Assembly (NCBI GenBank): GCA_044892525.1
Contig: CM097885.1
Location: forward strand, 32,490,001 to 32,554,000
Direction: 5' to 3'
Source of the DNA: Schmidtea polychroa
Lineage: Eukaryota
Length of the DNA: 64,000 nt
Part shown: positions 1 through 64,000 of the stretch, in pieces
Layout: each line of letters opens with the position of its first letter
Numbering within the stretch: position 1 is the first letter of the stretch
Translations under genes and position numbers: made by a program
The notes under the pieces: model-generated
The model's database searches: none
What the model was told of the DNA's origin: nothing
What the model saw: the letters and a program-made list of their open reading frames with translations, nothing else

Positions 1-896
1 AACAACGGCAAGATAATTGAACTTCATGCTTGCTGATTTACAGAAAACTACAGAATAGATATAAATTGATGTGGCCAGAGCCTGTCAGAGCTAATTTGAG
101 GCCCAGATCAAGCAACATACGTAGCCCACTATCTAATGAAAAAAATTTCAAAATTGTTCTGTTTTGCCAAAAATATTTATGAAAGTAAAAAATGTAATTC
201 AAAATATAAAAATACAAAAACGAAATATAGGAAATATTTTAAATGGCGCCTTTCGAGTTTTTAGATTTGCAAACGAACTTTTTAATTCGGAATATTCCAC
301 ATTTTTGCAGTTTCACAATTAATATTTAGAGTTACCAAACAATTGACACGATTCTGGACCATTGCTACGCTAACTGGCAAGATTATAAATATTCTTAGTG
401 CAATAGCAATATTTGGATATATATTTAAAAAACTCATTTCAATCTTTTAAAGGCTTACACGGATTCGTGCAGCCTTTACAATTTTATTTATTCACTTTTA
501 AGAAATTTAAATTCTTCTAACGTATATTACCAAATAGTATCACTACACCTAATAGTATCATTAATACTATATTTAGTGATACTATTTAAATAATATCACC
601 ATATTAAAACATTGTATATGGAGTGTATATGGAGTGGAGTTCTGTAAGGCGTGGATTTCTTCAAACACCGAATCCCGATTAAATAACGAGTCTATACTTG
701 ATGAAAATGATTATTATGAGGACGTTGAGTATTTGGATGATGATGATGAATAAATTTTTGATAATTATCTAAACTTATTTTTTATTAAAATGACCAAAGC
801 ACTGAATAATATCACTATACTAACTCTAATATCTAATATATTTTTTTTTGGTGATATTATTTTTATAGTATCACTGATACTATTCGGTGATATCCG

Positions 897-897
<1 letters not shown>

Positions 898-978
<81 letters not shown>
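898..978. repeat. (TA)n microsatellite
   Basis: About 40 perfect TA units; explains the spurious YIYI ORFs. Confidence 0.98.
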
Positions 979-983
<5 letters not shown>

Positions 984-3344
984 GGCTGAAACGGAGAACT
1001 GACAGTTTGTTTTAATCGATCGAAAATACCTAACACAAAAACCGCAAAGTTGAAAAAATTTATGATCAAGGTTTAATATAAAATAAATAAAATAAATTAC
1101 ATAGAACATTAAGAATCAATAAGTATAATAGAATAAAGAGATAAATAATAAATAAATTTAACAAAAAAAATTGAACACTTAAAAATTTCGATAGAAAAAT
1201 AATAAAATGTAAAATAGAATTATTTAAAAATTATTTAAACGATATAAAAATTAAATCGTTAAAATAATAAAATTAGTCAACATTATGTAAATTGTAAAGT
1301 TTATAGAATTTAATGGTTAGAATTATGTAACTTATTAAATTTAAAGAATAAGTGTTTAAATTAATAAAAATTAAAATAACTAAAATTATTTAAATTATAA
1401 AATTTATAAAATTAAATTATTAAAATTAATAAAAAATTAAATAATTAATTAATTAAATCAATTAAATTTTAAAAAAAATAAATAACTGCACACACTCATG
1501 CATAGACGCAAAATTAATTCAAAATTTCTCGCACTCTAATTGGATAGAGTAGAAGAGGTTGCATGAATGCACATTTAAAATCAGTATAAATACTGATTAC
1601 AAATTCATTTGAAAAAACGAAACTACTACTTTTTTCAACACCACAACTTGATTTTCAGACAGTAAACATATGCTCTCAGTTTTCGATTGAAGACCACAAA
1701 TAATCTAAAAACACCATACATAGTGAATAATGACGTAAGACCTTCTATCGGCCGTCTAGAACCCGAAGAGAAAATACAATGGGGAGTGTACACAAATGGT
1801 TGAAAGTAAAATAGTCATGGAGGTGCTTAGGAAGAGTCGAGTGAATACATATGATTACCCCTAACGTATTTAAAATTTAAAATGACACACCCCTAAGTAC
1901 CCAACAATATATATTCGTGTAAGCCCATCTATTAATGATTCAATGATCTCATTAAAAATCTGGTTTTGAAAATATACTTCTGCAGTTACTTGATCTTTTA
2001 TTCGGCAAACTCAAAGACAGACTATTAAATACTTAATAAGCTTTTATTAATCAAATTTGTATCTTTTTGATATAAAAGTTCGGAGATTTTTTTATTGGCT
2101 TGCGTAAAAATGTGATGTAAACTTTCTAATTGTTTTGTGTAGTTTTAAAATGTGTTGTTTAGAGGCCCATGTCAAAAGATTTCGTGACTCTCCTCTTCGG
2201 GTGCTTGAATATGACGATGACATATAAAGCATATAAATAGTTGACAAATAAGTTTAACAATAAAGTACGTCACTCTATTTTTTTGCCATTTTGAATCTCT
2301 CCCTCCCATGTCACAAACTGTCACAAATTTCGAACACCTTCCCCTAAAGTACGTCACATTTTCGAAGAAAACATTTTTAATTAACACTTAATTAAAATTT
2401 ATTTTTAATATAATATAATATTTCATAAATTTCACTAACCACCTGGAGGACTTAAACGGGTAATTGGTTAAGAAATAGTTTTTTTATTTATTCATAAACA
2501 TCCTGCCCGTCTGAAATAAACATAACCATTTACCTAACCCTCTAAACCCTAGGATACTATCCTAAATCCTTCGGATAGTGACGTGTGTCCCTATTATATG
2601 TAAAAATATAATTTCGAATTTTTCCTTCAGTGACATAGTAATAGAAACAATATAGAAATAATAATAATTCCGGTATGATGAAAGTAAAGCTATACATAAA
2701 ACAAGGCTTCGAAACAGCGTAATAGTGCTCCTTGCAAGAGAAATCGTGAACAACACATTCATTAGATACGCATTTCATGCTATTTTGAAATAAAAATAAT
2801 TCAAGTGTTTCACAAAATATTTGCAAATTGTTTTTAAAGCTATTAAATTCTACTAAAAAATTAAAAAAAATTAGAAATAAAATTTACAAAATAAATTTAG
2901 CCAGTTACATTCATCATTGCGCAAGTATCAAGTTTTGAAATGTAAAGATGATCGAATTCCATCCGTTCAATTTCAGACGCTCAATTGTCTTCAATTTAAC
3001 CGTTGTGTCGAATCTGACACTTCCGTACTTATAGGTAGAATTATTATATTGCTTATATCAATAAGAATAAATAAACTATTTCATATTCATCTGAATGAGA
3101 GCATGAAATAAATAATTGTCATACAAATTCATTGTGAAATGATTTATACTTATCAAGAAAATTAGATATTAAGTTTGCCATGTGTCAATTTTGACAGATC
3201 CGTGCTTCTAGTGTTAAAGAAAGGTTTAACATTAGAAAACTTTATTGTTTAATATTGTTTAATATCGAGATTACTTGTGAAATTTTCAGTGAGGTGAATT
3301 CCTGACGAAATAAATAAAGTTAAATAAATAAAAATATTAAATAT

Positions 3345-3660
3345 AATTAAATATTAAAAATTAATATATGGACTATTTCTGACATAATATATTTTACATA
3401 ATTTAGTAATTTTTTATTTATTTTTAAATTTAAATAAATAACCAAAATCATTTAAATGTCAATATTAATACATTTCGACCTTCCATTGAAATATTCAAAG
3501 CCATCTAAAAAAGCCATCCAAAACGGAAGTTATTAACTAATTAACTTTCAATTTTACTAATCAAATAAACGAAGGTTTTCCATTAAAAATTGTGGAAATT
3601 CATCATTCGTTGAAAGTTTATTAAATTTTGTTATAATAATAAATAATAATTTATTTTGTC
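3345..3660 (+). repeat. Interspersed repeat, copy 1 (direct copy at ~7375-7680)
   Basis: The ~310-bp block 'taattaaatattaaaaattaatat..gactatttctgacataatat...ataataatttatttt' recurs with scattered substitutions at 7375-7680. Confidence 0.85.
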
Positions 3661-3779
3661 TAATAAATTAGACTAAAAACTTTGTGAAAAGGAGAAATAA
3701 ATATCGGATGTTAGAAAATGTGAATTTATTTTTTGCAATAACAAATTAATAATTTTTTCATTCACAATTTTGTTTTTAA

Positions 3780-4900
3780 TGAGATTTTTCAACTCATTTC
3801 AATATTATAAATTTATTGTTGCTTTTTAGGAGTCTTGTATTTTTTGGAACTTTTAATTTCTCTGTAGCAAATTGTATTTTTTCACTGTATTTTAAATTTT
3901 TTCTGAAATCTGGTTCGATTTTTCAAACATATTCCCTCTTTCCTTTATATTTTACATCGCTTTATGCCAATTATATCCCAAACTTCTTTTTTTGTATTCC
4001 TACCTATTCTTCTTTTTTTATAACCAATTTTAATATCAATATATATTTATATATATATTTTTTCTTGATTAAATAATTTGTTATTATTTTGATAACTCCT
4101 CGGTTTTCATTAATTTCATCTTGTCTAATAGCCTTTCCACTGTGTCTTTTCATGTATCTGTATTTCTTGCATACTTTATATCTTTTGGAACCTGTATACG
4201 TCCGCTTTCCTGGCCTCTTATCTGTTTTTGTAATTTTCTTATCGTTCTTTTTCTTGTTTAAAAGTTTATTTATTTCATTAATTAATACTGAATTCTTTTA
4301 TAATACAAATCACATTTTTGTTTTATTATCACTTTGACTCGTACTATTCATACAATTTTAGCTCATACTCATACCCCTAGCTCCTATCAATATCTCCTTT
4401 GATAAATCATATATTTCATCTCGTTTCTCTAAATCATCTGAATAATTCGACAGTGGAATTTATCTTTCTTTATGATTGCTGCTTTCTTATATATTTTTTA
4501 TTTCTAGTTTTACTGTTTGCTTTATACATGTTTTGTTCCATTTTTGATTTTTATCTGTTGAAAGTTATTATGTGTCTGTTATATTTCTGTGTTTGTATTT
4601 ATATTCTAATTCATCGTTTTGTTAGTGTACCATTCTTTTTCTTTATATCCCCACAAGCTATCCTTCTCAATATTTTTTCGTTACTAATTGAGATCTGGGT
4701 TCTTCTAGAAACAAGCGTCTTTTTCCAACCATGCTACAAATGCGTGTACAAAAATAAATACAAAAATATATTTAGAAATAAATCATTAATTCTGCTTTTT
4801 AAAAGTTATTTAAAAGTTATTATTTTTATTGTACTTTTATTGAGAAAAAAACTAACCGTAAAAACATAGTTTTTAAAACTCTCTATATCTCACTCTTATA
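3780..4900 (-). mobile_element. Degenerate non-LTR retrotransposon (APE endonuclease region) remnant
   Basis: The minus strand encodes IACGD (cf. I-x-x-GDFN, ~4645-4660) and IGARG-x-S (~4365-4387) in a purine-rich stretch broken by stops. Boundaries are approximate. Confidence 0.4.
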
Positions 4901-5925
4901 TTTTCTGAAAATTAAAATTTCAATATGCGTGCTTAATGCTATGAAATATTTAATATTACGTAAAATCGCCTAGTCAAGAAACTACTTTGAAATGAACATT
5001 TTATTAATATTCTTTCAAAATATTAATAAAATTGAAAATTTTCAAAAAAGTTAATTATAGTATTTTCGATCGATCTGAACTTTTGAATGAATGTATTGTT
5101 CTCAACGATGAATCTATCTGCCAAATTTCAGATCAATCCGATAATCGGAAGTGGGTTAATTTGCCGTCGCAAGATTTGCGTATCTCATACAAATATTTAA
5201 ACATTCAAACATACAAAGTGAAGTTAATAAAGTGAGTTTAAAAATTACAAAAAAATAAAATCTTTATCTATTTGTAAGTAAATATTATCTTTTCATCTAT
5301 TTTCATCAAACAATAAATTTAATAAGGACAAAAAAATTAATTATAGACAATAAATTATGGAAATCTTTTTATCAAATGAAATTTATACGCTGGTAAAAAT
5401 TTAACAAATTTAGCTTAATTTTGACAGTGTTCATAGAAAGATCGCATGATAATTATACAATTATTTGACCATATTTTCAGTATTCGTGTACTTAATATTA
5501 AAAATTCAACATGTTATTTTGACCAAAATTCAACAGTTCTGATGAGTTCAGAAGTTCTTATGTACTGAAAATTTGTCAGAATTTTTTTTTATTTGTTCTT
5601 TATTTATTTATAATTTTCTATTAAATAACTTCAATAATTTTTTTATTAAAAATTAAATTATTTACCTCACTAATAATTATAATAGAATCGTAAATTTAAT
5701 TGAAAAATAGCTTAAGAAACTCTATTGTGAAACGTTAAGATGTGAAGAATCAGGCTCTGGACCAGATAGAGGAAACCGTTTGAAAATAAAATCATGGTCT
5801 GAGATTCAGAAAATATTGACAATGAAATTTAAGTCGAAAAAAGTAGGAGCAAGAAAATATTCGTTCAAAAAGTAATGCTTCCCCAATTTGGAATTATCTT
5901 TTAATTAGAAGATTATATTGTAAGA

Positions 5926-6160
5926 CAGAGATGGCGAACCTTTTACTGATTGTGTGCCAATTAAAATCATTTTTATAAAATAAACATATGAGCGTGTCGG
6001 GTTGTGCCTTATCTAAAAATCTAAATATTTATTTCAATATTTAGCAAACATAATTTTAATGAGATTTTTGTTGTTGATAAGATTTTGATAATAAGTCAAT
6101 ATCCGGATTATTTTATGTGCCAATGAAATTTGTCCGCATGCCATAGGTTCGTCATACCTG
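5926..6160. mobile_element. hAT-family MITE (235 bp)
   Basis: Termini CAGAGATGGCGAACC / GGTTCGTCATACCTG form an imperfect TIR, flanked by a perfect 8-bp TSD TTGTAAGA (5918-5925 and 6161-6168). Confidence 0.88.
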
Positions 6161-7374
6161 TTGTAAGACATTTCTACTCTGACGAACTTGTAAAGATTTT
6201 ATAAAGATGAAAACTAGGAAATTAACTATAAAATGGCTAATGGAAAAATTGTTCAATATGTGACTTTCTTCCTTATATTAATAGATTTTCATTTTTTATG
6301 TCGTCTGAAAGATGGGAAGGAGATTATCACGCTCAAAGTTGATTAAATATTAACTTGTTTCTAATGTAATATTCGAATTCGTGAATAAAAAATTTAGTTG
6401 AGAAGCGAGGCGGTCAAAAAGGATATCATGCATATATGCATCTGGGACTGGTTATTAAGATGATTACATAACCAAAGAAAGTATCCATGGCAAACAATAA
6501 CATTTCATTATTGTATTAATCATTTTACATGTCGACTGCTACCCATGCTTCACATGTTTTGATTTGATGGCCAAATATATTTTTAAAATTATTAAGAAAT
6601 TTTAGTAAATGATATTTCCTGTGTTTTAGTCATTATAAAAAATTATAATATATAGTTATGATTACCACATCTACACTGGGAAAATAAACGCTAATCACCT
6701 TATCCCTTTAAGATTATCTAACGTCTATGTTGTAAAGCAAATAACAACCTATAAAAGAGAGAGGAACAAATGGAGAGATCAAAAGAGAACAGAAAAGAGA
6801 GACAGAAAAAAATGGATTAAATATTTTGAAACAACTATACAAGTGGAGAAACAGTATCACGTGGATTAATGAAGGCAAACAGAAATTATCCAGCCGATTT
6901 CTAAAAAGCATATTTGAGGAAGTTTAATTGTAGAAACAGTTTAGTGATTATTAATTTGGACTATTACTCACTGTGTGTCACAATTAGCCCTGAGTTTTGA
7001 ATTTTGAGATGTGAATCTTTTGTGTCATTGCCAATAGACAATAAATATTAGTAATATCAAAAATTTGTCATTGTTGTTAATATTTCAAGACACGCTTGGA
7101 GTAAGATCAATAATTGATGATATCTTATTTCGCCGACAATTCCAACAAAAGAAAACAATAACAGATCAAAAAATAAAGGATTATACTTGGTGACAAAATT
7201 TGGTATTGTGTTTGCAAAAATATTGAATTAAATGAATACTCAACACATGAAATGAACCTCATTTCATTTATTTTCACTGAATAGAAATAGGAATTAATTT
7301 TATTCATCAGAAATTTTCGAGTTTGCCTTTATCAAGTGACATTTATTAAGTTTCCTTCGTTGAGTTGGTTTATA

Positions 7375-7680
7375 ATTAAATATTAAAAATTAATATTTTG
7401 ACTATTTCTGACATAATATATTTTGCATAATTTAGCAATTTTTTATTTGTTTTCAAATTTAAATAAATAACCAAAAACATTTAAATTCCAATATTAATAC
7501 ATTTCGTCCTTCCATTGAAATGTTCAAAGCCATCCAAGGAAACCGGATGTTGTTAACTAATCAACTTTTAATTTTACTACACAAGTAAACGAAGTTTTCC
7601 CATTAAAAAATTACGGAAATTCATCATTAGTTGAAAATTTATTAAATTTTTTTTATAATATTAAATAATAATTTATTTTA
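7375..7680 (+). repeat. Interspersed repeat, copy 2 (of 3345-3660)
   Basis: Direct similarity to 3345-3660. Confidence 0.85.
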
Positions 7681-8479
7681 GTGACAAGTAATGACAAATG
7701 AGGAGTATAAACAAAGCTAAATATCCGATGAATTACGTTATTACATTATTACGTATTATTATTAAGGGGTTTCATAGGTAGGTCATTATATAACTTTTCT
7801 AAGTTATATAATTCATGTATGTATGATATAATAATTGATCTTTGATCTCTTATATAATATTTGACCCATTTCGCAATAGTTTCCAATTGACCTCTGATAT
7901 AATGTTTGATTTTTGACGTCATAATTGACCTTTGACCTCTGATTTCATGATTGACCTTTGTCTCTTTACTAGTCTCACTATTTATTTGACAACACGGTTT
8001 CAGATTGTTAAGATTTTCAAGACCCTTTTAACGAACATTCTTTTTTAACAATATTTGGTTAGCCAATAATTATTTATATACATGTCCGACGTTTAGTTAA
8101 ATAAACATGGTGTGAAAATATTCGATTTTAAGAAATAATAGATTATTAATCTTAAGTTATTCATATAGTTATACTAAACTTCTTATACTTTCGGCTATTT
8201 TTCTGCCTTAGTGCCTGAGTGACGATTATGCTTTGTACCCGCTTTCTATTCGGCCTTGTACGTGAAAATAGAAATAAATGTGTAGTGTTGGCAATATATT
8301 GAATCCTAATAATTCATTTGTTGGTTTGGACTGTCATTTACAAAACGAATTTCAATTAAAATATGAAAATAATAGCAAAACAAAAAGTAATATTTACAAC
8401 ATATTTGTATAATGTCAATTTAAGAACTGTTTAAAAAATATTTTTTATTGAATTAATACATATAATTTCACAAACACTG

Positions 8480-10090
8480 ATGTTTTCAGTGCCTAAAATC
8501 ACTGCCTGTTCCAACATTTTCTGACAAAATTTCTTGTCACAGAGAAAACTGGTTTTTTGAGAGTAAATATAGACATAACTGCAAACAGTCCCTTAAAAGG
8601 TTTTTCTGAATACGCTTTCCCTTTGTCAAAGACTTTAAAATTCATTTTTAGGTTTTTTGCTATAACCCATAAATGACCATCAACTAAAACTGATTTCATT
8701 AGTTTTATGAGTTTTATCTGTTTGTTGGACTATTAATAAGTTGTCGGTAGGTAATACTACTTCACATGCTCTTCATAACAAATAAAAAATCCAGTACAAT
8801 AAAATATATTTTCCAAATATATATTCACCAATCTTTGTAACTGTGTAGAATCTGTACTTTGCTCTTTTATTCAGTAATGACAGGTGGCATAGTGGGCAAC
8901 TACTTATTTGCTAAATTGATTCGGCTTCACCACAATTATTGGCTTTATTCTCTTTTAATAACTCCAGTTTATTACGCTTGTCATTTATTATTGACTTTTG
9001 TTATAAAATTCATTATCTACCATGCTGACAGTTTGTTTAAACTTTTTCACTTGTTTTATGACACTCCTACATCACTTATTCTCTCAAATTAAATAAGAAG
9101 GTATCAGAAAGGCGTCAGATCTGAACGAAACTTCCCTGTCAAGCTCAGGAATTTTGTTTCCTAATTAAATTGACTAATTTATATCAATTAATTAATTAAT
9201 TAATTAATTTGTGTTTCTTAAATAACAAAGTCTATGGGTTCTCTTTCTTTTTGAAATTATTATATTCGTACTCATCTTTTTAGTTACCACCATTTCATAT
9301 TTGTTTTCCCCGAAAATCATTTATTTTTTAATTAATTTTTAAACTTTCTAAAATAACTTTGTCGGGTTTTTCCCCAAAAATTAATTCAAAAATAATTTCT
9401 TTTTTTCTTTTATTTAATTTATAGAAAATAAGGCTTACATGTATTTTTAAAAATTAACTTTTGTATGGTAAAAAACAGGGGCATCATAAAGTCATACGTG
9501 AAATTCTCAACAAAAATATTTTTTTCCTGTTGAATCTTTTTATTGTTTTTATCTTTATGAGAGCAACATAAGAAACGTTGTTTTGTTGGATTTTTCTTTT
9601 TCTTGGTTTTTGCAATTATTTATAGTAATTCTTTCTCGATTAACCGCAAAGGATGTGGTTGATTACTTGGACAACCTTGTTGAGAAAAAAATTCTGGCAA
9701 ATGTTACTTAGGAAGGCTAGATTAGACTCATTACCACTTGTAATGAAACACGCAAGTAGACATACTTCTTATTGACTGTAACTATTCCGAAAGAATTCCG
9801 AATTTTGACTCACACAGCATTAAACTCTCACCTACGCAAATATCTATCTCTAATATTTAAATAATTTTGAATTTTTCATTCGAATGTAGTTTTCTATGTA
9901 GTTTTTGCATAAGATGTGCTCGTGGATCCTATTTTTCATTTTAATTTTCCACAAAATAAATCTGCGATAAAACTTTCATTAGTTTATTTTCTACTCCAAA
10001 GACTCAATTCTGGTTTTCTTAAAAGCTTTGAGAGATAAACATATCCAAAAATATCTTTAGTTATATTATTGGCTGTTGGTTTCTATTCAG
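8480..10090 (-). mobile_element. Highly degenerate LTR retrotransposon (Gypsy-like pol) remnant
   Basis: Fragmentary minus-strand peptides (PFKGLFAV resembling the integrase C-terminal GP(Y/F) region; RNase H-like 'YLSKAF') with many stops. Weak. Confidence 0.3.
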
Positions 10091-10839
10091 GGCTGCGAAA
10101 ACTAGTTGAAAAGGTAGAACTAAAATTTTAGGAGGCATACAGATTCAATTTTATCGTTTAAAATATTTCCCGAAAATGAAACCTTGTAGGTTCACAAATA
10201 TGTACAATCTGAATCCTTTATAAATAATAAAAACAAAGTTAAAAAATATACTCAAAAAAATACAATAACGTTATATTTATGTTACATTTCAAACAAAATT
10301 CTAAATTTAGTATGTTGGCAAGATTTGCATACAAAGAAAAATGATTGAAAATTTATTGAACAATTATTGTCAAGAATTTAAAAGAAATAATGGAAATTTC
10401 ACATTTTAAATTATTTGTGTGGATTTTAATGGCAGGTATTTCAAAAAAATGTAAATTATTTTTAATTTTTTAATTTATTAAAAAATTAAATTAATATCAA
10501 AATTTATAAATTTAAAAAACCCAATTGTCCAAAATTTGCTATTTTATCAAAGATTTTAGAAAATATCTTTAATATAGTGTATATGATTTTTTTTAACAAA
10601 TATTTTCTTAAAAATCTGTGTATTCTTTTTAGTCGGTGTATTTTATCGCTTGTTTCTATCTTTGATTTATTATAGAAATCGCACTCACCACGTTGTATGG
10701 CTTATTAATTTTTCTATCCTTTTTGGAATCTTTAAATAAATTGGCAGGTTTAACTGCTAATGAATTTTAAGCACACTGGTAAGTTTGTATGTATCTTATA
10801 ATGTTATTTATTTATTTTTCAATATTATATACTATTTTA

Positions 10840-11400
10840 TCAAATGGAACGCGGTGTATAAGACATCAGTAGGTCATAACATGTCGACAGAAATCCATTT
10901 GTTCGCAAATTAGTTCTGGCAAATGAGGTTACATATGCGAAAAAAAATAGGTGCCCAAGTATATTCGGTATAAGTATATCAGAGAAACGTTGGAAAGTCA
11001 CTCAGAGTTTTTCTTGAAATATTTTCTTGGATGTTTCAGAATTTGACTGGGTCGCCAATCCATTCATTATATATGAATATTACAATCCTGATACTGAGAA
11101 AGAAGAAAACCTTGGCGATTTGAGAAACGACCTGATTTCCAAAACACTTCTTGCTAAAATATAACTTTCAGAATTCTGGATATGTTTAAAAGCTTATTAT
11201 CCACAATTAGGTAACGGAATCGTTTTTACCTTTCCGAAGCTCATATCTTTGCGAGCATGGATATTTAGTGCTGACAGAAATTAAATCGAAGAAAATTGAA
11301 AGACTGCAAATAGTTGATGATGGAATGCAAGTTTGTTTGTCTGATTTTGAGCCTGGCATAAATGTGGGAGGCAACAAGAAACAATCTCAGGTTTTGTATG
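10840..11400 (+). pseudogene. hAT (Buster/Charlie-type) transposase C-terminal dimerisation domain remnant
   Basis: Frameshifted peptide FPSSYLCEHG..SVLTEIKSKK.ERL....MQVCLS..EP....KQSQ matches the hAT C-terminal consensus (F-x-STYLCE-x-GFS...K...R..L). Confidence 0.7.
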
Positions 11401-13066
11401 TTCTTTACATACCTTATCTTTTGTCATTATATTTGCAATACATAAATAATAAATCCTTACAGAATTATAATAAATTTATTGTTTTTCGTTGTCTTTAAAG
11501 ATGTTGTGTTTTATGATACCAAAAATCAACCGTTGGTTACTCTGACTTCATGTGTTCCAAAAATTAATAAACACAACTCACAACGTATATTTGTTTTATA
11601 GAAAATTTACAATTCTCAATAGATAACTATGCTTTTAGTTACCCACAATTTTCTCGCAATTTCCAATGGAACTCCGGTCTGGAAGGTCTCGACCTTGTAC
11701 GATTTAAAAATAAGTTTCACCTTTTTATTTGATTCCACTCTCTGATTCAAACTTGTTTAGTACTCCTTTTCTCACTCTTCAATTCCTCTTATAATTCTTT
11801 TTCTTCTTTTATTTTATTCCTCGAACTCCTATTGTCCGTTTCTTCTTCACTACCTAAAGCTACCGCCGATTTTGTGAATTTGGAGTTTCCTTATTTCCCA
11901 TAATCGTTGTAATTGTCCTATTTTCGACTAAATTGGTTTTGACTTCTTCAGTTATCATTCCCTAATTAGCTATTTTTGTTGACCCTCTTCGTAATTCCCC
12001 TTCTTTTGTTTACCCTCGTTTATCCGGCTGTTTGGATAATTGCCCTGTGAATTCCTCGTTTTTTTATCCTTCCAAATTTCCGTACTCGAGTTCTCCATTG
12101 GCTCTGGTTTCCCATTAGCCAATTAATTAATTAATTAATTGATATTTTGCGCTTTTCATATTTGCATGTTTTACGACCCTTTCTAAACATTTTCTAACAA
12201 TTTCTTGCTCACTGTCTTCTTCATCATCCCCTAATCTACCCCTCTCCTGTTTCCCACTTTCAATTTCGATAACTTTTCACTTTATTCCACTTCCTCAGGT
12301 TTGCGCATTTTCCCATTTCGTGTTTAATTGTACCTTTTTATAGTTCTGTTTTTATCATATCTTTTTGAGCCATTGCTTCTCTGCTTGACCGCCATTCAAT
12401 TTCGGTTTTCCTTTCAATTTGAACTATATAATTTAATAATTTACTTTTAAAACCTCAACAAAGAGATGTATCCAAGAGAATAAAATTAATTTAATGTGCC
12501 CGACACTTGCTTATCTCATAAAGATAATATATTGCTGTTTTAATTAGGAATGTTTCTACAAGTTCAGTGCCTTTGGTAATAGCGGCATTCCCAACAGATT
12601 TCCAGACAGCACAGTGAAGGTTTTCAGAACTCAGGTCAAAGTTGGACCATTTTTATGAAAATTAAATCACAATTCTTTTGATGGCAAAAGAACTGCGGAA
12701 AACAAGTGAATATGCTAATTATTTCACATGCTAAATCTGAATGTCAAATTAGAGCTCCTTCTCGTATTTCTTTAGAACTTTCTAATAGAGTCGGCATAAA
12801 ATCTATTTTAGTTTCAGAATTTTTATTATATTTTATTATTGTCAATAAAGGAAAAATATATTTATTAAAAATAAATAATAAACCAAATTTCAAAACTATG
12901 AAAATGTGAAAAGTGAAAAATTATAATATTATTTATATTTTGTTTTAATTGTCATATATCAGTTGCACTTGGGTTCATGAGAACTCAAATTGAATGATAT
13001 TCAAGAACTGGAGTACTTCATTTACCGAGTATTTAAGTTATCAAATTTTATTTTATTTCATTAATA

Positions 13067-14053
13067 ATGAATTTTTTTAGTCAGAATTCGATCATTTTGA
13101 ATAGATCTACTATTGAAAAGACATTTGATTCTTTTAATCCTCTTCAATGGATTTGGGATTTAAGAATCGGGAGAGAAAAATACATATCCCATCCGGCTTT
13201 TCCCGTTGTGATTACAGTTTCGACATATTTCATTCTCTGCATTCTATTTATGGTGATGGACTTTTGGGGCGAAAAAACGAAGATTTTCCGTCAATATAAA
13301 ATTCAAAACGATGTCGAAGTGACATGGCCAATGGTGATGAGAGCTATTAGGCATACTTTAATGAATAACTTTTTACTGATTTTACCAGCTACAATCGCTC
13401 AGTGTATTTGGGTCCCAGTGACCCCCATGCCAGTCAAAGCGCCGAGTTTATATGAGTTCTTTACACAAATGTTTATCATTTTAATGTTGTTTGATTTTCA
13501 ATATTGGATTTGGCATACTGTACATCATAAAATTAGATGGCTTTATAGGAATTTTCATGCTATACATCACCAATATCACAGTACATTTAGTTGGACGACT
13601 CAATATCTTCACCCATGGGAACTATTTACTGTGGGATTTTTTACCACAGTTGATGGATGGTTTTTCGAATGTCATCCAATGACTTACTGGGGTTTTATGT
13701 TGTTAAATGTATATGCTAGCGTTGAATCGCACAGTGGTTACGATTTACCAGTGGCATTGTCAAAATTTATCCCGTTTGGAATTTATGGAGGTAGCGGAAA
13801 ACACGACATGCATCATATGAGACCCTTAACAAATTTCCAACCCTATTTCAGTACTTGGGATCGGTTAATGGGTTGGGAATGCCCCGGATTGAAAGCTGGC
13901 AAAGAGAAAAGCAAGCAATTGATTGATTGGGAAAACAAAAACAAAAGCAAAATACTGAATAAACACGCATTGCAATTATTGAAAGGCACTGAAAATGGTC
14001 TTTTGTTTCCTGAAGAAGTTGTTGATTCGGTGACTCGTTTGAAATATGAATAA
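13067..14053 (+). CDS. CH25H: Cholesterol 25-hydroxylase-like protein (fatty acid hydroxylase/sterol desaturase superfamily), intronless host gene
   Basis: 328-aa ORF with hydrophobic TM segments and the three di-iron His boxes (WHTVHH, FHAIHH, HDMHH), plus HPWE, ESHSGYD and QPYFSTWDRLMG motifs typical of the CH25H/SC4MOL family. Confidence 0.85.
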   Translation: MNFFSQNSIILNRSTIEKTFDSFNPLQWIWDLRIGREKYISHPAFPVVITVSTYFILCILFMVMDFWGEKTKIFRQYKIQNDVEVTWPMVMRAIRHTLMNNFLLILPATIAQCIWVPVTPMPVKAPSLYEFFTQMFIILMLFDFQYWIWHTVHHKIRWLYRNFHAIHHQYHSTFSWTTQYLHPWELFTVGFFTTVDGWFFECHPMTYWGFMLLNVYASVESHSGYDLPVALSKFIPFGIYGGSGKHDMHHMRPLTNFQPYFSTWDRLMGWECPGLKAGKEKSKQLIDWENKNKSKILNKHALQLLKGTENGLLFPEEVVDSVTRLKYE

Positions 14054-14202
14054 TGAAAACAATTTGTATATTTAATATGTTATATATTTTTAAAATTATA
14101 TTTTTTTATTTTTATTTTTTATTTTGCCTTATTACAAAAGATCAATTAATTAATATTTATTAATAATTAGTTAATAATAATTAATACTCCCTCTGTCTAA
14201 TT

Positions 14203-14556
14203 ATTTTTAATTTTTCCATAAACGATTTGATATTTGTGATGAATTTGAAAAAAACAAGTTAGTTTATCTTTATATAAAATAAAGAATTAATTTTTGGTCC
14301 AACTTTCATTGAACATTCAATGTTCTTCTTCAATTTTTCGTTTTCCTTTCAACATAGCCATTTTATAATATTTAAATTCATTTTTTTTATTTATAATATC
14401 TGAAGCGTATGATTTTTTATAATTAATTTCCTAGCTTTCATCACTCAGTTTAAACAAATTTATAATATGTACATTTATAAGCAAATCAGACATTTATTGT
14501 AAAACCCTCACGGGCCACAAAAAATCTGTTGGTGGGCTGCAGGTTAAACAGGGCTG
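14203..14556. mobile_element. Truncated hAT (Charlie-like) element inside the mariner TIR
   Basis: Ends in GGGCTGCAGGTTAAACAGGGCTG (hAT-like terminus) and is bracketed by a 7/8 direct repeat, GTCTAATT (14195) / GTCTAATG (14557). Confidence 0.55.
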
Positions 14557-15220
14557 GTCTAATGATAGTGGATAGTTTTCGTTTCGTGTCCGCAGATTAT
14601 CGCGAATATGCGGCTCTATCTCAATATTTTTTTCTTATGAGTTGAATTAATCATACGACTTTCTAAAAAACATCATTTATCATAAATATAACTGTATCTT
14701 CTTGCTTTATTTCATCCTTATTTCATAAAAGGTCAAAAATTACAAAAATCGTTGTCCCATATTACTGGATAGTTTACACGAAAAGCTTAAAATGCTCTAT
14801 AATTAGTCAAAAATTAAAGAAAGTAACGACAATTTTGAACTTATTTGTTCACATTTCACAACCTATCATTTTGACATTTCATTTTTGTGTTTTTTTGTAA
14901 ACACCATTTCAGTTTTTCGACATAAAAGTTTAAATTTTTTCAAAATTTATCCATAAATATGGAACAAAATAAACGCGAACTTCCCAATGAACAAAGAAGG
15001 CTAATATATGAGGATTTGCTAAGTGAAAGCGACAACGGAATTCTTCAGAGGGGTCCAAAATTGTATGATTGAAAGCTTCAAAGTCAATGGAGGGAACAAT
15101 TACAAGCAACCACATATGCCCAATGGTCGTCAAATCAACAATAGCACTCTACCTGTATTTTTAGAAGTAAAAGCAGAAATATTACAAATGCTATTTCCGT
15201 TCTAAATAAATAGAAAGTTT

Positions 15221-15552
15221 AGTAGTGAGGAATCTATGCACCCCAGCACCCCCACCCTCAAAAAAACAGCGCTATTGACCCATATTTTCCACATTTATAT
15301 GCTTTTTTACCCCATATTCTTCACTTTTTTTAACTTTTAAACTTTGTCCCCTATTGCCATTAACCCTTAATTTCTTCCCTTAAAAGTAAAAAAGTTCGGA
15401 ATAGATGTATTTATAGATTAGTAATTCCGAGAAAAGGTAACGGGGTGCATAGATTCCTCACTACTTGGTCTTAAGGATTAAATGTTATAAGGATTTAATG
15501 TTATAAGAATATCAGATTACCTAATTCATAATGATCTAGGTCGCCTGATCAC
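15221..15552 (+). repeat. Polinton left terminal inverted repeat (332 bp)
   Basis: Reverse complement of 29841-30173. By eye the only differences are a 1-nt A-run indel (A7 vs T8) and one G/A substitution. Confidence 0.95.
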
Positions 15553-15625
15553 TTTTAGATTTAAAAAAAATAAAAATTAATATCAAAACCAAAACATCGT
15601 ATCCAACCAAAAGATTCTTTTAAAA

Positions 15626-18600
15626 ATGGAAGCTATTTTCAATTGTGAAATTTGTGAAAAAAATTTTAAAAATAAAACTGCTTTAACATCTCATAAAAAA
15701 TCAAAAGACCATTTAATAAAAGCTAACACACTAGATGACACTAATTCCAAAATCTGTACTAAATGTAAGGATAGATATTTATTTTCAGGTTATAAGAAGC
15801 ATTTTAAAAATTGTATTGGAGTTCCTAAAAACAGAGAAATATTCGAATGTTCAGCATGTGGAAAAACGATGAGGATAAAATCTTTTTACTTAAGACACAT
15901 AGAAGATTGTGGTCTTGAAGCAAAAGATTCTGATTCAAACTCAATGACTGAAAAAGCTGAAAAACTAGAGTTTAATTGGGACAACTTCAATCACACCGAT
16001 GTAATTGCAGAAGTAAAACGAGGACCCAGATCAATCATGCAATATATAAGAGAAAATAAAAAAAAAATAATATCATCAATGGATGATGCTATAAAAAAAT
16101 TTGGTAGATCAAGATTTAATGTTATAAAAGTTAAATTTACAGGAAATGCAAAATACTGGAGAGGAGATGATTCGATCGCAATGCCTCTAGATGTAAAAAT
16201 TGAAACCTCATATAAATATTTATTTTCTACAAAAGCAGGAAATAAACTTGTTAATGATATAGCTAAAGAATTGGAAGAAAAACAAGAACAGGTGGAACAA
16301 GAACTAGGAGAATCTAATTTAAGATTCCACTCTTTTCAAAATATAGAGATTGAATACTGGAGAGGCGCACCACCAAATCCTAAATCTTTTATTCACACAC
16401 CATTCACCTCCAACCATGTTATAAATGTACAGAATAAAGATAATAAATGTTTTCAATGGTCAATACTTGCACACTTACATCCTCAAGCAACTAACCCACA
16501 GAGAGTTCAAAAATATGAAGAATATGAATCTGAATTAATTTATCCAAAAGATTTTTCCCACCCAATGAAAATTGAAGATGTTCCAGCATTTGAAAAATTA
16601 AATAATCTTAAAATTAATATTTATCAATTCATTCCAACCAAAATTACAAAAACTAGAAAAAATAAAAATTATAAACACATTATTCCTATTTACATTTCTA
16701 ACATGGAAATCTCAGATGAAAAGAGAGAAGTAGATCTTTTAATATTAGAAGAAGGTAAACCAGATGAAGACTTTGATGGAGAAGAATATGGTGAAGAGGT
16801 TCAAAGCGTTCACCCGAGGAGAGAAGCAGAAGAAGGCATTTCATTAGAACCAGAAGCAGAAAGCACTGCGTCCGGAGGCACTATGTTAGATAAAAAACTT
16901 CATTATATCTTAATAAAGAATTTTCAAAGTTTTATGAAAGGAAACACACTCATTCGTGGAGGCATATGTTGTAAAAGATGTTTATATCATTCAAGTTCAA
17001 AACTTGCTGCTATTAAACATGAGAGACTCTGTTGTAAGAATCAACCTGCTTTAATAAAAATGCCACACAAGAAAAATGCTAATATGAGGTTTAAAAACTA
17101 TTCCAATCTATTAGAAGCATTGGGAGTGGTTTATTGTGATTTTGAAGCTATAAATGTAAAACTAAGACGAACAAAAACTAATACTGTAAAACTAACAAAA
17201 CAATTACCCTCTGCTTATAAAATGTTTTTTAAAAGTAATTATCCAGAACTTGTAGAATCTAGAGAATATTCATTTAGAGGAACTTCTGACAAAGAGACTC
17301 TAGATCATTTTGTTAAAACTTTAAATAATCTAGAACATGAATTATATATAATATTAAAATCCAACTTTCCTATGAATTTTTCAGAAGAACAAGAGGAAGA
17401 ATATAAAAATGCAACACACTGCTGGATGTGTAAACAAGAGTTTGAGGATGAGGAGCCAAAGGTTGCAGACCATGATCATTTTAAAAGAGAAAATAATTAC
17501 AGAGGAGCAGCCCATAAAAATTGTAATCTCAATTGTAAAAAACCAACACACATACCATTTATATTTCACAATCTTTTTGGCTATGATATTCACCTATTCA
17601 TTAAGCATCTGGCCGCAAATGCTAAAAACTCTTTCAAGGTTATTGGACTTACAAAAGAAAAATATAAAAGCATTCAATATGGATGCTTTAAGTTTTTGGA
17701 CTCCTTAAATTTTTTAGGGATGTCTTTGGATGGCATTGCTAAAACTATGAACCCTGAGGATTTTAAATATACAAAAGAACATGTGTTATTAAAAAACAAT
17801 ATTCCATTAGAGGAATATAATACCTGTCTAGCAAAAGGAATCTATCCATATGATTATATAGACTCCTTTGAAAAATATAATGAATTACTCCCACCCCAAG
17901 AAGATTTCTTTTCTGTTTTAACACAATCAGGGATTTCTGATCAGGAATATTCCCGTGCAGTTAAAATGTGGAATCTATTTAACTGTAGAAACCTTGGAGA
18001 ATATACTGACATGTATCTTTCCTTGGATGTTTATATCTTAGCTGATTGCTTCGAGACATTTTCAAAAGCTTTTGAATTAAAACCTTATAATTATATAACC
18101 GCTCCCTCTCTAGCTTGGGATATATTATTATATACCATATGGACTGATGAAGATGTAGCAGTAAGAAATAAAACTATTGAATTATTAGTTGAGCTTGATA
18201 TGTTTAATGTATATAAACATAATATTAGAGGAGGTATTTCTTCAGTACAAGGGAATAGAGAAATAAATGCTAATAATTTTACAACTCTTTATCCTAAATT
18301 TTTCAAAGATCCTGATGCTCTATATGTAGAAATAACAAACCCAGAAGATCGTAAGGAAATAATGGAAGGTCTTTCTAATCCTTCTGAAATAATGTATATA
18401 GATGCAACAGCTTTATATGCGGGAGTAATGACTCAATACCTTCCAATTAGCAAGTTCACCTGGGAAGAGCCCACTGAGGAATTAATACAAGAAATTCTAA
18501 AAACACCAAAAGATTCTCAATTTGGATATGTCATAGAATGCGATCTTGAATATCCCAATGAAATAAAATCCAGGACAAGATTCTTTCCATTTGCTCCAGT

Positions 18601-20005
18601 AAGAAGAAAGATCTCGACTGAAGAACTTTCAGACTGGCAGATGGCTCAGGATAGATCGCCCTGTATAAAACTTTTATGCGATCAGACCGATAAAACTGAT
18701 TACCTTTGTCATTATAGACTCCTTCAGTTTTATCTCTCCCATGGAATGGTTTTAAAAAAAGTACATTCCATTATTAAATTTCGACAAGCCCCTTTTATGA
18801 AAAAATTCATAGAGGGAAATATTTTGAAAAGAAATGCAGCAAAGAGAGCTGGAAATGCATTTCTTGATATGATTTACAAACTCCTGAACAATGCGGTCTT
18901 TGGAAAGACCATGGAGAATATAGACAAGTACACACGTGTAGAGCTTTTGACCAATACATCCAAAGACCTTAATAGGTACAACCGGATAATTGGAAAGCCC
19001 ACATTTAAAAATGCCGAGATATTCTCTAGTAACCTTATAGCCATAGAGATTAAAAACTCTGTAAAAACTTATAATAAACCAATCTTTATAGGGTTTTCAA
19101 TTTTAGAACTTTCAAAGCTTCAAATGTATGAAGCCTACTATGATGTTCTAGTACCACATTTTGGAGATCGAATATCCATGCATGCTATGGACACTGATAG
19201 TATGTTTTTAAAAGGTCATAGTAAAGATTTAAAAAAGGAAATAAGTGAAAACGAAACCTTAAATAAATTAATAAACAACTCTGGAGAATTATTTACTTTT
19301 AAAGATGAAAAACCAAATACTCCAATAAGTGGAGGAGTGTTTATTAGACCTAAACAATATTCTCTTGAAATGAAAGACAAACCAATTATGAAAGAGCATA
19401 CAATAAAATTTATAATAGGGGAGGGAGAAGGATCTGTTGAAATAGATCACACATTTGAATATCCTTCATTCCCTGAAAACCCGAAAAGCTATAAAGAAAA
19501 TAAAAGTAAAGGAATTCAAAAATCAGTGTCAAAAACCTTCACACATCAAGAGTATAAAGATTCATTAAATATAAATTATAAAAATAAAATTGCTAAAACC
19601 CATCATCTTAAATCAGAGAAACATAATATATATCTTGAAGAGTGTAACAAGATTGCTATAACAAATTATGATGATAAAAGATTTATACTTTCTGACTTGA
19701 AGACAACATTACCTATTGGAAATGATTTAATCCCTATAATAAAAAATCTTGATAAAATAAATGAAATTTATAACCTAGAGATTACAGACCTTCAACTTGC
19801 TAAAGTAGAAATCCAATATCCTGAAATATTAATTCCTAAACCTTTATATAATCAAGTTCAAAATATAAAACCTATAGAACTTAAATATTTTAATACTGAT
19901 CCTGAATATATCCAAGGACTAACACCAGAAGACTTTAAATCACATAAATTAATGTTAAAAAGCATTACTGCAGAAATAATTATAAATCAATTACGACTGG
20001 TCTAA
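15626..20005 (+). CDS. pPolB: Protein-primed family B DNA polymerase (N-terminal C2H2 zinc fingers, TP/vOTU region, EndoVII-like insert, exo and pol domains)
   Basis: 1459 aa. Motifs: CEIC..H..H zinc finger; NKDNKCFQWSI...HYILIK (vOTU-like); YCDFE, HNLFGYD and YLSLDV exonuclease motifs; CWMC..DHDH..YRGAAH..CN endonuclease VII; YIDATALY, KLLNNAVFGK and DTDS polymerase motifs; DDKR. Confidence 0.97.
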   Translation: MEAIFNCEICEKNFKNKTALTSHKKSKDHLIKANTLDDTNSKICTKCKDRYLFSGYKKHFKNCIGVPKNREIFECSACGKTMRIKSFYLRHIEDCGLEAKDSDSNSMTEKAEKLEFNWDNFNHTDVIAEVKRGPRSIMQYIRENKKKIISSMDDAIKKFGRSRFNVIKVKFTGNAKYWRGDDSIAMPLDVKIETSYKYLFSTKAGNKLVNDIAKELEEKQEQVEQELGESNLRFHSFQNIEIEYWRGAPPNPKSFIHTPFTSNHVINVQNKDNKCFQWSILAHLHPQATNPQRVQKYEEYESELIYPKDFSHPMKIEDVPAFEKLNNLKINIYQFIPTKITKTRKNKNYKHIIPIYISNMEISDEKREVDLLILEEGKPDEDFDGEEYGEEVQSVHPRREAEEGISLEPEAESTASGGTMLDKKLHYILIKNFQSFMKGNTLIRGGICCKRCLYHSSSKLAAIKHERLCCKNQPALIKMPHKKNANMRFKNYSNLLEALGVVYCDFEAINVKLRRTKTNTVKLTKQLPSAYKMFFKSNYPELVESREYSFRGTSDKETLDHFVKTLNNLEHELYIILKSNFPMNFSEEQEEEYKNATHCWMCKQEFEDEEPKVADHDHFKRENNYRGAAHKNCNLNCKKPTHIPFIFHNLFGYDIHLFIKHLAANAKNSFKVIGLTKEKYKSIQYGCFKFLDSLNFLGMSLDGIAKTMNPEDFKYTKEHVLLKNNIPLEEYNTCLAKGIYPYDYIDSFEKYNELLPPQEDFFSVLTQSGISDQEYSRAVKMWNLFNCRNLGEYTDMYLSLDVYILADCFETFSKAFELKPYNYITAPSLAWDILLYTIWTDEDVAVRNKTIELLVELDMFNVYKHNIRGGISSVQGNREINANNFTTLYPKFFKDPDALYVEITNPEDRKEIMEGLSNPSEIMYIDATALYAGVMTQYLPISKFTWEEPTEELIQEILKTPKDSQFGYVIECDLEYPNEIKSRTRFFPFAPVRRKISTEELSDWQMAQDRSPCIKLLCDQTDKTDYLCHYRLLQFYLSHGMVLKKVHSIIKFRQAPFMKKFIEGNILKRNAAKRAGNAFLDMIYKLLNNAVFGKTMENIDKYTRVELLTNTSKDLNRYNRIIGKPTFKNAEIFSSNLIAIEIKNSVKTYNKPIFIGFSILELSKLQMYEAYYDVLVPHFGDRISMHAMDTDSMFLKGHSKDLKKEISENETLNKLINNSGELFTFKDEKPNTPISGGVFIRPKQYSLEMKDKPIMKEHTIKFIIGEGEGSVEIDHTFEYPSFPENPKSYKENKSKGIQKSVSKTFTHQEYKDSLNINYKNKIAKTHHLKSEKHNIYLEECNKIAITNYDDKRFILSDLKTTLPIGNDLIPIIKNLDKINEIYNLEITDLQLAKVEIQYPEILIPKPLYNQVQNIKPIELKYFNTDPEYIQGLTPEDFKSHKLMLKSITAEIIINQLRLV

Positions 20006-20029
20006 GAATTAGAATTTTAACACTATAAA

Positions 20030-20584
20030 ATGATGGAAACTAAAAATCAAGAAAATAACATTTTTGAAATTATAAAAAATATTACTAATTTAAAGGATAA
20101 CAGATGTAAAGGAATACAGAGAGTGGTTGCAAAGAATCTTTCTCATCAAGATTATATAGATACATTGAATCCAAATCATAAAGATAAAATTGATGAAATA
20201 CATCAACTTAAAAGTGAAAACCATGATATTCACTTGATAGAATCTCAAAAAGTATCATTATCAAATTATGATGATAAGAGATTCATACTAAGTGATTTAA
20301 AGACAACTCTACCTATTGGAAATAATTTAATCCCTATAATAAAAAATCTAGAAAAGTTGAATAAGTTATATGATACAAAGATTACTGATCTTGATATTTA
20401 TAATGTTGAAATTATTTATCCCGAGAGAGAAATCGAGAAACCTTTATATTCTCAAGTTTTTAATCCTATATGTTTAGAACTTAAATATTTTAATACTGAT
20501 CCTGAATATATAAAAGGTCTAAGTGATAAAGAATTTAAAGACCATAAATTAATGATTCATAGGTTGGCTTTCAACCATAACTGA
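20030..20584 (+). CDS. Stand-alone paralogue of the pPolB C-terminal (thumb plus extension) region
   Basis: 184 aa; aligns without gaps over ~155 aa to the pPolB residues encoded at 19493-19957 (about 60% identity by hand count); has its own TAAAATG start. Confidence 0.88.
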   Translation: MMETKNQENNIFEIIKNITNLKDNRCKGIQRVVAKNLSHQDYIDTLNPNHKDKIDEIHQLKSENHDIHLIESQKVSLSNYDDKRFILSDLKTTLPIGNNLIPIIKNLEKLNKLYDTKITDLDIYNVEIIYPEREIEKPLYSQVFNPICLELKYFNTDPEYIKGLSDKEFKDHKLMIHRLAFNHN

Positions 20585-20678
20585 AACCAACGATATTTAA
20601 TTTTTTAATAATAAAATGTCGACAATTAATTTAAGCAACTATAGCAACCTGATCTACTTTTTTAAAAATACACCCATT

Positions 20679-21275
20679 TTATAAGTAAGAATTCTTTAAC
20701 CATTTTTCTCGAGATGTTTTTTTATTACTTATAACATTAGCCACCATGCCCTCCCTTTTTAATCTTATAACCTCATTCTTTATATCTTGTATTATTTGAT
20801 TTGATTTCATTATTTCTTCGTCTGTCAGGATTCCATCTTCCAAAGCTTTTAATTGAAATAAAAATAATTTAGAGATTCCTAATTCTATTGATAAACAAAC
20901 TTCTCTATATAAACTTTTCTTTTTAGAAGTATAAGATAATGAAACTATTTCAGTTAAGAAACCATCAGCTACAGAAATACTTCCAAGTATTACTGGCGCA
21001 AGTGTTAAAACTGGTAAAGTTATGGGTAAAATAACTGTTAATATTGCAGATGCAAATCCTAAAGAATAACCTATAACTTTTAAAACTGTATTCCCTTTAT
21101 TCCATCTATTTTTAATTTTTTTATAATGCTTTAATAAATCTTGTAAATGTAAGGTTTCTGATTTAAATTCTTTTACTCTCATAATTTCAAGTTCTGTGGG
21201 AGCCGAGGCCTTGGAAGAATAATATCCTGATGATCTCAATTCTGGGTAAATTTTTTCTTCTCTTACTTCTTCCAT
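20679..21275 (-). CDS. Polinton hypothetical membrane protein (coiled coil plus two hydrophobic helices)
   Basis: 198 aa; hydrophobic VIGYSLGFASAILTVILPITLPVLTLAPVILGSISV segment followed by KALEDGILTDEE; tightly packed in the gene cluster with a TAAAATG start. Confidence 0.8.
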   Translation of the reverse strand: MEEVREEKIYPELRSSGYYSSKASAPTELEIMRVKEFKSETLHLQDLLKHYKKIKNRWNKGNTVLKVIGYSLGFASAILTVILPITLPVLTLAPVILGSISVADGFLTEIVSLSYTSKKKSLYREVCLSIELGISKLFLFQLKALEDGILTDEEIMKSNQIIQDIKNEVIRLKREGMVANVISNKKTSREKWLKNSYL

Positions 21276-21283
21276 TTTAATAA

Positions 21284-22294
21284 TTAAAAAAATAAGACTT
21301 TATTCTTCTGAGCACCATCTGGCACCAATACTCGGATATCAAAAGAAAATCTTGTTGAGAGGATGTCTTTATACAATTCTCTCAATGCTTTACGAACTTC
21401 ATCAACATCAACCTTTTTTTCATAAAATATTAAATCTATATATTGTACAAGTGAACTAGAAAAATGAATATTCTTACTTTTAACTTTATGTAGTCCATGT
21501 GAATGAGTATTAACATACCAATCTCCGTGTGGTAAATCATAACTAGTCATTATAACATCACCCTTTTCAAGCTTACTATTATAATCACATTTCACAAACC
21601 ATTTCATTCTTTCATTATCATCATCAAACAAAAAGAAATAAGGATCAATAATTTTTACAACCATAAAAACACCCCATTCTTTACTGTTTGTTGTTATTAA
21701 ACTTGGTTCTATAAAATGTTTATATGTATGGGGTAATAATGTTTTATTCTGTTCTAATTCAGCAGCTCTTTTTCTAATACTATGTGTGGTGTTAATGTGT
21801 GTTCCATGAGACTCTAAATTTGAAATTCTTTTATTAAATGATGTAATCATCTCATTTATTATATTATATATTGCATTAAATTTAGTATTCATAATTTGTT
21901 TATCTTTAGAATTTAATATAGCAGTATTTAACTTTACAACTTGTTCAGTTAACAGACTTTGTAACTTGTCAAATTTATCATTAAATCGTTGTTCGATATT
22001 ATTAAGCTTTGATTCCATTGAATCAATTTTTGTTGTTAATGAACTTTCAATTCTTGTTGTTGTTAAATCAGTATATTTTTTAACACCATCTACATATTTC
22101 TTATTAACTGCATCAGCTTCATCAGTTGGAAAAGATAATTCTTTTATCTTGTGTCCATTTAAAATTAAATCACCCTTCATTGAATCACCTCTTTCATTAA
22201 TATATTTATTTTCTGTTAAAGTTAATATTTCTTCTGTATTAAACCCTGTTTTTATTGTTCCACCACCTCTATTACATGGAATATAAGAACTCAT
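21284..22294 (-). CDS. Putative fibre/spike protein
   Basis: 336 aa; MKGDLILNGHKIKELSFPTDEADAVNKKYVD tail-fibre/adhesin neck-type motif, then a long coiled coil and a beta-rich C-terminal head; adjacent to the penton gene. Confidence 0.7.
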   Translation of the reverse strand: MSSYIPCNRGGGTIKTGFNTEEILTLTENKYINERGDSMKGDLILNGHKIKELSFPTDEADAVNKKYVDGVKKYTDLTTTRIESSLTTKIDSMESKLNNIEQRFNDKFDKLQSLLTEQVVKLNTAILNSKDKQIMNTKFNAIYNIINEMITSFNKRISNLESHGTHINTTHSIRKRAAELEQNKTLLPHTYKHFIEPSLITTNSKEWGVFMVVKIIDPYFFLFDDDNERMKWFVKCDYNSKLEKGDVIMTSYDLPHGDWYVNTHSHGLHKVKSKNIHFSSSLVQYIDLIFYEKKVDVDEVRKALRELYKDILSTRFSFDIRVLVPDGAQKNKVLFF

Positions 22295-22318
22295 TTATTA
22301 ATAATTTAAAATGAATCT

Positions 22319-23083
22319 TCAAACCTGTTTCAAATGTAAATACATTGAAATCTCTTCTCCATTAAAATCAATCAATTCTCCTTCTTGATTAAGAATTTTA
22401 AAATTAATATCCATTATATATTTTCTACATAAAGGTAAATAATTTGGAGGATTCATTCTTTCAACTATTTTATATCCCATAGGAACTGTGTTTGAGGGAA
22501 AGGAATATAAAACATTTGTTTGTTTACCATTATTATAAGAACCTGTTATACAATCGCAATGAATATTTATTGTGTTTGTATTTATTATTTTGATAATATG
22601 TTCTGATGTTATTATTTTATCTTCTTTTATTGTTATATCCATAGGTTTAAATCCTAAAACTGTGTGAAAGAAACAATTATCTAAAAAACTAATTTTTATA
22701 TTCTTCAAAGTCATTACACATTTTGAAGTTGGTATATCCATTTTAATTTTAATTCCTTCATTTGTTTTTTTAGAAAGTATATCATTTAAATCTTTTATCT
22801 CATATGCCCCAGGTTCTATTGTTATAATTTCTGGTTTATGCCCATCACGAGTTTGAATAGTAAATTTATTATTATCTTTAGTTATATTAAAAATAGTATT
22901 ATAAGCACAAAACCATAATAGCCCCAATTCATAATTTAAATTTTGATCTAATTTAATTGAATCTTGAAAGTTTATAGTAAACTCTGATTCTTTTGAATTT
23001 ATAGATAAAGTTCTTGAATATTTATCTGACATTATGTTTACCATTTTTTTTAAATTATCTTCCGGAGGGTTGTGAAGCTCCAT
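22319..23083 (-). CDS. Minor capsid protein (penton, single jelly-roll)
   Basis: 254 aa; YELGL, IEPGAYEI.DLN, INIHCDCITGSY.NG and YLPL...I.F.I.NQ.GELIDFNGE motifs typical of Polinton mCP. Confidence 0.9.
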   Translation of the reverse strand: MELHNPPEDNLKKMVNIMSDKYSRTLSINSKESEFTINFQDSIKLDQNLNYELGLLWFCAYNTIFNITKDNNKFTIQTRDGHKPEIITIEPGAYEIKDLNDILSKKTNEGIKIKMDIPTSKCVMTLKNIKISFLDNCFFHTVLGFKPMDITIKEDKIITSEHIIKIINTNTINIHCDCITGSYNNGKQTNVLYSFPSNTVPMGYKIVERMNPPNYLPLCRKYIMDINFKILNQEGELIDFNGEEISMYLHLKQV

Positions 23084-23131
23084 TTCTTTAGTAGTAAATT
23101 CATATAGTAAAAATCCTTATAGTAAAAATCC

Positions 23132-24499
23132 TTATAGTAGAGATTCTAGATCATTATAAATTTCTTGAATTATAGATTCAAAATCCTGCGTATGCCCCTT
23201 TCCCTCTCCCTTATTCAATCTATACAAAACATATAAACTTAAAATACCACATATTTTAGTATTCAAAGGTTGAACTTGTAAAGAGTTAAAAGTATAACCA
23301 TTTGGGGAATCAATCGGAGAACCCCTCAAGAGATAATCTTCAACTTCTTTAGTAGGTTTAATCCCAAAAGAATCAAAGTAGATAGATTTCTTATATATAC
23401 AAACCCAATGAGATCCTTTTTCATTTGAATTTTGATAATTGATTATTATATTCAGGGGACTCTCCAGACTTGATAATTCATCATTCATTAATATTTTAAT
23501 TTTTAAATTTAAATAATTTGCATAATCTTTTAAATCAAAATTTGTTTTTGCATTTATTCCAAATGTTTTTAAAAAATCTAATATTGAAGGAGTCATTTTG
23601 TATTTTAAAACTTCGTATTTATACTTCGTATACTTATTAAATTTATCTTTTGAAATTATTCCTTGTTTTAACAAATCTTTAGAAATCTTTAAAATATCAG
23701 AATCTAAATTATTATGTCCTGCTTTCCTTGCAGCTAATAGTTTTCTTAATTCAATAAAAAGATTGATGGGATTTGGTTTACCACCTTCACTAATTAATCC
23801 CTCTCCCTCTGTAACAACATAACCCTTTTCATTTTTATTTAAATAATTCTTTAAATCTTGAATATATTTTGCTTTAGAACTAGCTCTTATTAATCTTATT
23901 AAATTTAAATATTTTTTAATTTCTTCAACATCATCTGAAGAATATCCACAAAGTAATCTATAAAAATCATCTGTAAATTCAAAGTCTAAATATTCATTAT
24001 TATAAACATTTTGTGAATGAATACGTGATTTATTTTCTGAATTTGAATATAAAGTAAAGTTTTGTTTATTAATTGTTATTATTTGATATCCTTCAGTATT
24101 AGTATTAAATGTGGGTCTAATTGAAGGAGGTAAATCATCTCTAATTTTAGGATCAACTTTAAGAGGTTTTGTTTTTAAAAACATTTCTTCTTCTTCCACA
24201 TTAGAAATTCTTCTGCGTTTTCTTTGATTTCTTTCAGGATGGTTTTCACTGGATTCTTTTTCTTTATCCTGCCACTCTAGTTCTTTTATTTTTTGTTTTT
24301 TATCTTCTAACTCTTTAAATTTTGCTTGCTCATTGAAATCTTCCAACTCTTTTATAGCTTTAATTGTTGGCCCCTGTTGTTGTGTTATTACCTCATTTAA
24401 TATTATAGATTCAGCATGTTGAGTTGTATCTTTTTTATTATATTTATCTTGTTCTGATTGTAATTTTTTTAAAAGTGCTAATCTTTCTTCATATACCAT
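23132..24499 (-). CDS. Fusion of a Polinton conserved protein (L..LLA...AGxN motif) with a C-terminal adenain-like cysteine maturation protease
   Basis: 455 aa. LRKLLAARKAGHNN...LLKQGII precedes GSHWV, YFDSFG and Q....ICG (catalytic H/D/C plus oxyanion Q). There is an in-frame AAAATG at 23596. Confidence 0.88.
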   Translation of the reverse strand: MVYEERLALLKKLQSEQDKYNKKDTTQHAESIILNEVITQQQGPTIKAIKELEDFNEQAKFKELEDKKQKIKELEWQDKEKESSENHPERNQRKRRRISNVEEEEMFLKTKPLKVDPKIRDDLPPSIRPTFNTNTEGYQIITINKQNFTLYSNSENKSRIHSQNVYNNEYLDFEFTDDFYRLLCGYSSDDVEEIKKYLNLIRLIRASSKAKYIQDLKNYLNKNEKGYVVTEGEGLISEGGKPNPINLFIELRKLLAARKAGHNNLDSDILKISKDLLKQGIISKDKFNKYTKYKYEVLKYKMTPSILDFLKTFGINAKTNFDLKDYANYLNLKIKILMNDELSSLESPLNIIINYQNSNEKGSHWVCIYKKSIYFDSFGIKPTKEVEDYLLRGSPIDSPNGYTFNSLQVQPLNTKICGILSLYVLYRLNKGEGKGHTQDFESIIQEIYNDLESLL

Positions 24500-24521
24500 T
24501 TTAATGGTATCAAAAATGGTA

Positions 24522-25115
24522 TCATTTTGGTAAAGGATCCGTTGGAAAGGGCTTCAAGTATAAACCTTTGCCATTTTTAGTTTTACAAAGACATCCATTC
24601 TTTAAAGATTTACATATTTTTTTTAAATCTTCTTTATCTTTTGAAGATAAAGATTCAGATGTAGAAATTTGATTTTTTAAAAAATCATTTAAACCTCTAC
24701 CTTTATAAGGATCAAGATAGAGACCTTTGCCCTGAGACTTTTGCCGACTCCCCTCATATGGATTAAGATAGAGACCCTTTCCAACGGACACTCCCCCTTT
24801 AGCTTGCCCTACCTTCTTCATTGAATCGATTTCAGTTTGAAGTTTTTCTTTTTCTAGGTCTGTCTTTTGAGATTCTTTAGCTTTTTGAACTGTAGTTGCA
24901 ATTCCTCCAGCTATTCCAGCAGCACCTGATAAACCAGCAATGATTGCAGGTATTAAAGCAGCTAATGGAAGAATGCCACCTTCTTTAGCTTCGTGGATCT
25001 TCGCTCTAACTTGTTCTTTTACATGTTTTCCAATAAAATATTTTTTACCATCAATTACTACTGATTTATTTTTATTTGAATTTATTAATTCTTGCAAAGA
25101 TTCTTCAGTTGTCAT
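24522..25115 (-). CDS. pX/Mu-like virion core protein with GKGLYL repeats
   Basis: 197 aa; EGGILPLAALIPAIIAG resembles the adenovirus pX GG(F/I)LP hydrophobic motif; three GKGLYLxP repeats. Confidence 0.75.
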   Translation of the reverse strand: MTTEESLQELINSNKNKSVVIDGKKYFIGKHVKEQVRAKIHEAKEGGILPLAALIPAIIAGLSGAAGIAGGIATTVQKAKESQKTDLEKEKLQTEIDSMKKVGQAKGGVSVGKGLYLNPYEGSRQKSQGKGLYLDPYKGRGLNDFLKNQISTSESLSSKDKEDLKKICKSLKNGCLCKTKNGKGLYLKPFPTDPLPK

Positions 25116-25130
25116 TTTATAATAAACAAA

Positions 25131-25922
25131 ATGGATATTTGGAAACCAATTTTAAATAGACATAAGAGTAAATTTAATAATAAAGTATTTCCTGATAATT
25201 TTAGATTATTAATTGTTGGTTCTTCTGGATGTGGAAAGAATGTACTTGTTTTGAGAATGTTACTTGAAGATGATTTTTTAGATTATAATAATTTAATCTT
25301 TTATTCTACAACCATAAATCAACCAGAATTACAACTTTTGAAATGTGGATTTGAAAATAAATTAACTAAAAAAGCAATAATTGATATTTTTAAAAATCAA
25401 CATAGGTGTCCTGAAGAAGTTTTTCAACCTTGTGATATGGTTGATTGGTATAAGGAAAAGATTTTAGAATCAGATATTAGTAATAAAAATGATTATATTT
25501 GTGAAGAAGGGCAGGAGGCAATTCAAGTTTTATTCTCTAATAAACCTGAAGATGTTTTACATTGTGATTTACTTCCTAAAGATAAAAAGAATCTAGTTAT
25601 ATTTGATGATGTTGTTAATATGAAAAATCAAGAGATTCAAAAGAGTTACTTTACACGAGGTCGACATAATAATTGTAATGTTATTTATATATCTCAAACA
25701 TATTATGCTTTAGATAAAAATTCAATAAGAAATAATTCCAATTGTTTTATATTTTTTAAATTAGATCGCCGTGATAAGAATATGATTTATAATGATTTAT
25801 TTTCAAATGTTGAACCTGATAAGAATATGTTTGATATGTTTGTTGATAATCATTGGAAAGAAAAATATAATTATATTTATTTGGATAGAGAAGAAGCTGA
25901 AATATGGAAAAGTTTGTTTTAG
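25131..25922 (+). CDS. FtsK/A32-like genome packaging ATPase
   Basis: Walker A GSSGCGKN, Walker B LVIFDD, FTRGRH arginine finger, SQ and IRNN motifs. The ATG at 25131 (AAAATG) is preferred over the TTG at 25092. Confidence 0.93.
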   Translation: MDIWKPILNRHKSKFNNKVFPDNFRLLIVGSSGCGKNVLVLRMLLEDDFLDYNNLIFYSTTINQPELQLLKCGFENKLTKKAIIDIFKNQHRCPEEVFQPCDMVDWYKEKILESDISNKNDYICEEGQEAIQVLFSNKPEDVLHCDLLPKDKKNLVIFDDVVNMKNQEIQKSYFTRGRHNNCNVIYISQTYYALDKNSIRNNSNCFIFFKLDRRDKNMIYNDLFSNVEPDKNMFDMFVDNHWKEKYNYIYLDREEAEIWKSLF

Positions 25923-25933
25923 GGCTTGTCGAC

Positions 25934-26896
25934 TTAAAAATCTGTTTTCTGTAGTTCATTATTATAAAATCTACCTAATATTTTTTCATTATTTAAATCA
26001 AAGATGCTATATGTTATTGGAGTTGTATAATGTATTTTATTTATAATAAAAATTTCATTTGTCCATTTTGCTGTGAATCCTTTTTCAAATTTATTTTTAT
26101 ATTTAAATATTCTTACTCGGTCACCAATTTTAAACTTTGGTTTTTCAATAACATCATTTTCAATATTTACCACTTTAATGGTTTCAGGCTTCATGGAAGC
26201 ATTTAAAGGTGTTAATTTTATAGAACTATGTACATCATTATTATATTCATTTACAATCTTTTGTAACAATTCATTGTTCCATTTTTGTTTTCCAATAGCA
26301 GTAAAATATTTCCACATTTTATTTTTTAATGTTCTATTTAATCTTTCAACTACGACTGCTTTTCCTTCGTTTTCTGTTGAATATAATTTAATATCATTTT
26401 CATTTAAAAACTTTGTAAAAACTTTGTTATAAAATTCTGTTCCTTTATCACACCATAAATATTTTGGGATTCTTTGATTTTCTTCAAATATATTTTCAAA
26501 TGCTTCTGTAATAGAATATCCTGTTTTATTTTCTAAACATCTTGCAAAAGCAAATCTTGTATATAAATCTATTACAGTTAAAATTATTTTATATTTTTCA
26601 GGGTCTGATGATTTGGGCATAAAGACTAAATCTGCAGACCATGTTTGATCTTTTTCATGTACTTGAACTTTTAAATATTTTTTATTTTTTCTAAATTCAT
26701 GGTGTAATTCCTTTGCATATTTTATTTCTGATTCTGTTGGGGTTTGTAAACTAGTCTTGGCTGTACTCTCGAGGGATCTTTCAATCTCTGCTTGTTCGAT
26801 AATCTTTTTATAAGCAACATCTTTTGCTTTCCTAGGAAGTCTTGCACCCATGGTGATCGGACTGTGTCCTAAGCCTATGAAAATCTTACCTTTCAT
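25934..26896 (-). CDS. int: Retroviral-type (rve) DDE integrase, probably the 3' part of a PLA2-integrase fusion
   Basis: WSADL, WCDKGTEF and VVERLNRT (DDE triad), HSSI..TP, FKIGDRVRI, FEKG...W..EIF; no chromodomain. Confidence 0.95.
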   Translation of the reverse strand: MKGKIFIGLGHSPITMGARLPRKAKDVAYKKIIEQAEIERSLESTAKTSLQTPTESEIKYAKELHHEFRKNKKYLKVQVHEKDQTWSADLVFMPKSSDPEKYKIILTVIDLYTRFAFARCLENKTGYSITEAFENIFEENQRIPKYLWCDKGTEFYNKVFTKFLNENDIKLYSTENEGKAVVVERLNRTLKNKMWKYFTAIGKQKWNNELLQKIVNEYNNDVHSSIKLTPLNASMKPETIKVVNIENDVIEKPKFKIGDRVRIFKYKNKFEKGFTAKWTNEIFIINKIHYTTPITYSIFDLNNEKILGRFYNNELQKTDF

Positions 26897-26917
26897 TGCT
26901 AATTTAACTAGAGCTCT

Positions 26918-27319
26918 TTAAATCTTTTCTTGGGTTGATGGATTTTGGATACTATTTAAATCATGTATTAAATTCACATCTGCAACATGTCTATCTCTAA
27001 GATTTGTTGAATTGTATGCAATGTCATATTTTAAAGCTGCTTGATCAATTCTATTTATTGGTTCTTCTCCTTGTTTGGGATTATTATTTTCATCTAATCT
27101 AATATCTAATCTTGTTCCTGGTCCAGTATAGTTGTGTTTAAATAAATGTCTTTCACCTGGATATTTTTCTGTAGTAAAAGGTTTTAATATTGAAGATGTT
27201 GTTTTTGAAGATTGCAAATCGCCTCCTGTATGTTTTTTAGTTTTAAGATGGCTTGCTTTATGATGTCTTGTAACTTGACAATTACAAGTTTCACATCTCC
27301 AATATTTATTTAAAGACAT
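26918..27319 (-). CDS. Zinc finger plus parvovirus-like phospholipase A2 domain, in frame with the integrase across one TAA
   Basis: CETC..H.....H finger, then HNYTGPGT.L..RL, PINRID.AALKYDIAY and R..AD. The catalytic HD appears as YD. The TAA at 26918-26920 is followed in frame by RALVKLAMKGK..GLG. Confidence 0.85.
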   Translation of the reverse strand: MSLNKYWRCETCNCQVTRHHKASHLKTKKHTGGDLQSSKTTSSILKPFTTEKYPGERHLFKHNYTGPGTRLDIRLDENNNPKQGEEPINRIDQAALKYDIAYNSTNLRDRHVADVNLIHDLNSIQNPSTQEKI

Positions 27320-27348
27320 TTTAAAATGTTAAAATATCAGGGATTATA

Positions 27349-28641
27349 TCAAGAATCTCCCCTAACATTTTCGATTATTGAAATCTTTCCACCATATAAT
27401 TTCATTTCTATTTTCTTTTCTTCTAATATTAATGTATATACTTTAGCTTTAAAATTAGAATCCTTTGTTACATGAAGTGTAACATCAACATTATTTATGG
27501 CTAGGCGATCATCTTGGTCTGAAACATTTATACAAAATATAGAATATAAATTTTTGAAATCTTCTAAACTTAATTGCGGTTCAACTTTGAAATCATAACA
27601 TGTTTCAATATAATTTAGATATGGGAATATGTTTTCATTATTTTCAATATTAAATTCCATTCTATTTATTGGATAATAAGAACTATTTAATTGAATTTGG
27701 ATTGTTTTTAAATTATCAACTCCAATCTTTTGAATAAACAAGTTGTTATTTTTTTGAAAAGATGAATCTACTTCTTTGAATCCAATCAAGATATATCTTG
27801 GTCGGTATGCTAAATTTGCTACCTTTATAGAATATGTTGAACCCTCTGTCATACTAAATTCACTACAGATTCTATTTAAATAATTTACATTTATAGACTT
27901 GTTGGAATTTAATCTTTCAAGGAGTTTAATCTCAGAATGTGGGTTTAATGTCCATTCAGGTATATGTAATTCAAGTGTTGATAATTTTAATTTAGCTTTT
28001 GTATCTACAGCTCCATAGAACAATCTTTTATCACCTTCTACTCTATTACAGATGAATTCTATAAAAACATTATGAAGTATACGATTATAGTTTTGAAGGA
28101 ATCCAAACAAGTGTTTTAATTCAAAATAACCTTCAAATTTTTTAGATTTATAAAGTTCAGCTCTTTTATAGTAACCATGGTTTACATCTAAACCATCTTT
28201 ATCTAAATCCCCTTTATTAACATCAGGAATCCAACCTGTTAATTCACCATATTCATTTTTATAATCACAACCAGTCAAAATAAAATTTAACATTGTAGAA
28301 TATACTCCCGGATGTAAAACAGCTTCAATTTCTGATGATCCTAGTTTTAATCTCATATTGGAGAATAAATTTGGAAAGAAATTATTTTCTAGGGTTATAT
28401 CTTTGTTTGCTTCAATTTCTAATTCGATTTTATAATATAATTTGGCATTACAAATATCTATAGGGTTTGATGTTTGAAGAGATTGAAAAACTATATCACC
28501 CCTACGATTTAAGTTTGCAATAGATCCTGAAGTTGGGGAGATTTTAAGTACATCGTTTTTCTTGATTTCATGAGTAAATTCTTTATTATAATCAAGATTT
28601 AATTTATTTTTTTCTTGAATTTTAAGATTTATATTATTCAT
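27349..28641 (-). CDS. Major capsid protein (double jelly-roll)
   Basis: 430 aa beta-rich ORF; NNFFPNLFS..RL.LG...IE, LKHLFGFL..Y, PRYILIGF, LN...YP and F..LYSIFCI.VS motifs typical of Polinton MCP. Confidence 0.9.
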   Translation of the reverse strand: MNNINLKIQEKNKLNLDYNKEFTHEIKKNDVLKISPTSGSIANLNRRGDIVFQSLQTSNPIDICNAKLYYKIELEIEANKDITLENNFFPNLFSNMRLKLGSSEIEAVLHPGVYSTMLNFILTGCDYKNEYGELTGWIPDVNKGDLDKDGLDVNHGYYKRAELYKSKKFEGYFELKHLFGFLQNYNRILHNVFIEFICNRVEGDKRLFYGAVDTKAKLKLSTLELHIPEWTLNPHSEIKLLERLNSNKSINVNYLNRICSEFSMTEGSTYSIKVANLAYRPRYILIGFKEVDSSFQKNNNLFIQKIGVDNLKTIQIQLNSSYYPINRMEFNIENNENIFPYLNYIETCYDFKVEPQLSLEDFKNLYSIFCINVSDQDDRLAINNVDVTLHVTKDSNFKAKVYTLILEEKKIEMKLYGGKISIIENVRGDS

Positions 28642-28697
28642 TTTTATATATTAAAATTTACACACACACAATAGGATTAATTAAATATATTATGTAA

Positions 28698-28771
28698 GCC
28701 ATTATAGCGGAGTGGGAATAGGCTTCAATTTTATCACCGGGAGTACCGGGTTCAATTTTCGATTTTGGTCA
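28698..28771 (+). ncRNA. tRNA-like Pol III unit 1 (Asp/Glu-like 3' half)
   Basis: A-box TAGCGGAGTGG (28705), B-box GGTTCAATT (28749), GCCA/TGGT acceptor pairing and a T7 terminator at 28773; anticodon arm degenerate. Confidence 0.65.
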
Positions 28772-28931
28772 ATTTTTTTCGATATTTTTTTTTCAACGGA
28801 ATCTGATTCAGCGTACTGATTTTAGTATATATTTAAATTTTCAGATGGATCTGAGTGGTAGTTGTCGAGAAAATGAATAATTAATTATTAATTTCATCAA
28901 TAAATAGTCACACATTAACAACTTATTTCAT

Positions 28932-29005
28932 ATTGAGTATAGCTTAGTGGTAATAGCACTCGACTGCATTGCCAATACCAATGGGTTCAAATCCCATTTC
29001 GGTCA
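28932..29005 (+). ncRNA. tRNA-like Pol III unit 2 (tRNA-Cys-like)
   Basis: A-box TAGCTTAGTGG (28940), D-stem GCT/AGC, CTGCA anticodon-like loop, perfect T-arm ATGGG-TTCAAAT-CCCAT and a T8 terminator at 29006; anticodon stem unpaired. Confidence 0.8.
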
Positions 29006-29172
29006 TTTTTTTTCAAATTTTTTTTTTAAACAAAATATTGATCAGCATACTCGATTTAGTACTTGTACAAATTTTAAAGGTGATTGGTCAACGGCAACTC
29101 TTGGAAATTTAAGATCAAAAACGTTTTAACTTGAATCGATTATTTATAGTCTAAAAAATGACAAAAATTCAA

Positions 29173-29245
29173 ACCTTGATGGCGCAGTGGGCTAGACTGA
29201 CACAGTGGTTCAAATAGATAGCGGTTCAAATCCTAACTGTGGTTA
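29173..29245 (+). ncRNA. tRNA-like Pol III unit 3
   Basis: A-box TGGCGCAGTGG (29180), B-box GGTTCAAATCC (29223), ACC/GGT acceptor pairing and a T8 terminator at 29247. Confidence 0.7.
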
Positions 29246-29413
29246 GTTTTTTTTCAACATAAAAATAATATTAAAAATTTGAAAATAATAGTGTGGGTAT
29301 CTTATATTTATAAAGTACTTGTATATTTTATTTTATTTATTTTATTTTATTTTATTTTTTTATTAATTAATTATTTTTTAAACATAAATATGAAAAAAAA
29401 AATATTGAAACGG

Positions 29414-29486
29414 GTGATGGTGGCGAACCGGTAATTATCGCCACCTGTCTTTCGAACACCCCCGGATCGATTCTATAATGTGCACA
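29414..29486 (+). ncRNA. tRNA-like Pol III unit 4 (Asp-like), possibly with an extended 3' trailer
   Basis: A-box TGGCGAACCGG (29421), TATCGCCACCTGTC resembling the tRNA-Asp anticodon arm 5' side, B-box-like GGATCGATTC (29464), and an 8-bp hairpin GGTGGCGA/TCGCCACC. No immediate long T-run. Confidence 0.55.
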
Positions 29487-29840
29487 TTTATTTCTTGGTT
29501 GTTTTCGGACCTCTTTCGGATTCGCTTTCGAATTCATTTGTACTTTCGAGCAGCACGCTTAAAACGCCGTTGAAATCGACTTCGTGAGCGAGAAGCGAAT
29601 AATAAGGCGTGCTGCTATTATCGGATTGATTCTGATGTATGAGTCTGGCCAGCTTGTATATTGGAAGAGATTTGATAAACGAAAGAGGTTGATAAATAAA
29701 AAAAAAATGATCCGGATCAAAAAAAACTGTTGAGGGGACAGTGAAAAAAAAAAAAAAAAAAAAAAAATACCACTGTCCCCTCAGAGCAGTTTTACTATTT
29801 TCATAAAATTTTTAATTTTTAAAACTTTCAAAACCTTAAG

Positions 29841-30173
29841 GTGATCAGGCGACCTAGATCATTATGAATTAGGTAATCTGATATTCTTATAACATTAAAT
29901 CCTTATAACATTTAATCCTTAAGACCAAGTAGTGAGAAATCTATGCACCCCGTTACCTTTTCTCGGAATTACTAATCTATAAATACATCTATTCCGAACT
30001 TTTTTACTTTTAAGGGAAGAAATTAAGGGTTAATGGCAATAGGGGACAAAGTTTAAAAGTTAAAAAAAGTGAAGAATATGGGGTAAAAAAGCATATAAAT
30101 GTGGAAAATATGGGTCAATAGCGCTGTTTTTTTTGAGGGTGGGGGTGCTGGGGTGCATAGATTCCTCACTACT
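29841..30173 (-). repeat. Polinton right terminal inverted repeat (333 bp)
   Basis: Reverse complement of 15221-15552. Confidence 0.95.
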
Positions 30174-32269
30174 AAGTTTCATTCTCTTTTTTAAAATATA
30201 GCAATTACAAGTGACTACAACACAAAAACATGTTTTTCTACTTATGTAGCAGAACTACCATTTTTAAGAAATAAAATTAATAATAATATATCATCTTTTT
30301 GACAAAATTTATTTTTTTATAGAAACATATCTAGTAACATGGGACAATAAAAACGGAGAAAACTATCCACTATTACGGGACAGATCAAAAATCATAATCA
30401 ATTTTCATTACTAAATTTTATTGTTTAAACAAAATTTAAATACCCAAATAAATTGCCATAATTAATTTAAAGAATTTAATTTTATTAAATAATATTTAAA
30501 TTCTACTTAAATTAGATAGTTTATATGAATGTGGTAAATTCTATTTTCTTTAACAATTATTCTAAATAAACAATAGTGATTGAATATTTGTGATTGAAAA
30601 GCCTATATAATAAATTCTTAAATAAATGTTAAAAATATTTGAAGCTACTAATAAATTATGGTTAAAATAGAATTAAAAGATTTTTTCTTGAATTAAATAA
30701 ATAAATTTCAAATATTTGTTTTATTTATGAAAACAATAGTAAATTCAATATGCAAATTAAAACAAACACTTTACAACAGAAGGAATTGAACGCTCAATAA
30801 ACAAATGAAAACGGAAATTAATAAATCCAAATAAATTGATTTATATTTATTACAATTATTTATCTTTTTTAATTAATTAAAGTTTTACTAAATATGAAGC
30901 TAGAAAAAAAACATTAAAACTTTATAATTTAAATTCGTTTTCTCTAGAAATTGAATTTTCATCAACAAAAATATTTTAAAATGTAAATCTAATTGTAAAT
31001 TTGAAAACATTAATTGCAATTGAAATTTTTAAAATAATTTTAGTGAATTTGTTTTATATTTCATCAGCTTAGAATAAACTGAAAACAATAAATAATATTT
31101 TTTAATTTTAAAAGCGTCATATGGGATATTAAGAATCAAATTTCATTTTGTAGAATATATTACAAAAGAACTAAAACAATACAAATTTTGGATATTTTTT
31201 AATAAAATGTTTTAATAATTATTGAACAAAATTTCGAAATTTGTTTTAATGAATAATATTTGCAAATTTAAACTGATTTTTCATAATTATCTAAAAAAAT
31301 TATGTGCCGGTCACAATATCATAATTATCATACAAGATATATTATTTATAAGATATTTAAATATTAAAAATTAAATATTATATTAAGTAAATAAATTATA
31401 TTTGTTTATCTATACACTTTAATTTTACTTTCCGAAATCAAACATGTTTAACGAAATCACTGAAGTTTCTAAAAAAGTCGAATCATCAGAAGTAGTTGTT
31501 GAAGTTGAAGAAACCTAATAAATCGATCAAGGTCAATCAACAAATGTCATAAATAAATGTTGCATTTCAATACTGAATCATATCTTAATAATAACTGGTC
31601 GATCGTGGAATTATTTATGAAAATATAGTTAAATAAATTGGTAAACTATTTTTGCAGTGTTTATTAGTTAAAGTTATTTCGACCTAAAATGGGTCCTTTT
31701 CACTGATCTTTCTTTCTATCTTCCTCTCTATTTGAATTTATTTTTTTAATTATTTTAATTTGTTTAAATTGTTATACTTTTTCCGAAATATATCAGGCGA
31801 TAAACTAGATTTAACTCAAAAGAAATAGTAACCAAATCCCCAACAAACAAGAAAGTGAGTAGATTACACTTGAAGAAGATCAGCAAAACGAGAAATCGAT
31901 ATATTAGGACTATTATTTATTCAAAAAAAATAATTAAGGGTTCCCAAATTTGTATTTTAGATGGATGTATTTATTTGATCTATCATTTTATGTTCGTTTT
32001 TTAATAAATAATAGTTTGCTTTCATAAATATAGGTAAATATATGGAACAATTTGATATGGTCTTGATATTAATTTATTACTGCTGCTTTTATAAGCATTA
32101 CAGTGCAACTAAACAAAATAATTATCAAGCACTTCAGTTGTGTTTCGGCTCATTCAAGTAGGTAGATAGAGGCCCCCTGCCGCAACCCCCCCCCCCTCCC
32201 CCCCCCTGCGGCAAGAATTTTTTTGCGGCACGATTTTTTTTGCGGCAACTTTTTGATTACGCAATTTTT

Positions 32270-34590
32270 CAGACTATAGTGAGGGGGTCTCCTTGGTCCT
32301 GGGATTTTCAATACAAATAAATTTTTTTCAATAAAAAAACGATGGTCCTGGGATTTTAAATACAAAAATTTTTTTTTCAATACAAAAACGATGGTCCTGG
32401 GATTTTCAATACAAATAAAATTTTTTCAATACAAAAATCCGACTACCACTAAAAAAGCATGGAATTTTCACACTATAGTGAGGGGGTCTCGATGGTATTG
32501 GGATTTTCAATACAAATAAAATTTTTTCAATACAAAAGTCCGACTACCACTAAAAAAGCATGGAATTTTCATACTATAGCGAGGGGGTCTCGATGGTCCT
32601 GGGATTTTCAATACAAAAAATTTTTTTTTCAATACAGAAACGATGGTCCTGGGATTTTCAATACAAATAAAATTTTTTCAATACAAAAATTCGACTACCA
32701 CTAAAAAAGCATGGAATTTATCAGACTATAGTGAGGGGGTCTCGATGGTCCTGGGATTTTCAATACAAAAAAAATTTTTCAATAGAAAAAGGTGGTCTAC
32801 ACTAAAAAAGCTTGGATTTTATCACACTATAGTGAGGTGTCTCCTTGGTCCTGAGAATTTCAATACAAAAAGCATGGATTTTTCTAGGTCAATTCAGGTG
32901 GGTCTCCTTGGTCCTGAGAATTTCAATACAAATAGGCGGTCTCAATAAAAAAGCATGGCAATTTAAGGTCTCAGGATATTTTCAATACAAAAAGGTGGTC
33001 TACACTAAAAAACATTGGTAATTTAAGGTCTCAGGATATTTTCAATACAAAAAGACGGTCTTCAATAAAAAAGCATGGTAATTTAAGGTCTCAGGATATT
33101 TTCAATACAAAAAGGTGGTCTACACTAAAAAACGTGGTAAATCTTTTAAATTACAGTAAATTATGGTCCTAAAAATTGAATTACAGTAAATTATGGTCCT
33201 AAAAAATTAAATTACAGTAAATTATGGTCCTAAAAAATTAAATTACAGTAAATTATGGTCCAAACTTTTCAATTACAGTAAATAATGGTCCTAAAAATTA
33301 AATTACAGTAAATAATGGTCCAAATTTTTCAATTAAAGTAAATAATGGTTCTAAAAAATTAAATTACAGTAAATTATGGTCCAAATTTTTCAATTACATT
33401 AAATTATGGTCCTAAAAAATTAAATTAAAGTAAATTATGGTTCTAAAAATTGAATTAAAGTAAATTATGGTTCTAAAAAATTAAATTAAAGTAAAGTATG
33501 GTCCAAATTTTTAAATTAAGTAATCAATGGTAAAAAATTTTAAATAAGTAAATTAAAGTAATAATTTTTAAATTAAGTAATCAATGGTAAAAAATTTTAA
33601 ATAAGTAAATTAAAGTAAGATTTTAAAATTTATTAACATAAAGTTGAAGGTGTTTGAGAATTGAAATTTTTTAATGGAAATTTTTATGGAATAATTTTTT
33701 AAGTTAATTTTTAATGGAAATTTTTATGAAATATTTTTCAATGATAATTTTAGATGGAAATTTTTAAGATAATTTTTAATGAAAATTTTTATGAAATATT
33801 TTTCAAAGACAAATTTTAATAATCATTCAACAACAAACCAACAACTTAGTACCAACAACCAGTAACTTACGAACATGTATTAACAACCAGATACCTACAA
33901 CTAGTTACTAACAACCAGTTACGTGATACCAAGTACCTACAACTGGATACTAACAACATGTTACCAGATACCAAGTACTTACAACTAGTTACTAACAATC
34001 AGTTACCTGCTACCTAGTACTTACAACTAGTTACTAACAACCAGATACCTGCTACCAAGTACTTACAACTAGTTACTAACAACCAGTTACCACCTACCAA
34101 GTACTTACAACAAGATACCAAGTACTAAGCACTGTCAACTAGATACCAAACACTTACAACTAGATACCACGTACTAACTAACTCTCAAACAACTAGTTAC
34201 TAACAATCAGTTACCTGCTACCAAGTACCTACAACCAACTACCAAGTACTAACAACCAAAAACAATCAACCAACTAGCTACCACCTACCAAGCACTGACA
34301 ACCGTCAACAACCAGTTACTAAGCATTATTAACAAACTACCAAGTACCTACAACTAGATACTAACAACCAAAAAACAACCAACCAACTAGGTACCTGATA
34401 CCAAGTACTCACAACCGACAACTAGTTACTAACAACCAGTTACCTGATACCAAGTATATACAACCAACATCAACCAGGTACTAAGCATTATCAACCAACT
34501 ACTAAGTACTAACAACCGACAACAACCAGGTACAAGATACCAAGTACTAACAACCGACAACAACCAGGTACTAAGCATTAATTACCAAGC
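32270..34590 (+). repeat. Left arm satellite blocks (GGTCCTGGGATTTTCAATAC repeats; ~30-bp AATTACAGTAAATTATGGTCC repeats; AAATTTTTAATGG repeats; ACAACTAGTTACTAACAACCAG repeats)
   Basis: Four successive tandem arrays at about 32270-33135, 33148-33625, 33640-33820 and 33830-34590. Confidence 0.9.
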
Positions 34591-34591
34591 A

Positions 34592-36095
34592 TTAATTACA
34601 ATCAGTAGAAAACCTTTTCAAAAAGTCTAAATTTAACAAAAATGTTGATTTTCATCAAAAAACCACAACTCAATCACTTTAAAACACCAAGTGAAATTCA
34701 AAATAATTTAAATTAGAATGAAAGACTAATGAATTCTAATTTACAAAACATTCTTCTTTTAAATGATAACTACTGACTTATTATTGCAATGTAAAAATCG
34801 CATTAAATAAATACTTATTGTTGATCAGTTTTATTATATATACTCTGAGTTTATCCGACAGGATGTTTTGACCCCCTAAGGGTACTGGTCGTAAGGGTAC
34901 TGGTCGTAAGGGTACTGGTCGTAAGGGTATTAGTCGTAAAGGTACTAGTCGTAAGGGTATTGCTAACACTCAACCCCCCACCTACCCATTAAGTAGTTAC
35001 TAAGTACTACCAACCAGCTAACAACTAGATACCATGTACTAACAACCACCATCAAAACCCATCGAGAAATTAACAAATATCAACCTACAACTATATAACA
35101 ACAATCAGTAAACAACACTGTACCAACTACCAAATACAAGATACCAACAACTTAGTACCAACAATCAACTAACAACACATAAAAATAATAGCAATTAAAT
35201 ACAAAATATTCTTCATCGCATACACTATTTTCTTATCAAAATCTAAAAAGTCAACCAACTACTTACAACCAGCAACTATGTACTAACAAATTGATCTTTA
35301 AAAGCAAAAACTCATCACTTGAAATATTAGATGGAAAATTATTTGAACTCAAGGCATCAATAACTAGGTAAAAATTGATTAAATTATTGTAAAAAATTTA
35401 AATTATTCGAAATAAATATCATAAAAATTTAATTAATAGATAAGAAAGAATTCTAATCATTAATCATCCAGTAAATAAAAAAAATACTGATCATTCAAGT
35501 TGAATCAACTAAGATAATAAATTAATAAGATAAGATCTAGTAGATAATTGATTTAGATTGAATAAATTAATTGAAATAAAATTAATTTTAATTATTTTTT
35601 TAAAAGTACTCAAATTGATTGACTAATTGCTCAATATATTCAAAAAAAACAGTATAAATTCATTACAATTATCAAAGTCATCAATCTACAATAAAAATAA
35701 TTATCATTAAATTCCAAAAGAGACTGATAACTAATGATAACATCTAATAAACCAGTAAATTCATTTAAATGACAATAATTGGTATATTCAAGTGAATTCT
35801 CTAATAAAATCATCTAAAAAGCATCAAATTTCCCTGAAATATCTCTATCTTTTAAGATTAGTATCTTATCGATAAGTACTTGTTAATTAATTAATACTTG
35901 TTATTCACCTCAAACTAATAAGATTCCTTAAAATCCCTTAAATGACTATATTTCAACCCTTAATCCATATTATTACAAATATCATCTAAAAAGCATCAAA
36001 TTTCCCTGAAATAACTCCAACTTTAAAGATTAGTATTTTATCGATAATTACACTTAAAAGGATATATATTTCCCTCAGACTAATAAGATTCCTTA
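34592..36095 (+). repeat. Internal inverted repeat, left copy (~1.5 kb)
   Basis: Reverse complement of 38592-40102. The ORF track gives nearly the same peptide on opposite strands (34781-34969 and 39719-39922). Confidence 0.93.
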
Positions 36096-38591
36096 AAATC
36101 CCTTTAAATGACTATAATTCTAACTTTAATTCCTATTATCACGAATATTATAAAACATGTAAAATAATTTGATCATTAACCCTAAATAATTTATAAAATC
36201 TAATGATAAAACCAGTTATAATTAAATTTTTATTCTAAAAATAAATCACTCTATTTGAAATTTTAAATAAATATTACTACAATATAACTGACTAGGTCCC
36301 ATTGAAAGATTAAATTTATCCATTCAATAAAATATATTTCTTCAAATGATCATTTTTACCAATATTCAACCGATTTAATTACTAATTAAAATCAAGATTT
36401 CTTTCAATAAAGATCAATTTTATTTAGTTGTTGTCGATGTTTTAAGTCCATATTTTTCAACTTTTGTCATTCTCCGTCTAAATAAAGATAAAAATAAATT
36501 AAAGTTGATATCAATCCCAATTATCTGTAAAGTTTTCATTGTCAAAACCAAGTAAATCGATCATTATCCCTACTTAATAGAACATTGTTCTAAAACATAA
36601 CTCTAAATTAATATACAATGAATTAATCACAACCTAATAAAACGATATAATTATTATTGATTCATAACTGACTAATTGCAATTTCCCCTAAAACATTGAT
36701 ATTTGACCAACATTACCCATGTAAATATTCAAAAGATTCCCATCGAAACCCTTCCCTCATTAAAAGCAACCGACTATATCTTTCTTAAAATGAAATAATC
36801 CCATATTAACCGACTATATCCCATCTTATCCGATCTCTCAGCAAATATTTCTACACTTTTAAACATCTAACCGAATATATCCCTTAATTCTACCCACTTG
36901 AATCCTCCTTTAATTCAATTCAGTCTTAAAATCCTTAAAGAAATTCAAAATATGACTTAATTGTTAAAGACACTAGGCATTCTTCCATTGAAATAATTTA
37001 GAAGCTAAATAATAAGAGCCCACTAACCAATCAAAATCATGGAAGGGCAAAAAAATATATTACGTTGCGGTATTTTAAAAGTTAAATATATTTAAAAACA
37101 CATTTTGACGCTAAAGTCGACTTATGTAACATACATAATAAACTAATTATTTCCTACAAATATTTACCATCAAATATCTAACTAGAGATGATATATATTG
37201 ATTGATCATAATTCTTCATCGATTCAGCCAATCATTTTCAAGCACTGTCAGCAAACTAAATTTCTGTATATCCTACAATAATTATCAAGTAAATTTAAAG
37301 TCCCTGATAAAGTTAACTGGTTTCTTAGCTTATGTTTTTTTAAAGTTCATCAATGTGTAAATATTCTTAGAAAATTATTGAAAAATTATTTAGTCAAATA
37401 CATTACAAAGTTATCATCAAAAATCACTTAATTATTAACCTAATTGTCAATGAAATTAATTTTTATTTAAAAACTATTCAATAAAATACAACTAATTATC
37501 AAGAAATTAATTAAATTTACCAATTTAATTTATCAGTCAACATGAAAATCTTAGAAAATTATTCAATATCTTCATCAAAATTTATCCTATCACTTGATTA
37601 TTGTACAAAAATAAATTTTTATTTAAAATTATCAAGAAATTTATTAAATTTACCTTAGAATTAGCATTAAATTTTTAAATATTCATTCAATAAACATGAA
37701 ATTCACAAAAAACGATAAAAATTCACAAAAATGATAGAAATCAGCAAAAATAATAGAAAATTACAAAAAATGATGGAAATTCACAAAAAACGATAAAAAT
37801 TCACAAAAATGATAGAAATTTACTTGAATATTTACTAAGACCATCAACTCTAAAAATTATCAATGAATGCCTTAAACAACAAATTTGCCTAAATAATCAT
37901 TCAAATAAAAGCATTAAATACCTTTACGACTAATACCCTTGCGACATGTTGAATGTGAGTAGTACCCTTGTGAGCAATACCCATAGGGGGACAGAATATT
38001 TTGTATATATTAATTAACTCATTCAAATTTATCATTGAATCAGTAAAATTATCATAAATTTCGATAAAAATTCTAAAATGGTAAGCAATGTAAAGAGAAA
38101 TATTCTTTAAACTTTGATAAAACTAACAATGAAGGTGGTAAGAATCATCATTAAAGTGAGGAAATTATTCATTACTCGATGATAAATTCAAATGGGTGAA
38201 AATAATTGGTAGAATAATTCATTAATGGATCATGAGAGGTAAATACTGAGAAGTGGCATAGATAAAATGAAGGTTGATAAGAATGGAAATATATTAATTG
38301 AATTTATTTAAAATTATTTCATAAAATTTATAAATTTAATAAAAAAAAGAAATATTTGTGGGGGAATAATTAATCAAAATCGGTGGAATATAATTGATTA
38401 AATATCGGGGGTGTGGGGTTATAGGTGATTAATTAATGGAAAATCGGGGGAATATAAGTGAATAATTAATGGAGAATCGGGGAATATAGGGGATTAAATA
38501 GTGGGATAATGAGAATCGGTGGAATATAAGTGAGAAGGATATGTAATTTAAATTATTTTATTACGTAACAAGCCGTGACTAATTTATTACA

Positions 38592-40102
38592 TAAGGAATC
38601 TTATTAGTCTGAGGGAAATATATATCCTTTTAAGTGTAATTATCGATAAAATACTAATCTTTAAAGTTGGAGTTATTTCAGGGAAATTTGATGCTTTTTA
38701 GATGATATTTGTAATAATATGGATTAAGGGTTGAAATATAGTCATTTAAGGGATTTTAAGGAATCTTATTAGTTTGAGGTGAATAACAAGTATTAATTAA
38801 TTAACAAGTACTTATCGATAAGATACTAATCTTAAAAGATAGAGATATTTCAGGGAAATTTGATGCTTTTTAGATGATTTTATTAGAGAATTCACTTGAA
38901 TATACCAATTATTGTCATTTAAATGAATTTACTGGTTTATTAGATGTTATCATTAGTTATCAGTCTCTTTTGGAATTTAATGATAATTATTTTTATTGTA
39001 GATTGATGACTTTGATAATTGTAATGAATTTATACTGTTTTTTTTTGAATATATTGAGCAATTAGTCAATCAATTTGAGTACTTTTAAAAAAATAATTAA
39101 AATTAATTTTATTTCAATTAATTTATTCAATCTAAATCAATTATCTACTAGATCTTATCTTATTAATTTATTATCTTAGTTGATTCAACTTGAATGATCA
39201 GTATTTTTTTTATTTACTGGATGATTAATGATTAGAATTCTTTCTTATCTATTAATTAAATTTTTATGATATTTATTTCGAATAATTTAAATTTTTTACA
39301 ATAATTTAATCAATTTTTACCTAGTTATTGATGCCTTGAGTTCAAATAATTTTCCATCTAATATTTCAAGTGATGAGTTTTTGCTTTTAAAGATCAATTT
39401 GTTAGTACATAGTTGCTGGTTGTAAGTAGTTGGTTGACTTTTTAGATTTTGATAAGAAAATAGTGTATGCGATGAAGAATATTTTGTATTTAATTGCTAT
39501 TATTTTTATGTGTTGTTAGTTGATTGTTGGTACTAAGTTGTTGGTATCTTGTATTTGGTAGTTGGTACAGTGTTGTTTACTGATTGTTGTTATATAGTTG
39601 TAGGTTGATATTTGTTAATTTCTCGATGGGTTTTGATGGTGGTTGTTAGTACATGGTATCTAGTTGTTAGCTGGTTGGTAGTACTTAGTAACTACTTAAT
39701 GGGTAGGTGGGGGGTTGAGTGTTAGCAATACCCTTACGACTAGTACCTTTACGACTAATACCCTTACGACCAGTACCCTTACGACCAGTACCCTTACGAC
39801 CAGTACCCTTACGACCAGTACCCTTAGGGGTTCAAAACATCCTGTCGGATAAACTCAGAGTATATATAATAAAACTGATCAACAATAAGTATTTATTTAA
39901 TGCGATTTTTACATTGCAATAATAAGTCAGTAGTTATCATTTAAAAGAAGAATGTTTTGTAAATTAGAATTCATTAGTCTTTCATTCTAATTTAAATTAT
40001 TTTGAATTTCACTTGGTGTTTTAAAGTGATTGAGTTGTGGTTTTTTAAAAAAATCAACATTTTTGTTAAATTTGAAAAGGTTTTTCTACTGATTGTAATT
40101 AA
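38592..40102 (-). repeat. Internal inverted repeat, right copy (~1.5 kb)
   Basis: Reverse complement of 34592-36095, with one extra 15-bp CCCTTACGACCAGTA unit and a few small differences near the outer end. Confidence 0.93.
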
Positions 40103-40333
40103 AATTATTATAGAAGCTGTATAAAAAAAATTAATTTTAAAAAGCATTTCATAAAATACAATAAAGAATATTTAGTTGATTGTTGGTACTTGGTTGTTTT
40201 TACTTGGTTGTTTGAGAGTTAGTACGTGGTATCATGTTGTTAGTATTTGGTACTTATTTGTCAGCACCTAGTTAAAAATATTTAGTAACCGATTGTTGGT
40301 AACTGTTGAATTATAATTATTATTATTTTAATT

Positions 40334-40412
<79 letters not shown>

Positions 40413-40764
40413 TTATTATTATTCCATTTAAATTTTCATTTGACTTTGAAAAATATTTCATTGAAATTAACTTAAAAAATAAAATTTCCATTTAAATTTT
40501 CATTAAAAATTACATTTCTCAAAAAAGTTGGTGGTTATTCAAACTTTTGATAATAAATTTAAAAATCTTAGTTTAATTTACTTATTTAGCTTTAATTTAA
40601 AATTTGAACCATTGGTTACTAAATTTTAAATTTTGAGCCTTAATTTCCTTAATTTATCCTTAATTTACCTAATTATTCTTTATTACTAACTTTTTACACC
40701 ATAATTTACTTAACAACTAATTATAACCATTATTTTCATATTTAACCAATAATTTCATGTGGTC

Positions 40765-43570
40765 ATCTGGTTGTAACTGCTTGGTATATAGTTGACAGTG
40801 CTTAATATCTTGTACTTGGTTGTTGGTACAATGTTGTTGGTATCTTGTACTTGGTAGTTGTAGCTAGTTGTTAGTATCTATTTGTAGGTTGATAATTGTT
40901 GTTAGCTGGTTGTTGTGGGTTGTGAGTGCTAGGTATCTAGTACCTAGTTAGCTGGTTGTAGCTAGTTAATGGGTAGGTGGTAGCTAGTTGTTAGCTGGTT
41001 GTAGCTAGTTAAAGGGTAGGTGGTTGTAAGTACATAGTTGGTTGTAGGTACTTAGTAGTTGGTAACTGGTTGTTGGTATCTAGTTGTAGGTATCTGGTTG
41101 ATGTTGGTTGTAAGTAGTTGGTAGGTGGTTGTAGGTACTTAGTAGTTGGTAATTAATGCTTAGTACCTGGTTGTTGTCGGTTGTGAGTACTTGGTATCAG
41201 GTACCTAGTTGGTTGGTTGTTTTTTGGTTGTTAGTATCTAGTTGTAGGTACTTGGTAGTTGGTTAAAAATGCTTAGTACCTGGTTGTTGTTGGTTGTAGG
41301 TACTTGGTAGGTGGTTGTTAGCTGGTTGTTAGCACTTAGTAGCTAGTTAATGGGTAGGTGGGGGTTGAGAGTTAGTTAGTACGTGGTATCTAGTTGTAAG
41401 TACTTGGTATCTGGTAACTAGTTGCTAGTAACTAGTTGTAGGTATCTGGTTGTTAATACATGTTCGTAAGTTACTGGTTGTTGGTACTAAGTTGTTGGTT
41501 TGTTGTTGAATTATTATTAAAATTTGTCTTTGAAAAATATTTCATAAAAATTTTCATTAAAAATTATCATAAAAATTTCCATCTAAATTTATCATTGAAA
41601 AATATTTCATAAAAATTTCCATTAAAAATTAACTTAAAAAACTATTCCATAAAAATTTCCATTAAAAATTACCATTGAAAAATATTTCATTAAAAATTTC
41701 TTAAAAAATTATTTCATAAAAATTTTCATTAAAAAATTTCAATTCTCAAACACCTTCTATTATTTGTTAATAAATTTTAAAATCTTACTTTAATTTACTT
41801 ATTACATTACTTATTTAAAAATTATTACTTTAATTTACTTATTTAAAAATTATTACTTTGATTTACTTATTTAAATTTTTTACCATTTATTACTTAATTT
41901 TAAAATTTGGACCATAATTTACTGTAATTTAATTTTTTTAGAACCATTGATTACTGTAATTGAAAAATTTGGACCTTAATTAACTTTAATTTAATTTTTT
42001 TAGAACCATAATTTACTTTAATTAAATTTTTAGAACCATTATTTACTGTAATTGAAAAATTTAGACCATTATTTACTGTAATTTAATTTTTTTAGAACCA
42101 TTGATTACTGTAATTGAAAAATTTGGACCTTAATTAACTTTAATTTAATTTTTTTAGAACCATAATTTACTTTAATTTAATTTTTAGAACCATTATTTAC
42201 TGTAATTGAAAAATTTAGACCATTATTTACTGTAATTTAATTTTTTTAGGACCATTATTTACTTTAATTGAAAAATTTGGACCATTATTTACTGTAATTG
42301 AAAAATTTATACCATTATTTACTGTAATTGAAAAATTTGGACCATAATTTACTGTAATTTAATTTTTTAGAACCATTATTATTATTCCATAAAAATTATT
42401 CCATAAAAATTACCATTGAAAAATTTTCATTAAAAAATTTCAATTCTCAAACACCTTCAACTTTTTGTTAATAAATTTTAAAATCTTACTTTAATTTACT
42501 TTAATTTACTTATTTAAAATTTTTTACCGTTGATTACTTAATTTAATTTTTAGGACCATTATTTACTTTATTTGAAAAATTTGGACCATAATTTACTTTA
42601 TTTGAAAAATTTGGACCATAATTTACTTTATTTGAAAAATTTGGACCATAATTTACTTTAATTTAATTTTTAGGACCATAATTTACTGTAATTTAATTTT
42701 TAGGACCATTATTTACTTTATTTGAAAAATTTGGACCATAATTTACTGTAATTGAAAATTTTTGACCATAATTAACTGTAATAGAAAAATTGGGACCATA
42801 ATTTACTGTAATTTAAATTTTTAGGACCATAATTTACTGTAATTTAATTTTTAGGACCATTATTTACTTTAATTGAAAAATTTGAACCATTATTTACTGT
42901 AATTGAAAATTTTTGACCATTATATACTGTAATTGAAAATTTTGGACCATTATTTACTGTAATTTAATTTTATAGAACCATTATTTACTTTAATTGAAAA
43001 AATTTACCACGTTTTTTAGTGTAGACCACCTTTTTCTCAGGACCAAGGAGACCCCCTCACTATAGTGTGAAAATTCCATGCTTTTTTATTGAAGACCAGC
43101 TTTTGTATTGAAAAAAAAAATTTGTATTGAAAATCCCAGGACCAATGAGACCCACCTCGCTATAGTCTGAAAATTCCATGCTTTTTTAGTGGTAGTCGGA
43201 TTTTTGTATTGAAAAAATTTTATTTGTATTGAAAATCCCAGGACCATCGAGACCCCCTCACTATAGTCTGAAAATTCCATGCTTTTTTTATTGAGACCGC
43301 CTTTTTCTATTGAAAAATTTTTTTTGTATTGAAAATCCCAGGACCATCGTTTTTTTATTGAAAAAAATTTTTTTGTATTGAAAATCCCAGGACCATCGAG
43401 ACCCCCTCACTATAGTCTGAAAATTCCATGCTTTTTTTATTGAGACCGCCTTTTTCTATTGAAAAATTTTTTTTGTATTGAAAATCCCAGGACCATCGTT
43501 TTTGTATTGAAAAATATTTTTTTGTATTGAAAATCCCAGGACCATCGAGACCCCCTCACTATAGTGTGGA
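40765..43570 (-). repeat. Right arm satellite blocks (mirror of 32270-34590, different copy numbers)
   Basis: The same four arrays in reverse order and orientation. Confidence 0.9.
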
Positions 43571-45817
43571 ACAATTGCGTAATAAAAAGTTGCAACAAAA
43601 AATGCGAGTTGCAACAATTTTTTTTTCTAGGGGGGGGGGGGGGGTAATTGTTGCAGTGGGCCACTATCTACCTACTCATTCATTTTAATTTACAAATTTT
43701 ATATAAATCTTCCATGTATAAAATGTAATTGGGATTAATGTGATTATTAACTGATTATGTAAACGTAAGTTAATTATGTTAAGGCTTTGTAACGAAAATT
43801 TTTTTTAAACATTTATTTTAGATTTTATTTTTAGAATTTTATATTTAAAGCTTTTTAGTGAGAATTTAGTTTAAGGCTTTTTAATATAATTTAAAATTTA
43901 TAAATATTGAAAATTTAAAAAATTTAATTTATTTAAACAAATCTAGAATATTTGACTTGGTTTATCACACTCATATTGTCACACCCATATGCATTCATTA
44001 TGTTAATCATATAGTGACTATATTGAATACTGGGGGAAATCTATCACATTTTTACTCAACTTTTAAATCATTGTTCACATTTTTCGTTAGTCGTTAGTTG
44101 TGAAGTTCATGAATTTCATCACTAGAAGTTTGAAGAACCCGAAAGAGTCACCGTTTAGAAAAATATTGTAGCGGGACAATCGGGATGCGTGTATGTATTG
44201 TTTTGTATAACTAAAAAAGAAAGAGGAATAATAAAAATAATATAATATAATGGAACAATTAATTATTACAATTATTATTACAATTAATTATTAATTATTA
44301 CAATCAACTAATTAATCAACCTTAATGTATCTTAAGTTTGTTTAGGATAGTCCTTGTTATTCGATGAATATTGGTGGATATTAACTTTGAATTGAATATT
44401 CTTGGTTATTTGGTGGATATTGTTTATATTAGATTTGAATGGATTGTTCTTGGTTATTTGATGGATATGATTTATATTAACTTTGAGTTGAATATTCTTT
44501 AATTTTTACAAATCTTGTTGCTTTAATGTTATTGATTTTTTTCCAATCAATTTTCTAAAGCGATAATTTACCAAGGTAAATTATCGCTATAAAGTTTTTT
44601 TTAATAAAAAAATAAATAAAAAACAAATTCTTCTCCACGTGCAACGTGTGAGATTGTAATTTACATTTAAACCATATAACTAACAAATAAAAAAATAAGA
44701 TATTACAATACATTACAGTCCTTGATAATATTTTTGATTTTATTTAAATAATTAAAATTATTTAAATTTACATAAACATTTATCAAAGAACTTCTTTATT
44801 GATTCACTTTTCAAGATCATCGCACGTTAATATATTGAGTATTTTACATAGATAAGTCTGGGTACCCCTGGTGATGCATTTAAAATTGATGTAAATTATC
44901 AATTTTTATATGAACAAATTCATAAAGCACAGACTAATTATTAATTCTATTTAAAATCACTGCTTACTCTTTGCAGAATAAAAATAGAGTGAAAGTTAAA
45001 TATTTATTAATGAAAAATGTAAGAAATGAATAAATACAGTGGGAGATCTTGTCAGTTGATTGATTGTATACCACTCAAAAAACCACTCTAAAACCAGTGA
45101 TTATATATACCTCTCTTGCCGTATTTGAACGAAAAGGTTTATAAGTTTCTTTTTACAGGGATAATGGAAATGAATATTGTAGTGATCTAACAATAGAAAG
45201 TGAACCCCTTACAATTAATTTAAGAAAACCATTTTTTTATGTTTGTTTTATTTGATCGAGTTTATACGTTTGAATAAAAGTAGATTTTAATTGAATATTT
45301 AACATTTAAATAAAAGTTCTATTTAAAATCACTGCTTACTCTTTACAGAACAAAAATATAATGAAATAAAACCATTTTATTTATGATTATATTTTTGTGA
45401 TAAAATTACTCAAAATTTTTACACTTTTAAATTAGGCTTGAAAAGGAAGCTTCAATTCCTCTTTTTTGATGTAATGGTGAAATTATTGGTGAATTACAAA
45501 ACATAATGACACAATGTAAACTTTGATATTTTGTTTTTAATATTGACTGTATAATTTTGATAATAATTATGAAATATAATTTTCTAAATTAATGTTTTTG
45601 ATTTTATAAGCTTCTACTATTTGTAATGCTTCATTACTATTTGATCACAACAATATTTATATTCTCTCTGCTTTATTTACTTTAGCTTCCAGTTAAATGA
45701 ACGTAATTCTGTTAACTAGTTTCTCATCTAAAACCTAGAAATAATAATTGTTTATTGATATTATTAATACTTCTAATAAATATTTCGTTTAATACCTTTG
45801 GCGATTATTCTCAGAAC

Positions 45818-45935
<118 letters not shown>

Positions 45936-46269
45936 TAAAATGATATTTTAAAATGATATTTTCTTGATAGTAACATAGATTGAATGTTAAATAAGTAAAT
46001 GATAAGATAATCCTTTTGCTGCAAAATATGTTCCAAATTAAATGAGAAAATTTTCGATTATAATATAATCCCTGAAAATACAGTGAAAGCTTATTTTATT
46101 ATTTACTTGTTTATAGCTGAATATCGTTCTTCTCTTTCCTTTGTTATTATCCATGTTATTTGAAATTTTAAATATTCAAATAAATAAAAATAACATTAAA
46201 AATTCATTTTCTTAACTATTTTTAATTTGATCAATTAAAAAATATTAATATAATACAAATATTAGAAAT

Positions 46270-46414
46270 AGCTTGAAGACTATAAATCAGTAATATATCG
46301 ATGTTTTTGATACTCACGAATTTTTGGCACTGTAAAATTCACTTGAAAAAGCAGTGCCGAAAATTCGCAAGTATCAAAAACATCGATATATTACTGATTT
46401 ATAGTCTTCAAGCT
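46270..46414. repeat. Palindromic MITE-like hairpin, copy 1
   Basis: AGCTTGAAGACTATAAATCAGTAATATATCGATG... is inverted at ...CATCGATATATTACTGATTTATAGTCTTCAAGCT; a second copy lies at 55112-55268. Confidence 0.88.
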
Positions 46415-46729
46415 CTTTTTTAATAAATTCAATGGAAAAAAAGTCATTGGTGAAATTTGATAAAAAGTTCCTATAATAATAAAAATATGCTATAATCATA
46501 TTATAATGTTTTAAAATAAACAAGGTGTTTTAAAAATTGAAAATTATCATTTATCATACACATGTTTATTTTAAATACAATCATGTTTTACATATTTTTA
46601 TTTTTAGATAAAAACATGTATTTACATAAACACGATTTCTTCCCAATTCTTCCCAATAAGAATTATCTGTTTATTAAACATTTGGAACTTTGGACACATT
46701 CTCCTAAACAAAAACTCCCACTGATATCG

Positions 46730-47480
46730 GACCAGATTAACTTCTCACGATCCATATTGAATCATCAATTTCATCTTCCAATGCGCCCATTTTGACTCAA
46801 TATTTTGCATGTGGATGCTGAGGTCGTTAGGAAAAAGAAAATTTAAAGAATATATAGCTACATGATGCACGTAATTGCCATATGTCTGTATTGAACAATA
46901 TATATGCGTCCCAACCATCGCTGATAATCCTCGTTCCTGTTAGTATTTGGCTCTTGATGATTTCCAATAATGTCTCCGCATTCCTATTTGAAACAACTTC
47001 CAAATGGTATTTCTTAGAACCTAATTCATATGCCCAAAACACCCATTTATGTAAGCCTAAGTGCCCTTAATTATATTTTCACTTAAAAAAGCAAAATTCA
47101 TCAATTTCCACTTCCGAAGAATTGGTGGATTCATCAAGACCTTGTGTATCGTTGAAGTTTGACAACCAAAATGCACACAATTTTCAAAGATCTTTGCATT
47201 TTTCGAATAGTGTTTTTATTTACTCTTAAGTCGGTAAAATGTTCGTCCAGTTACAATTGTTTTTGACCAGAGGAATATTTTAAATATTTGTTGTCGAAGC
47301 GATAGTTTTCTATCATCAAAAATTGAGTAACTACAAACTGAAATTGTTTCCCTGCAGGGTCATGCACATGACCAAACGAAACCATCAATTTTAGTTTCTA
47401 CTTCTTAAGAATTTCCTCGAATTATTGAAAACAAAACACTGCATTGTATCCTGGATGAGTTTATAACTGGCACAACATTT
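46730..47480 (-). pseudogene. Merlin (IS1595/IS1016-like) transposase remnant
   Basis: EVEIDE (~47098-47115) and V.NRNAETLLEIIK..I..GT.IISDGW.AY motifs, disrupted by stops and frameshifts. Confidence 0.8.
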
Positions 47481-49441
47481 GCTGCCGCCAAATACATAAT
47501 AAAGTTTTGAACTGTTGAACTTGTTAGCACGAACTGCAGTTTGAGAAAATAGAAATGCTGATATTACTCGTTTATTTGTTTGTTTAGATATCGGTTCAGA
47601 CATCAATATACATTTAATTAATAATTTCAATTTTTAAAACATCTTGCTTATTTAAAAACATCTTATAGTCGGATTATACTCAAAACATATTCACATAAAA
47701 ACTTGCTTTCTAGTGTAGATAAAATACTACTTGAAAAAAATGTAGCATCTAAAAGTTTAATGAAATTTTAAAAAAACAAAAAGACATCAAAGGTGAACAA
47801 AATAATAAATAATTTTACTGATTGACTGATTTTGTTATATTTTTTATGTGTGAATGAATTCATCTGTTGAATTTTTTGTATAAACGCAAATTAATTGTTT
47901 TGTCGAAATTATGCATGAAAATTTATAATTATATTAGAATTAACCATGACATAGGATCTTTTTATAATTTATGTTGAAAATTACTTTTATCAAAATCTGT
48001 TATTATTTCTTGTTCTATTAATATTAATTTCAAAATTCAATTAAATTTTTACGTTCTATGTTTTTTGTTTGAATTATCAAAATACCATTAATAATAATTA
48101 AATAAGCAGAGTAATCAATTTTAATTAGAATAGAAAGAAACTTTAAAATAAATTTTTTATTTGATTTAGTTAATTTTGATAATTTTGATTTATATCGTTG
48201 ATATTATTTTTATAGTATTATAGTTTTTTTTGAAGATTTTTTCTATAATTGTCATAAACAATTTTATGCTATTAGTTTTTTTTTAATTTTAATAAAAGTG
48301 GTTTATTGCAATCAAATAAAAAAACAGTTATTTTTTGTTTTATAAAAAAGTGATAACAAATTTTCTTAGCTTTATTTGAAAACATTTTGTGGTAGCTTTT
48401 TTGATTGGGATAACTTAATGTCCAAAAGATACATTTAATGGTGGTTACAATGTGATAATTTGTGGTCTGATGACAACTGAATGGTTTTCAGGGATTTTTT
48501 GTTGGATTCTATACTTTATTTGAAGGAATTACGCCTAAACTAATTAAATATTCTAAAAAATCGAATTCCGAATTACAATAAAAGTTATTAAAAGTAGTCT
48601 TTTAAAGTTCCCTGATAACAATTGAGATACAATATTAAAACCTTACAACTCGATATCTTACAGAGTTGAAAAACCTTTCAAAATTAGGGATGATTTTATA
48701 GAATATTTTGTAAAATTAGTTACATTAACTCTTACTAGTTTAAAGATTTTTATGTAACACCCAAAAAGTAATCACAAAACTGTTATATCACCTCTAAGGT
48801 AGTAAGAAGGTAAAGTATCATAGTTATTTATAATATATCATAGTTATAATTTTAATAATAAAATTCAACCTTTATAACTGACAGAATTTTCTGTGTGAGT
48901 TCTGTCGCTTCACTTTTTCTGAATAATTTAGACATTTTAAGAATTCAATTTTGAAAACACTTTGGAATGAGAATATTTTCAAAATAAATAATCAAAGAAA
49001 GAAGGCAGCGTTTTAATAATCGAAATCGCCAACTAAGTATATTAAAATATAACATTGCTATATATTTCTAGTCGCCCGCCTATCTAATAGCAGCCTATCA
49101 GCTACTAAGCGCACGTGCGACAGAGACGACGCGCTACAAAGCCGAAACTAGCTGATTATCGACGACAGTCTCTTTCTAAAAGCCGACACGCATACTTATC
49201 GTCGGGTATAACAATTCCGTGGGCAGTGGGTGTAACAATAGTTGACTTTTATGTTATAAGAGCTCGCGGGCGACCGTAGCGCAGTTTTACAAGTGACACT
49301 CCGCTATAATTCGCTACATTTGGTTCGGCATCAATAGTAACAGTAGGCGTCATTTCATGTAAGATTCAGCTTTAATTATCATGATATTTTATTTTATTGA
49401 TAAAAAAATCGATTTATTTTAGTTCCATTATTTGACCCACA

Positions 49442-52253
49442 ATGAGTCATCCGACCACAAATTCAAAAAAGCCGAAAATAAATCATTATAATGAAAAATG
49501 GGAACAGGAATTTTGTTTTACGGTGAAAAATGATAAATGTATTTGCATTATTTATCTTTCAATCGTAGCACTTCCTAAAAGGTCCAATGTTGAAAGACAT
49601 TTTAGAACAGTCCATAAACAATTTGAAAATAATTATCCACCAGGGACTGAGTTACGGAAAGCAAAAGTGCAACAATTAATGATACAACAATCTAACCAAC
49701 AGTCATTTCTTTTGAGATCAAGTACGAAGTCGAAGACACCCACCATGGCTTCATTCAAGGTAGCTAAAATTTTATTAAAACATAAGAAGCCCTTTGAAGA
49801 CGGCGAAATATGGAAGGAGAGTTATATTAAAGCTGGAGAATTTTTATTTCAAAATTTTAAAAATAAATCTGAAATAATCGCTTCCATTAAAGAAATTTCA
49901 CTGTCGCGAAACACCGTTATGCGCAGAACAGAAACGATGAGTAAAAATTTAGAAGAGATTCTGAAAGAAAATATTAATGAATGCAGGTTTCTATCCTTAC
50001 AATTCGACGAATCAACGGATGTCATTGGTACTGCACAGCTATGTGTATTTATTCGTATGTGTTTCCATGATATGTCTGTTAGAGAAGAATTGTTAACAAT
50101 TTTACCGATGAAGGGGCAAACGAGAGGTCAAGATATATGTAATTCGTTTAAATTTTTCATCAATAAAACAGAATTTTCAATACATAAACTGGTGTCGATT
50201 ACGACTGATGGAGCTCTTGCTATGGTTGCGTATCACAATGGGTGATTCAGCTCAAATGAACGCATAAGAATTTTATTATTTGATTGAGAGGACAGTGGAT
50301 CAATTGTTAATAATGTCATTTCCATTTTACCGTCACGTCCAATTTCAGATGTTAATCGAGCTGCTTCCATTTGTGCACGATAAACTTGCGATCGACAATC
50401 AGGGATCACGTCCATTCTAACGTCAGATTTTAAAGCAGCCATAATCATACGACTATTGATTTTCATTGTTTCTGGTATCCATGAAATAAACGCCAAAGCA
50501 CCCTGATGTTTTAATTCGGACAACTGAGAAAATCGGTTGGATAATTCTTCAATTAAATAATTTCTGATTTCCGTTTTGCAAACAAATCGATTTGAAAGAT
50601 CCGACATAGCCTGATTCAATATTATTTCCTCACGAATACATAATACAATATCGTTGCTTTTATTGACGAACTTATCTGTGAATTTAGAAGACTCGATCCC
50701 ATGCATAATCATGAAAAATGATGGCAACAACTGTGAAAGTTCCGTGACAATCGATACGATTAATTTACCGGGAATTTTTCCTTTCGCATATCTATCGATT
50801 TCATTAAGCCAATTTTTGACATTGTTGAACGAATCTTGATTGGTAACATCAACTGAAGGATCACATTTAACACCAGAAGCCATTTTAACAAAGGAACTTT
50901 ATCACTCCAAATTTCGATTCAAAAAGTCCGGTAAAACAACTCAAAATTCCAATTTCGAAAATTTTCCAAATTTTATTCAACTAAACAAATCAAAATCAAA
51001 ATTCCAGAATTTCTAAAAAACCGTTTACAATCAAATAAAAATCAAATCACAATTAAACCACCTACCCACAAACATCAATCCATTGCTCGCGTCTGTGTGC
51101 GCACACCAACAAGAACCGGTCTAACCAGACCGCGCACACAGACGCGATAGAAAAAGCCAACTGACTGCCAGTCCAGAGGCAATCCTCCTCTGACTGGTCG
51201 AAACAATGGGTTCATAACTCTTTTTATGAATGATGAGGATATTCAAAGTTTTACCAACTAACATTGCATTATCCATCAGCAGGCTTTGTGCTCAAAGATA
51301 TTAAATTCAGACGATGTGATGAATGTCACATTCAAAATAGTTAATTCTATTCGTGGAAGCAGTTTGCAAAGACGGAGATTTAGAGCATTACTAGAGGAAT
51401 GTGAATCCGATCTCGGGGAATTACTATTACACGGAGATGTAAGGTGGTTAAGCCATGCTAAGTTTTTAAAAAGATTCTTGGATCTTTTACCTGAAATAAA
51501 AAAGTTTATGGCTACTCTTAATAAAACATATCCTCAATTCGAAGATGATAAGTAGGTGCGTGATCTTGCTTTTCTCTCTGACATTACAGGAATGCTAAAT
51601 GAATTAAATTGCAACTTCAGGGAAAAAACAAAACATTGACTGACATGGTTAGCGACGTGAATGCATTCAAGGGAAAACTTTCTCTCCTAGAAGCACAATT
51701 GAGGCGAGGCGAATTTAAACAATTTGAAAATATGACAGCTAAATCTACAGATGGAAGCTCACAGGAATATGATCAATGTGCTAATAAGATGTCTCTGTTA
51801 CGAAAGGAGTTTGATAGAAGATTTAAAGATATTTCAAAAATAGAAGATATAATATCATTCATGTCATTCCCATTCAATGATGAAATTCAAATAACAGAAA
51901 TATCAATAAAATTAAAAGAATTTCTAGTTGTGGACCAAAGACTAGTTGAAAATGAAATCCTTAACTTAAAAAGCGACATATTTTTGAAATCAAGAACTTG
52001 TTCTCAAAAATTTTATTGGAATTTACTCTGTGAACAACAATATCTATGTTTGTGGAGATGTGCGCCATATTTAACAACTTTTTTCGGTTCTACTTGCCTC
52101 TTCGAAACAACATTTTCTTCCATGAATGCAATCAAAACAAAACATCGCTCCCGTTTGACAGATGATCATTTGGCAGCATATGAACCACAATATGATATAC
52201 TTGCCGAAAATATGCAATGTCAAGTTTCCAGCGCGTCCTCTGATACGACCTAA
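49442..52253 (+). pseudogene. hAT transposase pseudogene (GTF2IRD2/ZBED-like)
   Basis: BED-like W..F...C.I....RH...H, LSRNTV.RR, LQFDES.D, TDG..AM, HCIIHQQAL, VRWLS, LQGK and FGST.L.E..FS motifs; 968-bp insertion after TDGALAM, an internal stop and frameshifts. Confidence 0.9.
50233..50883 (-). CDS. 216-aa chimeric ORF with a 22-aa Rab1-like segment, carried on an insert within the hAT transposase
   Basis: Uninterrupted ORF with a TAAAATG start. Residues 12-33 (DVTNQDSFNNVKNWLNEIDRYA) resemble Rab1 [22 protein letters not shown]; the remainder is unrecognised. Confidence 0.55.
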   Translation of the reverse strand: MASGVKCDPSVDVTNQDSFNNVKNWLNEIDRYAKGKIPGKLIVSIVTELSQLLPSFFMIMHGIESSKFTDKFVNKSNDIVLCIREEIILNQAMSDLSNRFVCKTEIRNYLIEELSNRFSQLSELKHQGALAFISWIPETMKINSRMIMAALKSDVRMDVIPDCRSQVYRAQMEAARLTSEIGRDGKMEMTLLTIDPLSSQSNNKILMRSFELNHPL

Positions 52254-53251
52254 ATAATACAAGTTCATATTTACAAGTACATTGTTTGCATTAATAAAAA
52301 TTTAATAAAAGAACATATTGTTTTATTTATAAATTATTTTTATGTTTGTGTAGTAATCATTAATTTCAGTTATTAAAATAACTTGATATTGAATAGGTAT
52401 TGATATTATCTATGTTTATATGAAATTTAAACTTATTTCTTGCTATAAATTACTACTTTTCGATGTTAGTCGACCACCGGCAATAATTTTAGAAGCAAGT
52501 CACCCGTGGTCATCAAAGGTTTGGCCACCCCTGGTATAAACCAACAGACTGTGGCGGTCGATTATTTCATTAAACATGAGACATTCCTTATAGGAATCAC
52601 CATTATAAAAGATTTTAAAATTTAAAATTATTTTTCAAATAGGTTTTGTTGTTATTTCAATATTTATTTAATTAATTAATTTCTTCTTATTCACTTTCTT
52701 AAAAACATTTTTCATTGTTTAATATTAATTGTCATTAATTTTAACCATATTTACAAATTTTTCGGAGAATATATTGATTGATTAGCTCAAAAGTATTTTC
52801 TGTAAAAAATATGATGATTGAAATAATTGTTAAATCTTTTCCAAATTTGACAAGAATTCAAAATAATTTTATTAATAAAAAAACCTCATTGGAAAATCAA
52901 CATAACAAATTATAAAATCAAGCATTCATCAAATGAAATTATCGAAAGTTAGAGAAAGTTCTACTAAAAGTTAATAATTTCTCGTAGAACATAGAGGAGA
53001 AGCAAATGAACAAATAATTAAACTAAAAAATCCCGCTGAATATTAATTAATTTTTTATTAGTTAATTTCATTAATTTCATTCCCAATAACGAATTCAACA
53101 AGTTGCCTATGTCAATTGGTTATTTTAACTGAAATTGTTTTAAATATTACATTAAACTATTTTTTAACAATTTCAATAGATAAGCAATCATATTTTAATT
53201 AATACTTCTAATTTAATTAAAATCTAATAATAATAGTTTTAATAAAAAAAT

Positions 53252-53378
<127 letters not shown>

Positions 53379-53999
53379 GGAGCTGAAATAAATGTGTTAT
53401 GTGAGAATATTGTTGAAAGGTTGAGAATGGTACCGAAAAAAGGAAAATTTAGCATGAAAATCATCAGTGCAAACGAAAGTAACCTTCTAATTGGTGGGAC
53501 AATGTTATTAAATGTACGACTAGCAGTATTGTAGCAACATTAAATGATCCTAGTGTCATTGACAGATTAGAAATGATGAAGTGTTTTAATATTGAATTAA
53601 GTTAAGCTAATATTGACAGAAGAATGTGAAAAAAATATCAAAACTTTAAAAAATATGTCAAGGTCTTGCCCCTCCCTGTGAAACGACTTCGGCACGCCAC
53701 TGGAAGCGGTTTTTCTGTTGAATTTTCCAAAGTTTTCTGAATTTCCTCCTCCAGTGACTTATACCCCGGAAAATACGGTCATATTAACTTTGATACTGGG
53801 ATTCCCGGCTTTACTGAAGCATTTTGTGTTAGATCCGAATTCTAGTTTCGACCGGATTGACGGAGGTAAATGGTGCAGATAAATGATGAAGTACAGGGAC
53901 AAGTAATTACATATGAATCGAAGACAATGAACAAACATGAAATTGGGTATTGCATTACCAGAAAAGAATTGCTGATAATTTATCACTCCACTTAGTACT

Positions 54000-54830
54000 T
54001 TAAATATTATTTAAGTGGGGAAAGATTCAAGTTTAGGACTGATCCTAAAGCGATAACGTTTATGGTTAAAACAAATAAATACATTACTGCTCAATTCCAG
54101 ACATGGATAAATTAATAAAATGGATTGGATATAAAGTTGAAATACCGAAAAGGGGAGTTACATGTAAGTGCAAATGCATTATCTAGAAATAATTTACCCT
54201 GTGCAGTGAGACAATTTGCGAAGATGAAAAATTAGAAAAGAATAAAACGAGGATTGTTAGCAATAGACAATTCAAAGGAAAATGAAGAGAAAGAAGTAAG
54301 TGAAAGTAAAGAATTATTAATCAATGAACTGCATAAAAATTTGTGCCATGTCAGTATAAGAAAGACATGAATATGCAAAAAAATATTTTAATCTAAACAT
54401 TGACGAGAAGAGGTCAAAAATATTGTAAAAAAGCTACATGGATTGCCAAGGGTTGTAAGGCAAATGGTTGAAAGGCAAAGTACCGATGGAGGTTTTAAAA
54501 ACATAGTTAGTTTTTTGTGGGCCATTTAATAAAACAATACACAGCAAACAATATATTTTGACAATTATTGATATTTTGCTGTAAAGGTAGAATATTTGAA
54601 GCTCAGTTACTTCTGAAATTATTGGATTAATATCCTATTAAAATAAGATAAGTATCATCATAGCGCAAATTGTTTAGTAAAGAAAAAATTTAAACCACCA
54701 TAGATTACGTTACAAAAACAACATAAAGATTGCTCAGAAATATTACGAGATGTTTAATTCGTTTTAAATACGGTATTTTCTCAAGCAGAAATAGTATTTG
54801 GCCTGACGATTTACCAACAATGAACTGAAA
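54000..54830 (+). mobile_element. Ty3/Gypsy pol (RNase H-integrase) remnant
   Basis: F..RTDPKAI, KYRKG..HV.A.ALSR and H...CH integrase zinc-finger-like peptides with many stops. Confidence 0.7.
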
Positions 54831-55111
54831 TGGAGAACTTAAATTTAGAAATCATCAATATGGACCAAAAGGAGGAAAGGAAATACGAGAATAAATTATA
54901 AATAAAAAAGGAAGCTAATAAAATATCAACAACTTCTAAACATAGTTAATTTTGTGTTTTTCTTTCTTTTTTTTAATACGAACGGACAATATTTATCGGT
55001 AAATGCTTCACCACTTTCAAAGTCATGACCAATAAATTGATGATAATTTGATTTTCCAGTAAAATTATTGATGAAAAGTAAACCAGCAAAATCTATATAG
55101 ATATATTGTAT

Positions 55112-55268
55112 TTATTAAAAAGAGAGCTTGAAGACTATAAATCAGTAATATATTGATGTTTGTTGATACTCAGGAATTTTCGGCACTGCCTTTTTCAAGT
55201 GAATTCGTGAGTATCAACAAACATCGATATATTACTGATTTATAGTCTTCAAACTCTCTTTTTAATAA
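55112..55268. repeat. Palindromic MITE-like hairpin, copy 2
   Basis: TTATTAAAAAGAGAGCTTGAAGACTATAAATCAG...CTGATTTATAGTCTTCAAACTCTCTTTTTAATAA; homologous to 46270-46414. Confidence 0.88.
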
Positions 55269-56322
55269 GTTCAATGACAAAAATAATCAGAGGTGAAATT
55301 GGAAGAAAAAAAAGTTCTTATAATATTATATTGTGATTTTATCATTTTTGTCTAATCATTGAATTCTTAAAAATCATAAATTATTTTCATTATCTAATAG
55401 GAAAAATTTAATATTGAAGGGAAATTCATCACAGCTCTAATTATTTGTTTAGAAAATGGTGTAGAGTAAAACAAAAATTGTAAAATTATAAAACTGGCAA
55501 AACCTGAATATATTCGTATTAATTACAAAAACGATTCAGAATTACTAATTACCATATTGGAATTTCTTCTCCCTATGAATCCTCGGTGGCATCATTTCTA
55601 CAAATAAACAGTTTACAATTAATTTTCTGTGAATTACTCAAAGAAATTAGCATATTTTCAACATTTATTTGTTTAGAATTTTTAACTCAAAATCATTTTT
55701 TTTGTCTTTGTGATTTGTGATTAAATTAATAAATAAAATGAATCTACTTTCTAAAATTTAGTAGCAATAAAATTTCATTTAAAATTAAATTTTTTTTGAT
55801 CGCCTTTAAAATTCAAAATTAAATAATATGGTTTCCCGAATAATTTTACTGGGGAACACAGTGAAATATTGAACCCCTGGGATACCAAGAGTTTCAAGGT
55901 AATCTTTGATTATAGAACCCTTTCTTACATTAGTATATATTGAAAAATTAAATATATAAAATAAAATAATTATTTTTTATATTATATTATAATAAATATA
56001 TATTAATTTAGAAAAATATCTTAGATCAAGTTAATCAAATTTTTGATAAGATTGACTTTATCTCTGCAAATTTATACCAACTTACTTATTAAAAATTTAA
56101 AAACAGCCTTTCTGAAAATAAATTTAAATGATGATTTTTATAAGGAAAACTACCATTTTACTAAATTCGCTACATAGCAGGGACTTTATTAAATTTGGTA
56201 TCGTATTAAAACTCTTGCTAAGAAATCCTTTCATTTGAAACAACAGAAATTTACAACAGTTATGAGAATTTACCAGTTTATTGAGGATTTATATTTAAAT
56301 GAACAATTTGAAATATTTTAAG

Positions 56323-56376
<54 letters not shown>

Positions 56377-58709
56377 TTTTTTTTTTATTACTAGTTTTAA
56401 CATTGATAAATTGGTTTCATTATCTATTACCTCGATGAATGTCAAAATCTCATTTTATTCAGCAACAATTTTTTAATTTTGAAACTGTTGACAACAATTT
56501 CGAAAATTTTTAAACAAAAATCAATGGAATAAATTGCTGAAATTTTAACTAGTTTTACCAAGTACGAAAGCTTTTAAGAAAGTTAATTAAATATTAATTT
56601 AATTGAGTGAGCCATATCTGCTCTGCATCTCAATCTGATTATAGACCATTATTTCATTCGAAGTGATCTTTTTTTATTTGGATAGAAATAAAAAATTGTA
56701 AAAATTTGGAATTAAGTTTTTTTGATAAACTCAATGTATTTGAATTTGAATTGTTTTTTTAATATATTTTTTCAGCGTTCTTGAAATAAATAAAAATTTA
56801 CAAATTCCCTATACTGAATAATTTGATTTTTCAATTTATAATTATCTATAATTATCTATATATAATTTATAATTATCTAATATTTCATTTAGAGATGCAT
56901 GTCAAAAATTTTAAACGTCCATAAATGTCATAATTATATTTTTGAAATTTCAATTAATAATAAAACTATAATGTTTTCTGGGAAAATAAGCAATGTCAAC
57001 GACTTAGGTTTCTTCAATTCACTAAACATAGGATGTCACAAAATTGTTGGGTTGAATCAGGTGATTCGAAATTGTAAAAAATAAAATAAATTAAATAAAA
57101 ATAAACTGATTAAAGAACTGTTAAAAACCCAAGTGATCAATACTACGCTAAAAACATATAAAAAGTACTAAGATATTATAAATAAATAAATCATGAAAAA
57201 AACAAATAAAAACGAAACAAAAAGAATAAATAAGAAATAAAACAAAATTAATAAAATTAATGAAAAACAAAAGAACGCCGAAAAAAGACACAAACTAGCA
57301 GAAAATATCATCTTTCTCAAGGGGTAAGATTGATATAAAAGGCGATCGTTCAACCAATAAGAAAAATAGAAAAAAAGAGAAAAATTAAATTGAAAATTAA
57401 ATAATTTAAACAAAAAATGAATTTGGCCAATCAATTTTAAAACAAAATTTAAGAAAATTAATTGATCAAAAGTGAAGGCGTGATCAATTCTGATTGGTTT
57501 AACCGATGTCTTGACAGATCACTTCCATTTTTTTCAACTTGATAAAAATCATATTTACAAATTTTCAAAACTACTTTTTGTTAAAATCGAAAAAACCACA
57601 GTTTTTTTTCAACTGCTTAATTCCCAAATTTTTATCAATCTAAACGATAATAAATCAGAAAACTCTTTGGAACTAATGGAGCATTTCACTTTAAAATTAT
57701 CCGAATTTAGGTTTATTTTCATTTTTAATTTTGACATGGGAAACTTGTAATTACAATTAAAAATTTGTAACAGAATTGTATTTCGTTTTTCATCTTAATT
57801 TTAATTTTAATTTCTAATTTTTATGGTTATATTTTTATGTGCAGGTCCCCCAAATCTATTTTTATATTATAGATATATGTGGCAATACTACACTTCACAT
57901 CGTCAGACGGTCGAAACTCAGGGAAGTTTTCTCTTGGTAGTGTGAAGTGTGGTAAGATTACCCGAAAAATGGCTGTATCGGAATACCCTGAGAAAGAAAC
58001 GCGATACAGTAATCTCTTATGCATACAATAATCTTAAAAAGAAGCGCCTGATAAGGTCAATGGAGGATGCATCAAAAGCTGCAGAATGAGTTAACAAGTA
58101 TGAATCTTCATAGTAACTAAAATGTTCCTCAGTCGTGAAGAAAGAACAAGCCCGTATCTGTAAAAAGAACTCATTAAAATGCCAATGGCAAGTTGATCCA
58201 GACAATTAATAATAAAAATTCTAGAAATATGGTTAGCCTATTAGATGTTACCAGTAGCTCCACAGACAGCACATTTTGTCTTTGAAGATAAATTAAAGGT
58301 CCTGATCCCTGATATAGCGGAACAACTAATTTAATCATTATCCATTTTTTCGCACTTAATCGGTCTTATCATCCTGACACTTTGAGTGTTCACATTATCA
58401 ATATTATCCTCATGTGACTAAAATCCTTGATGCCATTAGAAAGATCTGGTTTTCCTTAACCCACATTTTTATTTATAAAAGACTAGGACGAAAAGTGACA
58501 GAGTGAAACACGAAAGAAGACGAGAATACGAATAATTGATTAGTTTACAAACTTCCGTTTATTTTGACTTTGCAAGATTGCAAAATATTTCGATAAATTT
58601 AATCAAATATTTTCATGTGACTTGGTCGCTTAATGAAAACAAATAGGGCTACGATAACAATATGTTATCGATAGTATAAACCGAATGTTCATTGGATGGG
58701 GGGTATCGT

Positions 58710-58923
<214 letters not shown>

Positions 58924-60093
58924 ACCTGAGCCGAATTATACACTTGGTGATATCTCATTCGCCGTCGATATTGACGATGCGATATTCAATTTGGACGAGC
59001 TTCTGGTCGAAGCCGAAGCTTACTCTATCTGATTCATATCCTTGTCAGGTGCCATAAACTAGCAGTCTATATTTTCTGTTGTATATCATGTAAACTCATT
59101 ATAAAATTGTTCTCTTTTTTTTATATTTTTTATTCATTTTTGTTTTTAAATTAATTTGTTAATATAATTCTATGACGGGAAAGAATGATTTGCTAATCCG
59201 TGGGTAAACGGATGGGACGATGAAATAGTCATTGGCACATTTAGAAGTATTCAACCTCTATGTAGACAGTCAGCCTAACACCTCTGAAGTTTATCTCATC
59301 AAAACACCAAAAAAATCAAATAAAATAATCTTGTTGTTATATGAATGTTTGTATTCGATACTATTTGGTTAACTTAACTGGAAATCTTTGACTCTCTGCT
59401 TTCATCAAATTTACATGAAGTGGTAGAGACTATCAAAGCAAAAAAGATGTAGTCAAGATTCCACTCTTTAGATTACAAACTTCTATTTTAATATTTTATT
59501 TTTTAGTTTATTGTTACTAAATATTAGTAAAATAAATCGATTGGAATGAGGTAATAAGGTCTTTTCCCATTATGTAATATAATTCTAAAAATCTTAAATA
59601 AATAAACATTAATTTCCTTAAAACTTTGTGACAGCTGATATTTTATACAGAAATATTATTTAAATTAAACATTCTCAAATTTTAGCGTAATTGCACATTA
59701 AAATAATCAAACAAAAATGCATTCGATAAAACAAATTTTGAATTATTTATTCAGAATTTTTATATTCTTTTATATTGTCTATCTTGTTTTGCTTTTCTGT
59801 CTGACAGACAAAACTTAAACGCAAACCCAATAACAATTAAATTCAGCAGAAATTATTTTATTCCTATTGATAATTTATTACAAATAATAGCTTTTTATTG
59901 TTTGTTAATGTGATAGAGAGGTAGAGGAAAGTTTGGGAATGACCATAGTTTGATACAAATTTTTTAAAGTTGTTTTTACAATAAATTTTCTAAAATATAA
60001 TTGAACGAAGTCAAATAAATTAGCTGATCTGCACTAATAAGAATCGACAATAATATTAATTATTATTACTAAGCGCCACTCAAAAATTCTTTT

Positions 60094-60133
60094 TTCGAAA
60101 TATTTCGACAGTTTTCCTGTCATCATCAGGTAG
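60094..60133 (-). ncRNA. Minimal hammerhead ribozyme motif (Penelope-type), degenerate inverted copy
   Basis: The minus strand reads CCTGATGATGACAGGAAAACTGTCGAAATATTTCG. Confidence 0.65.
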
Positions 60134-60316
60134 GATAGAAAATAAATTACACAAATTTCTTAATTAGAAAAAGACATTTTTTAATTTAATTTAAATAATC
60201 AATTATATTGACCATTTATAATAAATATATTTACAAAATGGTAAAATATTTATTAAAATATTTTATATAATTAATAAATTTGTTTAAAATCCTTAATTTG
60301 TATAGTTATTATATCC

Positions 60317-60355
60317 CACCTGATGATGACAGGAAAACTGTCGAAACATATCGTG
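60317..60355 (+). ncRNA. Minimal type I hammerhead ribozyme (Penelope-type)
   Basis: CAC-CTGATGA-T-GACAG(GAAAA)CTGTC-GAAA-CATA-TC-GTG contains the conserved core, stem II, a minimal stem III and stem I CAC/GTG. Confidence 0.78.
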
Positions 60356-62589
60356 AAAAGAATGTTTGGTTGGCGTTATCTTATAATTAAATCATTGCCA
60401 TGTATGTTTAACTATTTATAATATTTATAATTTTAAAAAACAATCTATTAATTTAAAAAAATTGTTAAATAGAAATTAAAAATTGTTTAACTTATTAATT
60501 TAATACATTTTAAAACAATTCAATTTTAAAAACAATACTATTTAAAAACATTCAAAACACAAGTGTTCATAAGATTTTGCACATCTTCTCTGTAAACCTT
60601 CACATATTGCACGTTCCACCACCACACCAGCATACATAAAATTACACATGTCTATTTTACTCATATACCCATTGTGTTCACTAATATTTGCCTATTCCTT
60701 CGGTCCATAATGTTCAAAAACTCAATTAAAATGGTGACGGGAAGTTTGTCATTGCGCCTATTACATGTAAATTGATAAACAAGATCCTCTTATTAATAAG
60801 CATATTGCCTATGTTACATGAATTAGAGACGATCTTATAATTTAAATTTCACATCTCCTTCCTTATTTTCCTCTTATAATTCGTAGAAACTTCAGAATAC
60901 GACAATACCAACACAAATTTAAACTCATCATCTTTAGTGCATGAGTCTTACCTTGAATCTAAACAAATAAGCAGTAGATAAGTAATAATTTTGACTAAAT
61001 TTTAAAATTATGCAAAAGTTAATGTTAATAAATAAATTGTAATTGTATATTTTGATTGACATTATCTAAGTTAAATATTTACGGTTTATGGCTGGTATTA
61101 TTTTAAAGGCACCTGTCGCAATTTTTAAGCATTGAAATTATGCCAAAAATATCAACTTGTCAAAAGTATGTAAAACGAAAAAAATCTAATTTCCGAAAAG
61201 AATGTAAGAATGAATTTCTTTAATTTCCTGAAATATATTGTTTCCAGCATCTATTCTTGGACACTAAGTTATCGTAGAATTTCTATACATTTCAAAAGTT
61301 GTGTCAAAGGAAAAGTCACATGAAACCGTTGTTTTTAATCATGTTTCGCAAACATGGAAATGATCAAAACATTATCCTTTCAGAACTTTGAAAGGTTTTC
61401 ACTAACACTTCAATATTATTAAAATTATTTAAAAAATTAAAAAAAAACCGAAAATGTAATATAATTTTGTAATCACTAAAATCTTTTAATTATGCTAGTC
61501 ATCTGATTTTGTTTTCTTTTAAATTTTTTTTTCCAATGTAACACTGCCTTTTTAATGTATTAAAAAAGCAATGCAGAAAAATTTATCTCTAGTGGTAATG
61601 AGAATAAGTGAAATGTTAAAATAATTTCAAACAATTCCATACAAATTATGTACATATTTCAGGACTTATTAATAATAAAAATGATCAATAATTGACAGAT
61701 TAAATATTAGTGCTTCACTAATCCATCGATCATGAATAATAATTAAATTGGTGTTAATTAATTTACCGAGTTCACACATAAAATAAAAGTTGATCGAATC
61801 CAGGTAGTTTACATCATATTTAACCCTTAATTACATAATTTTTTTATTTATTTTGAATAAAATAAAATAAAGTTTCTTTGACTGAATATATTATTATAAA
61901 AATAATGAACTAAACGAACACTTTATAAACTAAATCCGTTTTAACAGCTTTGTAGCTCACAAGCGACACTATGAAATGGTTATTTCTTATTTATTTTAGG
62001 CGATCTAAACGTGAAATTCTGGTATGTTGCAAATTAGCTACACAATACACAACGAATCATTGAACATAAAAGATGACAAGTAATAAAATTCTAATTGCAA
62101 AAAAAAATAAATAAAGATCAGAGGTAAATTTTAAATAGTGTTATAAGATTTTGTTTGGTCATCTTCGTTCTATATTTTTATGATATTTCATTTATTTTCA
62201 TTTTGACAAATGATCAAATACCTTTTTATTTTTATGCTCAAACCTAAAATTTGTGTTGAATGAAATAATAAAATTTTAAATTAAAAATCTTTTTTTGTTT
62301 ATTTTCTAAATAAATTATAATCAAAAATACTTCAATAATTCTCTATTAATCTTTATTAGAGTATTAGACAAACATTTTTTTCTTCATTTTTATGATTATA
62401 GAATCTATTATATAAATCAAAATATTCTAATTATACACCAATTTTAAGCACATTTTATTAAGACATTGATCATAATTTATGTCATTAAAATTTATTGTTG
62501 TAAAAGATCATGATAAATTGATCACGATAAATGAATATAAGACAATTGTGTACAATTGTTGACGAGAAAGAAAAATTAGTTGCAATTTT

Positions 62590-63010
62590 AATCGAATAAA
62601 GGGTTTATTAAACAAATACCAAATTGTCCAGTTTGTGATGATGAAATGAAAATTCGAATCCGCAAAAGAGAACCAATTGATCACGGTTAAAATGTTACTA
62701 CTTCGAAAAATTCTTGGTTGTTTAATGCTGAAATATCAATTGATCTAGTAATATGTTTTTGTTGGAATAACTAATTATGAAGTGATTATTCGAGAAACAT
62801 CAGTTCCAGGAAAAACAACATCAAGTGAAACAGTTTTTGTAGAGAAGTTACTGTTCAATGGTGTATTAGTCATCAACCCATGAGAAAAATTGGCGGTGAA
62901 GAAGTCGTAGTAGAATTTCTCTGGCGTCGACACGCAAAAAATAACAATTTAGATCAATTTAATTTTTTTATTGATTATATCAAAAATTTATATGATTCAA
63001 ATGAGTAAAA
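62590..63010 (+). pseudogene. Merlin-like transposase remnant (internally deleted)
   Basis: CPVCDDEMK, KIGGEEVVVE and FLWRR peptides in broken frames. Confidence 0.55.
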
Positions 63011-64000
63011 TGCAAATATTAATACATAAATATATTTATCACATCATAACAAGTCTATAGAAGTGGCCCTAATAAATTCAACTGGCTTAACAATTTTCGA
63101 TCTATTTGTAACTTCATACTTTTAATATGATTCACAATATCTTCAAGCTTCGATATTAACTAGATGAAAGGGTTTAATTTACTTATGATTTATGATTTAT
63201 TAACCTTTGAGTTCCTGAATCCTATCGACTAGGGTCAACTTAAAACGTCAATGTTTTTATTATTTAAAAGCCCAAATAACATTTTTTCATAGTTGTTTTA
63301 GATTGTTAAAAAATGACATTTTTTCATATAGTTCGGCATTAAAAATATTATGATGAAAAAACAAAATTATTCTGGTAGAACACTCTAGGCACGAATATAA
63401 CTCTGATGCAAAATATTGATTATTATTGTTTATTATTAATAAATGTTTTAATTTATTGTTAAAAAATTATTTTCATCATATTAAAAATTTTTCTACAAAA
63501 TCTTAATCAATTACTAATGTTTAATAAAAAATAAAATAAAAATGGACTCTGAATTAAAAAATTAAACTGAATTGATTAATTTATACAATAAAATTATTTT
63601 ATTTTATATTTAATTTAAGCAATGTAGAATTATGCAAATATTTTTTTTAAACCAATCAATATTATAATAAAATATTTTGAATTTCAAACATATAATGTAA
63701 AGAGCAAAATTAATCACGAGGCACCTGAATGACTATTCCTGTTCCCCATAATATCTTAAAATTCCAAGGAAATCAGATATAATAAACCTATCAAAGTGTT
63801 GTCACAGTAACTATATGAATGAAAAAACGTATTTAGCGGCATTAAATAAAAATGGGCATTAATTTAATGAGAAAAACTAAATTAGGTGTATACTAAAAAT
63901 TTACAGAATATGATGATTCCAAATTTTATGTATTGACAAATCATCTGACCATGGCTGAAAATTTCCCAAGTGACAGAAAAATGGAAAAAGAGGAATTTTT

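What the first reader, a model, noticed from the sequence alone, without database searches (positions are those of the whole stretch)
28698..29486. Polinton carries a regularly spaced array of four divergent tRNA-like Pol III genes: a candidate VA-RNA-like small-RNA system
Seen in sequence: between the MCP start and the right TIR are four units, each with an A-box and a B-box at tRNA-like distance (~43 nt). The A-boxes sit at 28705, 28940, 29180 and 29421, spaced 235, 240 and 241 bp, all on the + strand. Units 1-3 end in T7-T8 terminators. The units differ strongly from each other (Cys-like, Asp/Glu-like) and have broken anticodon arms, yet they keep the promoter boxes and terminators. The spacers after units 1 and 2 are related (TCAGCGTACTGATTTTAGTA vs TCAGCATACTCGATTTAGTA), implying old tandem duplication. 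Established: adenoviruses, relatives of Polintons, make Pol III VA RNAs that counter PKR/Dicer; MHV68 makes tRNA-miRNA TMERs; tDNA/TFIIIC sites act as chromatin barriers. Inference: these may be non-translational viral small RNAs acting against RNAi or silencing, or a phased TFIIIC insulator protecting the divergent capsid genes. I know of no description of such an array in Polintons.
Basis: partly seen in the sequence, partly recalled or inferred. Interest (0 to 1): 0.9.

Follow-up and report, generated by a model that had tools for sequence, protein, structure and literature searches.

The report
Polinton Pol III RNA cassette
A virus-like transposon carries a row of worn-down tRNA look-alikes at its end: two are near-identical to units in the host's ribosomal-DNA spacer, and the last is the promoter end of a long folded RNA whose base pairing is kept across copies, which suggests the element makes its own regulatory RNA as adenoviruses do.

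Summary
The four A/B-box units are real: the only such pairs in 64 kb, with 0 of 400 shuffles reaching four. They lie in a complete 15-kb Polinton of a very high-copy family. They are not one array.

U1-U2 (28653-29132) is 97-98% identical to a tRNA-like array in the host rDNA intergenic spacer. It is an optional module in the family, most likely captured from rDNA.

U3 and U4 are the element's own. U4-head copies sat in family context in 30 of 30 loci, 12 of them at the polymerase end, so the cassette often occupies both termini, facing outward.

U4 is not an 80-nt unit. It heads a ~290-385-nt structured RNA candidate. Common variants keep base pairs (9 of 10, mostly G·U on the + strand), and a 61-nt hairpin folds on that strand only. 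It is not a tRNA, SINE or SRP derivative by the tests run.

Spacing is loose (205-306, or ~485). Distant Polintons sampled lack such units.

Best reading: a Polinton Pol III RNA working like VA/EBER/TMER as a double-stranded-RNA decoy; the short units probably act in cis. Transcription and function are not shown.

The parts
15221..30173 (.). Complete Polinton/adintovirus-type element, 14,953 bp, AGTAGT...ACTACT ends, 6-bp target duplication AAGTTT
15221..15580 (+). Left TIR of this copy; short type, without U3/U4
15626..20005 (+). Protein-primed DNA polymerase B with N-terminal JAZ-type zinc finger
27349..28641 (-). Double-jelly-roll major capsid protein, head-to-head with the Pol III units (ATG 64 bp from the U1 A-box)
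28653..29132 (+). U1-U2 module shared with the host rDNA intergenic spacer (269 of 275 and 189 of 194 columns identical); optional in the family
28698..28779 (+). U1: A-box 28705-28715, imperfect B-box 28749-28759, T7 at 28773
28933..29013 (+). U2: tRNA-Cys-derived; A-box 28940-28950, B-box 28984-28994, T8 at 29006; D-arm half and T-arm kept, acceptor and anticodon stems broken
29171..29254 (+). U3: A-box 29180-29190, B-box 29223-29233, a second B-like motif near 29207, T8 at 29247; Polinton-own, 1-2 copies per arm
29410..29795 (+). U4: candidate long Pol III RNA; A-box 29421-29431, B-box 29464-29474; 3' end inferred at the T4/T4/T5/T5 cluster 29790-29820, an internal T4 lies at 29502
29549..29616 (+). 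U4 hairpin with G-C / G·U / A-U interchange at 29557-29608
29618..29678 (+). U4 61-nt G·U-rich hairpin, folds on + only (-23.1 vs -2.1 kcal/mol); five pairs switch G·U to Watson-Crick across copies
29723..29793 (+). Terminal hairpin with A-rich loop, compensatory change at 29735-29779, followed by T-runs; folds equally on both strands
29812..30173 (-). Right TIR of this copy

Best explanation
The arm is a composite Pol III cassette. Shown: U4 has an internal type-2 (A/B-box) promoter at the head of a ~290-385-nt region whose + strand pairing is conserved; U3+U4 travel together just inside the ends of this family, often at both ends, facing outward; U1-U2 is an optional module shared with the host rDNA spacer. 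Inferred: host Pol III transcribes U4 into an abundant, imperfectly double-stranded RNA that works like adenovirus VA RNA, EBERs or TMERs, as a decoy or substrate that occupies Dicer, other dsRNA-binding proteins or Argonaute loading and so blunts silencing of the element. U3 and the captured U1-U2 have lost tRNA structure and most likely add TFIIIC/TFIIIB-bound open chromatin beside U4 and the divergent capsid and polymerase starts, rather than making a needed RNA.
For: Boxes beyond chance; U2, U3 and U4 match the broad recalled consensuses fully. U4 folding z = -4.29, 0 of 200 shuffles; the opposite strand z = -1.28; alignment energy -107 on + vs -76 on - over 33 copies. On 108 distinct rows and 96 confident pairs, variants in >=3 rows keep pairing in 10 of 18 cases vs 7 of 40 singletons (Fisher p = 0.005); 9 of 10 variants in >=8 rows keep pairing, 2 by double change and 7 by G·U interchange. 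3094 U4-head and 3422 U3 matches genome-wide; family context in 30 of 30 and 25 of 25 loci; 12 of 30 beside the polymerase start, 13 of 30 beside MCP. The cassette is 80-95% conserved across copies whose polymerase genes are only ~70% identical and whose outer TIRs do not align. Host tRNA genes end in T6-T7, so read-through of the internal T4 is plausible. VA RNAs are ~160-nt structured Pol III RNAs that inhibit PKR and are Dicer substrates (PMC4378190 passages). Polintons are piRNA-silenced in a planarian (PMC8532177 passages); that the host is a planarian is my untested guess.
Against: No transcript, end, strand or Pol III occupancy is shown. An internal T4 at 29502 could stop Pol III after ~95 nt. 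Paired columns are not less variable than other columns (18 of 188 vs 17 of 164), and 8 of 18 shared variants break pairs, 3 of them in the doubtful stem 29501-29504/29694-29697. The longer region also folds on the minus strand (z -3.6 and -6.1, n = 40 shuffles). Copies are close relatives that recombine, so alleles are not independent events. Some copies lack much of the 29549-29616 hairpin (L040, L133, L229). No such units in 38 distant metagenomic MCP loci (104 kb, partial) or in other Polinton families in 200 kb of this genome. The anti-silencing target is analogy only; PKR is vertebrate-specific as I recall.
Confidence: 0.5

Rival explanations
1. The cassette acts mainly at the DNA level: TFIIIC/TFIIIB sites at both ends form tDNA-type barriers or nucleosome-free platforms that shield the inward-facing polymerase and capsid promoters from host heterochromatin; the host uses a like array in its rDNA spacer, and the element borrowed it.
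For: U3-U4 at both ends, head-to-head with MCP and pPolB. Cloverleafs broken while boxes are constant: U3 boxes 2 of 22 vs unit ends 11 of 19 variable columns, p = 0.002. Unit number varies freely. The same units sit mid-spacer in rDNA, 2.9 kb from the 18S start and 3.2 kb from the 28S end. A cis effect of the Pol III promoter is left open for TMERs too (PMC4337559 passage). tDNA barriers are recalled, not read.
Against: Does not explain 300+ nt of strand-specific conserved pairing in U4. Spacing is not phased strictly. The window's own subfamily has no units at its left end yet has at least 40 near-identical copies. Boxes are no more constant than the downstream spacer (p = 1).
Confidence: 0.25
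2. The U4 structure works in single-stranded DNA during strand-displacement replication or packaging (the U4 sense strand is always near a 3' end), and the tRNA-like boxes are relics.
For: Position just inside the TIRs at both ends. The terminal hairpin folds equally on both strands (z -9.9 / -9.7). G-T wobble is tolerated in DNA hairpins too.
Against: Full A and B consensus matches at tRNA distance at the very start of the structure and T-runs at its end; core B-box letters invariant among shared variants; the window's subfamily replicates with it at one end only.
Confidence: 0.1
3. Neutral passengers: captured tRNA pseudogene and rDNA spacer pieces that hitch-hiked through a copy-number burst. 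Likely for U1-U2 taken alone (about 0.5), unlikely for U4.
For: U1-U2 is optional and recent (few shared variants: 10 of 436 columns). A second Polinton family holds an unrelated 704-bp rDNA spacer piece in one copy, absent from its sister copy, so such captures happen. U1's B-box is imperfect.
Against: Pair-preserving variation in U4. U1/U2 show 0 of 147 columns with shared variants vs 10 of 289 in their spacers (p = 0.02). U3-U4 is kept across divergent polymerase and TIR types.
Confidence: 0.12
4. The units are copies of a dispersed host SINE or of SRP RNA.
For: U4 has a tRNA-like head, a body and A-rich tracts, like a SINE; its length and overall shape resemble SRP RNA.
Against: 30 of 30 U4, 25 of 25 U3 and 25 of 25 exact U2 loci are in family context (the first matches along C1, not a random sample). 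U4 vs host SRP RNA scores no better than shuffles (151 of 500); no SRP family among 18 Rfam matches at E <= 10.
Confidence: 0.03

Closest known systems
Adenovirus VA RNA I/II
   Same: Structured non-coding RNA from an internal Pol III promoter in a linear dsDNA element with protein-primed polymerase; long imperfect stems suited to dsRNA-binding proteins and Dicer (PMC4378190 passages).
   Different: About twice as long (290-385 vs ~160 nt); no Rfam VA match; sits in the termini, often twice per genome; transcription and target unknown.
MHV68 TMERs
   Same: Cluster of tRNA-like, non-translational Pol III units at a genome end, interspersed with a small ORF; tRNA-like head followed by hairpins (PMC4337559 passages).
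   Different: U4's head folds as hairpins, not a cloverleaf; U1-U3 end in T7-T8 with no downstream hairpin; units are unlike one another; miRNA output untested.
EBV EBER1/2
   Same: Structured Pol III RNA ending in U-run, tandem genes.
   Different: Longer, no sequence match, different virus class.
tRNA genes in polinton-like viruses and MELD viruses
   Same: tRNA-related sequence in polinton-class elements: 558 tRNA matches in 8300 PLV/virophage genomes, read as codon compensation (PMC12220804 passages); predicted tRNAs flagged in a MELD figure (PMC8502044 passage).
   Different: Those are called as tRNAs; these fail ARAGORN and Rfam cut-offs, come as an ordered terminal cassette with a long RNA, and are exchanged with host rDNA.
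tDNA/TFIIIC chromatin barriers (recalled)
   Same: Intact boxes, boundary position.
   Different: Carried by a mobile element; activity untested.

Membership tests
Polinton/adintovirus | pPolB plus retroviral-type integrase | tested here: met
   PF03175 E 1.5e-13; PF00665 E 4e-12
Polinton/adintovirus | Packaging ATPase and double-jelly-roll capsid | tested here: met
   PF04665 E 9.7e-9; PF21738 E 6.3e-26; PLA2-like PF08398, the Alpha-type accessory in PMC8502044
Polinton/adintovirus | TIRs with AG...CT ends and 6-bp target duplication | tested here: met
Polinton/adintovirus | Adenain-type protease, minor capsid | tested here: inconclusive
   No Pfam hit for the 455-aa and 254-aa ORFs; assigned by eye only
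Functional tRNA | Cloverleaf with acceptor and anticodon stems | tested here: not met
   ARAGORN 0; Rfam 26.7 < 29 bits, U2 only; folds; acceptor-equivalent columns are the most variable in U3
VA RNA | Internal A/B-box Pol III promoter | tested here: met
   By sequence only
VA RNA | Stable, conserved secondary structure | tested here: met
VA RNA | ~160 nt and homology to the VA family | tested here: not met
   290-385 nt predicted; no VA family among 18 Rfam matches at E <= 10
VA RNA | Abundant Pol III transcript; PKR or Dicer antagonism | not testable with these tools
   Only contigs of runs with guessed RNA status were available
TMER | 5' tRNA-like cloverleaf co-transcribed with pre-miRNA hairpins | tested here: not met
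   Downstream hairpins present, but U4's head is not a cloverleaf
TMER | Mature miRNAs, RNase Z processing | not testable with these tools
   No raw small-RNA reads
tRNA-derived SINE | Dispersed, context-independent copies | tested here: not met
   30 of 30, 25 of 25, 25 of 25 loci in family context; the U2 excess is rDNA
SRP (7SL) RNA derivative | Similarity to host SRP RNA | tested here: not met
   151 of 500 and 426 of 500 shuffles as good
tDNA barrier | TFIIIC occupancy and barrier activity | not testable with these tools
   Boxes present by sequence only

The most novel reading that the evidence does not exclude
An animal Polinton encodes its own VA-like Pol III RNA in its terminal repeats and trades tRNA-like Pol III modules with a previously unnoticed antisense array in the host's rDNA spacer. 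With about 3000 gene copies the RNA could be a major host Pol III transcript that titrates small-RNA silencing, and the exchange would be a living model of how adenovirus-like elements obtain VA-type genes from host tRNA-derived units.
Probability: 0.33. Interest if true: 0.9.

Novelty: new variant of a known kind. Interest (0 to 1): 0.72.

Why it matters
Polintons are known almost only by their proteins, and how integrated copies cope with host silencing is open. A structured Pol III RNA under pairing constraint in thousands of copies gives a direct, cheap test (northern blot, small-RNA reads, Pol III ChIP). The exchange with the rDNA spacer shows a route for capture of Pol III units and points to an undescribed tRNA-like array in several hundred host rDNA repeats.

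Tried and rejected
Expression: no RNA holder listed; this is no evidence either way. Four runs with guessed RNA status were laid as contigs (4 of 13 listed). Contigs cover U4 in all four: 29418-29523 (X2), 29405-29588 (X3), 29412-29622 with 4 differences at depth 3.8 (X5, labelled as another organism, possibly carry-over). Summed depth over 29461-29781 is in the thousands in X1 and X2 (one study) against 0-840 over the coding part, but the tool states that contig depth cannot rank genes and DNA may be present, so I do not use it; U2 cover could also come from rDNA.

Distant relatives: viral contigs gave no MCP relative and no U4 pattern match. 38 metagenomic MCP loci had no A/B pair at <=3 total mismatches; relaxed ARAGORN there gave 51 low-threshold calls, largely inside ORFs where mapped, treated as noise. 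DNA for the 73-75% identical MCPs (P0002, P0003) could not be fetched. Searching the own genome with divergent MCPs returned only this family. Other families in C1:225-425 kb gave only weak hits (total 3 mismatches, non-tRNA spacing) and one orphan U0.

SRP origin of U4: rejected. Homology of U0 to the U1/U2 spacers, seen by eye: not significant (104 and 490 of 500); a 14-nt U0/U3 upstream match (6 of 500) does not survive the 26 comparisons. A first U3 box-conservation count was circular and contaminated by U0/U1 rows and was replaced. The MCP tree needs at least 6 changes of the module label and has only a midpoint root, so it is weak on direction. The small slot ORF found no convincing family.

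Full report
The element. Window 15221-30173 is a complete Polinton/adintovirus-type element with ~360-bp TIRs, AGTAGT...ACTACT ends and a 6-bp target duplication. Pfam finds a type-B polymerase, A32-like ATPase, rve integrase, PLA2-like protein and double-jelly-roll capsid. The family is very abundant in the 781-Mb host genome: the 40 best matches to the arm are 99-100% identical and capsid searches list over 3000 candidates.

The observation. They are the only pairs in the window at <=1 and <=3 mismatches, and 0 of 400 shuffles of the arm gave four. U1-U3 end in T7-T8. None is a tRNA. U2 derives from tRNA-Cys: 49 of 76 columns match the host gene, almost letter for letter from the A-box to the anticodon. 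U2, U3 and U4 fit the broad recalled consensuses; U1's B-box does not.

The array is modular. Among 42 loci picked by capsid similarity (some fetched twice), 14 were U1-U2-U3-U4, 13 were U3-U4 with or without a small ORF, 8 had U3 twice and no U1-U2, and 7 were other or truncated. Spacing is loose: U1>U2 226-245, U2>U3 237-240 or 474-492 when the ORF intervenes, U3>U4 205-306. Host tRNA arrays have periods of 278-424 bp, so ~240 may simply be tight packing of Pol III units.

U3-U4 belong to the element, often at both ends. The U4 head has 3094 matches and U3 3422 (backward controls 0). The first 30 U4 loci along C1 all lie in family context: 13 beside the capsid start, 12 beside a polymerase start, 5 in truncated or rearranged copies. 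The first 25 U3 and 25 exact U2 loci are also in family context. These are positional, not random, samples. In many copies U3-U4 is thus part of a long TIR, facing outward and head-to-head with the inner genes; the window's subfamily has it on the right only. This disposes of the dispersed-SINE reading.

U1-U2 is shared with host rDNA. U2 had 3264 matches, more than the element explains. The excess is a one-letter variant with 1480 exact matches in ~13-kb tandem repeats, which are rDNA units. In 5 of 5 fetched spacers that span the site there is an array U0-U1-U2-U2(-U2), antisense to the rRNA, spaced 237-244 bp. It matches window 28653-29132 at 269 of 275 and 189 of 194 columns, and the match ends where Polinton copies with and without the module diverge. 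U0 matched none of 152 Polinton loci; U3-U4 gave only one 34-bp AT-rich hit per locus in 16 of 17 rDNA loci.

Direction of the exchange. For rDNA as donor: the module is optional in the element and occurs at two positions (L229); it has few shared variants there (10 of 436 columns, against 46 of 200 third codon positions in the capsid gene) although its two spacers are only ~73% alike; a decayed spacer copy at 90% already joins the module's tail to downstream spacer (L111); the deepest capsid clade lacks it; and another Polinton family holds a different rDNA piece. Against: a diverged orphan U0 stops 8 bp short of the module, U0 is not demonstrably related to the U1/U2 spacers, both placements in the element share the same left boundary, and the tree is midpoint-rooted with at least 6 label changes. 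I put rDNA-to-Polinton at about 0.8. Note e1-7879910 concerns the same family (its place falls in L115/L173), so it is not independent.

U4 is a long structured RNA candidate. 29408-29700 folds at -97.2 kcal/mol, z -4.29, 0 of 200 shuffles; its reverse complement has z -1.28. With the terminal hairpin the region runs to 29795 and is followed by T4, T4, T5, T5; one internal T4 lies at 29502. Host tRNA genes use T6-T7, so read-through is plausible but not shown. On 108 distinct rows from 162 loci and 96 pairs of probability >=0.8, variants in three or more rows keep pairing in 10 of 18 cases and singletons in 7 of 40 (p = 0.005). Of 10 variants in eight or more rows, 9 keep the pair: two double changes (29557-29608, which also shows the G·U intermediate, and 29735-29779) and seven G·U interchanges. 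The 61-nt hairpin 29618-29678 folds at -23.1 on + and -2.1 on -. Limits: copies are related and recombine, all changes are transitions, paired columns vary as often as others (18 of 188 vs 17 of 164), one lower stem is broken by shared variants, the terminal hairpin is strand-symmetric, longer windows also fold on the minus strand (z -3.6, -6.1), and some copies lack much of one hairpin. U4 is not related to host SRP RNA and matches no Rfam family convincingly.

U3. Shared variants touch 2 of 22 box columns, both compatible with the broad consensus, against 11 of 19 columns where an acceptor stem would lie (p = 0.002), but the downstream spacer is equally constant (6 of 67). This fits a kept promoter without a kept tRNA fold, and is weak evidence on its own.

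Breadth. No such units were found in 38 metagenomic loci with capsids 19-52% identical (partial contigs, other gene orders) or in other Polinton families within 200 kb of this genome. The cassette is so far family-specific. Expression could not be shown; see Tried and rejected.

Mechanism. Shown: promoter motifs, terminal geometry, conserved + strand pairing in U4, exchange of U1-U2 with rDNA. Inferred: Pol III transcription, a ~385-nt (or ~290-nt) product, and action as a dsRNA decoy or Dicer substrate against host silencing (0.5). The main rival is a cis barrier or promoter-opening role (0.25), which may hold for the short units alongside the first. Earlier notes of a Polinton-encoded TBP (e1-7879962) and a captured SRP head (e1-7879908) in other families of this genome suggest repeated use of Pol III-related parts; I tested neither.

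Literature. Searches: Polinton + VA RNA, 0 papers; adintovirus + tRNA, 5; Schmidtea + Polinton, 13; Maverick + transposon + tRNA-derived + TIR + Pol III, 1; Polinton + non-coding RNA + RNA polymerase III, 4 general reviews; rDNA + intergenic spacer + tRNA-like, 13; planarian + ribosomal DNA + intergenic spacer + tRNA, 2; Maverick + Polinton + small RNA + tRNA gene + captured, 1; planarian + Maverick + genome assembly + transposable elements, 6; TMER/VA terms, 29 with 12 listed. One search timed out. I saw term passages only of PMC12220804, PMC8502044, PMC8532177, PMC8232201, PMC4378190, PMC4337559 and bioRxiv 10.64898/2025.12.11.693146, and listings for the rest. None of what I saw describes this cassette or the spacer array. 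I opened no supplements; Tables S11-S12 of PMC12220804 list PLV non-coding RNAs and could bear on novelty, and repeat-database reports and subscription journals are outside the library.

Verdict. A real, family-wide feature and a new variant of a known kind (viral Pol III non-coding RNA clusters). It is not a member of the VA, TMER, tRNA, SINE or SRP families by the tests run, but U4 most likely works like VA/EBER. Interest 0.72.

Noticed in passing
L252:4837-5880 (G000:C220), also L253-L256: The host rDNA intergenic spacer carries its own array U0-U1-U2-U2(-U2) of tRNA-like units, antisense to the rRNA, spaced 237-244 bp; 1480 exact matches of the rDNA-type U2 and 783 U0 candidates genome-wide.
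   Followed up: yes
L229:1204-1733: One divergent copy carries the U1-U2 module outward of U4 instead of next to MCP, with a slightly longer rDNA-matching right end.
   Followed up: partly
L267 (G000:C1:292457-293160 and 290986-291250): A 704-bp rDNA spacer piece (99%) lies inside a Polinton of another family and is absent from its sister copy; a diverged orphan U0 (89%) lies just outside that element and stops 8 bp before the U1-U2 module would start.
   Followed up: partly
L111:2-232: A decayed rDNA spacer piece (90%) already joins the module's tail to the downstream spacer.
   Followed up: partly
L123, L134, L031 (slot between MCP or U2 and U3): A small coiled-coil-like ORF of about 83-98 aa occupies one ~245-bp slot in many copies and is absent from the window's copy; no convincing family in the Atlas.
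   Followed up: partly
window 15626-15720: The polymerase begins with a zinc finger matching the dsRNA-binding JAZ family PF12171 (25.3 bits, cut-off 22.6); a possible partner of the U4 RNA, untested.
   Followed up: no
window 20030-20584: This 184-aa ORF looks like a diverged duplicate of the polymerase's C-terminal part (by eye).
   Followed up: no
L031, L040, L116, L133: Outer TIR sequences differ completely among subfamilies, and two polymerase types (~70% DNA identity) occur, while capsid and U3-U4 are shared: modular recombination.
   Followed up: partly
window 32414-43325: Large nested inverted repeat with arms of 773 and 454 nt at 100% complementarity, a foldback element.
   Followed up: no
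window 13067-14053: Single-ORF fatty acid hydroxylase / sterol desaturase family gene 1.2 kb from the element's left end.
   Followed up: no
G000:C1:269.25 Mb, C4:76.66 Mb, C333, C2:31.93 Mb: Host Pol III genes stand in long tandem arrays: tRNA-Cys 281 bp (994 pattern matches), tRNA-Lys 424 bp, tRNA-Arg 278 bp, SRP RNA 593 bp.
   Followed up: partly
L234 near 1500: A 22-33-nt U2-like A-box fragment beside an unrelated element end, outside both this family and rDNA.
   Followed up: no

What the first reader, a model, noticed from the sequence alone, without database searches (positions are those of the whole stretch)
32157..43676. 11.5-kb gene-less palindromic element with a Polinton integration signature
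Seen in sequence: 13-bp perfect terminal inversion (AGTAGGTAGATAG / CTATCTACCTACT), 5'-AG...CT-3' ends and a 6-bp TSD (CATTCA). This is the same signature as the autonomous Polinton 2 kb upstream (AGTAG start, 6-bp TSD), but the TIR sequence is otherwise different. The interior is four mirrored satellite arrays, a 1.5-kb inverted arm and a ~2.5-kb spacer, with no ORF. Established: AG/CT termini with 6-bp TSDs are the Polinton integrase hallmark. Inference: this is a non-autonomous, satellite-like parasite of Polintons whose near-genome length (11.5 vs 15 kb) might be kept for capsid packaging. It would also spread satellite DNA.
Basis: partly seen in the sequence, partly recalled or inferred. 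Interest (0 to 1): 0.78.

Follow-up and report, generated by a model that had tools for sequence, protein, structure and literature searches.

The report
Gene-less mirror-image Polinton passenger element
An 11.5-kb stretch of an animal genome has no genes, is about three-quarters mirror-image repeats, and has the AG...CT ends and 6-base duplication typical of virus-like Polinton transposons, so it likely moved by borrowing a Polinton's enzymes, though its helper was not found.

Summary
Observation confirmed. The element at 32157-43676 has a perfect 13-bp terminal inversion (AGTAG start) and a 6-bp TSD. It has four mirrored satellite arrays, a 1.5-kb inner arm and a 2.5-kb spacer; 77% is mirrored and no gene was found.

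An assembly fold-back is unlikely. Arm identity is a patchwork (tips ~72%, satellites 81-96%, inner core ~99.9%), and contigs from two public runs of one study bridge the left junction. Summed contig depth rises about 50-90-fold over the tip, which points to a multi-copy family.

The neighbouring Polinton (14,953 bp, AGTAGT ends, 6-bp TSD) shares only five terminal bases, so the helper is unidentified. No genome was available, so other TSDs, empty sites and length distribution are untested.

Best reading: a non-autonomous foldback element likely mobilised in trans by a Polinton (0.72). Capsid-size selection is speculative (~0.2). Non-autonomous Polintons and satellite-armed foldbacks are each known; I did not find their combination in print. 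This scan noted similar elements before, in this genome (six notes used here, 10.9-17.7 kb) and in others.

The parts
32151..32156 (.). left target-site duplication CATTCA
32157..32169 (+). left perfect 13-bp TIR, AGTAG start
32170..32265 (+). left tip: C-run and TGCNNCA dyad repeats; about 72% like the right tip
32266..33140 (+). array A (49/101-bp units, 60-bp derivative on the left only); mirror at 43035-43571
33146..33630 (+). array B (30-bp); mirror at 41807-43004, there in two blocks
33662..33820 (+). array C (13/40-bp); mirror at 41533-41744; 33668-33950 is 96.5% to 41386-41668
33837..34599 (+). array D (14-bp CAAC-rich); mirror at about 40759-41495
34592..36095 (+). left inner arm, with a 15-bp array at 34877-34959
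36096..38591 (.). non-mirrored, non-coding spacer; degenerate copy of the 15-bp block at 37917-38004, where cumulative GC skew turns (37938)
38592..40102 (-). right inner arm; 1.44-kb core differs from the left by 1 substitution, one 15-bp unit and 1 base of an A-run
40103..40758 (-). right-only block: degenerate copies of arrays D, C, B and an (ATT)38 microsatellite
40759..43571 (-). right outer arm: arrays D, C, B, partial C, B, A
43567..43663 (-). right tip
43664..43676 (-). right perfect 13-bp TIR
43677..43682 (.). right target-site duplication CATTCA
15221..30173 (+). context only: neighbouring Polinton/Maverick (pPolB, ATPase, integrase, PLA2-like, double jelly-roll capsid), 6-bp TSD AAGTTT; not shown to be the helper

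Best explanation
This is an 11.5-kb gene-less element with mirror-image arms, AG...CT ends and a 6-bp target duplication, which was likely inserted by a Polinton/Maverick integrase supplied in trans and likely copied by a Polinton protein-primed polymerase starting at its AGTAG ends. Shown: the ends, TSD, lack of genes, mirrored modules, the real left junction and many related tips in the genome. Inferred: the AG at positions 1-2 repeated at 4-5 would allow a short jump-back at initiation. Strand-displacement copying would release a single strand that folds on itself. Template switches and heteroduplex repair in that state would have built the mirror arms, duplicated whole modules on the right, and re-copied the inner 1.44 kb most recently. 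Only the terminal 13 bp are held identical, as expected if they are what the borrowed proteins recognise. The helper is likely a Polinton family other than the neighbour.
For: TIR and TSD signature, matching the neighbour's own AG/CT ends and 6-bp TSD. Intact Mavericks have 6-bp TSDs and repeated end motifs tied to jumping-back (PMC8097293 passages). Left junction bridged at single-copy depth in 2 of 4 runs laid: X12 contig 31599-32220 and X15 contig 31549-32220. Summed depth over the tip bin vs single-copy level: X12 24,733 vs 342; X15 289 vs 6; X1 3,900 vs 43; an A>T variant at 32217 lies in 17, 2 and 14 contigs. Tip differences are concerted (CG vs AA at columns 25-26, with the complementary CG vs TT in the downstream inverted copies), which random decay after insertion would not give. 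Precedent for palindromic by-products of protein-primed replication: phi29 (PMC2175359 passage). Gene-free adenovirus vectors need only ITRs and a packaging signal, and short ones are packaged as direct and inverted dimers (PMC4189039 passages).
Against: No sequence link to any Polinton beyond 5 terminal bases: 0 credible blastn or tblastn hits with the neighbour's 11 proteins; 1 hit at E=0.035 among 172 fetched proteins, of which 120 were integrase relatives. AGTAGG is not one of the three end motifs listed for vertebrate Mavericks. No autonomous partner found. Only one TSD was seen. The two bridging runs are from one study and may be the assembly's source; X1 (another study) and X3 show no bridging contig. 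Summed contig depth is no copy number, and the C-run may attract unrelated contigs. A simple snap-back origin predicts identical tips, and these differ by about 28%.
Confidence: 0.72

Rival explanations
1. A classical foldback element (FB, Galileo or Tetris type) moved by a cut-and-paste DDE transposase unrelated to Polintons, with AG...CT ends by coincidence.
For: The anatomy matches Tetris: flanking domain, tandem-repeat outer domain, inner domain and non-coding middle (PMC4079207 passage). No Polinton sequence inside.
Against: Tetris has 8-10-bp TSDs; here lengths 7-12 all fail and 6 fits. Ginger has TGT ends and 4-5-bp TSDs (PMC2836005 passages). The five terminal bases equal those of the Polinton 2 kb away.
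Confidence: 0.14
2. An old Polinton-type insertion that lost its genes and was reshaped in place by satellite expansion and arm-to-arm gene conversion, so the 11.5-kb form never moved as such.
For: Identity is highest next to the spacer, as chromosomal palindrome conversion would give. The arms are unequal in length. Unbranched contigs run 64 bp into the element, so this tip has private variants.
Against: TSD 6/6 and TIR 13/13 are perfect while the next 87 columns differ by 28%, unlikely under neutral ageing (caveat: the 13-bp limit is defined by the first mismatch). No coding relic. The first array is present at thousands-fold depth in 3 of 3 organism runs.
Confidence: 0.11
3. A fold-back artefact of sequencing or assembly.
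For: The inner arms are almost identical. No record spanning the whole element or the right junction was examined.
Against: The outer arms differ by 4-28% and in module number. The TSD is a direct repeat outside the inversion. The left junction is bridged in two runs. 77% of the query's words are held in one run.
Confidence: 0.03

Closest known systems
Polinton/Maverick elements (PMC8097293, passages read)
   Same: AG...CT ends, repeated end motif, 6-bp TSD, length of the same order (intact vertebrate elements 12.7-24.6 kb)
   Different: No pPolB, integrase, ATPase, protease or capsid gene. Mirror arms of 4-5 kb vs TIRs of 46-1,447 bp. End motif AGTAGG, not (AGT)2, (AG)3 or (AC)3A. At 11.5 kb it is below the reported range.
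Non-autonomous Polinton derivatives: Polinton-1N1_DR (name seen in PMC9341505; N1 = non-autonomous is recalled Repbase usage), polB-less polintons of Pieris (10.1101/2025.02.07.637071, passages)
   Same: Mobile without the full gene set, presumably helped in trans
   Different: The Pieris elements keep other polinton genes. I could not see the structure of Polinton-1N1_DR. Here there is no gene and no similarity to the local autonomous copy.
Foldback transposons Tetris, FB, Galileo (PMC4079207, passages)
   Same: Long modular TIRs with tandem repeats, non-coding middle, source of satellite DNA
   Different: 8-10-bp TSDs and Mutator or P affinity; Tetris TIRs up to 1.7 kb with one repeat type vs 4-5 kb with five here
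Palindromic phi29 by-products and helper-dependent adenovirus genomes (PMC2175359, PMC4189039, passages)
   Same: Gene-free or palindromic linear DNA kept by protein-primed ends; inverted dimers
   Different: Laboratory products, not integrated or heritable. A one-end snap-back would have identical tips, unlike this element.

Membership tests
Polinton/Maverick (autonomous) | pPolB and retroviral-like integrase genes | tested here: not met
   No frame over 122 aa; no Pfam hit at cut-off in 21 frames; no credible tblastn hit
Polinton/Maverick (autonomous) | ATPase, protease and capsid genes | tested here: not met
   tblastn with the neighbour's 11 proteins: best E=0.45
Non-autonomous Polinton derivative | 5'-AG...CT-3' termini | tested here: met
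Non-autonomous Polinton derivative | 6-bp TSD | tested here: met
   CATTCA; lengths 3-5 and 7-12 fail; one copy only
Non-autonomous Polinton derivative | Repeated end motif for jump-back priming | tested here: inconclusive
   AGxAG present; not the canonical (AGT)2
Non-autonomous Polinton derivative | TIR shared with an autonomous Polinton of the same genome | not testable with these tools
   No genome held; the neighbour shares only AGTAG; viral and metagenome scans negative
Non-autonomous Polinton derivative | Dispersed copies with different TSDs | tested here: inconclusive
Foldback (FB/Tetris-type) transposon | Long modular TIRs with internal tandem repeats around a non-coding middle | tested here: met
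Foldback (FB/Tetris-type) transposon | 8-10-bp TSD (Mutator or P affinity) | tested here: not met
   vs PMC4079207
Ginger1/2 | TGTNR termini and 4-5-bp TSD | tested here: not met
   vs PMC2836005

The most novel reading that the evidence does not exclude
A heritable, gene-free satellite class of Polintons: giant mirror-image genomes built by template switching of the helper's protein-primed polymerase, padded with satellite arrays to stay within capsid-packaging size, and carried in Polinton particles. They would be natural 'gutless vectors' that spread satellite DNA and give indirect evidence for Polinton virions.
Probability: 0.2. Interest if true: 0.85.

Novelty: new variant of a known kind. 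Interest (0 to 1): 0.58.

Why it matters
How Polintons replicate, and whether they are packaged, is still open. A gene-less passenger shows which cis-elements suffice: here apparently 13 terminal bases. Its patchwork of arm identities records how the folded intermediate is copied or repaired. If such families have a sharp lower length limit near three-quarters of their helper, that would be genomic evidence for encapsidation. It would also add Polinton machinery to the routes by which satellite DNA is dispersed. Homology-based Maverick screens, which start from integrase and polymerase hits, would miss these elements.

Tried and rejected
No whole genome is held, so no genome-wide copy search was possible.

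Collection scans: the terminal pattern gave 0 in metagenome contigs and 4 in viral contigs. All 4 are mid-contig, single-ended and share nothing else with the element or the Polinton proteins, so they are chance. The satellite pattern gave 0 in both collections. Relatives of the neighbour's integrase and capsid protein in viral contigs: 0 of 18 and 0 of 1 candidates confirmed.

Rfam over 30000-44000: 0 matches at E<=1, so no SRP-Alu module like the one noted for another family. No tRNA genes by ARAGORN.

A central gene was sought and not found: 48 frames of 35 aa or more in 34592-40420. I scanned 21 frames against Pfam: 19 of these 48 (trimmed of the stop) plus 2 satellite frames. Two weak hits (E 0.016, 0.046) fell below cut-off.

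The inner 5.5 kb as a separate nested transposon: its flanking TTAA is palindromic and the flanks do not rejoin, and the arm shares modules with array D. Not favoured.

Subterminal hairpins: z = -0.9 and -2.0, not convincing. The bacterial promoter scan is irrelevant and at chance level.

Run X1 has no cover at 31788-31874 and 32049-32135, and small word shares were seen in 9 of 15 runs. Neither is used as evidence.

Earlier-note look-ups by sequence (tip, inner arm, spacer) gave 0 windows each. Kapitonov & Jurka 2006 was not available.
Full report
Observation. The element spans 32157-43676 (11,520 bp). Its first and last 13 bases are a perfect inversion, found nowhere else in the window at up to 2 mismatches. 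CATTCA flanks both sides; of TSD lengths 2-12 only 2 and 6 agree. Two random flank hexamers agree with P=0.0011. An AG-starting TIR of 13 bp or more with a 6-bp TSD appeared in 1 of 30 order-4 Markov windows. 76.6% of the element lies in mirrored alignments; the unmirrored parts are 36152-38591, 40103-40184 and 40273-40421.

Anatomy. From the left: a C-rich tip; array A (49/101 bp, then a 60-bp derivative); B (30 bp); C (13/40 bp); D (14 bp, CAAC-rich); a 1.5-kb inner arm holding a 15-bp array; a 2.5-kb spacer. The right side repeats these in mirror image, but B and part of C occur twice, and a degenerate D-C-B set with an (ATT)38 run sits next to the inner arm. Arm identity is a patchwork. 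Tip columns 14-100 have 58 matches, 23 mismatches and 6 gaps. Local pieces of arrays A and B are 81-96% identical, the C/D junction is 96.5% over 283 bp, and D is 87-93%. The inner 1.44-kb core differs by one substitution, one 15-bp unit and one base of an A-run. The spacer holds a 71-75% copy of the 15-bp block at 37917-38004, where cumulative GC skew turns, so it looks like a relic of earlier rounds of inversion (inference).

Coding. The longest frames (122 and 106 aa) lie in array A. Of 21 frames scanned, none reached a Pfam cut-off. tblastn with the neighbour's 11 proteins gave a best E of 0.45; with 172 fetched proteins, one hit at E=0.035. Rfam gave 0 matches at E<=1.

Is it real and repeated? 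No genome is held. 15 public runs hold parts of 30200-40100; 6 hold half of the words or more, from 2 studies. I laid 4 of the 15 on 29700-32300; all are short-read contigs. In X12 and X15 a single-copy-depth contig bridges the left junction with no substitutions and 64 bases inside the element. Both are from one study and may be the assembly's source; X1 and X3 show no bridge. Summed depth in the bin 32136-32222 is about 72, 48 and 92 times the single-copy level in X12, X15 and X1, and about 6,800, 16,000 and 8,200 times in 32223-32300, where array A begins. The tool warns that this is no copy number; I take it only as showing many related sequences.

The neighbour. 15221-30173 (14,953 bp) is a Polinton: AGTAGT ends, TSD AAGTTT, a TIR of about 360 bp at 97%, and Pfam hits for pPolB, the A32 ATPase, rve integrase, a PLA2-like domain and a double jelly-roll protein. 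It shares only AGTAG with the element; other DNA matches are AT-rich noise. It shows that the machinery exists in this genome, but it is probably not the parent. The host is an AT-rich animal.

Mechanism. Shown: ends, TSD, absence of genes, mirror modules. From papers: intact Mavericks have 6-bp TSDs and repeated end motifs expected to serve jumping-back, and their sizes vary by about 10% (PMC8097293, passages). phi29 SSB suppresses short palindromic DNAs during protein-primed replication (PMC2175359, passage; the primary 1997 paper seen only as a reference). Helper-dependent adenovirus genomes need only ITRs and a packaging signal, rearrange below 75% of wild-type length, and 15-kb ones are packaged as direct and inverted dimers (PMC4189039, passages). 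Inferred: a Polinton integrase inserted the element and a Polinton polymerase copies it from its ends; the displaced strand folds, and template switches or repair copy parts of one arm onto the other. A single snap-back cannot be the whole story, since the tips differ by about 28%. That difference probably predates insertion, because the TSD and terminal 13 bp are perfect and the tip changes are concerted. The 77% length ratio falls just above the adenovirus floor, but it is measured against an element that is probably not the helper, so it is only suggestive.

Comparison. The architecture is that of foldback transposons such as Tetris, which seeded a satellite but has 8-10-bp TSDs (PMC4079207, passages). 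Ginger ends and TSDs do not fit (PMC2836005, passages). Non-autonomous Polintons are known: Polinton-1N1_DR is named in PMC9341505 (one passage), polB-less mobile polintons are described in 10.1101/2025.02.07.637071 (passages), and Tlr1 was once so viewed (PMC5499653, passage). Passages of PMC6431247 and PMC3014272 added nothing on palindromic forms. In the listings of searches I saw no description of gene-less, multi-kb palindromic elements with Polinton ends. The library lacks most subscription papers, Kapitonov & Jurka 2006 and Repbase entries, any of which may describe such forms; no supplements were read.

Earlier notes of this scan report gene-less palindromic Polinton-ended elements of 10.9, 13.9, 15.1, 16.9, 17.5 and 17.7 kb in this genome and similar ones in other genomes. 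They are unchecked leads, selected for size, and are not counted as support. Look-ups with this element's tip, inner arm and spacer found no look-alike window, so this may be a further family. It seems to differ from those notes in its diverged tips, non-canonical end and satellite-built outer arms.

Verdict. The feature is real. It works like a non-autonomous Polinton passenger with foldback anatomy (0.72); membership cannot be closed until a helper with these ends is found. New variant of a known kind; interest 0.58.

Noticed in passing
window 15221-15466 and 29928-30173: Each TIR of the neighbouring Polinton holds an inverted copy of its own first 24 bp about 245 bp inside, a small foldback with AGT...ACT ends. 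Summed depth there is about 3,000-fold in X12 and several thousand-fold in X15, but near zero at 29961-30134 in X1: possibly a MITE-like family that differs between samples.
   Followed up: partly
window 28705-29255: A tRNA-like unit at 28935-29005 (Rfam tRNA 26.7 bits, E=0.005, below the gathering score of 29) and two more units that look A/B-box-like by eye, each ending in a T-run, in the Polinton's non-coding right part. Reminiscent of adenovirus VA RNA genes (recalled).
   Followed up: partly
window 29722-29795: A long hairpin with an A-rich loop inside the Polinton; the bins that hold it have high depth in X12, X15 and X1, and one X3 contig matches 29780-29817.
   Followed up: no
window 25934-27319: The PLA2-like domain and the integrase are two ORFs in this copy, but one 463-aa protein in the nearest relative P0053 (88-89% to each).
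   Followed up: partly
window 20030-20584: A 184-aa ORF that repeats the C-terminal part of pPolB (73% DNA identity to 19493-19954).
   Followed up: no
window 49436-52253: A hAT/SPIN-like transposase in pieces (Spin-doc zinc finger hit), interrupted by about 1 kb whose minus-strand frame 50233-50898 has weak cofilin and Ras-family matches: possibly captured host gene fragments.
   Followed up: no
window 46242-46481, 55095-55328, 60048-60397: Short palindromic MITE-like repeats; the first two are related (78%).
   Followed up: no
window 13067-14053: Intronless fatty-acid-hydroxylase / cholesterol 25-hydroxylase-like host gene 1.2 kb from the Polinton.
   Followed up: partly
window 32177-32250 and 43585-43655: TGCNNCA dyad repeats in the tips change in concert within each end (CG on the left, AA/TT on the right); read contigs show a third variant with CT. 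A candidate protein-binding site.
   Followed up: partly
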